Below are positions 1 through 31,585 of a stretch of DNA of 31,585 nucleotides, one piece after another. This DNA is from an uncultured Nitrososphaerota archaeon (lineage in GTDB: Archaea > Korarchaeota > Korarchaeia > Korarchaeales > Korarchaeaceae). The stretch is from positions 1-31,585 of the forward strand of contig CAYZRF010000022.1 in NCBI GenBank assembly GCA_964480775.1. The letters run 5' to 3'. Within the stretch, counting starts at the first letter, position 1. Every line of letters starts with the position of its first letter. The notes below the pieces were generated by a model, which saw nothing but the letters and a program-made list of their open reading frames with translations, had not been told where the DNA came from and searched no databases. The position numbers and the translations under genes were made by a program.

Positions 1-52
1 TGGCATATCTGGTTGCTCTAATGATTATGGTTATTGGAGGGGTGATGTTGAG

Positions 53-559
53 TTGAAAAGAGCTTTGATCTTATATAGCATCCTGTTAAGCCTTATATTC
101 ATTTTCTATGGATCGATGGATCTTCTTTGCGGCATTGTTAGATGGTTCATGCCTGCACGTGCGCTTCCAGACTTGGTCCAGACCTCGTTGAGTTTCGATT
201 TGGGGAGAGGCAGGGTCCCTGCAATTACGCTCGACCCTGGTATGGGCCTGAGTCTCCTTGTGATCGGATTCTCCCTCTTATATGGAGGACTTGGCAGCTT
301 GAAAGGGAAGTTAAAGGGTGGAGAGAGCTTTTTCCTGGCGGGATCGATTTTAGCGTTAATTCTACTTGTGCTTCAAGTCCTGATATTATTTGCAAACGGA
401 GTAGAAACCTATGCATTAAGGATCGAGGACTTTTCCGGATGGACGCCCCTGGAAGATCTCAATGAAGGTCTTGTTCTCGGCCTTCTGGCAATACCAACTT
501 TAAGTTCATCTGTTAAGAGGCTCAAATCTTTAAGAAAAACTGGATACCAAAAAGACTGA
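53..559 (+). CDS. hypothetical integral membrane protein (about 4 TM helices)
   Basis: TTG start preceded by GGAGGGG (36-42). The product has four long hydrophobic stretches (LILYSILLSLIFIFYG, GLSLLVIGFSLLYGG, FFLAGSILALILLVLQVLILF, LVLGLLAIPTL). No family recognised. The overlapping ORFs 142-465(+) and 225-416(-) look non-protein-like. Confidence 0.5.
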   Translation: MKRALILYSILLSLIFIFYGSMDLLCGIVRWFMPARALPDLVQTSLSFDLGRGRVPAITLDPGMGLSLLVIGFSLLYGGLGSLKGKLKGGESFFLAGSILALILLVLQVLILFANGVETYALRIEDFSGWTPLEDLNEGLVLGLLAIPTLSSSVKRLKSLRKTGYQKD

Positions 560-642
560 GAGAAAAGCTGCCTTTAACTGCTGTGAGGTAGTCCATCCTC
601 CTTCGTCGCCTTTCAAAAACTAGCTATATCCTAAAGATTTTT

Positions 643-1834
643 TTGAGTGTTACTTTTTCTGAAGAAAGGTGTTACAGAATCCTGACTAAGGACGCCTTTG
701 GGATAAAAAGCCTAATATTCGGGAAGGCATTCAAGGCTACTTTCAAGAGACAAAGCCATGAGATCATCAAAAACCTCTTAAGGGAAGGCTTCGTCGGAAA
801 GGAGGTGGGAATTTACATCCATTTTCCTTTCTGCAGGGGACTTTGCCCAGCTTGTCCTTACGTTAGGTACCTCTGGGATGATTTATTAGTGAGATCCTAT
901 CTAAGGTCCCTTAAGCTTGAAATAAGTGCCTATAGAGATCTATTGCAGGCCTTGGAGCTTAAAATAACCGAAGTTCATGTTGGAGGAGGCACTCCAAGCT
1001 GCCTCGACCTGAAACAGTACAAGGAAATAATCGAGGCCCTTGGAGAGAGCTTCAGTCTAGAAGGAGCTAGCATAGGGATAGAGGCCAATCCAGAGGATTT
1101 AACCAAAGAGAGGATCTATGCCTTGATGGAGGCAGGAGTAAATGAATTGAGCTTGGGAGTCCAATCCTTCTTTAGGGAAACATTAGACTTCTAGGGAGGA
1201 GGCACAGCGTGGAGGACTCGATAGATGCAATTGAGAACCTTGAAGGAGCTGGATTTAGAAGCGTAAACATTGACATAATGTACATGCTTCTAGGTCAGAC
1301 AATCGAGGACTGGGTTGAGGACCTTAGGATCGCACTGGAGTTTGAACCAGCCCAGATAACCGCCTATCCTTTGCTAGTAGTCTCTTACAGGCCCATGTAT
1401 AAGATGATGACGGAAGGGATGGTTCAGAAGCAACCAAGCATGAGAGAATTCAAGAAGATGTACTACGAAGCTATTAACACCCCTGAGGAGGCAGGTTATA
1501 CTCAAGTCAGGGCATAAGAGAGGTTAATAAGGAGGAGAGAGGGATAAGATGGATATCTGAGAGATTAAGTGCTTTAGAGCTGAAATTTGAAGGTTTTAAG
1601 AACGAGTTTGGGGAGGAGTTCTGGGATTTCGTTAAGAGGACTGGTTTTAGTAAGTCGTTATTCATTCAAAGGCTATTAGGACACATCAAGATCCATTCTG
1701 ACAGGATAGAGCTCACTGAGAAAGGGTTATTTTCTAGAAACCTAGGGGGCTGGGCCTTTGTCCTTTCAGTTCCATGCAGGATAGTAGAAGAGTACCTGAG
1801 GACTCCCTGGCCAAGAGAGGTTACTGCTCCATAA
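643..1834 (+). pseudogene. HemN/HemW-family radical SAM enzyme (coproporphyrinogen-III-oxidase-like), disrupted by two -1 frame changes
   Basis: Frame 1 (643-1194) carries the radical-SAM CxxxCxxC motif (FCRGLCPAC, Cys codons from 832) and NELSLGVQSF, then ends at a TAG. The expected continuation LLGRRHSVEDSIDAIENLEGAGFRSVNIDIMYMLLGQT is open in frame 3 from 1188 (ORF 1209-1517). Frame 3 stops at 1517. A C-terminal-like segment (GIREVNKEERGIRWISERLSALELKFEGFKNEFGEEFWDF...TAP*) is open in frame 2 from about 1511 to the TAA at 1832-1834. It has no Met, so the ORF track missed it. The reconstructed length is about 397 aa. Confidence 0.65.
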
Positions 1835-1890
1835 GGTTATAAGAACAGTTTGCCAACTCAAAAGTAGGCTTCATACCCTACAATTCCTTG

Positions 1891-3165
1891 TCATGAGTCA
1901 GATGAGCTCCTTATTTCCTCCAAAATCTCTTTTGCTCTATCTAATCTTATCTTTTTCTCTCTTATCAGCCTCTCAACTATCAGATCTACCTCTTCTGGCT
2001 TAGCGCCAGCAGCCATAGCCACGCTTCTTGCGTGAAGTTTCATGTGCCCAGCCTGTATTCCTTCAGTCGCAAGCGCCCTGATAGCTGCAAAGTTCTGAGC
2101 GAGACCCAAGGACACCATTACCTGGGCGAGTTCGCTTGCAGATCTCACTCCAAGAATCTTAAGACATATTTTCGCTATTGGGTGGACACGGGTTATGCCT
2201 CCCACAGTACCCACAGCCATGGGCATTTCTAGGTAGCCTTCAAGGTCTCCGTTCTCGTTCTTCCACCATCTACTCAAAGAGGTATACCTACCTGCGCGGG
2301 CAGCATATGCGTGTGCGCCAGCTTCAAGAGCCCTCGTGTCTTGTCCCGTTGCCCTAGCCAGAGCAATAACGCCGTTCATTATGCCTTTGTTGTGTGTGCA
2401 TGCTCTATAAGGATCGTTTGCTGCAAAGGCATATGCTGCTACTATCCCGTCGACGACTTCCTCCCCACCAATAGCTTCTTTCTTGAATACAGCTCTTGCC
2501 CTTGCTATCCTTCTATCTGCCAGGTTTGATATTATTCTCAAGTATACTCTTCCTCCGGTAAGCCTCTCTATAGTTGGGGCAACGGCTTCAGCCATTGTAT
2601 TCACTGCATTTGCTCCCATCGCATCTCTAACATCCACAAGAAGATGTGTTATTACCATTGGACCAACTTCTGTATCTAAAATCCTTACTTCGAGATCCCT
2701 TGTCCCTCCACCAAATTTGACTAAAACAGGATCTTGCTCGTTTGCTATCTCCAGAATCTGATCTTTATTTTCTAGTATAATTCTTCTTGCCTCTTCCGGA
2801 TCCTTAACGCCTACAAGTTGAACCTGACCTATCATGATGGGTTCAGTTGTCTCCGCAATGAAACCCCCTCCTGGGAGGGCCATCTTAGCTGCATTGCTCG
2901 CGGCAGCAACTACAGATGGTTCTTCTATTGCCATGGGTATAAGGTAGTCTTTCCCATTGATCTTGAAGTTGACCGCAATCCCTAAAGGCAGAGGCCAGGT
3001 GCCAATCACATTTTCTATAATGCGGTCTGCAACCCCTAACTCCAGGCTTCCCGCTTTAAGGAGCAGCTCAGTTTCCTTATCTGTCAGATCAGCAAATTCT
3101 TTTACTATCCTAACCCTTTCCTCAATGGGTAACTTGTAAAATCCCGGAATTCTTGAGGTCTTCAT
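1891..3165 (-). CDS. hmgA: 3-hydroxy-3-methylglutaryl-CoA reductase (class I, archaeal)
   Basis: Motifs EEPSVVAAASN, DAMGANAVNT, GTVGG and HMKLHAR are typical of the class-I HMGR catalytic domain. I moved the start to ATG 3165 (MKTSRIPGFYKLP...). The 38 upstream codons of the track ORF overlap the 3' end of the epimerase gene, and a TATA-like box lies at 3191-3200. Confidence 0.9.
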   Translation of the reverse strand: MKTSRIPGFYKLPIEERVRIVKEFADLTDKETELLLKAGSLELGVADRIIENVIGTWPLPLGIAVNFKINGKDYLIPMAIEEPSVVAAASNAAKMALPGGGFIAETTEPIMIGQVQLVGVKDPEEARRIILENKDQILEIANEQDPVLVKFGGGTRDLEVRILDTEVGPMVITHLLVDVRDAMGANAVNTMAEAVAPTIERLTGGRVYLRIISNLADRRIARARAVFKKEAIGGEEVVDGIVAAYAFAANDPYRACTHNKGIMNGVIALARATGQDTRALEAGAHAYAARAGRYTSLSRWWKNENGDLEGYLEMPMAVGTVGGITRVHPIAKICLKILGVRSASELAQVMVSLGLAQNFAAIRALATEGIQAGHMKLHARSVAMAAGAKPEEVDLIVERLIREKKIRLDRAKEILEEIRSSSDS

Positions 3166-3190
3166 ATGGTTCTCGAAGGATTTCCAGTTG

Positions 3191-3200
3191 TATATTAAAA
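3191..3200 (-). promoter_or_regulatory. TATA-like box (TTTTAATATA on the minus strand) upstream of hmgA
   Basis: AT-rich box whose centre is about 30 nt upstream of ATG 3165. This fits archaeal TATA spacing for a leaderless or very short-leader mRNA. Confidence 0.35.
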
Positions 3201-3244
3201 GTTGGCAGAGAGTAATACGACGGTATTCAATGGAACGGTTGGGT

Positions 3245-4210
3245 CTAAGCTCCTCTCCTCCTTCCTTTAACATTAACAAACCAATAAAATGTCTCTTTCA
3301 ACCCATCTTCTATTCTAAAGGTTGGAGAGTAGCCCAAAATCTCTCTAGCTAAGCTAATATCAGCAACGCTGTGCATGACTTCTCCCTTCAATAGTGGGAT
3401 GTATTTGAAACCAGCTCTATGACCAACCATCTCGGAGATTTTTTCAGCTAACTCATTTATCGTTATAGCCTTACCAGTCCCAACGTTTAGAACCTTTCCT
3501 ATCGCTTCCTCCTTCAAAGAAGCTAGTAGGTTGGCCCGGGCGACATCCTTAACGAATACGAAGTCCCTGGTCTGCTTACCATCTCCTCTTATTGTTAGAG
3601 GCTGTCCCTGTAAGGCCTGTCTCATGAATATGGAGATCACCCCACTATAATTTCCGCCAGCCTGTCTGGGACCATATACATTGAAATACCTCAAGCAAAC
3701 TGTCTTGAGTCCATAACTTTCGTAAAAAGCCCTGCAGTAAGACTCTGCAGCCAGTTTCGAGGCAGCGTATGGAGAAAGGGGGTCAAGCTCACTTTTCTCA
3801 TTGATTGGAAGAGATGTAGGGTTGCCATAAACAGCACAAGAGGATGCGTAAACGAACCTCTCCACATTGGAGCTTAGTGCGGCCTCCAGCAAGTTTATCG
3901 TCCCGTTAACATTCACATCATTAGTGAGATCTGGTTTTTCTATAGATAAGGGAACCGAAACCACAGCAGCTTGATGAAAAATGAAATCTGCTTCCTTGAC
4001 GAACCTCTTAACGAGCTCCTTGTCCCTAATGTCTCCTTCGATAACTTTTAGCTTGGAGTCTTCGAGAAAGGCCTTCAAGTTATCTAGGCTACCAGTGAAG
4101 AAGTTGTCGATGACTACAACCTGCTCTACTTCCTTTTCACTCAATAAGAGTTCTACTACGTGGCTACCTATAAAGCCAGCCCCCCCAGAAACCAGAACTT
4201 TTCCAAACAT
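3245..4210 (-). CDS. NAD-dependent sugar-nucleotide epimerase/dehydratase (extended SDR; WbpP/GalE/PelX-like UDP-hexose or UDP-HexNAc 4-epimerase)
   Basis: With the start at ATG 4210 the N-terminus is MFGKVLVSGGAGFIGSH (Rossmann GxxGxxG). Also present: catalytic YAASK, SSCAVYG and LRYFNVYGPRQ. The gene begins 11 nt after the stop of the upstream membrane-protein gene, consistent with one operon. Confidence 0.85.
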   Translation of the reverse strand: MFGKVLVSGGAGFIGSHVVELLLSEKEVEQVVVIDNFFTGSLDNLKAFLEDSKLKVIEGDIRDKELVKRFVKEADFIFHQAAVVSVPLSIEKPDLTNDVNVNGTINLLEAALSSNVERFVYASSCAVYGNPTSLPINEKSELDPLSPYAASKLAAESYCRAFYESYGLKTVCLRYFNVYGPRQAGGNYSGVISIFMRQALQGQPLTIRGDGKQTRDFVFVKDVARANLLASLKEEAIGKVLNVGTGKAITINELAEKISEMVGHRAGFKYIPLLKGEVMHSVADISLAREILGYSPTFRIEDGLKETFYWFVNVKGRRRGA

Positions 4211-4221
4211 TAAGGCATCAC

Positions 4222-5766
4222 CTAAAAAGCCGTGTAATAATAATAAGCTATCCTTTTCAAGCTTCTGAGTATTTGAAGGGTAGAGATGGCTCCTGAAACT
4301 AAACATCCAAAAAGATAGCCTAAAGAGACGTAATATATTCCATAGCTATGAGAGAGCAGGAGGCTGAGGATCAGGTTTAGAATCAAGCCCAAGGATAGCG
4401 AATAGATCATGGGCTTTGGTCTATAGAGATAGAAGGATATGAGGGAGTTTATCAGCACAAGTGTAAGAAGAATATTTCCAATTCCAGCTGCTATCAAGAC
4501 TAGGATGGAGTTCTCAGGAATTTTCCAAAGTATTCTCCCTTCTATTGAGAGGAAATAGACCAAGAGTAAAATGAGAATGCCTACTACAGTTAGAGATAGA
4601 ACAACCTTTCTGTAAAAGGACACAAGAAGCTCACCATATTCGGAGCGATCCTTAATCTTAGCCTTACCTCCTTTCTCTATGAGCCTGTATAGCTTAACCA
4701 AGTAATAATGAATGAGTCCAAAAAGAGGAGGAAGTATCAAAAGAGCCAAGTTCTTTCCTGTCTCATAGTCTAAGTCCATTAGGAGAGGATTTCCAACTCT
4801 CGCCCAAACGATGAGCTGATCGACTGTAAGGAGGAGGAAGTAGAGGGTTGAGGCTATGAAGTATGGAATTCCTAGGAGGAGGGTTAGAGAGAGGCTCGGC
4901 AGCCTTACCACAGTCTCTTCGCTCACCGCCTTGAGGAGAGTTAGCCTCATGTATATGTAAACGAAGATATAAATCAGGCTTGCTAGAATTCCAAAGAAAA
5001 TCCCATACATGTGGGCCCTCACGAATTCTAAGGAACTTTCGTATAAGGCAACGTTAACTACGAAAAGAGATAGGATAAAAATTAAGAATAGAGAAATGTA
5101 CTTTTTTAGAGTATAGAGGGGAGCTGTTGCTAACCAGAGCACGGAGAGGGCTGCAAAATAGATCAGCCCTAAGGAAGTCAGATCTTGAGAGAAAGCCCAG
5201 GAGAGAAGGAAATAAAATAAGATACCAGATAAAAGGACAGCAGATGTTCCAATCAGATAGTAAAGGGTTAAAAACTTTAAAGCCACACCGTAAGCCAATT
5301 GGTAGAAGTAAAAGAGAACCTTTCTCATGAAAACTGATTGTATCCCCGAGGTGGTAAGGAGGCTAGCTATAAGAGAAAGACCTATAACAGTAGCGATCCT
5401 TATATCCGCAGTAACTATGGAATAGAGAGAGATCCCAGTTAAGGAAAAGGAGATGGTGGACAGCAGCCATGGTGAGCCTGAAAGCAAGCCCAAGAGAAAG
5501 AGGAGGGCTCCTTCCTTCATTCTCTCAATGAGAGATTTCTTTTCCTCACCCACAGCCTCTTCTCTAGATTTATAGTAATCTATTAGCTCTATAACTGCCT
5601 TGGACAGAGAGAAAACATCTTCAAACCCATAGCTCCTAGCTATCTCTTGGGTAACACCAAGGGACTCGAGTATAGCTGCAACCTGCATGTAATCCTTAAC
5701 GTCAGCTTCTATCTCCAAAACAGCCATGGCCAAACTGTCAAGTTCTGAGAATATTTCTACGGTCAT
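4222..5766 (-). CDS. polytopic membrane protein, PelG-like (putative polysaccharide export/synthase subunit) with an extra N-terminal soluble domain of about 85 aa
   Basis: 514 aa with about 12 or more hydrophobic helices after a soluble N-terminus. The segments SGSPWLLSTISFSL and VDQLIVWARVGNP resemble conserved PelG segments as I remember them. Its ATG overlaps the stop of the PelF-like gene (ATGA at 5763-5766). Confidence 0.55.
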   Translation of the reverse strand: MTVEIFSELDSLAMAVLEIEADVKDYMQVAAILESLGVTQEIARSYGFEDVFSLSKAVIELIDYYKSREEAVGEEKKSLIERMKEGALLFLLGLLSGSPWLLSTISFSLTGISLYSIVTADIRIATVIGLSLIASLLTTSGIQSVFMRKVLFYFYQLAYGVALKFLTLYYLIGTSAVLLSGILFYFLLSWAFSQDLTSLGLIYFAALSVLWLATAPLYTLKKYISLFLIFILSLFVVNVALYESSLEFVRAHMYGIFFGILASLIYIFVYIYMRLTLLKAVSEETVVRLPSLSLTLLLGIPYFIASTLYFLLLTVDQLIVWARVGNPLLMDLDYETGKNLALLILPPLFGLIHYYLVKLYRLIEKGGKAKIKDRSEYGELLVSFYRKVVLSLTVVGILILLLVYFLSIEGRILWKIPENSILVLIAAGIGNILLTLVLINSLISFYLYRPKPMIYSLSLGLILNLILSLLLSHSYGIYYVSLGYLFGCLVSGAISTLQILRSLKRIAYYYYTAF

Positions 5767-7220
5767 TTCGTTACCTCCTCAATCTTCTTTTCAGATAGTA
5801 GCTCTACATATGAGCGCAAGTAGTCCGCCAGAAATCTTTCTTCGGAGTATAACCTTAGAGCCTTCTCTCTTGCCTTCTTACCGAAATCATCTCTCATCTC
5901 ATCGTTGAGAAGGGCTTCTACGATAGCCTTACCAAGTTCTTTTGGCTGTCTAGGAGGAACGACTATGCCGCAGCCTTCTAGAGCTTCTCTAACCCCTCCC
6001 ACGTCAGTAGCTACGACGAGGCGACCGCAGGCCATCGCTTCAACCACAGCGTAAGGAAATCCCTCAGATATACTCGGCAGGGCAACCACATCAGCTCTAT
6101 TGTATTCAATCTCTGGCTGGTTGGTCGGGCCCATAAAGAGAAATGAGTTTTCCAAACCCAGCTCTTTCACCTTTCTGACACAGGCTGCGTAGTATTTCTT
6201 GTCGACTATTGGACCAAAGACTTGGCACACAGCATTCTTAACCTCCTCTCTCACGTGGCTGAAGGCTTCGACCATGTCGATTATCCCTTTGAGCTTGTCA
6301 ACCCTTGCCATGAGGACTATTCTCTTCATATCCCTCTCTTTCTGGATAAGAAGGGGTCTGAACCTGTCTACATCTATTCCGTTGTATATCACTTCTATTT
6401 TTTCTTGCTTAATACCGAACTCCCTCTCCCAGTTTACGTTAAAGCCGCAGACAGGGGAAATTTTGTCAGCATAGCTGTAGTTCGTCAACACTATTGCTCG
6501 AAAGAGATTTAGCCAAAAGATCTTAGCTGGAAAGCTCTCAACTAATCTTACAGTGTCGAGTACCCTCTCCCTAAAGTAGAGACCGTGTTCCGTCAAGAGG
6601 TAAGGGACATCTTCTTCGACCTTAGAGATAACTGCAGGGATCCCACACAGAGCAGCTGCCGAGGAGTGGTACACATCGCCTTCTGGAAACGGGAATATGA
6701 GTACCCTCAAGAAGTGCTGAAGAACCCTTGCAAGGTCTATTAGCTCAGATATCGTCATGTTGGAGTAGAGTTCATCCTCTCCAAGCTTTGATAGGTATGT
6801 TTTCCACAGAGCTTCGCTCTTAAAGGTCTTTTTGTAGTCGTGATCAGCGAAGAAATTTCGCATGTACCTAAGGGCTTCACCCATCCTTCTAGGATTCTTT
6901 CCACCTAGAAGAACCTCTTCAAGGAAATCCTTGAAGTTAGGGATGAACTCCTCTTCCACCTCGCTTGTTCCTGTTCTAATCATCTTTTTCAGAATTGAGA
7001 TGCATGATGGATTGAAGTGCTCACTAGGCTGTTCCTCTCCCCACAGAGAAATAGTTACTAGTCCCTTCACATTCTTAGGTAAATGATAAGAAATCCTAAA
7101 AAAGGGGCTAGGAACTATTGAGACAAGATAAAATTCTATATCTGGAAGCTTTGTGATCAAATTGTGCGTCCAAGTGCTCACCCCGCCCCTAAAATATGGA
7201 TATGTGCCCTCGGTAGTCAT
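5763..7220 (-). CDS. pelF: PelF-like glycosyltransferase (DUF3492-type N-terminal domain + GT4/GT-B catalytic domain)
   Basis: The N-terminus EGTYPYFRGGVSTWTHNLI matches the PelF/DUF3492 signature (EGxYPYxxGGVSxW). The C-terminal half has the GT4 motif LPSISEGFPYAVVEAMACG...TDVGGVRE. Confidence 0.8.
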   Translation of the reverse strand: MTTEGTYPYFRGGVSTWTHNLITKLPDIEFYLVSIVPSPFFRISYHLPKNVKGLVTISLWGEEQPSEHFNPSCISILKKMIRTGTSEVEEEFIPNFKDFLEEVLLGGKNPRRMGEALRYMRNFFADHDYKKTFKSEALWKTYLSKLGEDELYSNMTISELIDLARVLQHFLRVLIFPFPEGDVYHSSAAALCGIPAVISKVEEDVPYLLTEHGLYFRERVLDTVRLVESFPAKIFWLNLFRAIVLTNYSYADKISPVCGFNVNWEREFGIKQEKIEVIYNGIDVDRFRPLLIQKERDMKRIVLMARVDKLKGIIDMVEAFSHVREEVKNAVCQVFGPIVDKKYYAACVRKVKELGLENSFLFMGPTNQPEIEYNRADVVALPSISEGFPYAVVEAMACGRLVVATDVGGVREALEGCGIVVPPRQPKELGKAIVEALLNDEMRDDFGKKAREKALRLYSEERFLADYLRSYVELLSEKKIEEVTK

Positions 7221-7253
7221 TACTACTCTAAGCAGATTAACCCCCCCAAGGCT

Positions 7254-7706
7254 TCACTTCTCTTCTTTCTCCCCTTTTTCTTTTTTCTTATAAGGTCTAA
7301 ACAACGGTACTCCTGCTCCAAGATCATTAGATGGTTCTAATTTATCTTCCATCGAATTTGCCGTTTCTAAGGCCTTTTCAGCCTTCTCAAACTTATTCGC
7401 CCACATGTAGCACTTTGATGCCATTTTATACCCCCAAATTGAAGATCTCGGAGATATAGAAGCTGTAGAATCAGCATATTCCACGTAGGAGTCTCCAGCT
7501 AAATCGAACAATGTTATGGCCGCTTTTTTGTCTCCTGTCTTCAACGCACACTTTGCAGCCGATAAAAGGGAGAGAGCAGCCATTGCAATGTTCTTCTTTT
7601 CTTTCTGGATTTCAGCTTCCTTGAGATAATGCTCAAGAGCCTCCTGATATTTTTCCTCTTTTTCAAGTTTAGTCCCCAAAGACCAGTGGCTTACCTCTGA
7701 CATCAT
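7254..7706 (-). CDS. TPR/SNAP-like helical-repeat protein with a Lys/Glu-rich C-terminal tail
   Basis: Repeated A/Y/L helix-pair pattern (YQEALEHYLKEAE, AALSLLSAAKCALKTGDKKAAITLFDLAGDSYVEYA, ASKCYMWANKFEKAEKALE) and a tail of KKKEKGEKEEK. GGAGGAG lies about 8 nt upstream. This is the first gene of the minus-strand operon. Confidence 0.5.
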   Translation of the reverse strand: MMSEVSHWSLGTKLEKEEKYQEALEHYLKEAEIQKEKKNIAMAALSLLSAAKCALKTGDKKAAITLFDLAGDSYVEYADSTASISPRSSIWGYKMASKCYMWANKFEKAEKALETANSMEDKLEPSNDLGAGVPLFRPYKKKEKGEKEEK

Positions 7707-7794
7707 GCTTGTGTCTCCTCCTTAACAGTAATAATTACTATTTAGAAATAAAGAACACTTATTAAGTCTCCCCTTAATTGAGATTTGAGCCAGA
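7707..7794. promoter_or_regulatory. divergent intergenic promoter region between the Pel-like operon (-) and the KaiC/GTPase/Roadblock operon (+)
   Basis: 88-bp AT-rich spacer with TATA-like CTATTTAGAAATAAAG (ATTT..AAAT inverted arms) and CTTATTAAG. Genes diverge from both ends. Confidence 0.35.
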
Positions 7795-8520
7795 ATGGTC
7801 CAAAAAGGTCATGTTATTGAAAGAGTCAGGACTGGAATAGAAGGTTTCGACGAGCTAATAGAAGGAGGTTTACCCCAAGGAAGGATCTATCTAGTAGCAG
7901 GCGAGACAGGAACATGCAAGACCACTTTTGCCCTTCAATTTCTCTACATGGGAGCTCGTTACTTCGGTGAGAGCGGTATCTTTGTCACCATAGACGAGAA
8001 GCCCGAAAGGATAATAGAGGATGCCGCTTCGATAGGCTGGGACCTAGAGGAGCTTATTGATAAGAACAAACTTCTTATCCTTGAGATATCCCCTTTCTTC
8101 TCAGATATAAAGGAAATAAGTGCCAAACGAATAGCTGAGGAACTAAAGCTTCACATCAACCAGTTAAACGCAAAGAGGCTTGCAATAGATCCAATAGCTC
8201 CTCTTGTCTTAAAAGAGGATGAGGGCGGAGTTACGACTCAGAACATCATAAGGATGTACCTTAAGGAACTCTTCGACTCCTTGGAGGAACTAAAGATTAC
8301 AACCGTTGCCACTTCGGAGATCCCAACCGGAACAAATATGCTGAGCAGGTACGGGGTCGAGGAGTTCTTGGCATCAGGGGTTATTGTACTTCGCTTGATA
8401 AGAGAGGGCACAACATTCTCTAGGGAGTTATATGTAAGGAAAATGAGAGGAGTTAACCACAGCTTGAACGCATATCCTTTCGTGATACAGCGTGGGAGAG
8501 GAATAGTTATATCTATTTGA
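7795..8520 (+). CDS. single-domain KaiC/RecA-superfamily ATPase (KaiC-like, signalling type)
   Basis: RVRTGIEGFDELIEGGLPQGRIYLVAGETGTCKTTFALQF (Walker A with Cys in place of the usual Gly before Lys), VTIDE (catalytic Glu), RLAIDPI (Walker B) and YVRKMRGVNH. About 240 aa, typical of archaeal KaiC-like paralogs. Confidence 0.85.
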   Translation: MVQKGHVIERVRTGIEGFDELIEGGLPQGRIYLVAGETGTCKTTFALQFLYMGARYFGESGIFVTIDEKPERIIEDAASIGWDLEELIDKNKLLILEISPFFSDIKEISAKRIAEELKLHINQLNAKRLAIDPIAPLVLKEDEGGVTTQNIIRMYLKELFDSLEELKITTVATSEIPTGTNMLSRYGVEEFLASGVIVLRLIREGTTFSRELYVRKMRGVNHSLNAYPFVIQRGRGIVISI

Positions 8521-8535
8521 AGGATCTTATCATAG

Positions 8536-9708
8536 ATGAAACGACCGACAGGAATTCCTGTGCTAGATGACATGTTGAGAGGAGGACTTGAAGATGGTTC
8601 TACCACTATTCTCTATCATTCTCCTTTCATAAACGGAGCCTTATTTGCCTATCACATCTGTCACCACAGACTAAAGGTAGGAGATCCTGTCGTCTACTTC
8701 ACCAACACAAAGAGGATACTGGCTATCATAGAGGATGCAGAGAGATTTAGTTGGGATATGAGGAATTATCGCGAGAGGGGGAAGCTTTCCTTCATAGATG
8801 CTTATACTCCTTTTATGGGTCTCTCTGGGGAAGGAAGATATGCTGTTTCAGATCCAACTAGTCCTGAAGAGATAACTGCAGTATTAGCTAAGGCCCTAGA
8901 AGAGCAGGAGAGCGGGTCCCTCCTGGTAATAGACTCCCTATCGACCGCCTTAGATCAATGTGGCTTAAAAATACTTGATAAGCTCGAGGATTGGAGAAGG
9001 CTTGTTACTCTTTATGACGCTTCCCTTCTTTGCATCTTCGCTGATTGGGGATACGAAGCCGAGGTCAGGAGAAGAATTGAGGAATTTTTTGAGAACATGA
9101 TAGAGCTAACTTCGATAGAAAGGAACGTCATAATCGGAGACATTTTCACCGTTAGAAAAGTCGACGGCCAAGTAGTAAGAAGCAAAAGGGTCCCCTTCAA
9201 ACTGATAAAACCAGGAGGGGTGCGCATTTACATTCCAAAGATCCTCGTTACAGGACCTTTTCATGCTGGGAAAACTTCTGTCGTTCACGCTTTATCTACA
9301 AGGGCCGTAAGCGTGGATAGGGAATCAACAACCGTTGCTCTAGACTTTGGACATGTGGAATTTGAGGGATTTTTCGCTGATCTTTTTGGCACCACCGGGC
9401 AGCAACGGTTCGATCCAATACTTGAGCAACTTGGAGGTGAAGCTATTGCCGTGATCCTTGTTGTGGACAGTACCATGCCAGAGACCTTCCCTAGAGCCGT
9501 AGAGATGCTTAAGAAGGCTAGAGCATATGGTCTTCCTTGTATAGTGTTTGCTAACAAACAAGATTTGCCTAATGCTCTAAGCCCTGAAGAGGTCCGAGCG
9601 AAACTAGGATTGGGGGAGGATGTACCTGTTGTAGGAACTGTTGCTACCCAAAAGGAGGGGGTCAGGGAGGGACTAAGAATTCTGTTAGATACGATTTTTA
9701 GAGGGTGA
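8536..9708 (+). CDS. fusion protein: Walker-A-degenerate KaiC-like domain (aa 1-233) + MglA/CvnD-type small GTPase domain (aa ~234-390)
   Basis: The N-terminal part has the KaiC-like scaffold (IPVLDDMLRGGLEDGSTTILY, LLVIDSLSTAL), but HSPFINGA replaces the P-loop. The C-terminal part has G1 GPFHAGKT (9253-9276), G2 TTVALDFG, G3 LFGTTGQQRF, G4 NKQD and a G5-like TVATQ. It starts 15 nt after the preceding gene. Confidence 0.85.
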   Translation: MKRPTGIPVLDDMLRGGLEDGSTTILYHSPFINGALFAYHICHHRLKVGDPVVYFTNTKRILAIIEDAERFSWDMRNYRERGKLSFIDAYTPFMGLSGEGRYAVSDPTSPEEITAVLAKALEEQESGSLLVIDSLSTALDQCGLKILDKLEDWRRLVTLYDASLLCIFADWGYEAEVRRRIEEFFENMIELTSIERNVIIGDIFTVRKVDGQVVRSKRVPFKLIKPGGVRIYIPKILVTGPFHAGKTSVVHALSTRAVSVDRESTTVALDFGHVEFEGFFADLFGTTGQQRFDPILEQLGGEAIAVILVVDSTMPETFPRAVEMLKKARAYGLPCIVFANKQDLPNALSPEEVRAKLGLGEDVPVVGTVATQKEGVREGLRILLDTIFRG

Positions 9709-9712
9709 TCTT

Positions 9713-10093
9713 GTGGAAGAAAAAATAACCCTTAGGGATATGTTAAAAAAGGTTCTTTTGGACCTGAACTCTACTGGAGAGGTTTATGCATCTGCTATTG
9801 TGTCGAGAAATGGGCTTCTTATGGCTTGTGAAATGCCTAGTGATGTAGACTCGAGAACATTTGCAGCCATGACTGCTACGATGGTTGGAGCGGCAGAAAC
9901 TGCTTTCTCGGAACTAAAGAAAGGAGTGGCAGAGAGAGTTATAGTAGAGGGGCAAGAGGCCAAGATCATAGCAATGGGGGCTGGAAAAAAGGCTCTCTTA
10001 GTCACTATGTCTGATCCTAGAGCAAATCTTGGATTAATACTCCTTGAAATGGAGAAGGCTAGCGAAAAAATAAAGAAACTCTTGGGAAGGTGA
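9713..10093 (+). CDS. Roadblock/LC7 (MglB-like) domain protein
   Basis: 126 aa with the Robl/LC7 pattern (VYASAIVSRNGLLMACEMPSDVDSRTFAAMTATMVGAAE...ALLVTMSDPRANLGLI). The GTG start lies 4 nt after the GTPase-fusion stop. Confidence 0.85.
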   Translation: MEEKITLRDMLKKVLLDLNSTGEVYASAIVSRNGLLMACEMPSDVDSRTFAAMTATMVGAAETAFSELKKGVAERVIVEGQEAKIIAMGAGKKALLVTMSDPRANLGLILLEMEKASEKIKKLLGR

Positions 10094-10152
10094 TGTAACT
10101 GATTAGCTTCTCCAGCCTACTGGATTTTCTTATAATAATCCTATCTCTGATA

Positions 10153-10158
10153 TTTTTT
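10153..10158 (+). terminator. oligo-T tract (T6), a possible archaeal terminator of the KaiC/GTPase/Roadblock operon
   Basis: TTTTTT lies 60 nt downstream of the Roadblock stop codon. A second T4 follows at 10164-10167. Confidence 0.35.
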
Positions 10159-10171
10159 CGAGCTTTTGTTT

Positions 10172-10423
10172 ATGCTAAAAGTATCAATTAACGAGAAAAG
10201 GTTTAGAGCAGCAACAAGTTACATATTTCTTAGCTATGGGCCGTTTAGAACCGCTTTTATTCTATTAGTACTAAACGGGATGGTTTCTTTCTTTTCTAAA
10301 CTTCTCATCTCTTTTGGAATGGAAGAACACAGTTTGTTGGGAATTGTGGTGTGTTATGCGCTTCTCGTGTTAAGTTTGATGCTTATGCTCACGGTACTTT
10401 TTGGGAGAACCAGAAAGGAATAG
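10172..10423 (+). CDS. possible small membrane protein (2 TM)
   Basis: ATG at 10172 (the track uses TTG at 10166). Two hydrophobic stretches (FRTAFILLVLNGMVSFF, LLGIVVCYALLVLSLMLMLTVLF). It lies directly after an oligo-T tract, has no obvious promoter and matches no family, so the call is weak. Confidence 0.3.
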   Translation: MLKVSINEKRFRAATSYIFLSYGPFRTAFILLVLNGMVSFFSKLLISFGMEEHSLLGIVVCYALLVLSLMLMLTVLFGRTRKE

Positions 10424-10445
10424 AATAAGGGAATTGACTACAAGA

Positions 10446-11153
10446 CTAGTCGATCTTATATCTAAACCAGTTAGTAGTAAGAGAACTTCCTCTCCTCGCT
10501 AGATATCTAACGTAATCTTCTCCACCCTCCTTTTTCATCTCAAGCACTCCATCAACCAATGTCATTAGGATGTGCTCTACCTCCTGTGGGTGAGTCTCCT
10601 TATCAAATAGGAAAAGACCGTTGCTTTGACTTGCTCGCAATCTTCCAAAAAGAGCGTGTAGAAACCTAGAGACTGTTTCAGGTTTGTTGTAAGTGAATAA
10701 GCTCGTTAACGTATCGAATACAAACCTAACTGGCCTATGTCTCATCCAAAACTCCTTTAGAAGGTCCCTCACTATGACGTTATATCCGGATAGATCCATT
10801 ATGCTAGAAGCCCTTTTGATGTACGGGATCTCCTCTGTCTCCAGACCAACTGTTTTGGAATACATGTCAATGAATACAATCCGCTCTTCCTTTTTCGCTT
10901 CCTCTATCCTCATGTTAAGTTCAGAAAACTCTCTTTCCTGCTCCTCCGCCGTTCTATCAGTTGTGGTGAATATACAAGCATCACCTTCAAGTATTCCAAC
11001 GTGTGTAAACTTTTTAGAGAAAATCTCCTTGCTAGAGATTGGAGGACCCAAGAGTAGAACGTTAATTCCTCTTGGCAGGCCCCCTCCTATCGCCTCATCA
11101 AGAACAGGAAATCCTATTGGCACCTTACTGTTCTGCCTTAATTCTTCTACCAC
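10446..11153 (-). CDS. KaiC-like domain protein with a degenerate Walker A (probable pseudo-ATPase)
   Basis: PIGFPVLDEAIGGGLPRGINVLLLGPPISSKEIF has the KaiC-like N-terminal signature, but GPPISSKE (11025-11048) replaces GxxGxGKT. FVFDTLTSL is Walker-B-like. GTG start. Confidence 0.75.
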   Translation of the reverse strand: MVEELRQNSKVPIGFPVLDEAIGGGLPRGINVLLLGPPISSKEIFSKKFTHVGILEGDACIFTTTDRTAEEQEREFSELNMRIEEAKKEERIVFIDMYSKTVGLETEEIPYIKRASSIMDLSGYNVIVRDLLKEFWMRHRPVRFVFDTLTSLFTYNKPETVSRFLHALFGRLRASQSNGLFLFDKETHPQEVEHILMTLVDGVLEMKKEGGEDYVRYLARRGSSLTTNWFRYKID

Positions 11154-11247
11154 AACAATCCAAGGTTCTTAAAAATTAAAAAATGCATTCGTTTAGCCTT
11201 TCTCTTGGAGCAAATGGTTTTCCTCATTTTTACATGGAATCCTCAAG
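11154..11247. promoter_or_regulatory. divergent intergenic promoter region (pseudo-KaiC gene on -, second PelF-like gene on +)
   Basis: 94-bp spacer containing TTAAAAATTAAAAAA and TCATTTTTACA, which are AT-rich TATA-like elements. Genes diverge from both ends. Confidence 0.3.
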
Positions 11248-12696
11248 GTGTATTGTTTGAAGCCAAAAATCGTACTTATCGAGGAAGGAGGCTTCCCTGT
11301 TGACATCGGAGGGATCTCCACATGGGTTAGAGAGCTAATTGAAGGGTTAAAGGAATTTGAATTCACCATATTGACTATAACAACTCATGAGAAATCTGAT
11401 CTCATATTGCAAGTTCCTGAAGGAATTAAAGTAAGGATTCACATTTTGTTTAGCAGAAGATGGAAACATAAAGCCCATCCCGATACCTTTAAGGGTGTAA
11501 TAGACTGCCTTAAATTGTTCCTTTCTGGAGAGAGAGTGGGGATAGAAGAAATCGTTGAGTTAATGGCCAACTTGGATCCAATAAAGGTATTATGCTCTAG
11601 AGAATTCTGGGAAATGGCTAAAGAAGCTTACGAGGAGCTAAATCTCTACCAAGAGAGTTTTATAGGCTTCGCATACGAACTTGCATGTATATTTCGTCCT
11701 CTACTTGAAGTTCTCTTGCTAGGAACCGACCTGAAGGGGTTTGACATAGTTCACTCCACCAATGCGGGACTGGCGGGGCTGGCAGGGGCAGCTGCAAAAG
11801 TTAAGTGGGGTTATCCGTTAGTTCTGACAGAGCATGGCTCTTTCCTAAGAGAATTTGACATATGGCTGGAAAGGACGAGGAGAAAAAGGTGGTCAAGGGA
11901 ATTGCTCAAAAGAGTTATGAACTCGGTAGTAAGAACCAGCCATTCTTATGCTAATTCCATAGTCTCAGTCTCGGAGTCCATAAGAAAAGATCAACTAAAG
12001 ATAGGTGCCTCGGAAGAAAAGCTTCTTGTGATAAGGAACGGAGTAGATGCTTCAAAATTTGAGAGAGCTATCACTAATATAGATGTCGGTGCCGACGTCA
12101 GTGTTATGAATAGGAAAATAGGAAAAGATTATGGAGAAGTTCTCAGAGTTGTTACAGTATCGAGAGTGGACAAAGTGAAAGGTATAGATTTACTGGCGAG
12201 GGCTGCGGCTTTTGCGCTAAGTTCTGGGGTGAGATTAGTCTTCGAGGTGGTCGGGCCTATAACCGATAAGGAGTATTTGGAGGAAATTCAAGCTCTGACC
12301 AAAAGCCTAGGAATATCAAGAAATTTCAAGATAATTGGGGTAAGAGACGTTAAGAACGTGTTGGACAGGGCTGACATTTTCGTCCTTCCCAGTAGGTCGG
12401 AAGGAAGTCCCTTTGCCCTTTTGGAGGCTATGGCAGCAAGCCTTCCGATTATTGGAACCGGTGTAGGAGGAATTCCTGAGGTGTTGGGAGATGCTGGGAT
12501 CCTTGTTAAACCCGAACCCAAGGAACTCGCTTCAGTCATAGAAAAACTCGCAAAAGACGCTGAACTCAGGAGAAAGCTTGGAAAAGCAGCTAGAGAGAGG
12601 GTGATATCCAATTTCCCACTTGAGAAGATGATTGATGGTTATAGGAACCTTTACTTAAAGCTCATGGAGGAAAAACCATGGTATTCTTCGGTTTAG
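11248..12696 (+). CDS. second PelF-like glycosyltransferase (DUF3492-type N-terminus + GT4 domain)
   Basis: N-terminus IEEGGFPVDIGGISTWVRELIEGL. GT4 motif LPSRSEGSPFALLEAMAASLPIIGTGVGGIPE. GTG start at 11248, with TTG at 11257 as an alternative. Confidence 0.8.
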   Translation: MYCLKPKIVLIEEGGFPVDIGGISTWVRELIEGLKEFEFTILTITTHEKSDLILQVPEGIKVRIHILFSRRWKHKAHPDTFKGVIDCLKLFLSGERVGIEEIVELMANLDPIKVLCSREFWEMAKEAYEELNLYQESFIGFAYELACIFRPLLEVLLLGTDLKGFDIVHSTNAGLAGLAGAAAKVKWGYPLVLTEHGSFLREFDIWLERTRRKRWSRELLKRVMNSVVRTSHSYANSIVSVSESIRKDQLKIGASEEKLLVIRNGVDASKFERAITNIDVGADVSVMNRKIGKDYGEVLRVVTVSRVDKVKGIDLLARAAAFALSSGVRLVFEVVGPITDKEYLEEIQALTKSLGISRNFKIIGVRDVKNVLDRADIFVLPSRSEGSPFALLEAMAASLPIIGTGVGGIPEVLGDAGILVKPEPKELASVIEKLAKDAELRRKLGKAARERVISNFPLEKMIDGYRNLYLKLMEEKPWYSSV

Positions 12697-13301
12697 GAAT
12701 AGGAGAGGTCTTCTCTATAAGGAGAAAGAGAGGGTGGAAAAGCGGGCTGTACTTGCTTTTCGCCATTCTTCACTTAACTTCTTTTTTCTTCTTAGGAAAG
12801 ACCATAGAGGTAACCTCCAAGATTATCTTATCTATTGCCCTCACCTTAACTGGAATTTTGCTTTCGTCTTTTATAATAATTAGAAAGAAGCTAACTCGCC
12901 TCATTAAAGCTGGACTTAAGGAAATTGATTCTGTTGAAAGGGAGTTTAGCAGGACCTTGGTTGCTCTTGACATAGTTTCCATCGTTGCGTCCTTTCTCGT
13001 AGTAATGGTTCTGTATGGGAGAAAACTTGAAGTTTTCCTGTCGTTGAATATTCTACTACTCGTTTCTTCATTAAGTCGCATGTCATTACTTGTCCTCATA
13101 GGTTCTAAATGGCTACCCGTTCTTCCAACGGCCTTAGCAATTGAGGTGCTCTTTGGAGCAATGTCGCATAGTTTCTGGTCAATCCTAAGCTACATGACAA
13201 CTTCTACATTGATTCTAACTCTATCCATCTGGAGAACCTCTTCGTTCTCGAGAGAACCTGCATATCTCATCTTTAGATCGATGGTGGAAGAGAATTTCTA
13301 A
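12678..13301 (+). CDS. hypothetical membrane protein (about 6 TM), translationally coupled to the second PelF-like gene
   Basis: ATG 12678 overlaps the upstream gene by 19 nt. There are multiple hydrophobic helices (LYLLFAILHLTSFFFL, IILSIALTLTGILLSSFIII, LDIVSIVASFLVVMVLY, LLVSSLSRMSLLVLIG, and others). No family recognised. Confidence 0.55.
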   Translation: MVFFGLGIGEVFSIRRKRGWKSGLYLLFAILHLTSFFFLGKTIEVTSKIILSIALTLTGILLSSFIIIRKKLTRLIKAGLKEIDSVEREFSRTLVALDIVSIVASFLVVMVLYGRKLEVFLSLNILLLVSSLSRMSLLVLIGSKWLPVLPTALAIEVLFGAMSHSFWSILSYMTTSTLILTLSIWRTSSFSREPAYLIFRSMVEENF

Positions 13302-13600
13302 GATCTTTAGAACTCAGCACTTTCTTCTCATGCAAGCCGTTTTTATCTTATCTTTCTCAGCCTATTATCTCAAAATGAAAAATGTAGCACACGCTATAAG
13401 GCGAAGTTTAGGAACCTCATACAGTTTCTTTAAGGAGCCAAGATATTCTAGCAAAAAGAAAGGTTCCAGCCAGTTAGGGCAAACCAACCAAGATTCTATC
13501 AGGAAAGATTCTTCTGTGTGTCTAAACTTGTCTAACCTCTAACATCATCAATTTATATTCCATTAGAGATGATAAATGTCGAAGAGAAGAGAAAAGGGGG

Positions 13601-14629
13601 TTATATTGGGATTTCCTTAGCCATTGTAAGCGCAAGAACTGCCATCTTAGCGTAAAGATTGTTCTCTGCTTGTTCATATATTACAGAGTTTGGTCCGTCC
13701 ATGACCTCGTCTGTAGCCTCTTCACCCCTAAAAACGGGTAAGACATGGGTAACAAAAGCTTGCTTTTCCATCAAATCTTCAACATGATGTTGCTCAAGCC
13801 TCCAGTTCTTGTATTTATTGTGTATCTCCAATTCCTTCTCCAGACCAAATGCGGAAGCTCCAATTTTTTGGAGTTCCCAAGTGACCCAGCTTCTCGGAAA
13901 TACGATGTTTGCTCCCTTCAGACCTTCCTCGAAATCGCTAACGATCTCGAATGATCCTCCAGCATCTTCAGCGTTCTTCTTTGCCATCTCAACTACCTTC
14001 GGATCTAAATCAAATCCTGGCGGATGTGCAACAGTTACATCCATGCCAAACCTAGACGCAATTAACACCTCTGATTGAATGCTGCATAGACCTCTTAGCT
14101 TGCTTGAATACGCCCAAGTTATGGTGTACTTTTTGCCTTGAATCTCTCCTAACTTCTCGATCACCGTCATTATGTCCCCTAGGGCTTGAGTTGGGTGATA
14201 CGTGTCGTCAGCCATGTTGATAACTGGAACTTTCGCTACCTCAGCAAACTGCCTCATGATCTTATGTCCCTCCCCATACTTGAAGTCTATAGCCTTATCG
14301 AGAACTCTTACACCAATTCCATCACCGTATAGATCGTACATCTTGGCCACATCCTTAACAGCTTCTCCTGCCTTTATTCTAGTGGTAGTCACGTCAATGT
14401 ATGAAGCGTGTCCTCCGAGCAACTCCATTCCTGCCTCAAATGCTCCTCTAGTTCTTGTTGATGGGGCGTAGAATAGCATGAAGAAGATCTTCCTATCAAG
14501 AATCCTCGGAGGTTTCTCTCCCCTTTGTATCATAGCCTTAAGCTTTTCAGCCAGCTTAATTACCTCAACAAGTTCGTCAAGAGTCCATTCCTGCGTAGTC
14601 AGGAGGTCTTTCCCATATAATTCACTCAT
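13601..14629 (-). CDS. carbamoyltransferase of the YgeW-like (non-canonical ATCase/OTCase) family
   Basis: STRTR (YAPSTRTRGAFE) and HPTQAL carbamoyl-phosphate motifs are present. ITWAYSSKLRG, RFGMDVTVAHPPGFDLDPKVVEMAKKNAEDAGGSFEIV and VFPRSW resemble YgeW rather than ArgF/ArcB (no SMG motif, and HVLP instead of HCLP). GGAGGG lies 7 nt upstream of the ATG. Confidence 0.75.
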   Translation of the reverse strand: MSELYGKDLLTTQEWTLDELVEVIKLAEKLKAMIQRGEKPPRILDRKIFFMLFYAPSTRTRGAFEAGMELLGGHASYIDVTTTRIKAGEAVKDVAKMYDLYGDGIGVRVLDKAIDFKYGEGHKIMRQFAEVAKVPVINMADDTYHPTQALGDIMTVIEKLGEIQGKKYTITWAYSSKLRGLCSIQSEVLIASRFGMDVTVAHPPGFDLDPKVVEMAKKNAEDAGGSFEIVSDFEEGLKGANIVFPRSWVTWELQKIGASAFGLEKELEIHNKYKNWRLEQHHVEDLMEKQAFVTHVLPVFRGEEATDEVMDGPNSVIYEQAENNLYAKMAVLALTMAKEIPI

Positions 14630-14698
14630 ACAAATCCCTCCACAATCGCATCATCTCTAGGAAAAGAGGCTTACTCTTAATATTATGTTAACACTCTC

Positions 14699-15952
14699 TT
14701 AGATCCCAAGATTCTTTAAATAGAGTTCTACGACCTCCATCTTTGGTTCAATTACTGGTGGAAGTCCCAGATGCTCAGCCACTACGTTAGGGTCCTTTAG
14801 CCCACTTCCAGTGATCTCCACGACTACGAGGTCCCCACTATCAATGAATCCTCCCTTTCGCAACTTTATCAAACCAGCTAACGACGCAACCCCCGAGGGC
14901 TCTGCAAATATCCCCTCTTCCTTAGCCAACAACTCTTGTGCTTCCAGTATCTCCTCGTTTGTCACGGATACCGCTGCTCCCTTGGATTCTCTTATGGCCC
15001 TCAGAGCCGCATCCCCATCCCAGGGAAATGGGTCTTCAAGTCCTGTAGCTATGGTCTCAGGCTTACCCCATGGCTCTATCTCAAATGGATCTTTTCCTTG
15101 CTCATAAGCCCTCACCAATGGGGCACATCCAGTTGACTGCACAGCAGCAATCTTTGGAAGGGATCTTATGAAGCCTAAAGTTTTGAACTCCTTGAAGCCC
15201 TTCCAATTGCCTGCAAGTAAGCCTCCTCCTCCAACAGGAATGAACAACCAGTCTGGATTCTCCCAATTTAGCTGTTCGCATATTTCATAAGCCGTAGTCT
15301 TATTTCCCTCGAACTGATAGGGGTTAAAGGTTCCAAAGCTAGGGCAGGGATACCACCCATACTTCTTGCTTGTTTCTAGCATCATTTTTACTGTTGGATC
15401 CTCTTCTTCCTCCCACCTTAGCCTTACAACTTTTGCCCCATACAGCATGAGTTGAGCAACTTTTCCGGCCCCAGCAAAATGCGGAACAAACGTGACGCAA
15501 TCTATGTTTGCCTTTGCACAAAAAGCTGCTAGAGCAGCTGCAGCATTTCCTGAAGATGCTATCACTGCGGTTTTTACACCAAATTCGATGCCCTTTGCTA
15601 CTCCAACGCTCATAGGCCTGTCCTTGAACGACCAAGTTGGATTTCTGGTCTCGTCCTTTGCATATAGATTTCTGAGGCCTATTGCACGCCCAAGATCTTC
15701 GCATTTAATCAAAGGAGTATTTCCCTCGCCCAAATCTACAACCTTAGTCCCTTCTTTTATTGGCAGAAGTTCTCTATACTTCCAAGTTCCTCCTTTCCTC
15801 CTGACAAGTTCGTCTTTAGTTAATACGCTTGAAATTGCATCGTAATCATAATAGATATCCAGCCTGCCGTCTATCTTGCTACAGTAGAAAACCTTCTCAT
15901 CGGGATCATGCTCTTCTCCACACCTAGCACATTTCAGCTTTTCAACGAACAT
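14699..15952 (-). CDS. threonine-synthase-family PLP enzyme (fold type II) with an N-terminal Cys-rich zinc-ribbon-like segment
   Basis: Same architecture as archaeal ThrC: CARCG...YC at the N-terminus, NPTWSFKDR (PLP lysine), SSGNAAAALAA and ITGSGLKD. IPVGGGGLLA replaces the usual ThrC GNxGN. Start set to ATG 15952 (MFVEKLKCARCG); the TTG at 15976 would sit inside the TATA-like region. Confidence 0.75.
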   Translation of the reverse strand: MFVEKLKCARCGEEHDPDEKVFYCSKIDGRLDIYYDYDAISSVLTKDELVRRKGGTWKYRELLPIKEGTKVVDLGEGNTPLIKCEDLGRAIGLRNLYAKDETRNPTWSFKDRPMSVGVAKGIEFGVKTAVIASSGNAAAALAAFCAKANIDCVTFVPHFAGAGKVAQLMLYGAKVVRLRWEEEEDPTVKMMLETSKKYGWYPCPSFGTFNPYQFEGNKTTAYEICEQLNWENPDWLFIPVGGGGLLAGNWKGFKEFKTLGFIRSLPKIAAVQSTGCAPLVRAYEQGKDPFEIEPWGKPETIATGLEDPFPWDGDAALRAIRESKGAAVSVTNEEILEAQELLAKEEGIFAEPSGVASLAGLIKLRKGGFIDSGDLVVVEITGSGLKDPNVVAEHLGLPPVIEPKMEVVELYLKNLGI

Positions 15953-15978
15953 CTCTCCTCTCACAATGATTGACAAAC

Positions 15979-15988
15979 TTTTAATTTA
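15979..15988. promoter_or_regulatory. TATA-like box (TTTTAATTTA) in the divergent region between the ThrC-like and carbamate kinase genes
   Basis: About 27 nt from ATG 15952 on the minus strand. About 70 nt from ATG 16058 on the plus strand, whose leader carries GGAGGG. Confidence 0.3.
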
Positions 15989-16057
15989 TGATTGAGATGC
16001 GACTCTGTTCTCAAGACCTTCGGGAGCAAACCGATGATTTCACAGGAGGGAAAACCT

Positions 16058-17014
16058 ATGAAAGGTAAAAGATTGCTAATAGCATTGGGAGGGAATGCGA
16101 TAAAGCAGGCCCATGAAAAGGGGACCTATGAGGAGCAGTTGAAGAACATCGATATAACGTGCAATCATATAGTGGAAATCATAAAGAGGGGTTACAGGGT
16201 TGCCGTAACTCATGGGAATGGTCCCCAGGTCGGAGCATTGTTAATTCAACAAGAGGAAGCTGCAAAACGTGTGCCACCTCAGCCAATGGATGTATGTGGT
16301 GCAATGACCCAAGGCCAAATAGGTTACATGCTACAGCAGACCCTACAGAACAAGCTCAAGAAAAGGGGGTTGAAAGTACCCGTTGCCACAGTTGTAACTC
16401 AAGTACTCGTGAACAAGGACGATCCTGACTTTCAGGATCCACACAAACCAGTAGGACCTTTCTACGATTATGAGACAGCCATGAGATACCAGAAGGAGAA
16501 AGGTTACTTCATCAGAAAGGTGAAGCCAAATGGTGAGAGACCTTACAGAAGGGTTGTCCCCTCTCCGGATCCCATTAAGACTATAGAAGCGGAGCCCATA
16601 AAGCTACTTTATGACAAAGGAGTGGTGGTAATAGCATCTGGCGGTGGAGGAATTCCTGTGATCGAGGAAGATGGGTCGCTGAAAGGCGTAGAGGCAGTAA
16701 TTGACAAAGATCTAGCAGGAGAAAGGATGGCAGAGGTTATAGGAGCGGAGATATTCATGATCCTAACGGATGTAGAGAAGGTAAAGTTGAATTACGACAA
16801 GCCAAATGAAAAGGATATTGATAGAATGACCGTGTCTGAGGCTAAGAAGTACCTTGAAGAAGGGCACTTTTTGCCAGGCAGCATGGGACCAAAAGTTAAA
16901 GCTTGCATAAGGTTCATAGAAGAAGCACATGGAGAGAAAGCAATAATTACATCATTAAACAAAGCTGTAGAGGCATTAGAAGGGAAAACAGGAACTGTAA
17001 TAGTTCCAGATTAA
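16058..17014 (+). CDS. arcC: carbamate kinase
   Basis: MKGKRLLIALGGNAI, VTHGNGPQVG, VVIASGGGGIPV, DKDLAGE and the length (about 318 aa) are typical of carbamate kinase. Start moved to ATG 16058, 9 nt downstream of GGAGGG; the track start at 15992 lies within the promoter region. Confidence 0.9.
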   Translation: MKGKRLLIALGGNAIKQAHEKGTYEEQLKNIDITCNHIVEIIKRGYRVAVTHGNGPQVGALLIQQEEAAKRVPPQPMDVCGAMTQGQIGYMLQQTLQNKLKKRGLKVPVATVVTQVLVNKDDPDFQDPHKPVGPFYDYETAMRYQKEKGYFIRKVKPNGERPYRRVVPSPDPIKTIEAEPIKLLYDKGVVVIASGGGGIPVIEEDGSLKGVEAVIDKDLAGERMAEVIGAEIFMILTDVEKVKLNYDKPNEKDIDRMTVSEAKKYLEEGHFLPGSMGPKVKACIRFIEEAHGEKAIITSLNKAVEALEGKTGTVIVPD

Positions 17015-17152
17015 TCTAAAGGTTCTAACAAAATTAAAAAGCCTCGAAGCCTGCACACATGCATTTATGAAATTAAATCCTCTATTTATAGGCTTATTTT
17101 TCCGATGTAATATGCTTCAATATTTTTAACTCCATGATCAAGGGAATCATTG

Positions 17153-18331
17153 ATGCCAGTGAAATTCCCAGTGTATTTAGATAACATGAGGGCGACAAGA
17201 GTTGACCCTCTAGTCATTGAAGAAATGGTTAAGTACATGCAGGACACCTATGCGGCTCCTGGAGGCGAGTTTGGTCATAGCATGGAGGAAGAGGCTGCAG
17301 AAGCCTTAGAAAAGGCAAGGCAGAAAATAGCTAGGAAAATAGGGGCCAAACCTGAGGAAATAGTCTTTACATCTGGTAGGGTCGAGAGTAACAACCTTGC
17401 AATCAAAGGCGTTGCCCTGGCATCTGGAAAAAAGGGGAAGGTCATTTCATCTAGGATAGAGGAAAGTTCCGTGCTGAGGAGTTTAGAAAGGCTTGGAAAG
17501 ATGGGTTTTAACCCGGTGCTGGCTCCTGTCGATTCCGAAGGCTTTATAAAGCAGGAAAACCTTTCAGAAATCCTATCTGGAGCGATTTTAGGTTCGATTC
17601 AATTTGTAAATCCTGAAATCGGAACAATTCAGGATTTAAAGGCCATAGGTGATATTTTCGAAGAAAAAGATGTCATATTTCATAGCGATGCCTCTTGGGG
17701 ATTTTGTAAGGTTGATATAGACGTTAGAAAGGTAAACGTGGACCTTCTAACGCTTTCATCAGGGCTAATTCACGGTCCTAAAGGGGTAGGTGCTCTATAC
17801 GTGAGGGAAGGTATCAAGCTCGAACCCCTATTTGATGGATCCCCTAGGGAGTTCGGTTTAAGACCTGGGATGGAAGACGTGCCAAGCATTGTTGGTTTTG
17901 CCAAGGCAATTGAACTCGTTACAGAGGAGGACATTGTCCGTATGAAGAGATTAAGGGATAAACTGATGGATCTTCTCTTGGAGATCCCAGATACAAAGCT
18001 AAATGGCCCCAGAGGGGACAGGAGGGTCTGCAATAATGTAAACGTCTCGTTCTTTGGAGTCGAAGGTGAAACGATCCTGCTAAAGGCCAGCATGAAGAAC
18101 TTGTTTGTAAACACGGGTTCGGCTTGTTACAGCAGAGAGCTTCTGCCAAGCCATGTAATACTAGCTATTGGGGGCTCATTTGAGCAGTCTCATGGTTCTG
18201 TAGCCTTGGGTCTTAGTAAGTGGACAAACGAAGAGGAGATATTTTATGCCAAAGAGGTTCTGGAGGGAATAGTAAGGGAAATGAGAAGCATCAGCCCACT
18301 TTATGGAGGTCTTGAACATGGAAATAGGTGA
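17153..18331 (+). CDS. iscS: IscS/NifS-like class-V aminotransferase-fold protein lacking the PLP-binding lysine (probably not a cysteine desulfurase)
   Basis: Collinear with IscS: YLDNMRATRVDP, FTSGRVESNNLAIKG, VNPEIG, DLLTLSSGLIHGPKGVGALYV and NTGSACYS. The residue aligned to the PLP Lys is Leu (CTA at 17765-17767). Other PLP ligands also differ; see findings. Confidence 0.8.
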   Translation: MPVKFPVYLDNMRATRVDPLVIEEMVKYMQDTYAAPGGEFGHSMEEEAAEALEKARQKIARKIGAKPEEIVFTSGRVESNNLAIKGVALASGKKGKVISSRIEESSVLRSLERLGKMGFNPVLAPVDSEGFIKQENLSEILSGAILGSIQFVNPEIGTIQDLKAIGDIFEEKDVIFHSDASWGFCKVDIDVRKVNVDLLTLSSGLIHGPKGVGALYVREGIKLEPLFDGSPREFGLRPGMEDVPSIVGFAKAIELVTEEDIVRMKRLRDKLMDLLLEIPDTKLNGPRGDRRVCNNVNVSFFGVEGETILLKASMKNLFVNTGSACYSRELLPSHVILAIGGSFEQSHGSVALGLSKWTNEEEIFYAKEVLEGIVREMRSISPLYGGLEHGNR

Positions 18332-18965
18332 TGAAGTAAAGGAACTATGGAAAAGGATAGGTTACACTGAGAAGGTGATAAACCACTTCATGAACCCAAG
18401 AAATGTGGGAGAAATGAAGGATGCCGACGTTTCCTCAACTGTTGGGAGCGTTGCCTGCGGAGACATGATAAAGATCTTCCTCAAAATAGATGAATCGGAC
18501 AGAATAGAGAATATTTCATTCCTTTCTTATGGCTGTGCATCCAACATAGCTACTACTTCTGTTATGACAGAGCTGGTGAAGGGTAAATCCCTTGAAGAGG
18601 CGAAGAAACTTACCTTTAAGGAAATCGTGGAAGAGTTAGGAGGGCTTCCTGCAATAAAGTACCACTGCGCAGCTCTTTCAATAGGCGGATTGAGAACGGC
18701 CATAGCCAAGTACGAGGTAAAGAAAGGAAGGAGACCTCTCGACAAGAACTTCGTCATGACGTTATTAAAAGGAGTACTGGATCCTATGACTGGTAGAGAC
18801 ATAGTTAGCATGGGAAAAGTGAAATCAGTTGTCATTCAGGACAAAACCATAGATATAGAGCTAGACATGCCGAAGGGAAATGAGATATCCAAAATGATAA
18901 AAATAGAGATCCTGGACGCTTTCGAAGGATTGGATATTAGCCTAAATGTGAAGTTCAAGGATTAG
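18318..18965 (+). CDS. iscU: IscU/NifU-like Fe-S scaffold fused to a C-terminal DUF59 (MIP18/FeS-assembly-P-like) domain
   Basis: The three IscU cysteine motifs are present (GSVACGD, YGCASNIATTS, KYHCAAL). The C-terminal 70 aa (LLKGVLDPMTGRDIVSMGKVKSVVIQDKTIDIELDMP) resembles DUF59. ATG 18318 has GGAGG 8 nt upstream; the track start at 18303 is also possible. Confidence 0.8.
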   Translation: MEIGDEVKELWKRIGYTEKVINHFMNPRNVGEMKDADVSSTVGSVACGDMIKIFLKIDESDRIENISFLSYGCASNIATTSVMTELVKGKSLEEAKKLTFKEIVEELGGLPAIKYHCAALSIGGLRTAIAKYEVKKGRRPLDKNFVMTLLKGVLDPMTGRDIVSMGKVKSVVIQDKTIDIELDMPKGNEISKMIKIEILDAFEGLDISLNVKFKD

Positions 18966-19252
18966 TGCTTAACCTTCGATGTTATCAAATTATAAACTTC
19001 CTCAGCTGCTTTCAAGGCCTCATTTGTGGTATCTACGCCTTTTATCATCAGTTTACCGTTTGAAAATAGGCTGAACTCCTTCCCCTTTCCCACGAAAGCT
19101 ATCATTACCCCTGAAACTAATCCAAGCCTGTAGCCAGCTTTCTCTAGTAGAGGAGCAACCTCTCTCAGATTCAGTTCCATTCTCTCGTCTGGTGTCACCT
19201 TATAGTAGTCGCCAGCAGCACAGGGCTTGACCACCTTGGGCAAGGGGATCAC
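18962..19252 (-). CDS. hypothetical small protein (possible TBP-like-fold domain)
   Basis: 96 aa with a GTG start overlapping the upstream stop (GTGA). The segment FSLFSNGKLMIKGVDTTNEALKAAEEVYNLI resembles the LIFxSGKxVxTGAKS strand-helix unit of TBP-like folds. This is a weak, memory-based match. Confidence 0.45.
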   Translation of the reverse strand: MIPLPKVVKPCAAGDYYKVTPDERMELNLREVAPLLEKAGYRLGLVSGVMIAFVGKGKEFSLFSNGKLMIKGVDTTNEALKAAEEVYNLITSKVKH

Positions 19253-19566
19253 CCTATGTACTCAGTCGATATTTCTCCCTTCTCTGCAGGTTTAGGTATC
19301 TCCTTGCTCTTTAACTCCTCATCGAGTTTCTTCAAAGTTGCGCCTAGCGCATTGTATAGAGCCTTTGCTGTTTCAGGAAGGATAACTATTTCAGCAACCA
19401 TTTGTCCCCTCAAAACGTCTACAAAGCCCAGCCTTACAACTCCTTCTTTCTTGACATCTCCGCCTCTAGATACGGCTTTTATTGAAATTCCTACCATAGC
19501 CTCATCCGCAAACACGGGAGTTATTGTAGATGGGGTTTCCCTTATCTGAATTTTCTTTCTTTGCAT
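19249..19566 (-). CDS. hypothetical small protein (possibly DUF3467-like)
   Basis: 105 aa with a protein-like composition. The pattern FADEAMVGIS...VVRLGFVDV...VAEIVILPETAKALYNALGATLKKLDEEL is reminiscent of DUF3467. It overlaps the downstream ORF by 4 nt. Confidence 0.45.
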   Translation of the reverse strand: MQRKKIQIRETPSTITPVFADEAMVGISIKAVSRGGDVKKEGVVRLGFVDVLRGQMVAEIVILPETAKALYNALGATLKKLDEELKSKEIPKPAEKGEISTEYIG

Positions 19567-19590
19567 ATCAATGCAAGTACATGTTTGGCG

Positions 19591-19598
19591 TATAAAAT
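19591..19598 (+). promoter_or_regulatory. TATA-like box (TATAAAAT)
   Basis: 46 nt upstream of ATG 19644. A GAAGGGG Shine-Dalgarno-like element lies in the predicted leader. Confidence 0.3.
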
Positions 19599-19643
19599 CC
19601 CTCTGGAGCCGAACAACCTTAAAACCTGAAGGGGTTCAAATTC

Positions 19644-19955
19644 ATGATGCCTGAAGTTGAGAAAGGTCTAGAAGAGGCTATTACTATCAGTAAGAAAGGA
19701 AAGAGAGAGTTAAGAACGATATATTCAAGGGGAAGGTTTGCTCTTCTAGAATACAGGGATCCAATAACAAAAGAAAAATCCGAAAACAAGTTTAAGCTTG
19801 TTCTTTTGCATGAAAACGGAGAGGTTGAGGAGTTCTTTATTATTCCGCTTAAACAATCAAACAGATTCCTCCTACTAAAGGAAAAGAAGGTCAAGGGTCC
19901 TAAGGTCAAGGCATGGAATCCTAAGACAGGGAAATTAGAAGAGGTCATACCATAG
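19644..19955 (+). CDS. hypothetical Lys/Glu-rich small protein
   Basis: 103 aa. Its composition matches other proteins in the window, and it ends 8 nt before the phosphoesterase gene. The competing antisense ORF 19619-20005 is Ser/Phe/Leu-rich and overlaps two plus-strand genes. Confidence 0.45.
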   Translation: MMPEVEKGLEEAITISKKGKRELRTIYSRGRFALLEYRDPITKEKSENKFKLVLLHENGEVEEFFIIPLKQSNRFLLLKEKKVKGPKVKAWNPKTGKLEEVIP

Positions 19956-19963
19956 GTGCTTAC

Positions 19964-20467
19964 ATGGATAAAGAGGTCCTGATAGGAGTCATATCGGACA
20001 CTCACATACCTACAAGAGCAAAGAAAATTCCTAAGGAGGTTCTAGATCAATTCTCAGCTGTAGATCTAATATTGCATGCTGGAGATGTTGTTACCATTGG
20101 TGTAATCAATGAACTCAGAGGTCTAGCTCCTGTCGAAGCTGTGGTCGGAAACATGGATTACCCTGATATAAGGATAGAGTTCCCAGAGTTTAAGGTATTG
20201 GAGATAAATGACAGGAGAATAGGGATAAAACACGATACGGGCTCGTACATAGGGTTGAGTGAAAACGCCAGATGGCTAGCTTCTGAGAATGAGTTGGATG
20301 TCTTAGTGTTTGGGCATACACATAAACAACTTTTGAAGAGGGAGGAGGGCAGATTTTACCTAAATCCAGGCAGTCCCACCAATCCAATTCCTCCCTTTAT
20401 AGTGAAGCCTTCTTTTGCCCTTCTTAAGATAGGAAATGAGATAGAGGCAGAAATACTAACAATCTAA
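19964..20467 (+). CDS. YfcE/MJ0936-family metallophosphoesterase
   Basis: Calcineurin-like motifs are in the expected order: ISDTHIP, HAGD, GNMD and GHTH. At 167 aa it is the typical size. Confidence 0.85.
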   Translation: MDKEVLIGVISDTHIPTRAKKIPKEVLDQFSAVDLILHAGDVVTIGVINELRGLAPVEAVVGNMDYPDIRIEFPEFKVLEINDRRIGIKHDTGSYIGLSENARWLASENELDVLVFGHTHKQLLKREEGRFYLNPGSPTNPIPPFIVKPSFALLKIGNEIEAEILTI

Positions 20468-20528
20468 CCCTTACTGATGAATTTTTTCATGGAGCAGCTT
20501 AAAGGGAAGTAGCTCGTAAGATCTAGTA

Positions 20529-21842
20529 TTGGGGACCAACTTGGATACGCTCATACTCGGTGGAACTGTAATCACGATGGACGATGAGAGGGGCATACTA
20601 AAGGAGGGCTCCGTTCTAATTAGGGACAACAAGATAAAGTTCGTTGGAAGCAGATCTGAAGGGGAGTCTTTCTCTGCCGATAAGGTCATCGATGCAAAGG
20701 GGAAGTACGTCCTCCCAGGGTTCATCAACATGCACTGCCACATGTTTCAGGTTCTTCTTAGGACAGTTGGGGCTGATATGATACTCCTTGATTGCCTAAA
20801 AACGGCGATTTGGCCCATTGTGCCCAAGATGAGTTATGAGGACGTTTACAATGGAGCAATGCTAGCCATTGCTGAGAACATCAAGAGCGGTGTAACCACC
20901 ACAATGGAGATGCACTACGGCAACCCCCACTTTGAGGCAGTCCTGAAGGCGTTTGAGGACACCAAAATAAGGGGCTTCCTATCCAGGGGTTTTTATGAAA
21001 TTAAGGCATATGAATCCCTTCGGGAGAAGGCTGAGGATGTTTTGGATGACTTAAAGCGCTTGATGGAGAAGTACGATAACGTCATGCCAGGTCCGATGCA
21101 CCCTTGTTTTGTCTCAAACGACCTGCTTGTGGCAACAAAAGAGCTTGCAGACAAGTTTGGTAGGAACTATTATACGCATCTTGCTGAAAGCGAACCAGAC
21201 GTGCAGCTTCTCGTGAAAAGAGAGGGAAAGAGGGATGCAGAACTCCTTTATGACTTGGGCATACTTGACGAGAAGTTCATAGGGGTTCATGCGTGCAAGT
21301 TAAACGATAAGGAGATCTCATATCTAGGAGAAACCAGATCTAACACCGTCCACTGCCCTACAAGCAATATGTACATAGCAGATGGCGTTTCTCCCGTAAT
21401 AGAACTTGCTAATAAGGGAGTAAACGTTTGTTTGGCCACAGATGGACCTGCAAGCACTGGAAGGCAGGATTTCTTCAGTGAAATGAAGACTGCCGCCCTT
21501 CTTCACAAGGTGCACCACGAAGATCCCGCTATTATAACAGCTAAAGATGTGCTAAAAATGGCTACAGTTAACGGAGCAAAGGCTCTAGGAATTAAAGCTG
21601 GAGTGATAAAGGAGGGATATCTGGCAGATTTGAACATATTAGACATGTGGAAAGTGCATACTGTGCACTCCTACGACCCAATAGGGGCTGTGGTTTACTC
21701 CGCTACTCCAGAAAATGTGGATACCGTGATCGTAAACGGAAGGATTCTAATGGAAAGACGCCGTCTTAGACTGTTAGATGAAAACGAAGTTTTGAAGAAG
21801 GGTTGTGAGACAGCTAAGAGATTACTCTCTTTGAAAGGATGA
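20529..21842 (+). CDS. amidohydrolase-superfamily nucleobase/nucleoside deaminase (COG0402 type; MtaD/SsnA/guanine-deaminase-like)
   Basis: PGFINMHCH (HxH metal site), HLAES, HCPTSN, ATDG and YLADLNILD form the classic TIM-barrel amidohydrolase pattern. TTG start. Confidence 0.8.
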   Translation: MGTNLDTLILGGTVITMDDERGILKEGSVLIRDNKIKFVGSRSEGESFSADKVIDAKGKYVLPGFINMHCHMFQVLLRTVGADMILLDCLKTAIWPIVPKMSYEDVYNGAMLAIAENIKSGVTTTMEMHYGNPHFEAVLKAFEDTKIRGFLSRGFYEIKAYESLREKAEDVLDDLKRLMEKYDNVMPGPMHPCFVSNDLLVATKELADKFGRNYYTHLAESEPDVQLLVKREGKRDAELLYDLGILDEKFIGVHACKLNDKEISYLGETRSNTVHCPTSNMYIADGVSPVIELANKGVNVCLATDGPASTGRQDFFSEMKTAALLHKVHHEDPAIITAKDVLKMATVNGAKALGIKAGVIKEGYLADLNILDMWKVHTVHSYDPIGAVVYSATPENVDTVIVNGRILMERRRLRLLDENEVLKKGCETAKRLLSLKG

Positions 21843-21933
21843 AAATAAATGATCTTACAAATTTTTCGTGACAGACAAACTGTCTCAGTTAAAAGATAAA
21901 CTTTTAATTATCAATTCGCCGTTTGCGGAATAG

Positions 21934-24834
21934 GTGATCTGCTTCGCTAGACGGGGATTTGAAGAATTCGCAGAGAAGATTAGGGAGATAGAGAAAAAGT
22001 GGCAGAAAGAGTGGAAAGAGAAGAAAGTTTTCGAGGCTAATCCCCGTTCCGATAAGCCTGGTTTCCTCTTCACAATACCTTATCCCTACACTTCTGGACC
22101 ACTTCACATAGGACATGGTAGAACATATGCTGTGGGCGATGTCTTCGCAAGGTACTTCAGGATGAAGGGGTATAACGTGCTTTTCCCAATGGCATTTCAC
22201 ATAACTGGCACTCCCATAGAGGCTATATCAGCGAGGATTAGGAGAAAAGATCCTAAGACTCTGCAACTTTACAAATCCTATGTTTCTCTATACATAAAGG
22301 ATCCTAAGGAAGTAGAAGAAGTAGTTTCCACGTTCGTTGAACCTATGGCGGTGGCAAAATTCTTTTCTGGAGTCATAAGTAGCGATTTCGATGCGCTTGG
22401 TTGTTCAATAGACTGGAGACATAAGTTCACAACAGGGGATCCTGAGTACAATGCCTTTGTATCTTGGCAATTCCTCAAGCTAAGGGAAAGGGGATATATC
22501 ACCCAAGGCACCTATCCTTTGCTCTTTTGCCCCGAGGAAAGGCAGGCAGTAGGGGAAGACGACATAATGGGAGGAGATGAGATAGCTGCCGAAGTTCAAG
22601 AATTCGTCGGGGTAAAGTTTAGAACGAGGGATGGAAAAGTACTCTTGGCATCCACACTTAGGCCAGAGACTATTTTCGGTGTTACAAACGTTTGGGTTCA
22701 TCCTGAGGAGAGCTATGTAGAGCTTGATCTCAAAGATGAGAAATGGGTTGTTTCTGAGAAGGCAGCGGATAAACTCAAGCTCCAAGGATGGGATTTCAAG
22801 CTTCTTAGGAAGTTTAAAGGTAGAGAACTCGTAGGTTTAAGGGTTAGAGCTCCAAACGGAGCAGAGGTACCTGTCCTCCCAGCTTCATTTGTGGATGTAA
22901 ATAATGCAACTGGCATTGTTTATAGCGTTCCAGCTCACGCACCTTTTGATTATGTAGCGCTTGTTGATGTAAAAAGGGATCCCGAGAAGTTTGGTGTTGC
23001 CAAAGAGCTTGTTGATCCGATAGAGCCAATACACATAATAGATGTTCCAGGCTACGGCGAGTTCCCAGCGAAGGAAGCAGTAGAAAAGAGAGGAATAAGG
23101 AGCCAAGAAGATTTCCATGGTCTCGAAGAGGCAACGAAAGAGATCTATAAAGCGGAATTTTACGGAGGGATCCTCGTCGCAGGACCTTTTGCTGGAACTA
23201 AGATAGCAGAAGTCAAGGAAAGAGTTGTTTCATGGTTAAGAGAAAAGGGAGATGCGGTTCCAGTATATGAGGTCACGGCTAAAGTCCTGCCAGTTCGTTG
23301 TAGGTGTGGAGCAGAGGTAATGGTCGCAGTCCTGCCCGACCAGTGGTTTTTAGATTTTAACGCTCCTGGCTGGAAGCAAAAGGCCAGAAAAGCGCTGAAT
23401 AACATGGATATTATTCCTGAAGTGTATCGTAGACTCTTTGAGGACACAATTGAGTGGCTGGACAAGAGGCCGTGCGCCAGGAAGAGAGGGATAGGAACTA
23501 GGCTTCCATTTGATCCTGAGTGGATAATAGAATCGCTGAGCGATTCCACCATATACATGGCTTTCTACACAGTTATACATCATATAAGGAGGTTAAAGCT
23601 TTCAAAAGAGGATCTGAAGCCAGAATTCTGGGACTACGTTTTCCTAGGCAAAGGAGATCTTGAGCAAGTAAGCAGAAATGTGGGCATAAGCGTAGAGGAT
23701 TTACGCAAAATGCGAGAGGAGTTCCTTTACTGGTATCCTGTTGATCAAAGGCACACCATGATAGCACACATAACGAATCACCTTACATTCAGCATATTCC
23801 ATCATGCTGCCATTTTCGAAGAGAAACATTGGCCAAGGAGGTTCACGCTAAATGAACCAGTCATTAGAGAAGGAGCCAAAATGTCCAAGAGCAAAGGAAA
23901 TGTCATACCTCTTGTGGACGTCCCTAAGAGATATTCGGCCGATTGGTTCAGGCTTTATGTTATTAGTGCGGCTGATCTGGGAACGGTGCTGGACTGGAGG
24001 GAAGCTGGAGCCAGAACTGTAGGTAATAGCTTAAGAAGGTTCTATGAGCTTACTCAGCAGATAATTACAAGCTCTCAGTCTGGCGATCGAGCCGAAAACG
24101 AGCTTCTTGAAAAGTGGATAGTTTCTCGAATGAACAGCGCGATAAAGGAAGTGGATGAGATGTTTTCATCCTTTAAACCGAGAGATGCATCGATAAGAGG
24201 TTTCTTCATAGCCCTTAGAGACATGGAGACCTATATTAGATACGGCGGACGAAACTTCATGCTGTTGAGAGATTTACTAGATAAGTGGATTAGAATCTTG
24301 GCTCCAGTGATTCCTCACTTGGCTGAAGAGATCTGGCATCAGTTGGGGCACGAGGATTTCATCTCTCTAGCTCCATGGCCAGAGTTTGACGAGGGAGCCA
24401 TTGACTTAGAGGCAGAAACAGCGTATCATATAGTTGAGAGCACTATAGAAGACGCAAACAGCGTACTAAAGGTATTGAAGGGGAAACCTGAAACGTTGAA
24501 GATCATAGTGGCCCCAGAATGGAAGTATCAAGAGATAGAAATTTTGAAACAGCTTAAGCCTCCAATAGATATTAAGAAAGCTATGTCCGTTGTAAGAGAA
24601 TTCTTAAAAGAGAGGGGAAAGGAAGCTAAAGATCTCGTTATGGAGTTCGTTAAGGAGCATGGTGCATGGATTAACACTGAAAGAGAAATGGAGAAGAAAA
24701 TGTTAGAGGCACTGAAACCTATGATAGCTGAGAAAACTGGAGTGAAAAAGGTAATTATCGAGGAAGCGGAATATTCGAAGGAGGAGAGAGCGTCTAGAGC
24801 ACTACCTGGGAAGCCAGCCCTAGTGTTCGTTTGA
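21934..24834 (+). CDS. leuS: leucine--tRNA ligase (archaeal type)
   Basis: HIGH (PLHIGHGRTY) and KMSKS (GAKMSKSKGN) class-I signatures, a large CP1 editing insertion, and a length of 966 aa. The GTG start at 21934 is uncertain by a few codons. Confidence 0.95.
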   Translation: MICFARRGFEEFAEKIREIEKKWQKEWKEKKVFEANPRSDKPGFLFTIPYPYTSGPLHIGHGRTYAVGDVFARYFRMKGYNVLFPMAFHITGTPIEAISARIRRKDPKTLQLYKSYVSLYIKDPKEVEEVVSTFVEPMAVAKFFSGVISSDFDALGCSIDWRHKFTTGDPEYNAFVSWQFLKLRERGYITQGTYPLLFCPEERQAVGEDDIMGGDEIAAEVQEFVGVKFRTRDGKVLLASTLRPETIFGVTNVWVHPEESYVELDLKDEKWVVSEKAADKLKLQGWDFKLLRKFKGRELVGLRVRAPNGAEVPVLPASFVDVNNATGIVYSVPAHAPFDYVALVDVKRDPEKFGVAKELVDPIEPIHIIDVPGYGEFPAKEAVEKRGIRSQEDFHGLEEATKEIYKAEFYGGILVAGPFAGTKIAEVKERVVSWLREKGDAVPVYEVTAKVLPVRCRCGAEVMVAVLPDQWFLDFNAPGWKQKARKALNNMDIIPEVYRRLFEDTIEWLDKRPCARKRGIGTRLPFDPEWIIESLSDSTIYMAFYTVIHHIRRLKLSKEDLKPEFWDYVFLGKGDLEQVSRNVGISVEDLRKMREEFLYWYPVDQRHTMIAHITNHLTFSIFHHAAIFEEKHWPRRFTLNEPVIREGAKMSKSKGNVIPLVDVPKRYSADWFRLYVISAADLGTVLDWREAGARTVGNSLRRFYELTQQIITSSQSGDRAENELLEKWIVSRMNSAIKEVDEMFSSFKPRDASIRGFFIALRDMETYIRYGGRNFMLLRDLLDKWIRILAPVIPHLAEEIWHQLGHEDFISLAPWPEFDEGAIDLEAETAYHIVESTIEDANSVLKVLKGKPETLKIIVAPEWKYQEIEILKQLKPPIDIKKAMSVVREFLKERGKEAKDLVMEFVKEHGAWINTEREMEKKMLEALKPMIAEKTGVKKVIIEEAEYSKEERASRALPGKPALVFV

Positions 24835-24900
24835 TCGACAAGCGGGGAACAGTTAGAAAACAATAGGAACTCACAGCACACGACTGTAAAGGGCTTGAGA

Positions 24901-25767
24901 CTAATAATACCAATTTTCATTAAAGGGTTCATTTGCCCAAGAGAACCAGCTTCCTTCTCCCAAACAGGCAGTCCTTATACTACATTCCTTGCAATTAGGA
25001 TTCTCATTGGTGCAAATGAATCTGCCGTGAGACCATAAGAAGTCATCAAGCAAGAAAGGAGATATTTTTGCTTCCTTTGCCACTATTTTGAACGCAGTTC
25101 TTGTCATCATTCTCAAAACGATGTCTTCTTCCAACGTAGAGTCCCTTTCATTTCTCAGCAAGGGAAACCAAGATTTTTCAAGCCTTAACAGGCCAGTTCT
25201 TATAGCAATTCTGAGCAGATGATTGTCCACTGGAACCTGTTCGTTTTCCAAATCTTTTGGAGTGAAAATGCCTCTTTTCTTCAGAAATTTCATTAAAAGA
25301 AATGATTTCTTCTCAACAGGATCCGAATAAGCGATAAAGGTCTTTAGAAGCTCTAAAAGTCCTGGATCCTTTGGATTACCTTTAATCTTCCCCATGGCTT
25401 TATCTAGGAGGTTCAGCGACTTACCGTCATGTAATATCATCAGCTTTGAACCCAAATCCCTGAGCAAGGCCACTCTAACCTCCGGATCCTTTAATATAAC
25501 TCCTTCAGGCATAAACACCTCTTTGAAATCGTTCAACGAAATATTCGCCATGTTTTTTGGGATATAGAAATTAGGATCGACATCGTACTTGAGTTTCACT
25601 AGTCTAAATAAAAGATCTGAACCGAAAAACAGTTCTCCTTTTATTTCTTTCTGATATGTGCTTCCTATTCTTGTTCTATGATCAATGGCTGTCATAAACA
25701 AGAAGTAGGAGGTTACAATTTCTTTTTCCTCATCCTTTCCGGGAAAAAAACCTTTCATCGAATGCAT
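24901..25767 (-). CDS. HhH-glycosylase-superfamily-like protein with an EndoIII-type C-X6-C-X2-C-X5-C iron-sulfur cluster loop
   Basis: The C-terminal CTNENPNCKECSIRTAC (24964-25014) has exactly the endonuclease III [4Fe-4S] spacing. VPVDNHLLRIAIRTGLL resembles the VDTHVxRvxxRlGl helix of EndoIII/MagIII-type enzymes. I could not find a canonical HhH-GPD motif. Confidence 0.55.
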   Translation of the reverse strand: MHSMKGFFPGKDEEKEIVTSYFLFMTAIDHRTRIGSTYQKEIKGELFFGSDLLFRLVKLKYDVDPNFYIPKNMANISLNDFKEVFMPEGVILKDPEVRVALLRDLGSKLMILHDGKSLNLLDKAMGKIKGNPKDPGLLELLKTFIAYSDPVEKKSFLLMKFLKKRGIFTPKDLENEQVPVDNHLLRIAIRTGLLRLEKSWFPLLRNERDSTLEEDIVLRMMTRTAFKIVAKEAKISPFLLDDFLWSHGRFICTNENPNCKECSIRTACLGEGSWFSWANEPFNENWYY

Positions 25768-25907
25768 TTAGCATTGGCTTAGCGCTAGAGACATTTTCAG
25801 CTAACTTTTTCACTATTCTCAGGTCTATTCTCACATAAATCACCTTTTAATGATCTGGCTATAATTAAGGTAGGTTTTAACTAAAGAGGTCCTTTTATGA
25901 GAGGGAA

Positions 25908-26960
25908 TTGTATTTAGAGACATTCTCGCAGATCGACAGAGAACTGGGTCTGCTTTTTTATGCTACAAACACTCATGGGATTGACGGTAGAATAAAGGAG
26001 AGGCCAGAAGACTTCATTGTAGTGGAGAACTCTATTATAGAGGCAGATGAGTTTGGGAATCATCTCGTACTAGTGATCTGGAAGAAAGACCTCTCTACAA
26101 GGGAAGTCATCAGCCTAATAGCTGATAAGCTGAAGATAGGAAGAAAAGTTATAGGCGTGGCTGGACTAAAGGACAAAAAAGCCATTGCGGTTCAGAAAAT
26201 CTCCATCCCCTATGAAGAAATAAACCCTGAAGATCTTGAAGTTGAGGATCGCTTGAAGGTTTTAGGCTATTTTAGGGCAAAAAGAAAAGTTAGGGTGGGA
26301 TATCTAAAGGGGAACTTCTTTAAAATCAAGGTTAAGGACGTGGAAAATACAGAGGTAATAAATGAAACGATTTTGCAGTTGAAGAAAAGGGGATGTCCTA
26401 ATTACTACGGATATCAACGGTTTGGAGGACGGACCAGGAATCACGAGCTGGGAAGATTGATTCTTGAGGGAGATTACGACGAGTTAGTGAGAAGAATTGG
26501 ATTGAAGAAAAGAATATCTGGGATAAGAGATGTATTGAGGCTAGATCTAAGGCTTCTGAGGTTCTTCATAAATTCATATCAGTCCTACTTGTTTAACCTA
26601 ATGATTTCTGAAAGAATGAGAAGAGGGCATCCCTTAAATGAGCCTATTGATGGAGATTTCATAAAAGGAGGGAAACCTGCTTTCCCGGTAGTTGGTTATA
26701 AGTCCAAGCTACCAAAAAATGAAGCAGGAGACATAGTCGAATCAGTTTTGGAGAGAGAGGGGGTAAAGCCAGAGGATTTCAAACTTGAGGTAAGGAAGCT
26801 AAGAGATAAGGGAAGTCTAAGGAAAATTTCGATGACTCACAAGTTACTTAACGTCGATACTGGTGAAAATGATATTACATTATCTTTTTGGCTTGAAAAG
26901 GGGTGCTATGCCACAGTCTTGCTGAGAGAGTTTTGTAAGTGGGAGGAACCTCCTATTTGA
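25908..26960 (+). CDS. truD: tRNA pseudouridine synthase TruD/Pus7 family
   Basis: GVAGLKDKKAIAVQ (catalytic Asp motif GxKDxxAxxxQ), NYYGYQRFG and FINSYQSYLFN. 350 aa with a TTG start. Confidence 0.85.
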   Translation: MYLETFSQIDRELGLLFYATNTHGIDGRIKERPEDFIVVENSIIEADEFGNHLVLVIWKKDLSTREVISLIADKLKIGRKVIGVAGLKDKKAIAVQKISIPYEEINPEDLEVEDRLKVLGYFRAKRKVRVGYLKGNFFKIKVKDVENTEVINETILQLKKRGCPNYYGYQRFGGRTRNHELGRLILEGDYDELVRRIGLKKRISGIRDVLRLDLRLLRFFINSYQSYLFNLMISERMRRGHPLNEPIDGDFIKGGKPAFPVVGYKSKLPKNEAGDIVESVLEREGVKPEDFKLEVRKLRDKGSLRKISMTHKLLNVDTGENDITLSFWLEKGCYATVLLREFCKWEEPPI

Positions 26961-26973
26961 TTTTGAACTAATT

Positions 26974-27672
26974 TTATTTGAAACTAAACTTGGTAGGAAC
27001 CATTTGTTCTGGAGCTAAGAACTTTACGTCTGGCATCCTCTCAGATAACAGTTTTTGTAACGTTTTGTGCTGAGTATCGGATCCATGAACCGCTATCACT
27101 ATCTTTGGTTTGAGATCCAGCGCCATCTTCAAAGCCGCCTCGGGAGATGCCGTTGGTGAAGGTTTTCCTGTCGGAAGAATGGCTATATCTGCCTCAAAGG
27201 GCAAAGGAACATAATTTGAGTCTCCTCCGTGGAAAAGAGACCAAGTATCAGATGAAAGTCTGAAAAGCATTATTTTACCGACGTGCAATCCCTCAACCGC
27301 ACTCACATTTAGAGTTCCGACGCGAAATTCCCCAACCCTAGCAAGGAACCTCTTTTCATCTGGCACGAACTCCCTTATCTCGTCATATACAGATTCTTCT
27401 GCTATGAAGAATGCATTCGTCGATTCAAATATACCTCTAGCCGAATTTAGATTGAAATGATCGTAATGGCCGTGGGTATAAAACACAGCATCTAGTTTTT
27501 TGAGAGATTCTTCAGCTCCCTTGAGCATATCAGCAGGATCAAAGAGCACGTATTTTCCTCCTATTCCTACAAGAATTCCTGAATAGCCCAAATAGAGCAA
27601 TGACAGTTCCTTTTCGGAAGGAGAAAGCCCATAAAACTCATCCAATGGGACTTTAGACCCCATATCTTGCAC
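26974..27672 (-). CDS. MBL-fold metallo-hydrolase
   Basis: FYTHGHYDHF (HxHxDH), HGGD and a later AVHGSD. The GTG at 27672 or the ATG at 27663 could be the start. A TATA-like TTAAAATA (27695-27702, minus strand) favours the ATG. Confidence 0.8.
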   Translation of the reverse strand: MQDMGSKVPLDEFYGLSPSEKELSLLYLGYSGILVGIGGKYVLFDPADMLKGAEESLKKLDAVFYTHGHYDHFNLNSARGIFESTNAFFIAEESVYDEIREFVPDEKRFLARVGEFRVGTLNVSAVEGLHVGKIMLFRLSSDTWSLFHGGDSNYVPLPFEADIAILPTGKPSPTASPEAALKMALDLKPKIVIAVHGSDTQHKTLQKLLSERMPDVKFLAPEQMVPTKFSFK

Positions 27673-27755
27673 CGATAGCTACAAGCCCTTTATCTATTTT
27701 AACGTTTGGAACCGGGGGTACTAGATACACCTATGCAAGAAAAATGATTTTCAAG

Positions 27756-28421
27756 CTAATTTTTCTTCTTCCTAAGCTTAGGAATAAACTTACCAACCCT
27801 CTCTTGATATCTTAGGTAATCATCTCCAAACCTCTCAATAAGCATTTTTTCTTCTTCCTTCACCATGTGAACATAGCCTGGGATAGCCAACAATGGAATA
27901 GCTGCCAAGAAGTTTAGTTGAAGTAGAAAAAGACCACAGAACATGAGAAAATAGCTAAGATATGAGGGGTGTCTTACTATTCCGTAAGGACCCCATGTAA
28001 CAAGCACGTGATCTTCAGACATCTCCCAAGAAACTGAATATCGTCCTCGAGATAAAACGCTCCAACTAAATAAGAAGAATCCAAACACAAGTAGGCCAAG
28101 CCCTATCCACCTCAGAAACTGATTGTAGGGAAGGTTTATCCGTAATGATGAAAATTTAGCTTCAGAAAATAAACCTGTAAGAACGAGTAAAGGATACAGA
28201 AGGACCTCTATCCAGAAGACTATGGTTCCGAATGCCGCAAGCATAAAGACTGGATATTCTGGTGGTCTGCTTACTTCCCCCTTGCGATACCTTCTATCTG
28301 ATCTATGTCTGTGATGAATCAGGATATTCAGCACATTCAATGTGAAAAAGCAAATAAGACAAGCAATTAGGACAAATGCAGAAAAAACATCAAAAGACAT
28401 ACAAATATGGATTACTAACAT
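27756..28421 (-). CDS. isoprenylcysteine carboxyl methyltransferase (ICMT)/phospholipid methyltransferase-family membrane protein
   Basis: Multi-TM protein with GPYGIVRHPSYLSYFLMFCG and EEKMLIERFGDDYLRYQERV, the ICMT-family C-terminal signature. Confidence 0.75.
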   Translation of the reverse strand: MLVIHICMSFDVFSAFVLIACLICFFTLNVLNILIHHRHRSDRRYRKGEVSRPPEYPVFMLAAFGTIVFWIEVLLYPLLVLTGLFSEAKFSSLRINLPYNQFLRWIGLGLLVFGFFLFSWSVLSRGRYSVSWEMSEDHVLVTWGPYGIVRHPSYLSYFLMFCGLFLLQLNFLAAIPLLAIPGYVHMVKEEEKMLIERFGDDYLRYQERVGKFIPKLRKKKN

Positions 28422-28467
28422 TACACAAAAATATCAATGTCAGCTAAACCAGATGCATCCTTCATTT

Positions 28468-28485
28468 AGTTCAACATTTATTGAA
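28468..28485. promoter_or_regulatory. perfect 6-bp inverted repeat GTTCAA-N6-TTGAAC upstream of a TATA-like box
   Basis: Read directly from the sequence. It sits 14 nt upstream of TTTATAT (28499-28505) in the ICMT/DUF3160 divergent spacer and could be an operator. Confidence 0.25.
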
Positions 28486-28498
28486 CAATTGCCAAGCA

Positions 28499-28505
28499 GT
28501 TTATA
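28499..28505 (+). promoter_or_regulatory. TATA-like box (TTTATAT) for the DUF3160-like gene
   Basis: About 30 nt upstream of ATG 28535, implying a very short leader or none. Confidence 0.35.
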
Positions 28506-28534
28506 TGACCAACCATTTTTGATCCTTGAGATAA

Positions 28535-30754
28535 ATGCTTAATCGTTCTATTGTCGGAGCTGTAGTATTGCTTGTGTTAGCGACATCAGCTATATTATTT
28601 CTGAGAAATCCCTTTGTTAGAGAGCCTGATTCAGTTGAACCAGTTCCTCTCATGATGAAGAACCCAAAAGACTTTATTACTAAATTTTTTTCAACGGAAC
28701 GCATTAAGGTTCATCCTAGCATCCCAGAGTATGATTTACCACTTAGCCCGAAGGATATTTCAAACTTTGATCAGGTTACGAAGGTATTTCCTTTCAACTC
28801 TATTTCCAGAGAGAAGCTCCTGAAAAACGGGTTTTTGGTGGTAAATTGGCATGGAAATGACGTTATATTTGCATATAAATCCCTTAGTGAAAGCGGAATA
28901 CCAATATATGTGACCAGCGATTCTATGCTCCACCTGTATCATGTCCAGTTTGATCATTTATTAAGCGAAATAGAGGAAAACAGCCTATTTCCAATGCTTA
29001 CAGAACTAACAGAGGTCTTATTGAGGGAAAGCCAGAGGCAATACGACAATCTTGATGGTTCTCTGAAGGAAGCCGCGAGAAGAAATGTCGCGTACTTCTC
29101 AGTTGCCATGAAATTACTGGATGAATCTTACATACCACCGTCTTATGTTTCCAAAGAAGTTTCTGAGGAAATTAACCTGATAAAAGGACATCAGGGTTTC
29201 TTTAAGAGCCCGATATTTGGTTATGAGGAAGATTACAGCCAATACGTTCCTAGGGGACATTATACAAAGTCAGAAATCCTGAAAAAATACTTCAAGGCGA
29301 TGATGTGGTACGGCAGAATGGCCTTCTTAATAAAAGGAGGCAGGATAATTCCAGAGGAAGAAGCTAGAAGGTTGACTATTCAAGCTTCTCTGATCGTTGC
29401 AGCAATGCAGGTTGCTAAGAAAGAAAATATAAGTGGATCGGAAATATGGAGCGAAATTTACGCTGTCACTTCATTTTTCGTTGGATTTGTCGATGATCTC
29501 ACACCATATGAATATCTCCAAGCAATTAAGGAGGTTTTTGGCACTGAATTTGCGCCAATAAACCTTTCTGAAACAGTAATGTTGGACGAGCTTAGGAGAA
29601 AGCTACTTGAAATGAGAACTCCGTTAATCTTTTCTGGGACTGGAAACTGCTATGCTATGGAGCTCTCTCCCGAAGAGCTTGAGGAGTGTCTTAAGGAGAG
29701 CATGGGAATGAGGTTTATGGGTCAGCGCTTTGTTCCAGACTCTTACGTTTTTCAAAAGCTTGTTGCTCCTTCTGTTGGATCCTTTACAGGAGAAGGAAGC
29801 CCGTTTACTCTTGGTTACACTCCTTTGGGACCTACAAGGGTTTTCCCAAGGGGGCTGGATTTCATGGCCGTTCTCGGATCAGAAGAGGCTCTAAAGATCC
29901 TTCAAGGAGAGGGGGATGTGGATTACGAAAGATATATGGAAAATCTTGAGGAGCTGAGGGAGGAGTTCTCAGGTCTTAATGGGAGTGAATGGGGCAAGAA
30001 TCTCTACTGGGCTTGGATCTACACCTTGAAAGCCTTAATTGAGCCCAGAGGTGAGGGTTATCCCTCATACATGAGGACTCAGGCCTGGGAAAGAAGACAG
30101 TTGCACGCCGCCCTTGCCTCTTGGGCAGAACTTAGGCATGACACAATACTTTATACCAAGCAAAGCTACACTCCTCTTTTAACTTCTGCCCCAGTGCCCA
30201 TTCCAAATGTTACGGCGTACATTGAGCCAGTTCCTGAAGTTTACAACAGACTATCAAGCCTTGTTGAAATGACAAGAACTGGTCTAAAAGAGCTTGGATT
30301 CTTAAATCAAACCCAAGAAAAAGCGTTACTCCAGCTAAAGTACGTCTTAGATATGTCGATGGAGATATCAAAGAAGGAACTGGAAATGAAACAATTAAGC
30401 TCTGATGAAGTGATCTTCCTTGAGCAGTTTCCTGATATGCTAGAAATGATTGTAGAAGGTTTAGATGAAAGGAGCAAGAGTACAGTTCTAGTTGCAGATG
30501 TTCATACGGATCAAAACTCAAAGCTCGTTCTTGAGGAAGGCGTAGGAAACCTTGACTTGATTTTCGTCGTGGTTCCAACAGCAGAGGGATATCTCTTTGT
30601 GGCAGCTGGCCCATCCCTATCCTACTATGAGTTTAAGCAACCAATGGCTAATCGACTAACAGATGAGACTTGGAAGCAGATGCTAGAGATAAAACCTCCA
30701 AGCAGACCTAAGTGGATTTCCAGCTTCTTCGAATCCAGTCCTTTTGGCAGTTGA
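28535..30754 (+). CDS. large secreted or membrane-anchored protein, DUF3160-like
   Basis: N-terminal signal/anchor (IVGAVVLLVLATSAILFL). The length (739 aa) and the segment DYSQYVPRGHYTKSEILKKYFKAMMWYGRMAF match my recollection of the DUF3160 family. Confidence 0.6.
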   Translation: MLNRSIVGAVVLLVLATSAILFLRNPFVREPDSVEPVPLMMKNPKDFITKFFSTERIKVHPSIPEYDLPLSPKDISNFDQVTKVFPFNSISREKLLKNGFLVVNWHGNDVIFAYKSLSESGIPIYVTSDSMLHLYHVQFDHLLSEIEENSLFPMLTELTEVLLRESQRQYDNLDGSLKEAARRNVAYFSVAMKLLDESYIPPSYVSKEVSEEINLIKGHQGFFKSPIFGYEEDYSQYVPRGHYTKSEILKKYFKAMMWYGRMAFLIKGGRIIPEEEARRLTIQASLIVAAMQVAKKENISGSEIWSEIYAVTSFFVGFVDDLTPYEYLQAIKEVFGTEFAPINLSETVMLDELRRKLLEMRTPLIFSGTGNCYAMELSPEELEECLKESMGMRFMGQRFVPDSYVFQKLVAPSVGSFTGEGSPFTLGYTPLGPTRVFPRGLDFMAVLGSEEALKILQGEGDVDYERYMENLEELREEFSGLNGSEWGKNLYWAWIYTLKALIEPRGEGYPSYMRTQAWERRQLHAALASWAELRHDTILYTKQSYTPLLTSAPVPIPNVTAYIEPVPEVYNRLSSLVEMTRTGLKELGFLNQTQEKALLQLKYVLDMSMEISKKELEMKQLSSDEVIFLEQFPDMLEMIVEGLDERSKSTVLVADVHTDQNSKLVLEEGVGNLDLIFVVVPTAEGYLFVAAGPSLSYYEFKQPMANRLTDETWKQMLEIKPPSRPKWISSFFESSPFGS

Positions 30755-30810
30755 GGGAATCTCATAGCTCCTCCATATTTTTTAAACTCCTTGAAGGCAT
30801 CCTAATATGA

Positions 30811-31585
30811 ATGACTGATTTCAAAGAGCTCGTAGAGCTTGCAAAGAAGATCTCGATGACAAGCTCCAGAAACGAAAAGATCGATCTTGTCTCAAGATTC
30901 CTTAGGGATCTTGAGGAGGAAGAGGTAAGGAACGCTGTCCTGTTTTTATTAGGAAAAACGCTTCCTCCGGGTGATGAAAGGAAACTTGATGTTAACTGGA
31001 GGGCTTTGCTATCTGTTCTCAAAAGAATGACAGAAGCTAATAGTGAACAGCTATATGAGGTCTTGGTTCAGGCAGTTGATATAGGAGACGGATTTAAGAA
31101 GGCCTTAGAGAAATTTGGATCAAAAAAGCAGTCATTCCTCTTCGAACAAAAGCTTACAATTAAAGAGGTGGGTTCCTATTACGATAAGATAGCCTCTTTA
31201 AGGGGAGCAAGATCTCGAAAGCTTAAAGAAGAACTCCTTTTCTCCTTGTTTTCCCTTGCAGACACGGATGAAGTCGAATTCTTGGCCAGAAATTTGACTG
31301 GAGAGATGAGAATTGGTCTTCACGAGGGCCTTATGGAGGACGCGATTGCAAAGGCCTTCCAAATTCCAGCAAAGCTTGTTAGGAGGGCAGTTATGCTTAA
31401 CGGTGATATCTCGTTGGTGGCTTTGAAGGCGAAGAAGAGAGGAGCAAAGGCTCTAGAAAGCATAAGAATCGAGGTTTTTAGGCCGTTGAAGCCCATGTTA
31501 GCGATAGATGCTGACAGCATTGAGGAGGTCTTGAAAGAGTTTAAGAAAGCCTCGTTTGAATACAAATTAGACGGAATTAGGCTTC
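30811..31585 (+). CDS. lig: ATP-dependent DNA ligase (5' part; truncated by the window end)
   Basis: Frame 1 is open from ATG 30811 to the end of the window with no stop, so it is absent from the ORF track. The N-terminal DNA-binding-domain pattern is present (SSRNEKIDLVSRFL, LTGEMRIGLHEGL). Motif I, EYKLDGIR, with the adenylation Lys, lies at the last codons. Confidence 0.9.
   Translation, partial: MTDFKELVELAKKISMTSSRNEKIDLVSRFLRDLEEEEVRNAVLFLLGKTLPPGDERKLDVNWRALLSVLKRMTEANSEQLYEVLVQAVDIGDGFKKALEKFGSKKQSFLFEQKLTIKEVGSYYDKIASLRGARSRKLKEELLFSLFSLADTDEVEFLARNLTGEMRIGLHEGLMEDAIAKAFQIPAKLVRRAVMLNGDISLVALKAKKRGAKALESIRIEVFRPLKPMLAIDADSIEEVLKEFKKASFEYKLDGIRL

Follow-up and report, generated by a model that had tools for sequence, protein, structure and literature searches.

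A Pel-type exopolysaccharide locus adjoining a KaiC, small-GTPase and Roadblock cassette in an uncultured archaeon

In bacterial Pel systems, PelD with c-di-GMP is the post-translational activator, and PelDEFG form a complex (PMC7112168, PMC12345266). The locus described here raises the question of what would control a Pel-type synthase in an archaeon when no PelD is encoded with it. The window, that is, the whole 31,585-nucleotide stretch analyzed, comes from an uncultured TACK-group archaeon of hydrothermal sediment. The initial annotation had proposed that an NTP-switch module of KaiC-like ATPases, a GTPase and a Roadblock protein gates an archaeal Pel-type synthase. Its open reading frame (ORF) coordinates and strands agreed exactly on re-check, the ORF map bore out the two divergent spacers that set four gene units apart (Table 1), and profile searches confirmed its assignment for each gene. 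Below, WIN is the window locus, L-numbers are related loci, FUS is the KaiC::GTPase fusion, ROBL the Roadblock protein and psKaiC the stand-alone degenerate KaiC.

Table 1. Genes and divergent spacers of the locus, by position in the window
Feature	Unit	Position	Strand	Matches and remarks
SDR epimerase	1	3245..4306	-	Pfam Epimerase, 231 bits
PelG	1	4222..5766	-	PF16933, 36.7 bits (gathering score 29), profile positions 29-452 of 452
PelF1	1	5763..7220	-	DUF3492, 153.8 bits; Glycos_transf_1
TPR protein	1	7254..7706	-	TPR_2, SNAP (28.2 bits, GA 25), TPR_12
Spacer 1		7707..7794		88 nt, AT-rich, divergent; TPR-PelF-PelG-epimerase operon versus KaiC operon
KaiC	2	7795..8520	+	PF06745, 226.5 bits; single-domain RecA-like ATPase
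KaiC::GTPase fusion	2	8536..9708	+	Pfam KaiC, 73.6 bits; Arf, 57.8 bits
Roadblock	2	9713..10093	+	PF03259 (Roadblock/LC7), 54.1 bits
Small membrane protein	2	10166..10423	+	85-aa ORF; probable ATG at 10172, giving 83 aa
Stand-alone degenerate KaiC	3	10446..11153	-	PF06745, 82.9 bits; DUF7504, 43.5 bits
Spacer 2		11154..11247		94 nt, divergent; degenerate KaiC gene versus PelF2
PelF2	4	11248..12696	+	DUF3492, 137 bits; NCBIfam PelF, 167.2 bits (cut-off 100)
Polytopic membrane protein	4	12678..13301	+	207 aa; five or six hydrophobic segments

As annotated, none of the window ORFs scanned contained a GAF/GGDEF (PelD-like), PelA, PelB or PelC domain. On a near-identical 83-kb contig, the 10 kb past the left edge likewise held no PelD/GAF/GGDEF or PelA/B/C gene, so that a PelD-like receptor was not found just outside the locus on that side. 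No Rfam family, c-di-GMP riboswitches included, matched in the window. The outer-membrane parts of Pel are dispensable in a single-membrane cell (PMC7112168). The c-di-GMP-independent streptococci keep the PelD TM+GAF core (PMC12345266), and the archaeal locus lacks even this.

PelF1 is a predicted polymerase, a cytoplasmic glycosyltransferase of family GT4 whose N-terminal domain is DUF3492; it scored 153.6 bits against the NCBIfam PelF equivalog (cut-off 100), matched annotated bacterial PelF at about 40% identity along the full length, and retained an intact EX7E motif (EGFPYAVVE). PelG, whose gene overlaps that of PelF1 by 4 nt, is a polytopic membrane protein with about 12 hydrophobic segments and the predicted polysaccharide translocase; its cytoplasmic N-terminus, a domain of about 85 aa, is conserved across the archaeal clade. 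With PelF above the equivalog cut-off twice and PelG above the Pfam gathering score, the PelF/PelG assignments held. The SDR epimerase probably starts at nt 4210, giving 321 aa, the length also called in L097, and its gene follows PelG in L023 and L093 as well. Its best solved relatives are UDP-GlcNAc/GalNAc 4-epimerases (6DNT, WbgU, 6WJ9/6WJB and WbpP), and it appears to be a nucleotide-sugar C4-epimerase of this type, encoded by a putative PelX/GalE-like accessory gene.

The gene upstream of PelF1, in every case, encodes a TPR protein, just as pelE precedes pelF in bacteria. It is soluble, 150 aa long and without a TM segment; the AF2 model (pLDDT 87) shows six helices forming three helical hairpins (pLDDT about 98), Foldseek matched it to TPR and SNAP proteins, and its tail, disordered and basic, contains an invariant PLF motif. 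No PelE homology was detectable in this protein, the likeness being one of position beside PelF only, and we predict a small three-repeat TPR/SNAP-like adaptor in the PelE position. The order of PelF and PelG is that of the bacterial operons (P. aeruginosa pelABCDEFG; B. cereus Gram-positive pelDEA_DAFG), which also share a GalE/PelX-type accessory epimerase and, with one archaeal variant, a glycoside hydrolase encoded nearby. Closest to the bacterial systems is the PelF1-PelG-TPR core, which, judged from sequence, was probably acquired from bacteria by horizontal transfer. Further differences are that the host is an archaeon and that the window adds a second PelF paralogue and has no PelA-type deacetylase.

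This paralogue, PelF2, was assigned to a deep, separate 'PelF2-like' lineage of DUF3492-GT4 proteins, about 28-30% identical to PelF1 and to bacterial PelF; it keeps an intact EX7E motif (EGSPFALLE) and clusters with the L023 PelF2 and the L034 PelF. Its gene overlaps that of the 207-aa polytopic protein by 19 nt, suggesting translational coupling of the two. The polytopic protein has no Pfam match, shares only about 45% identity with the corresponding protein of L001, and reached a probability of 9.5% against PelG by hhalign.

Instead of a secreted Pel-like alpha-1,4-GalNAc polymer, the DUF3492-GT4/PelG pair might make another glycoconjugate, such as a glycan or glycolipid of the cell envelope, in which case the name 'Pel' would reflect no more than family resemblance. 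As a question of product, this alternative fits any of the regulatory readings below. Such a product would agree with the lack of a PelA- or Agd3-type deacetylase in the window, with the low identity of PelF2 and the L034 PelF to true PelF (only about 28-30%), and with the differences between archaeal and bacterial envelopes. We consider it quite unlikely, as PelF1 passes the equivalog cut-off at the full-length identity given above, PelG is a Pel-specific family, a UDP-GlcNAc/GalNAc-4-epimerase-like gene lies in the operon, and galactosaminoglycan-specific GH114 and Agd3-type genes occur in sister loci. Among the latter are L091 and L092, which are probably bacterial and hold the closest non-archaeal PelF1 relatives (about 42%). 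The small TPR family and the PelG N-terminal cytoplasmic domain are common to them and the archaeal loci, although the PLF tail motif is missing from the TPR proteins of L091 and L092. Their polymer-modifying enzymes, an Agd3-type deacetylase and a GH114 hydrolase, resemble the fungal galactosaminogalactan toolkit (Agd3, Ega3); the KaiC/GTPase/Roadblock cassette is absent.

In that cassette, KaiC is likely the catalytic core of the switch. Most of its Pel-linked orthologues have a canonical Walker A motif, GE[TA]G[TA]GKT, for which the window and L001 read GETGTCKT. The fusion protein (AF2 model, pLDDT 86.9) combines a KaiC-like N-domain, whose P-loop (Walker A) is missing throughout the family alignment and whose structural matches are PH0284 and SSO2452 (target TM-score about 0.85), with a C-terminal small GTPase nearest to Arf/Arl in the PDB. 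The GTPase invariants in the family alignment are GxxxxGK[ST], G2 'GTT', G3 'FGTxGQ' and NKxD. MglA Groups 2-5 have G2 'TT' and G3 GTPGQ in common and pair with MglB (PMC4316618). On the basis of its G2 'TT' and G3 'GTxGQ', which lacks the canonical Asp as in the MglA/MglB switches of Myxococcus polarity and archaeal Group 4, we assign the domain to the MglA Group 2-5 type; the whole protein is a pseudo-ATPase-GTPase fusion. The Roadblock protein is its predicted MglB-like GAP/GEF partner, and its gene is next to that of the fusion in almost every one of the best ~80 family loci, again as in MglA/MglB systems. The fourth conserved member is the degenerate KaiC of DUF7504 type, present in nearly all family loci listed, with a Walker A of GPPxxGK[KR] in orthologues and GPPISSKE in the window.

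Compared with MglA/MglB, the archaeal GTPase carries a fused KaiC-like domain devoid of a P-loop, two more KaiC-family proteins accompany it, and what it controls would be a polysaccharide synthase, not motility or polarity. In the survey of Wuichet and Sogaard-Andersen (2014), Group 4 mglA had no conserved neighbours. The actinobacterial conservon (CvnA histidine kinase, CvnB Roadblock, CvnC, CvnD MglA-like GTPase) is also a multi-protein signalling cassette; it unites a Roadblock protein, an MglA-family GTPase and a component that is a sensor or uses ATP (PMC4316618). However, KaiC-family ATPases stand in place of the histidine kinase here, CvnC is absent, and neither the domain of life nor the linked output is the same. 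Archaeal KaiC hubs (ArlH/FlaH of the archaellum; T4P-linked KaiC, PMC4858521) likewise comprise single-domain KaiC-like ATPases and inactivated homologues, and their genes lie next to those of surface machinery and of variable inputs (PAS, V4R). The archaeal cassette itself is a widespread module, most members of the family adjoining PAS or V4R sensors without Pel genes. Makarova, Galperin and Koonin (2017, mBio) reportedly treat archaeal KaiC-like ATPases as signalling hubs.

Is the juxtaposition with Pel genes then more than an accident? Our metagenome scan was confined to the 80 loci nearest the query, and almost every Pel-linked one came from hydrothermal or marine sediment (a biased census); linkage was counted from two sides. 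Among the loci scanned, KaiC-FUS-ROBL-psKaiC adjoined TPR-PelF-PelG in 7/7 informative archaeal PelF1 lineages (WIN/L001/L097, L004/5/10, L007/8/87-90, L014, L012/17, L023 and L093/94), and a PelF-type glycosyltransferase adjoined 8 of the 26-29 informative dereplicated fusion clusters. No glycosyltransferase family recurred among 150 neighbours of the other cassettes. Synteny spans contigs labelled Korarchaeota/Thermoproteota and Bathyarchaeia/Hecatellales and is kept in three gene orders: architecture A (PelG<-PelF<-TPR <> KaiC->FUS->ROBL->psKaiC), architecture B in L023 (FUS->ROBL-> <-KaiC <> TPR->PelF1->PelG->EPI->PelF2) and architecture C in L034, of a distant fusion clade (psKaiC->FUS->ROBL->PelF2-like->PelG, on a single strand, with PelF2-like and PelG both Pfam-verified). 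The initial annotation had asked whether PelF and the cassette co-occur beyond chance; with eight fusion lineages and all seven informative PelF1 lineages, they do.

A single ancestral accident, passed on vertically between functionally unlinked genes, would suit the majority of Pel-linked loci (architecture A), which belong to a single fusion-protein clade and diverge together; between L007 and L014, all seven block proteins are 59-78% identical, the block diverging as a unit. Even so, this explanation is hardly credible. The linkage persists at only 33-60% between-lineage protein identity, involves two different PelF lineages and three gene orders, and recurs in the distant clade of L034. 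Moreover, in L023 the KaiC, TPR, PelF and PelG proteins are closest to those of L017 (73/58/66/53%), whereas FUS and ROBL diverge more than any other protein of the set, indicating that a foreign GTPase-Roadblock pair replaced the original with adjacency kept.

Beside the observed domain identities, motif integrity or decay, lack of PelD and recurrent conserved gene linkage, we favor, at a probability of roughly 0.6, the view that a Pel-type synthase was gained by horizontal transfer and rewired to an NTPase switch of archaeal type, which replaces PelD/c-di-GMP. From gene context we infer physical gating of the synthase by the cassette, with the protein-protein contacts, direction of control and polymer chemistry as follows. 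The synthase-dependent exopolysaccharide machine would consist of the PelF polymerase, the PelG translocase, the TPR adaptor, the epimerase-like enzyme, and PelF2 with its small membrane partner. KaiC and the two pseudo-KaiC domains would form a hetero-oligomer, whose nucleotide or phosphorylation state, together with a Roadblock dimer (GAP/GEF), would set the GTP/GDP state of the fused GTPase. In the active state, cytoplasmic PelF would be recruited or activated where PelG provides the membrane platform, perhaps by way of the TPR adaptor, and the cassette would thus take over the role of c-di-GMP-bound PelD. Input may come from sensor domains such as the V4R and protoglobin of L093 and the PAS domains of non-Pel cassettes. 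In line with the initial annotation, we found no earlier description in the accessible literature of an exopolysaccharide synthase, PelF/PelG included, tied to a KaiC-like hub.

The divergent transcription of architecture A is equally compatible with mere co-regulation, in which the cassette governs another process (polarity, adhesion, surface-structure placement or a stress state) and Pel genes stay nearby through a common lifestyle programme and a shared divergent promoter region. This would fit the use of MglA/MglB and KaiC-like ArlH to control other processes elsewhere, the KaiC-like ATPases and Roadblock proteins of archaeal type IV pili loci (PMC4858521), and the many cassettes beside sensors. 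We regard it as unlikely, since in L034 PelF and PelG are co-oriented directly downstream of ROBL (gaps of ~75 and ~107 nt), a GH114 hydrolase (galactosaminidase family) lies with V4R and protoglobin, co-oriented, inside the KaiC-FUS-ROBL operon of L093, the GTPase-Roadblock pair of L023 is still adjacent after its replacement, and genes for a pilus, an archaellum or another effector do not recur beside Pel-linked cassettes. That the cassette senses a signal and sets pel operon transcription through a putative DNA-binding partner seems very unlikely. Short AT-rich divergent spacers do separate cassette and Pel genes, spacer 1 contains an imperfect palindrome, and the L034 cassette has an ArsR-type HTH gene two genes upstream; but profile searches found no DNA-binding domain in the cassette proteins, no spacer motif common to different lineages was found, and no regulator gene is conserved across Pel-linked loci. 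The divergent KaiC<>TPR junction of spacer 1 is kept in all clade-1 loci, L023 and L093.

The cassette is generic and mostly away from Pel genes, an observation that counts against the NTPase-switch reading; Pel-free examples are L006, L011, L013 and 18 or more other clusters, and the Pel-linked KaiC has close relatives without Pel (L013, L011). The window copy has its own peculiarities. Its psKaiC gene is inverted relative to most loci, the spacer 2 arrangement recurring in L001 and L097, and its product is more decayed than in other lineages; with the atypical KaiC P-loop, this makes the ATPase activity of the window copy uncertain. The possible 85-aa TM protein of the initial annotation, with two hydrophobic segments, occurs in the WIN/L001/L097 lineage only. 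Against L001 it is in-frame without indels, all differences in the stretch RFRAATSYIFLSYG (8/8 nucleotides) are synonymous and in third positions, and a gene call exists in L097, indicating a real gene.

The ORF map reproduced exactly the coordinates and strands that the initial annotation had assigned to the Pel/KaiC locus, and profile searches upheld its PelF and PelG assignments, with NCBIfam matches for both PelF paralogues and a Pfam match for PelG. PelF1 and PelF2 scored 153.6 and 167.2 bits against NCBIfam NF038011 (PelF; cut-off 100) and 153.8 and 137 bits against DUF3492, respectively, and the GT4 EX7E motif was intact in both. Across its entire length, PelF1 shared ~40% identity with bacterial proteins annotated as PelF, from Acidobacteria, cyanobacteria, and Paenibacillus. 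The PelG-like protein, with ~12 hydrophobic segments, reached 36.7 bits against PF16933 (GA 29) over profile positions 29–452 of 452, the NCBIfam search gave no PelG match for it, and its reading frame overlaps that of pelF by 4 nt. A PDB search returned only generic GT4 matches for PelF and none for PelG, with no solved Pel complex to compare.

Features of the Pel/KaiC locus and the basis of each assignment
Feature	Coordinates	Strand	Basis
SDR epimerase	3245-4306	minus	profile search
PelG-like polytopic protein	4222-5766	minus	above Pfam gathering score
PelF1, DUF3492 + GT1 glycosyltransferase	5763-7220	minus	NCBIfam PelF equivalog passed
TPR protein, 150 aa	7254-7706	minus	profile search
KaiC ATPase	7795-8520	plus	226.5 bits, PF06745
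FUS, 390 aa, KaiC-like domain + Arf/Ras-type GTPase		plus	profile search
Roadblock/LC7 protein		plus	profile search
85-aa ORF		plus	sequence comparison with L001, gene call in L097
Degenerate KaiC protein (psKaiC)	10446-11153	minus	
PelF2	11248-12696	plus	
TM207, 207-aa polytopic protein	12678-13301		

PelE is a TPR protein anchored in the membrane by two TM segments, and its gene lies upstream of pelF. The TPR gene of the locus occupies a PelE-like position and is constantly linked to PelF1; its product has no TM segment and was confidently modeled by AF2 as a three-hairpin TPR/SNAP-like module followed by a disordered basic tail. An identification as PelE was not supported by the searches: hhalign comparison with the TPR segments attached to bacterial PelF was not significant, a profile search matched ~40 unnamed proteins of 145–190 aa and no named PelE, and Foldseek returned generic TPR and SNAP matches alone (E ~3e-3). 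As the related loci L091 and L092, which lack KaiC, carry the TPR gene too, the family belongs to the Pel side. A PLF motif in the tail (residues ~133–136) was invariant in all KaiC-linked lineages and absent from the L091/L092 homologues; confined in this way to the KaiC-linked clade, it is a candidate short linear motif for docking.

The N-terminal ~85 residues of the PelG-like protein form a conserved cytoplasmic domain (DSLA..VLE.D..VKDY...A.ILE..GVT...A...G..D.F.LAK) preceding the Pfam match. This domain is common to L091/L092 and missing from the PelG-like protein of L034, a locus with a distant FUS; a role as a KaiC-specific docking site was ruled out, since the KaiC-less loci have it as well. 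The reading frame of TM207 overlaps PelF2 by 19 nt. TM207 was considered as a shortened PelG or an analogue of the PelD TM region and rejected (hhalign probability 9.5%, two helices only), being without conservation beyond the window, L001, and L097. For the epimerase, the closest solved structures were UDP-GlcNAc/GalNAc C4-epimerases, namely 6DNT, WbgU, WbpP, and 6WJ9/6WJB, the last two entries being PelX. UDP-GalNAc is the Pel precursor (PMC12345266), and a predicted role of the epimerase in its supply would fit.

The initial annotation had seen neither PelD nor equivalents of PelA, PelB, and PelC, and both absences extended beyond the window. PelD, the c-di-GMP receptor, consists of four TM segments and a GAF domain, with or without a degenerate GGDEF domain. 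Searches for GAF and GGDEF domains gave no match among the window ORFs, among the related loci, or, on the near-identical 83-kb contig L097, in the 10 kb past the left edge of the window; PelA, PelB, and PelC were absent from the window and from the 10 kb beyond the short left flank on L097. PelB and PelC belong to the outer membrane, and an archaeon with a single membrane is not expected to have them. An Rfam search of the window matched no family, c-di-GMP riboswitches included. In bacteria, PelDEFG form a membrane complex activated by c-di-GMP-bound PelD (PMC7112168, PMC12345266), and streptococci without c-di-GMP still retain a PelD with TM and GAF regions (PMC12345266), whereas PelD is wholly missing from the present locus.

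The cassette beside the Pel genes consists of KaiC, FUS, the Roadblock protein (ROBL), and the stand-alone psKaiC. The DE and hhhhD motifs are present in KaiC. The window and the independent assembly L001 share an atypical Walker A (GETGTCKT, residues ~36–43), in which Cys replaces the last Gly; all other Pel-linked orthologues read GE[TA]G[TA]GKT. This unusual P-loop makes the activity of the window KaiC uncertain. The FUS N-terminal domain and the 10446–11153 product carry the KaiC fold or family signature with degenerate P-loops. The psKaiC family has kept GPPxxGK and lost the following Ser/Thr (GPPxxGK[KR]); in the window lineage, the gene is further decayed (GPPISSKE) and inverted.

Upon aligning 40 diverse FUS homologues, we found that Walker A was missing from the N-terminal KaiC-like domain of every member, while the P-loop, G2 'GTT' (GTTVALDFGH), G3 'FGT[TIVP]GQ', and NKxD of the GTPase half were invariant. 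The AF2 model of FUS (pLDDT 86.9) has two domains, the first of which could be superposed in a fold search on PH0284 and SSO2452, archaeal KaiC-like ATPases with one domain. As the whole-protein search was dominated by KaiC matches, the GTPase half was judged by sequence, which placed it nearest to Arf/Arl proteins. According to Wuichet and Sogaard-Andersen, MglA Groups 2–5 have Thr-Thr in G2 and a GTPGQ-type G3 without the canonical Asp, and Group 4 is archaeal, paired with MglB/Roadblock, with no conserved neighbors known (PMC4316618). The FUS GTPase has the G2 and G3 of this family and an adjacent Roadblock gene in nearly all loci, but it makes up one part of a 390-aa fusion, whereas MglA is a single-domain protein. 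The cassette also differs from the cyanobacterial KaiABC clock, whose KaiC is double-domain, in that its three KaiC-related proteins have a single KaiC-like domain each; profile searches found no KaiB or thioredoxin-like gene in the locus. The likeness to the actinobacterial conservon is an analogy only, as the locus has no histidine kinase and no CvnC-like gene. The 85-aa ORF, listed at first as a possible gene, proved genuine: it keeps its frame without indels relative to the 89%-related contig L001, the nucleotide differences in its most conserved stretch are all synonymous third-position changes, and an independent gene caller called it in L097.

From a metagenome contig scan, we kept the 80 loci closest to the query; phmmer and HMMs derived from the locus proteins then served to classify each ORF of the 80+ loci. 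A genome contig scan with the single fusion protein as query gave one true relative, L001. Among these closest loci, the psKaiC-FUS-ROBL core was nearly universal in the FUS family, whose members come from Bathyarchaeia, Methanosarcinales/ANME-2, Methanoperedens, and Altiarchaeales, and the majority of cassettes had no Pel genes. A PelF-type glycosyltransferase was adjacent in 8 of 26–29 informative FUS clusters (85% identity dereplication), a proportion of the closest 80+ loci and not family-wide. The archaeal PelF1 clade is small, and the synteny of signaling and glycosyltransferase genes, first noticed in the window, recurred throughout it: the cassette was present in all seven informative PelF1 lineages (WIN/L001/L097, L004/5/10, L007/8/87-90, L014, L012/17, L023, and L093/94), with L095 and L096, which end inside the TPR gene, left out as uninformative. 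PelF2-like glycosyltransferases were counted only via cassette- or PelF1-linked loci. The PelF1-linked contigs are archaeal, as indicated by Rpb7, Spt4, RPB9/TFIIS, L13e, F420 ligase, and similar genes, and are labeled Korarchaeota/Thermoproteota or Bathyarchaeia-Hecatellales by NCBI. Among 150 immediate neighbors of non-Pel cassettes, V4R (8), PAS (5), rhomboid (4), and TPR (3) recurred, and no glycosyltransferase family did. The GT4 genes of L085, 7 kb from the cassette, are generic, without DUF3492, and were excluded from the linkage. In L006 (5659–17688), a non-Pel cassette lies behind a 791-aa multi-PAS sensor and beside polyphosphate genes (PPK, PPX/GppA, CHAD), a possible sign that the cassette has another output there.

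Three gene orders join the cassette to Pel genes. The commonest order, to which the window belongs, has PelG<-PelF<-TPR diverging from KaiC->FUS->ROBL->psKaiC. In L023, FUS->ROBL is convergent with KaiC, which is divergent from TPR->PelF1->PelG->EPI->PelF2 (EPI, the epimerase). In L034, from a distant FUS clade, psKaiC->FUS->ROBL->PelF->PelG lie on a single strand with no TPR gene (DUF3492, 137.7 bits; PF16933, 39.3 bits vs GA 29). In a neighbor-joining tree (BLOSUM distances, no support values), the L034 glycosyltransferase and the PelF2 of L023 and of the window formed a deep lineage apart from PelF1 and bacterial PelF, indicating that the cassette is linked to two different DUF3492-glycosyltransferase lineages. 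In the window, the unit of each PelF paralogue lies divergent from a KaiC-family gene, which for PelF2 is the degenerate one. Pairwise identities indicate that the block co-diverges as a unit. The KaiC, TPR, PelF, and PelG of L023 were nearest to L017 (73%, 58%, 66%, and 53%, respectively), whereas its FUS and ROBL were the most divergent of the set and fell in another clade of the FUS tree, built in the same way; judged by these sequences, a different GTPase-Roadblock pair has taken the place of the original with adjacency retained.

GH114 is an endo-alpha-1,4-polygalactosaminidase family, and its member Ega3 cleaves galactosaminogalactan and Pel. In L093 (1941–6212, Hecatellales-labeled contig Ga0180302_10001821), the only linked archaeal locus with a GH114 hydrolase, the cassette operon reads KaiC-FUS-V4R-ROBL-protoglobin-GH114. 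From this order, the switch is predicted to be co-transcribed with two sensor domains and with a hydrolase specific for the polymer; this suggests small-molecule or gas sensing as input and polymer hydrolysis within the same operon. Given the recurrent linkage, the three architectures, the replacement in L023, and the L093 operon, it is very unlikely that chance or simple hitch-hiking lies behind the adjacency of cassette and Pel genes.

The loci L091 (9486–15942) and L092 (4670–11471) encode a small TPR protein, PelF, a PelG-like protein, an Agd3-type deacetylase (CBM87 + CE), and GH114, with neither cassette nor PelD, and resemble a Pel/galactosaminogalactan hybrid toolkit. Their PelF, ~42% identical, is the next-closest group and the nearest outgroup to archaeal PelF1; judging from neighbors such as a cold-shock domain protein and an FXD-type DAHP synthase, these loci are probably bacterial. 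The epimerase-like gene in the operon and GH114 and Agd3 in the sister loci give indirect support to a partially deacetylated alpha-1,4-GalNAc polymer as the predicted product, the alternative being a different glycan.

The cassette may, with a probability of about 0.4, be a post-translational switch, driven by nucleotides and independent of c-di-GMP, that docks physically on PelF-PelG through the TPR adaptor and its PLF tail. In the mechanism that we propose, KaiC and the two pseudo-KaiC domains would form a hetero-oligomer that, with a Roadblock dimer, would control which nucleotide the fused MglA-type GTPase carries; depending on it, cytoplasmic PelF would be recruited to PelG or activated there, perhaps via the TPR protein. 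The identities of the parts, the state of their motifs, the lack of PelD, and the recurring linkage are the observed basis of this model, and its contacts are inferred. Alternatively, cassette and Pel genes might be co-regulated without contact, or control might be transcriptional, via a further factor; no operator in the KaiC<>TPR spacer was shared across lineages. An imperfect palindrome in this spacer (7721–7745, CTTAACAGTAAT-A-ATTACTATTTAG) is partly kept in L001 and shows no conservation in the remaining lineages.

The initial annotation knew of no such coupling, and our full-text literature searches, covering PelF/PelG or DUF3492 with archaea and KaiC with exopolysaccharide, likewise gave no account of an archaeal Pel locus or of such a coupling. 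Systematic pel operon surveys cover bacteria only, and the word 'archaea' is absent from PMC7112168. Each component comes from a known family; new are the combination, in which an archaeal KaiC/MglA/Roadblock cassette replaces the receptor of a Pel-type synthase, and the host domain. The cassette itself may, reportedly, be catalogued among the KaiC hubs of Makarova et al. 2017.

Few biofilm polysaccharides have been studied as closely as Pel, and c-di-GMP acting through PelD is the textbook form of post-translational synthase control. To our knowledge, the control of PelD-divergent systems, such as the streptococcal one, is an open question in the field, and among the many archaeal KaiC-like ATPases and MglA/Roadblock pairs we know of almost none with a known output. 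The locus joins both problems, as polymer synthesis by PelF/PelG is a concrete, biochemically tractable candidate output for the archaeal NTPase cassette, and it serves as a natural case of regulator exchange following probable inter-domain gene transfer. It also indicates a predicted capacity for a Pel-like matrix in uncultured Bathyarchaeia- and Korarchaeota-labeled archaea of hydrothermal sediments, which bears on the aggregation or attachment of abundant sediment archaea. If the docking switch holds true, this would be the first Pel system of an archaeon and would give the widespread archaeal KaiC-like and Group-4-MglA modules their first output defined at the molecular level; it would also be a horizontally acquired bacterial biofilm machine under native archaeal control logic.

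The flanks of the locus are housekeeping genes (HMG-CoA reductase, carbamoyltransferase, Fe-S assembly, a LeuRS-type synthetase, and TruD), and a tRNA search found no tRNA gene. A 739-aa DUF3160 protein (28535–30754, plus strand; 683 bits) and an ICMT/PEMT-type membrane methyltransferase (27756–28421, minus strand) lie far downstream and have no visible relation to the locus. At the left end, three consecutive plus-strand ORFs (53–559, 643–1194, and 1209–1517), each in a different reading frame, together correspond to one 445-aa radical-SAM gene in L097 (11600–12937), and the two frameshifts in the window reflect either a pseudogene or assembly indels.

Follow-up and report, generated by a model that had tools for sequence, protein, structure and literature searches.

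We have characterized an archaeal gene cassette that joins KaiC-fold proteins, a Ras-like G domain and a Roadblock protein, and we consider it probable that its four products form a signalling cassette that, at the locus described here, controls a Pel-type exopolysaccharide synthase. Four things are observed: each domain could be identified, the GTP-binding motifs are intact, the fusion protein has lost its ATP site throughout the family, and linkage of the genes is near-obligate. Conserved placement of the cassette beside a TPR/PelF/PelG gene trio that lacks PelD is new, and it is found in the clade to which the window (the whole 31,585-nt stretch of DNA that was analysed) belongs. The locus itself is one more member of a widespread archaeal cassette and not a unique invention.

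Background

Archaeal KaiC-like proteins are reportedly viewed, in a hypothesis put forward by Makarova, Galperin and Koonin in 2017, as signalling hubs. In the bacterial Pel system, PelD is the receptor for c-di-GMP. The concept of the inactivated KaiC (iKaiC) is cited in PMC5847659, and type IV pilus and archaellum loci of archaea are reported to include, time and again, KaiC-family ATPases and Roadblock proteins as accessory components (PMC4858521).

MglA groups 2-5, CvnD included, are defined by TT in G2 and by GTPGQ, without Asp, in G3, and their members pair with MglB or CvnB (PMC4316618). Group 4 MglA was tabulated in 2015 as proteins of 385-401 aa adjoining MglB in Methanobacterium, Methanothermobacter, Archaeoglobus, Methanoregula and RC-I (Wuichet and Sogaard-Andersen, Table S2, PMC4316618). 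That account counts group 4 MglA as one of the nearest relatives that Arf, Sar and SR-beta have in prokaryotes, mentions no KaiC domain and reports no conserved neighbours for the group (PMC4316618).

Results

Gene content of the locus

Genes for a single-domain KaiC, an iKaiC::G-domain fusion protein and a Roadblock protein follow one another on the forward strand (Table 1), separated by 15 nt and then 4 nt according to the open reading frame coordinates. An earlier note on this DNA had described these three genes as a tight operon, and its gap lengths are exact; the KaiC, small GTPase and Robl_LC7 assignments all score above the curated Pfam cut-offs, and both motifs that it quoted, TTVALDFG and LFGTTGQQRF, are found in the fusion protein. 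The unit is larger than the note had it, with a DUF7504-type inactivated KaiC on the opposite strand as a fourth part.

Table 1. Coordinates of the cassette, its domains and its neighbours in the window
Feature	Position	Strand	Properties
PelG-like polytopic membrane protein	4222-5766	-	12 hydrophobic segments; Pfam PelG, 36.7 bits against a cut-off of 29
PelF-like glycosyltransferase (DUF3492 + GT4/GT1)	5763-7220	-	DUF3492, E=1e-44; Glycos_transf_1, E=1.8e-31
TPR/SNAP-like soluble protein	7254-7706	-	150 aa; Pfam TPR_2/SNAP; no TM segments
Divergent intergenic region	7707-7794		88 bp, AT-rich; between the TPR/PelF/PelG genes and the KaiC operon
Single-domain active-type KaiC	7795-8520	+	241 aa; resembles the CI domain of cyanobacterial KaiC
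Fusion protein gene	8536-9708	+	390 aa; iKaiC domain and Ras-superfamily G domain
iKaiC domain, N-terminal in fusion	8536-9231	+	RecA/KaiC fold; Walker A gone, only Pro30 left
Ras-superfamily G domain, C-terminal in fusion	9232-9708	+	Pfam Arf, TIGR00231, motifs, AF2
Roadblock/LC7 (MglB-like) protein	9713-10093	+	126 aa; GTG start; Pfam Robl_LC7
Small predicted membrane protein	10166-10423	+	2 hydrophobic segments; between the Roadblock and iKaiC genes
Stand-alone inactivated KaiC paralog, DUF7504/DUF7090 type	10446-11153	-	P-loop remnant GPPISSKE

The product of the first gene matches Pfam KaiC (PF06745) over residues 11-239 (E=3.7e-67; 226.5 bits against a cut-off of 26.6), and its best PDB sequence matches are to the CI domain of cyanobacterial KaiC (E=1e-57 to about 1e-64). 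It is not a bona fide circadian KaiC, having one domain as against the tandem CI+CII of about 500 aa and scoring below the NCBIfam circadian cut-offs (TIGR02655, 167.7 against 546; NF006799, 203.5 against 408). None of the curated archaeal KaiC equivalog models of NCBIfam attains its cut-off, and the same collection gives a weak similarity to ArlH. The catalytic TIDE, the Walker B segment RLAIDPI and the RKMRG motif are retained. The P-loop reads GETGTCKT, with Cys41 (codon TGC, 7915-7917) where orthologs carry Gly (consensus GE.GtgKTT), a replacement that may weaken ATP binding.

The N-terminal domain of the fusion protein matches Pfam KaiC over residues 4-233 (E=2.1e-20). Its P-loop is degenerate both in the window and across the family (43-117 homologs), with no GK[ST], and the label "pseudo-KaiC" given to it earlier is borne out for the whole family. 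Lys208 of the RKxR finger motif is invariant in the family. The AF2 model of this domain has a pLDDT of about 90 or above and aligns with PH0284 (2dr3) in Foldseek at a TM score of 0.84 and an rmsd of 2.6. For the fusion as a whole, pLDDT was 85.8 and pTM 0.60, and the relative placement of the two domains is therefore undefined. The stand-alone paralog likewise combines a KaiC fold (Pfam KaiC, E=2.9e-23; DUF7504, E=6e-11) with a disrupted Walker A motif, and the N-terminal domain of the fusion is closer to this type of partner than to active KaiC (hhalign, 218 against 121).

The C-terminal domain belongs to the Ras superfamily: Pfam Arf, Ras and Roc as well as TIGR00231 all score above cut-off, the Arf/Ras small GTPase match covering residues 235-386 (E=1.3e-15; 57.8 bits against 22.3). 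All five motifs are present (G1, GPFHAGKT; G2, STTVALDFGH; G3, FGTTGQQRFDP, without Asp; G4, NKQD; G5, TVA) and near-invariant among 43-49 homologs, with a family G3 consensus of FGTPGQERFDP. The domain model has a pLDDT of 88.7 and a pTM of 0.87. The G domain is not a stand-alone small GTPase like the 150-240 aa MglA, being part of a 390-aa two-domain protein, and its stand-alone archaeal relatives appear only at 40-48% identity.

The Roadblock gene product (Robl_LC7, E=1.3e-14; 54 bits against a cut-off of 23) has the MglB/Roadblock-LC7 fold, and its gene adjoins that of the cognate GTPase. Its PDB matches are to the archaeal entries 9jue, 7f8m and 7yh1 (E=1.5e-15 to 1.6e-8), 9jue being the closest solved structure, followed by MglB (E=3e-5) and, weakly, CvnB5 (3leq; E=0.006). 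It is not an equivalog of Thermus MglB (NCBIfam, 17 bits against 200). The family motif srdGLl appears as SRNGLL, with Asn for the conserved Asp of the DG pair, while GAAETA and LGL are retained. The protein is likely the regulator (GAP and/or GEF) of the G domain.

Spread of the cassette and role of the KaiC-fold parts

A metagenome scan with alignment yielded 68 clusters (90% identity) of fusion-bearing loci. Adjacency was counted in the 48 loci whose flanks measure 450 bp or more on each side, and KaiC partners in the 36 whose flank reaches 1.5 kb or more. Roadblock is directly adjacent to the fusion gene on the same strand in 47 of the 48, lying downstream in 37 and upstream in 10, and the partnership of GTPase and Roadblock put forward in the earlier note is thus strongly conserved. 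In 34 of the 36, another gene of the KaiC family is found no more than about 3 kb away. Chance adjacency is ruled out by these counts. One locus (L065/L066) lacks Roadblock and two (L008, L032) lack a nearby KaiC partner, and gene order is reshuffled across lineages while the gene set is retained. The most constant partner, with the fullest spread, is the DUF7504-type iKaiC: 32 of the 36 loci encode it no more than about 3 kb from the fusion, often as the immediate neighbour on one side or the other within one operon.

Two database searches for relatives of the fusion returned 927 and 1,487 matches; among the top 150 representatives (50% identity), fusions of 370-415 aa are in the majority. 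They occur in Korarchaeota, Bathyarchaeia, Methanosarcinales/ANME, Methanoperedens, Altiarchaeales and cultured Methanobacterium, and the Methanobacterium members of Group 4 MglA were confirmed as the same iKaiC::GTPase fusion. The "new wiring" proposed in the earlier note is therefore an old and widespread archaeal family, members of which had been tabulated in 2015. Full-text literature searches for KaiC with Roadblock, small GTPase or MglA, and for PelF/PelG with archaea, found no paper on the cassette and no experimental work, biochemical or genetic, on any member.

The same note had called the switch "KaiC-gated". Active-type KaiC is present in just 13 of 36 loci, most lineages carrying inactivated KaiC partners only, and gating by KaiC is therefore not a general property; the window KaiC also has an unusual P-loop. 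These observations are what would be expected if the cassette were a plain MglA/MglB-type switch whose KaiC-fold parts served as an inert scaffold for oligomerisation or localisation, with no ATP gating, and if the active KaiC acted separately, regulating the surface-polymer machinery next to it in the manner of ArlH. The ancestral and commonest partners are the inactivated KaiCs, and the G domain and Roadblock are far better conserved than the KaiC-fold parts. Three findings stand against this reading. Only in the window's clade does active KaiC stand immediately 5' of the fusion, and there the gap is 10-30 nt in 9 loci and the catalytic motifs of KaiC are strongly conserved. In a third lineage type, the DUF7504-like partners have intact P-loops (GPPK[VT]GKS). 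Finally, the invariant trans-acting Lys of the dead domain suggests a role in the nucleotide site of a neighbour. We regard this reading as unlikely.

A conserved Pel-like neighbourhood

The Pel-like surroundings, which say most about the output of the cassette, do not figure in the earlier note. Upstream, and divergently transcribed, are a PelF-like glycosyltransferase with DUF3492 and GT4 domains and a PelG-like protein, the pair that we took to mark a Pel locus, together with a TPR protein. With a nearby SDR epimerase, these are the features shared with the bacterial Pel system (PelDEFG core). Differences from the bacterial system are that PelD, PelA, PelB and PelC are missing and that the TPR protein is small and soluble, whereas PelE is membrane-anchored; Pfam searches within the window gave no matches for any of these four or for a membrane-type PelE.

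Homologs of the TPR protein (38-45% identity) keep the same position in 7 further loci. PelF homologs (47-52% identity) adjoin the module in L011, L012, L014, L016, L018, L021 and L027, and PelG homologs (35-39% identity) in L011, L012, L018, L021 and L027. Eight or more loci keep the trio next to the cassette, at identities of only 35-52%. The divergent arrangement around the intergenic region is also kept in L004, L011, L012, L014, L016, L018 and L021, and this region is probably a bidirectional promoter region. Because the module is conserved beside TPR/PelF/PelG without PelD, the gene context suggests that the cassette controls a Pel-like polysaccharide synthase in the window's clade, and it appears to occupy the place where a Pel regulator would be expected.

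Linkage to Pel genes is confined to this one clade, and elsewhere the cassette lies among housekeeping genes (ribosomal, tRNA-synthetase); the output is therefore not universal. Sensor proteins joined to it include PAS-only proteins (L006, L020) and a FIST protein (L046), and V4R (Bet3/TRAPPC3-like) domains occur in 6 neighbour ORFs. This distribution also bears on whether the cassette could be a structural or energising subunit of the Pel-like machinery, with a KaiC ring acting as motor or assembly platform for PelF/PelG in the manner of ArlH with ArlI in the archaellum. The conserved divergent linkage, the weak ArlH similarity and the recurrence of KaiC-family ATPases and Roadblock proteins at pilus and archaellum loci (PMC4858521) would fit such a subunit, but in most lineages the cassette has housekeeping genes or PAS, FIST or V4R sensors nearby instead of Pel genes, and most copies lack any ATP-competent subunit. 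We consider this improbable, and retain control of the synthase as the preferred reading.

Relation to known G-protein systems

The closest parallels are MglA/MglB of Myxococcus xanthus and Thermus thermophilus, which share with the window an Asp-less G3 in a Ras-superfamily G domain beside a Roadblock-fold partner, and the archaeal Group 4 MglA, which shares the TT of G2 and the GT(P)GQ of G3, as in groups 2-5. The CvnD/MglA-like signature claimed earlier for G2 and G3 holds, since TT and GTTGQ fit the published definition of MglA groups 2-5; at the Arg-finger position there is Thr, with T265 aligned to Arg53 of M. xanthus MglA. The features of bacterial group 1 MglA (intrinsic Arg finger, TVPGQ, G1-G2 insertion) are missing, an 8-residue gap standing opposite the MglA insertion. 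Unlike MglA, the G domain forms one protein with an inactivated KaiC and is accompanied by further KaiC-family proteins.

The analogy with the Streptomyces conservon (CvnA-D), drawn in the earlier note, is loose. Both are multi-gene signalling cassettes with a Roadblock protein (CvnB), and CvnD, a group 2 MglA-type GTPase, shares its G2/G3 signature with the window G domain. The membrane histidine kinase CvnA and CvnC (DUF742) have no counterpart: scanned window ORFs of at least 110 aa gave no match to HisKA, HATPase or DUF742. KaiC-fold proteins are found instead, the sensors in relatives are PAS-only, FIST or V4R proteins, and the window lineage is archaeal with a fused, not free, G domain.

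With the archaeal KaiC-like and iKaiC proteins (ArlH, PH0284, PH0186, and those of the hub hypothesis) the cassette shares single-domain active and inactivated forms with variable partners, as well as the PH0284-like fold of the fusion; it differs in that the output-like element is a small GTPase with Roadblock.

In both sequence and fold, the G domain resembles Arf/Arl and Asgard ArfR more closely than it does bacterial MglA (Foldseek TM 0.79-0.82 to Arl/Arf and 0.74 to T. thermophilus MglA; hhalign probability 98.9 to Arf1 and 97.3 to MglA), which fits the published remark on group 4 MglA (PMC4316618). A proto-eukaryotic GTPase of Arf-like kind that serves membrane recruitment and has Roadblock as its GEF platform (cf. 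Ragulator, TRAPP), functionally unrelated to MglA or the conservon, could account for this ranking and for the V4R genes that follow Roadblock in several loci, but it is very improbable given the lack of Asp in G3, the TT/GTxGQ signature of MglA groups 2-5 and the lack of any predicted membrane-binding element, the N-terminus of the G domain continuing from the iKaiC domain and therefore having no amphipathic helix.

Discussion

In the mechanism that we propose, the cassette would consist of four soluble proteins, namely the fusion of iKaiC with a G domain of the archaeal group 4 MglA type, Roadblock, the stand-alone iKaiC and, in the window's clade, the active KaiC. Paralogy and co-occurrence suggest that the KaiC-fold domains could form a hetero-oligomer. 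This would probably be a hexameric ring, like those of KaiC and PH0284, and would display the tethered G domains; the invariant trans-acting Lys of the fusion (K208) could complete the ATP site of a neighbour. A Roadblock dimer would bind the GTP form of the G domain and set the rate of hydrolysis or exchange, much like MglB with MglA. In cassettes that include an ATP-competent KaiC subunit, the nucleotide state or phosphorylation of that subunit may bias the G-domain cycle. Inputs would differ by lineage, arriving through PAS-only, FIST or V4R proteins, and the most likely output in the window's clade would be on/off or spatial control of the Pel-type exopolysaccharide synthase, the cassette taking the regulatory place held in bacteria by PelD. 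In its most complete form, the model has one hetero-hexameric KaiC-fold ring, its tethered G domains and a Roadblock dimer acting as a coupled ATP/GTP switch or timer that replaces the c-di-GMP/PelD gate on the Pel-type synthase of Korarchaeia and related Thermoproteota. We offer this version tentatively and think it rather unlikely to hold in full; if true, such a two-nucleotide switch would be without a described counterpart.

The cassette unites an archaeal small GTPase, Roadblock and KaiC paralogs in one conserved unit. These families matter for understanding how eukaryotic G-protein regulation (Roadblock/longin platforms) arose and for archaeal signalling without abundant two-component or c-di-GMP systems, and one clade offers the Pel-like polysaccharide synthase as a concrete candidate output. 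Since the cassette occurs in cultured Methanobacterium and has probable members in Methanothermobacter, as judged by length and MglB adjacency, it is biochemically testable.

Other features of the locus

The small predicted membrane protein encoded between the Roadblock and iKaiC genes has weak standing as a module member. The one homolog found is that of the close relative L004 (116 aa, 60% identity), and in the window copy stop codons remove the N-terminal part. Scans of the whole window for tRNA and Rfam families gave no matches, and a defence-system reading was dropped after PADLOC found no match to its models. A sigma-70 promoter and terminator scan, which is uninformative for an archaeon, returned one terminator-like hairpin directly 3' of Roadblock, below chance expectation. 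Exact look-up of the window protein gave no match, and a single-protein query against genome contigs had a near-identical Guaymas MAG as its sole match.

Operon structure and origin of the window

The three open reading frames described in the earlier note were reproduced in coordinates, plus-strand orientation and spacing (gaps of 15 and 4 nt), and profile searches placed the KaiC, small-GTPase and Roadblock/LC7 assignments of all three genes above curated thresholds (see the table of features). In the fusion encoded by gene 2, the KaiC-like N-domain spans residues 4-233 (E=2.1e-20) and the small-GTPase C-domain residues 235-386 (Arf, E=1.3e-15; TIGR00231). The window carries the archaeal marker genes HMG-CoA reductase, archaeal LeuRS and TruD. 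Its closest relative in public data comes from Guaymas Basin, a MAG labeled Thermoproteota or Korarchaeota depending on the source, in which the fusion is 89% identical and gene order is the same. The closest solved Roadblock to gene 3 is PDB 9jue_D (E=1.5e-15), titled merely "Roadblock/LC7 domain protein"; a literature search found no paper citing it.

Features of the window and of fusion-bearing loci (locus numbers preceded by L; all other positions refer to the window)
Feature	Position	Strand	Description
Gene 1, active-type KaiC	7795-8520	+	241 aa; PF06745 E=3.7e-67
Cys41 codon (TGC), gene 1 Walker A	7915-7917		Gly in orthologs
Gene 2, fusion	8536-9708	+	390 aa; KaiC-like N-domain and small GTPase
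Gene 3, Roadblock/LC7	9713-10093	+	126 aa, GTG start; E=1.3e-14
Inactivated KaiC (iKaiC)	10446-11153	-	Stand-alone fourth component
Pel-like cluster, one flank	3245-7706	-	SDR epimerase, PelG, PelF-like DUF3492 glycosyltransferase, TPR
Pel-like cluster, other flank	11248-13301	+	Second PelF-like glycosyltransferase, 207-aa membrane protein
Hairpin and T-run	10111-10124		Just past Roadblock stop
Small ORF	10166-10423		In region 10094-10445; two hydrophobic segments
Radical-SAM gene	787-1831		Three frames: 787-1197, 1179-1511, 1490-1831
DUF3160 protein	28535-30754		739 aa; Pfam E=7e-205
Multi-PAS without kinase domain	L006:3659-6034; L020:4405-5967		Directly before iKaiC and KaiC
FIST-domain sensor	L046:6640-8001		After Roadblock
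V4R (Bet3/TRAPPC3-like)	L010:7566-8135		After Roadblock
Weak DUF2226 protein	L008:7643-8476		After Roadblock; Altiarchaeales contig, no nearby KaiC partner
Active-type KaiC in two ORFs	L015:4251-4972 and 6250-6966		Roadblock ORF 238 aa, double length
Fusion with iKaiC partner, no adjacent Roadblock	L065, L066: 4995-6155		Only such evaluable loci

Composition of the cassette

Six contexts obtained by exact look-up and 80 metagenomic loci were surveyed, every ORF being scanned with HMMs made from the members of the cassette itself; the fusion-bearing loci formed 68 clusters at 90% identity. A Roadblock gene directly adjoins the fusion on the same strand in 47 of 48 evaluable loci (37 downstream, 10 upstream), and some KaiC-family gene lies within about 3 kb in 34 of 36. 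The partner is a DUF7504/DUF7090-type iKaiC with P-loop remnants (GPPxSGK[EDKRH]) in 32/36, and an active-type KaiC occurs in only 13/36. Chance adjacency of the operon genes is thereby excluded. Three arrangements recur: active KaiC, fusion and Roadblock with an iKaiC nearby, confined to the window's clade (9 loci); iKaiC, fusion and Roadblock, in Methanosarcinales, Methanoperedens and others; and, in Methanobacterium, Roadblock and fusion followed by two KaiC' genes with intact P-loops (GPPK[VT]GKS). The gene set is thus retained despite shuffling of gene order. Given these counts and the minus-strand iKaiC of the window, the conserved unit has four parts, with an ATP-competent KaiC optional. 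The three genes originally named were correct and the fourth was missed, while "KaiC-gated" claimed too much. The divided KaiC and lengthened Roadblock of L015 may mark a decaying or fused variant.

KaiC-fold components

The N-domain of the fusion adopts a KaiC/RecA fold (AF2 pLDDT ~90; Foldseek TM 0.84 to PH0284). Walker A is missing in every one of the 43-117 homologs examined, which argues that loss of the ATP site is ancestral, as judged from sequence. An invariant lysine, K208, is retained at the trans-acting "RKxR" finger position, and, among its paralogs, the domain lies nearer to the DUF7504-type partner (hhalign 218) than to active KaiC (121).

The best solved relatives of gene 1 are CI domains of cyanobacterial KaiC (E=1e-57 to 9e-64). 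A circadian KaiC was ruled out because the protein has a single domain and scores far under the NCBIfam cut-offs. Its orthologs are strongly conserved, catalytic motifs included, and carry the P-loop GETGTGKT, whereas the window and its close relative read GETGTCKT. Since the 89%-identical relative L004 shares Cys41, this is no read error, and replacement of the P-loop glycine leaves the ATPase competence of the window's active-type KaiC uncertain. This cysteine and the predominance of inactivated KaiC partners both favor a plain MglAB-type switch for which KaiC is an inert scaffold, a reading that we nevertheless regard as unlikely.

Sensors and Pel-like genes

Families that recur among 150 neighboring ORFs at about 28 diverse loci were PAS (6), V4R (6), PelF-like glycosyltransferases (4), PelG (3) and TPR (3) proteins. 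In the Bathyarchaeia loci L006 and L020, the block formed by the multi-PAS protein, iKaiC and KaiC sits either upstream or downstream of the fusion and Roadblock. The combination of GTPase, Roadblock and V4R in loci of other lineages recalls TRAPP.

The Pel context had escaped the earlier note. A trio comprising a 150-aa soluble TPR protein, a PelF-like DUF3492 glycosyltransferase and PelG diverges from the cassette in L004, L011, L012, L014, L016, L018 and L021 and adjoins it, rearranged, in L027, making at least eight loci in total. Identities to the window are 35-39% for PelG, 47-52% for PelF and 38-45% for TPR. The second glycosyltransferase, the SDR epimerase and the 207-aa protein (four hydrophobic segments) are present only in close relatives. 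A Pfam scan of the window's ORFs did not find PelD, PelA, PelB or PelC, and PADLOC gave no defense signal. In other lineages the cassette lies among housekeeping genes, and such contexts without Pel genes make it improbable that the cassette is a structural or motor part of the Pel machinery, despite the recurrent trio.

The GTPase domain and the prior record of the family

G1-G5 motifs are near-invariant among homologs of the fusion. MglA groups 2-5 are defined by Thr-Thr in G2, GTPGQ in G3 and lack of the group 1 Arg finger; CvnD belongs to group 2, and group 4 is archaeal (Wuichet & Sogaard-Andersen 2015, PMC4316618). The window has TT and GTTGQ (family consensus FGTPGQERFDP), which bears out the proposed MglA/CvnD likeness. 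Profile alignment to M. xanthus MglA, its sequence verified against PDB 6hjh, places T265 at the Arg53 finger position and shows the bacterial G1-G2 insertion to be missing. Overall, the domain resembles Arf/Arl and Asgard ArfR more than it does bacterial MglA: hhalign scores are 108 against Arf1 and 73 against MglA, the top PDB profile matches are Arl1, Arl3 and Arf1, and the TM values from Foldseek are 0.79-0.82 with Arl/Arf and 0.74 with T. thermophilus MglA. This leaning agrees with a published statement that counts group 4 MglA among the nearest relatives that Arf, Sar and SR-beta have in prokaryotes (PMC4316618). An Arf-like membrane-recruitment system with Roadblock as GEF is nonetheless highly improbable, as Arf hallmarks are absent.

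Two database searches returned 927 fusion matches at E<=1e-5 and 1,487 at E<=1e-20; almost every match has 380-410 aa and is annotated with KaiC and Arf/Ras domains. Among the named sources are Korarchaeota, Bathyarchaeota, Methanosarcinales, ANME-2, Methanoperedens, Altiarchaeales and cultured Methanobacterium strains. When the G domain alone was searched against 1.84 billion representatives at 50% identity, 78 matches reached E<=1e-30; fusions of 370-415 aa make up most of the best 150, and stand-alone archaeal GTPases (160-200 aa) come in only at 40-48% identity. A 2015 tabulation of "Group 4 MglA" already includes members of 385-401 aa, mostly adjoining MglB, from Archaeoglobus veneficus (Arcev_1631), Methanobacterium (Metbo_1335), two Methanothermobacter species, Methanoregula (Mboo_2067) and RC-I (Table S2, PMC4316618). 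The same table has a 393-aa protein beside MglB for Methanothermobacter thermautotrophicus delta-H. That paper does not mention KaiC and reports no conserved proteins near group 4 mglA. The earlier note was right about the parts and about their MglA/CvnD analogy, while "new wiring" was, like the gating, an overstatement: the window contributes one further member to a large family long present in databases, itself a distinct variant relative to described MglA/MglB and conservon systems. The iKaiC concept reportedly stems from Makarova et al. 2017, which may already describe the fusion architecture; a full-text literature search found no experiments on the cassette.

Proposed mechanism

Across several archaeal phyla, KaiC-fold proteins, Roadblock and a G domain that is predicted to be competent for GTP binding and is fused to an inactivated ATPase domain are shown to be kept together, and the locus is very probably a functional GTPase-Roadblock-KaiC cassette. 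Both KaiC and PH0284 form hexamers, and RecA-fold paralogs commonly assemble with one another; by this analogy, the KaiC-fold units have about an even chance of forming a hetero-oligomer, on which the G domains would be displayed. A Roadblock dimer would control the G domain's GTP cycle in the way that MglB acts on MglA, and ATP-competent subunits, where found, would modulate it. Groups 2-5 have no intrinsic Arg finger, and catalytic details are not worked out even for CvnD (PMC4316618). In the window's clade the output would most plausibly be the Pel-like synthase. Most archaea are not known to use c-di-GMP signaling; with PelD also absent, the cassette would occupy its regulatory slot, although we put Pel control forward only tentatively. 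Taken jointly, cassette, hetero-oligomer and Pel control form an explanation that we consider reasonably probable. The family offers a concrete, testable way into what KaiC paralogs, small GTPases and Roadblock proteins do jointly in archaea.

Other features of the window

The L004 homolog of the small ORF has 116 aa and begins 4 nt past Roadblock; the window's copy has stop codons in its N-terminal part. The nearby hairpin and T-run did not exceed chance expectation in the scan. The radical-SAM pieces are ~90% identical to an intact homolog in L004, so that either the gene is a pseudogene or the window's sequence contains indel errors. The DUF3160 protein is unrelated to the cassette.

Follow-up and report, generated by a model that had tools for sequence, protein, structure and literature searches.

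The central feature of the window (the whole 31,585-nucleotide stretch of korarchaeal DNA that was analysed) is a single open reading frame (8536..9708, + strand) encoding a 390-aa protein with an inactivated KaiC-like (iKaiC) domain (PF06745) joined directly to an MglA-type small GTPase domain (PF00025). The gene lies 15 nt downstream of one for a single-domain KaiC-like ATPase (7795..8520, +; PF06745, E 4e-67), and 4 nt past its stop codon begins a gene for a Roadblock/LC7 (MglB-like) protein (9713..10093, +; PF03259, E 1e-14). The Roadblock gene is followed by a small hydrophobic ORF (10166..10423, +), kept only in close korarchaeal relatives, and by a DUF7504-type KaiC-like paralogue with a degenerate P-loop, GPPISSKE, on the opposite strand (10446..11153, -). 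Genes of a Pel-like polysaccharide machinery are found on both sides: on one side a divergent TPR protein gene (7254..7706, -), the first of a TPR-PelF-PelG block that continues with PelF (5763..7220, -; NF038011, 153.6 bits against a cut-off of 100) and a PelG-like gene (4222..5766, -; PF16933, 36.7 bits), and on the other a second PelF-type glycosyltransferase (11248..12696, +; NF038011, 167.2 bits). The Pfam label 'GT4-conflict' on the glycosyltransferases was set aside as generic GT4 similarity, the PelF equivalog and DUF3492 matches being far stronger.

An earlier note on this DNA had read the fusion as a single KaiC-GTPase polypeptide with no stop at the junction, and this is borne out: the ORF runs uninterrupted in one frame, and Pfam recognizes KaiC in residues 4-233 (E 2e-20, profile positions 2-228 of 231) and Arf in residues 235-386 (E 1e-15; 57.8 bits against a gathering cut-off of 22.3). 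In an AF2 single-chain model (pLDDT 88.2, pTM 0.73) a single beta strand (residues 228-239) runs unbroken through the zero-linker junction GGVRIYIPKILVTG (9214..9255, +). Such a join could have arisen from an assembly chimera or from a frameshift that merges two genes, but each of three independent assemblies from a relative with 89% identity carries the same 390-aa fusion ORF. A search for the same architecture, proposed earlier as a check, returned 931 database matches, and the 120 homologues listed among them all carry both PF06745 and PF00025; the fused homologues number in the hundreds and span several archaeal phyla, isolate genomes included. The fusion was likewise found in all 80 metagenome loci retrieved by a scan with alignment A1, and every GTPase-bearing ORF of the fetched loci (88/88) was fused, with no linker. 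L007 was the only true relative recovered by a single-sequence query of species-representative genomes, the two other matches being unrelated KaiC proteins. All-pairs identity is highest in the junction (68%, vs 62% in the GTPase and 36% in the N-terminal domain), and the pattern of substitutions is codon-like across the join, the great majority of codon differences between the window and locus L001 being synonymous (synonymous/non-synonymous 114/32 in the N-terminal domain, 11/2 in the junction and 81/10 in the GTPase). With the independent assemblies, the uniformly fused ORFs and the codon-like substitutions all against it, a chimeric or frameshifted origin was rejected, and we give it virtually no chance of being correct.

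The N-terminal domain (residues 1-232; 8536..9231, +) has a RecA-type fold, and its nearest match is PH0284 (2DR3; Foldseek TM 0.86, rmsd 2.5 A). The closest solved folds, PH0284, PH0186 (2ZTS) and SSO2452 (2W0M), have TM scores of 0.84-0.86; phmmer against the PDB found PH0284 at 2e-16 and PH0186 at 7e-14, and the segment FGWD..Y.E.G...F.DA is common to the domain and PH0284. Unlike these three proteins, which keep GxxGxGKT, the fusion carries a degenerate P-loop, ILYHSPFINGAL (residues 25-36; 8608..8643, +), in which Pro30 is invariant, position 33 is usually Asp or Glu, and HSPFINGA aligns with GETGTCKT of the upstream paralogue and GTSGTGKT of KaiC CI. Among 120 aligned members none has a Walker A GK[ST], none has a Lys at P-loop positions 30-37, and none has an acidic catalytic pair; where KaiC carries its two catalytic Glu residues, after strand 2, the window protein has N57-T58 in the alignment (8704..8709, +). 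The earlier description of a KaiC fold without GK[ST] thus stands, and the motifs that it quoted are all present, with the P-loop a codon further right than the 8605-8640 given for it. The possibility it had raised of a shifted, working P-loop was rejected, the sole GK of the domain (G82-K83-L84) being neither GK[ST] nor conserved, and the loop Lys being missing throughout the 120 members. With neither the Lys/Thr of the P-loop nor the catalytic Glu residues, the domain is, on its sequence, a KaiC/RecA fold unable to hydrolyse ATP by the canonical mechanism.

Other elements of the fold have been retained. The Walker B strand LLVIDSLST (8920..8946, +) keeps Asp133, an Asp in 99/120 members, and in the alignment Lys208 (9157..9159, +) falls on the Lys of the PH0186/KaiC motif KxR (RKMRG), which acts in trans and whose role has been described (bioRxiv 10.1101/2022.06.23.497301); this position is Lys in 118 of the 120 members and Arg in the other two. 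At the Arg position of KxR most members have Asp, Glu or Gly, and Arg falls outside the eight commonest residues there (together 112/120). P30, D/E33, W171 and K208 are conserved in this P-loop-less family, and in the pocket region P30, D88, S134 and W171 are invariant or nearly so. Purifying selection still acts on the N-terminal domain despite its catalytic loss.

The C-terminal domain (residues 233-390; 9232..9705, +) had been described as a complete small GTPase, which holds for its G1-G4 motifs and fails for the canonical Asp of G3, where Gly285 is found. G1 reads GPFHAGKT (9253..9276, +; GxxxxGK[ST] in 120/120 members), and G2 reads TTVALDFG (9328..9351, +), with T265/T266 and a compensating Asp270, both the TT and the Asp being present in 120/120. 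G3 is GTTGQQ (9388..9405, +), with the catalytic Gln289; G[TS]xGQ occurs in all 120 members and the canonical Asp in none, the family reading GT[IPVT]GQ. By motif alignment, G4 is NKQD (9553..9564, +), inside an Arf1-like stretch, VFANKQDLPNAL. MglA groups 2-5 are marked by a Thr in G2 where group 1 has an Arg, and their G3 motif is GTPGQ (PMC4316618). The fusion resembles these groups in having TT rather than Arg-Thr in G2, GTxGQ without Asp in G3, and a relocated, compensating Asp that follows the G2 Thr by four residues, and on account of these three features we assign its GTPase to the MglA type (groups 2-5) rather than to true Arf proteins. By the same alignment, the domain retains every nucleotide-binding and catalytic element of these groups, and the lack of the G3 Asp is normal for the MglA family and no defect. 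The MglA-type identity of the GTPase had not been part of the first reading.

The fusion departs from known MglA proteins of groups 2-5 in that a dead KaiC domain of 232 residues is covalently attached to its G domain, and in that the window has GTTGQ where those groups have GTPGQ. Stand-alone MglA proteins measure 150-240 aa, unlike the 390-aa fusion, whose G domain occupies residues 233-390. Group 4 is the archaeal group in the survey of Wuichet and Sogaard-Andersen (2014, PMC4316618), which left out proteins of > 240 aa and in which group 4 had no conserved neighbours. As in MglA/MglB systems, the fusion gene is coupled to a Roadblock gene, which adjoins it in 37/38 non-redundant, well-flanked loci. 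The family Roadblock consensus (vsRdGLL) has the published Asp-Gly pair; the window Roadblock, unlike those of MglA groups 2-5, has Asn-Gly. In P0138 the three parts form a natural triple fusion, iKaiC-GTPase-Roadblock. At locus L090 the GTPase and Roadblock are both missing from a context otherwise like that of L006, and a stand-alone iKaiC of the subfamily remains, which suggests that the domain has a GTPase-independent role. A sister subgroup combines a KaiC domain whose P-loop is intact with a GTPase that is degenerate. The Roadblock/MglB gene, the most constant neighbour of the fusion, is absent from the first reading.

Genes for KaiC-family paralogues lie within 1.5 kb of the fusion in 31/38 loci, and the remaining seven, e.g. 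the Altiarchaeales locus L006, have none nearby. The earlier note had named the upstream, P-loop-bearing KaiC as the partner of the fusion; this does not hold for the family, since KaiC proteins of that type adjoin the fusion in only 8/38 loci (of TACK-type lineages), vs 30/38 for the DUF7504-type paralogue. In the window the upstream protein keeps the Walker A Lys/Thr in GETGTCKT, with a Cys where a Gly normally precedes the Lys. The DUF7504-type partner is itself P-loop-less in 21 of the 30 loci that have it, and stop/start overlap between its gene and the fusion is common. Judged by gene neighbourhood, the most consistent KaiC-family partner of the fusion therefore appears to be the DUF7504-type paralogue.

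We read the locus as encoding an MglA/MglB switch that may be tied to KaiC-family partners through a pseudo-ATPase adaptor, with a Pel-related output in this clade, and put the probability of this reading at about one half. The Roadblock protein would bind the GTPase domain of the fusion, probably as a dimer, as suggested by synteny, the natural triple fusion and the MglA/MglB precedent, and would control its GTP hydrolysis or nucleotide state. The dead KaiC domain would pair with KaiC-family partners encoded nearby through KaiC-type subunit interfaces, as suggested by synteny; the usual partner would be the DUF7504-type paralogue, with the upstream KaiC-like ATPase as a further candidate in this lineage. 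An ATP-dependent KaiC-like sensor or timer could thereby be coupled to a GTP switch. Lys208 may reach the nucleotide site of a neighbouring subunit, and since the Arg of KxR is lost, the idea that the domain completes its neighbour's site hangs on this single Lys. With a single beta strand running through both domains and no linker between them, a conformational change of the KaiC assembly might, speculatively, be transmitted rigidly to the GTPase, or from the GTPase to the assembly. As most DUF7504-type partners are P-loop-less, the module may have no ATPase in many lineages, and the seven loci without a KaiC paralogue suggest that the adaptor may either need no partner or use ones whose genes lie elsewhere. 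The docking or oligomerisation role first proposed for the dead domain, taken apart from the partner then named for it, fits both the linkage to KaiC paralogues (31/38 within 1.5 kb) and the retention of Lys208.

The N-terminal domain might instead act within its own protein, as a GDI, GEF or effector surface on the GTPase or through homo-oligomerisation, without any mixed KaiC assemblies. An intramolecular role would agree with the rigid zero-linker junction and the monomer pTM of 0.73, with the absence of an adjacent KaiC paralogue in 7/38 loci, and with a strongly conserved, remodelled P-loop (P30 invariant, D/E33) that suggests a new binding surface; the KaiC-family paralogue adjacent in 31/38 loci, often translationally coupled, and the stand-alone iKaiC without a GTPase at L090 speak against it, and we hold it to be unlikely. 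It is also conceivable that the domain is alive, in the sense that its remodelled pocket binds nucleotide or a phosphorylated ligand and acts as a sensor gating the GTPase. The Walker B Asp in 99/120 members and the near-invariance of the four pocket-region residues lend themselves to this, but a P-loop segment that holds a Lys in 0/120 members, the absence of the catalytic pair, and an acidic residue at position 33 that would repel phosphate leave a living domain with a small probability.

For the GTPase, some database names, such as 'ADP-ribosylation factor-like protein', imply an Arf-like role in membrane trafficking or membrane remodelling. The top Pfam and PDB sequence matches are indeed Arf/Arl, and the stretch running from VFANKQDLPNAL to KLGL is close to the sequence of Arf1. 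The Asp of a WDVGGQ-type G3 is missing, however, G2 has TT, and the gene is coupled to MglB/Roadblock; moreover, the G domain is internal, starting at residue 233 directly after the last KaiC strand, so that no N-terminal amphipathic (myristoylated) helix is possible. We therefore regard an Arf-like function as very improbable.

Under the preferred reading, an MglA/MglB switch linked to KaiC partners by the dead domain, the output in this clade only would be the control or placement of the Pel-like synthase (PelF/PelG) encoded on both sides of the module. The PelG-PelF-TPR block is syntenic with the fusion module in relatives at 44-56% identity; this linkage is limited to one clade, and in other lineages the module sits among unrelated genes. 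PelD is the c-di-GMP receptor of the bacterial Pel system, and a mixed KaiC assembly in the Korarchaeia and allied TACK lineages, with a tethered MglA-type GTPase and MglB, might do a PelD-like job in regulating the synthase, e.g. by switching it on or positioning it, a specific proposal that we consider decidedly doubtful.

Among known systems, the module resembles the Streptomyces conservon CvnA-D (sensor histidine kinase, Roadblock, DUF742 and MglA-type GTPase) in that one signalling unit of jointly encoded proteins comprises a nucleotide-dependent sensor, a Roadblock protein and an MglA-type GTPase of groups 2-5. It differs from the conservon in that KaiC-family proteins replace the histidine kinase and the GTPase is fused to an adaptor; in the window, Roadblock and GTPase are present and neither a histidine kinase nor DUF742 was found. 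In joining a disrupted-ATPase KaiC fold to a signalling domain, and in being encoded with KaiC paralogues, the fusion is also like archaeal iKaiC domains and KaiC-like signalling hubs (Makarova, Galperin and Koonin 2017, cited in PMC5847659); the fusions described in PMC5847659 are to REC, HalOD1 and PAS domains. Like cyanobacterial KaiC with its CI-CII architecture, it has tandem P-loop-fold domains, the first of which is KaiC (Foldseek, ~440 aligned columns), but the rmsd of ~12 A indicates a different domain arrangement, and the second domain is a TRAFAC-class GTPase instead of a RecA-type one. The fusion has one KaiC domain, unlike the tandem CI-CII of circadian KaiC, scores 28 bits against the NCBIfam circ_KaiC cut-off of 546, and lacks the circadian traits of phosphorylation sites and KaiA/KaiB partners. 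The eukaryotic Rag/Ragulator system offers an analogy only: it combines a small GTPase with Roadblock-fold partners, and P0138 has the Rag-like order of G domain then Roadblock; the KaiC domain sets the fusion apart from Rag. Membership in anti-phage defence was rejected, PADLOC defence-system models giving only P-loop-level matches (E >= 9e-4).

KaiC-like proteins have been proposed as signalling hubs of archaea, in which signal transduction is poorly understood, and archaeal MglA-type GTPases are not known to have partners other than MglB. The fusion family physically joins these two groups of proteins, in a concrete, conserved module of three or four proteins (KaiC-like partner, dead-KaiC-MglA fusion and MglB) that provides a way to probe how ATP-driven KaiC-type proteins signal to GTP switches, and in this clade it points to a possible means of controlling a Pel-type polysaccharide machine in archaea without c-di-GMP signalling. 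The mix of MglA and Arf features in its G domain is also relevant to how Arf/Sar GTPases originated. A full-text literature search, which did not extend to Makarova et al. 2017 (mBio 8:e01959-17), turned up no account of a KaiC-GTPase fusion, and the KaiC-MglA fusion family is both widespread in archaea and uncharacterised. The module occurs in at least the Korarchaeota, Bathyarchaeota, Methanomicrobiales, Methanosarcinales/ANME-2, Methanoperedens and Altiarchaeales, and also in isolate genomes such as that of Methanofollis ethanolicus (orthologue WP_067052551.1); the Bathyarchaeota locus L004 begins with a PAS sensor protein.

The gene at 8536-9708 (+) is a single uninterrupted frame of 390 codons, in which Pfam assigns residues 4-233 to a KaiC domain (PF06745, E 2e-20, with nearly the entire profile covered) and residues 235-386 to an Arf/Ras-type G domain (E 1e-15), bearing out the earlier note's reading of one polypeptide that joins a KaiC-like domain to a small GTPase. 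Among NCBIfam models, small_GTP scored over its cut-off, and the matches to thermo_KaiC_1 and KaiC_arch_4 fell far under theirs. All of the motifs quoted in that note were found, with ILYHSPFINGAL at 8608-8643, one codon off its reported place.

A chimeric join or frameshift was considered as the source of this ORF, and is excluded by several lines of evidence. Three assemblies, made independently, of a korarchaeal relative whose protein is 89% identical contain this 390-aa ORF too (ENA ERZ27227321, JGI 3300014887, ENA ERZ584659). Synonymous codon differences between the window and L001, a close relative, outnumber non-synonymous ones in the N domain (114/32), the junction (11/2) and the GTPase (81/10), which is indicative of purifying selection throughout. 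The junction itself, PGGxKxYIPKILVTGP, is the most conserved segment, with an all-pairs identity of 68% (N domain 36%, GTPase 62%). Fused homologues, which the earlier note had proposed to look for, are widespread. A homology search returned 931 matches, and the 120 listed are all 339-411 aa long with PF06745 plus PF00025, from Korarchaeota, Bathyarchaeota, Methanosarcinales, ANME-2, Methanoperedens and Altiarchaeales, inter alia. Searched with a profile, 1.84 billion cluster representatives gave 177 matching clusters at E <= 1e-30, and near-full-length fusions (340-600 aa) made up 94 of the best 150 representatives. A metagenome scan confirmed 588 of 600 candidate stretches as relatives, and KaiC and GTPase shared one ORF without a linker in every kept locus (80/80) and every GTPase-bearing ORF examined (88/88). 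The nearest species-representative genome is 'Thermoproteota archaeon B8_G17' from Guaymas Basin, and isolate genomes contribute Methanofollis ethanolicus WP_067052551.1 and Methanocalculus sp. MC3 WP_460372654.1, both annotated merely as 'GTP-binding protein'. Many members are already deposited in public databases with unspecific names, and the window's gene is an ordinary member of this uncharacterised family.

The N domain was aligned to the upstream KaiC paralogue, to PH0284 and PH0186, and to KaiC CI, which was used as a landmark only. At the position of Walker A GxxGxGKT the fusion reads H-S-P-F-I-N-G-A, and N57-T58 occupy the place of the catalytic Glu pair, with the Walker B strand (LLVIDSLST, Asp133) kept. 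The lack of GK[ST] noted earlier recurs in all 120 aligned members; positions 30-37 are free of Lys in every one of them, and the catalytic position never holds an acidic pair. The Walker B Asp is found in 99/120. With these residues lost, the N domain is in all probability catalytically dead (about 0.9). The remodelled loop is under constraint and not in decay: Pro30 never varies, and Asp or Glu stands at position 33 in ~90% of members. Lys208 is present in 118/120 members (Arg in the remaining two) and aligns with the Lys of the PH0186 RKMRG segment, a KxR motif through which, in KaiC and DnaB, the gamma-phosphate is reached by an adjacent subunit (bioRxiv 10.1101/2022.06.23.497301); the Arg of this motif is lost in the fusion family. 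An AF2 model based on an alignment of 44 sequences was confident (pLDDT 88.2, pTM 0.73), with residues 228-239 modelled as a single strand that continues the last KaiC strand into GTPase beta-1. In Foldseek the N domain matched PH0284 (2DR3; TM 0.86, rmsd 2.5 A) and SSO2452.

Among proteins of solved structure, Arf and Arl are closest to the GTPase domain in sequence (E ~1e-12), and the stretch VFANKQDLPNAL..KLGL is very similar to Arf1. Within the domain, CIVFANKQDLPNALSPEEVRAKLGL (9538-9600 (+), residues 335-355) is almost identical to the Arf1 G4 region despite an MglA-type catalytic core, a likeness relevant to the proposal that Arf/Sar GTPases originated in archaea. Judged by its motifs, that core is of MglA type: G1 and a G2 TT are intact in 120/120 aligned members, G3 is G[TS]xGQ in 120/120 and never contains Asp, and G4 is NKxD/N. 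Asp270, four residues past the G2 Thr, is invariant, and occupies the position at which MglA has an Asp making up for the loss of the one in Walker B. In the survey of Wuichet and Sogaard-Andersen (PMC4316618), MglA groups 2-5 have Thr in G2 in place of the group-1 Arg and GTPGQ in G3, without the otherwise near-universal Asp, and coupling to MglB is part of their definition. Proteins of >240 aa were left out and archaeal group 4 had no conserved neighbours, from which the absence of the fusion from that survey would follow.

Neighbours were counted in the 38 non-redundant loci whose sequence extends 1.5 kb or more to each side of the fusion. In the window, a Roadblock/LC7 gene (9713-10093 (+), PF03259, E 1e-14) starts 4 nt past the fusion stop codon, and such a gene adjoins the fusion in 37/38 loci (29 downstream, 8 upstream); its consensus has the published Asp-Gly pair (vsRdGLL), which is Asn-Gly in the window. 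A KaiC-family paralogue of any type lies within 1.5 kb in 31/38 loci. With types assigned by single-sequence scores, a DUF7504-type paralogue is near the fusion in 30/38 loci, commonly directly upstream with overlapping stop and start codons, and the upstream P-loop type (window 7795-8520 (+)) in 8/38, limited to the window's own clade and Bathyarchaeota. The usual neighbour across phyla is the DUF7504-type gene, not the upstream KaiC. The window's copy, its third KaiC-family gene (10446-11153 (-)), has a degenerate P-loop, GPPISSKE, and among the 30 loci GxxxxGK[ST] is kept in 9 and Walker A is missing in 21. In the upstream KaiC, Walker A reads GETGTCKT, with Cys for the Gly usually preceding Lys, as in the 89%-identical relative; distant orthologues have GE[AT]G[AT]GKT, and the ATPase activity may be altered. 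Gene orders include PAS sensor, inactivated KaiC (iKaiC), KaiC, a 176-aa protein, fusion and Roadblock in Bathyarchaeota; iKaiC, fusion and Roadblock in Methanoperedens; and fusion, Roadblock and DUF2226 in Altiarchaeales. A small hydrophobic ORF between the Roadblock and DUF7504-type genes (10166-10423 (+); 85 aa, 116 aa in L001) is conserved solely among close korarchaeal relatives.

We propose that the fusion would act as an MglA/MglB-type GTP switch, its G domain joined through the shared strand to a KaiC-fold pseudo-ATPase that would serve as an adaptor to KaiC-family partners. That the Roadblock protein acts on the fusion's G domain is very likely, given precedent and a naturally occurring protein in which dead KaiC, GTPase and Roadblock are all fused (P0138, 527 aa), whose order of G domain followed by Roadblock domain recalls Rag GTPases. 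Synteny and Lys208 give about even odds of a hetero-assembly between the N domain and KaiC paralogues; signalling direction and ring stoichiometry are speculative. Two other natural variants are informative. A stand-alone iKaiC of the fusion's subfamily (L090, 499-1227) has neither GTPase domain nor Roadblock gene, in a context resembling that of Altiarchaeales L006 (AIR-synthase-related gene upstream, DUF2226 downstream). Stand-alone pairs of Roadblock and MglA-type GTPase (L091 4626-5573, L092 2163-3110) come from Guaymas samples in which the korarchaeal relative is also found. A V4R gene lies upstream of these pairs, and in L091 a ParA/MinD-like gene lies beyond it. A sister subgroup of ~370 aa (P0231, P0234, P0252; L093 5001-6125) has the reverse pattern, with KaiC Walker A and acidic pair intact and GTPase G2/G3 degenerate; in L093 a KaiC-like gene comes after it and no Roadblock gene adjoins. 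The parts are of known kinds: the MglA/MglB switch, KaiC domains that have lost activity and serve as signalling adaptors (PMC5847659 cites this concept) and, as an analogue, the conservon with its unit of sensor, Roadblock and GTPase. The literature searched contained no description of KaiC and GTPase covalently combined and set in a conserved triad, and Makarova et al. 2017 may list it.

The module lies within a Pel-like exopolysaccharide locus with flanks at 3245-7706 (-) and 11248-13301 (+). These encode an epimerase (3245-4306 (-)), a PelG-like protein (4222-5766 (-); PF16933, 36.7 bits), two PelF-type glycosyltransferases with DUF3492 N-terminal domains (5763-7220 (-) and 11248-12696 (+)) that pass the NCBI PelF equivalog cut-off (153.6 and 167.2 bits vs 100), a TPR protein (7254-7706 (-)) with a weak Pfam SNAP (soluble NSF attachment protein) match (E 1.7e-6), and an unannotated 207-aa protein (12678-13301 (+)); the window proteins scanned gave no match to a PelD model. 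The TPR gene is divergent from the KaiC operon and syntenic with it within the clade, and its product may therefore be an adaptor. The PelG-PelF-TPR block adjoins KaiC-fusion-Roadblock in relatives with a fusion identity of only 44-56% (loci L010, L011, L013, L015, L017, L020 and L026), and outside this clade the flanking genes are unrelated. Pel as the output of the module in the window's clade is speculative and rather doubtful; the triad and the Pel association are useful and testable for the specialist, but not startling. Housekeeping genes surround the locus at 1891-3279 (-) and 13601-17014 (HMG-CoA reductase, ornithine/aspartate carbamoyltransferase, a PLP-dependent enzyme and an amino-acid kinase).
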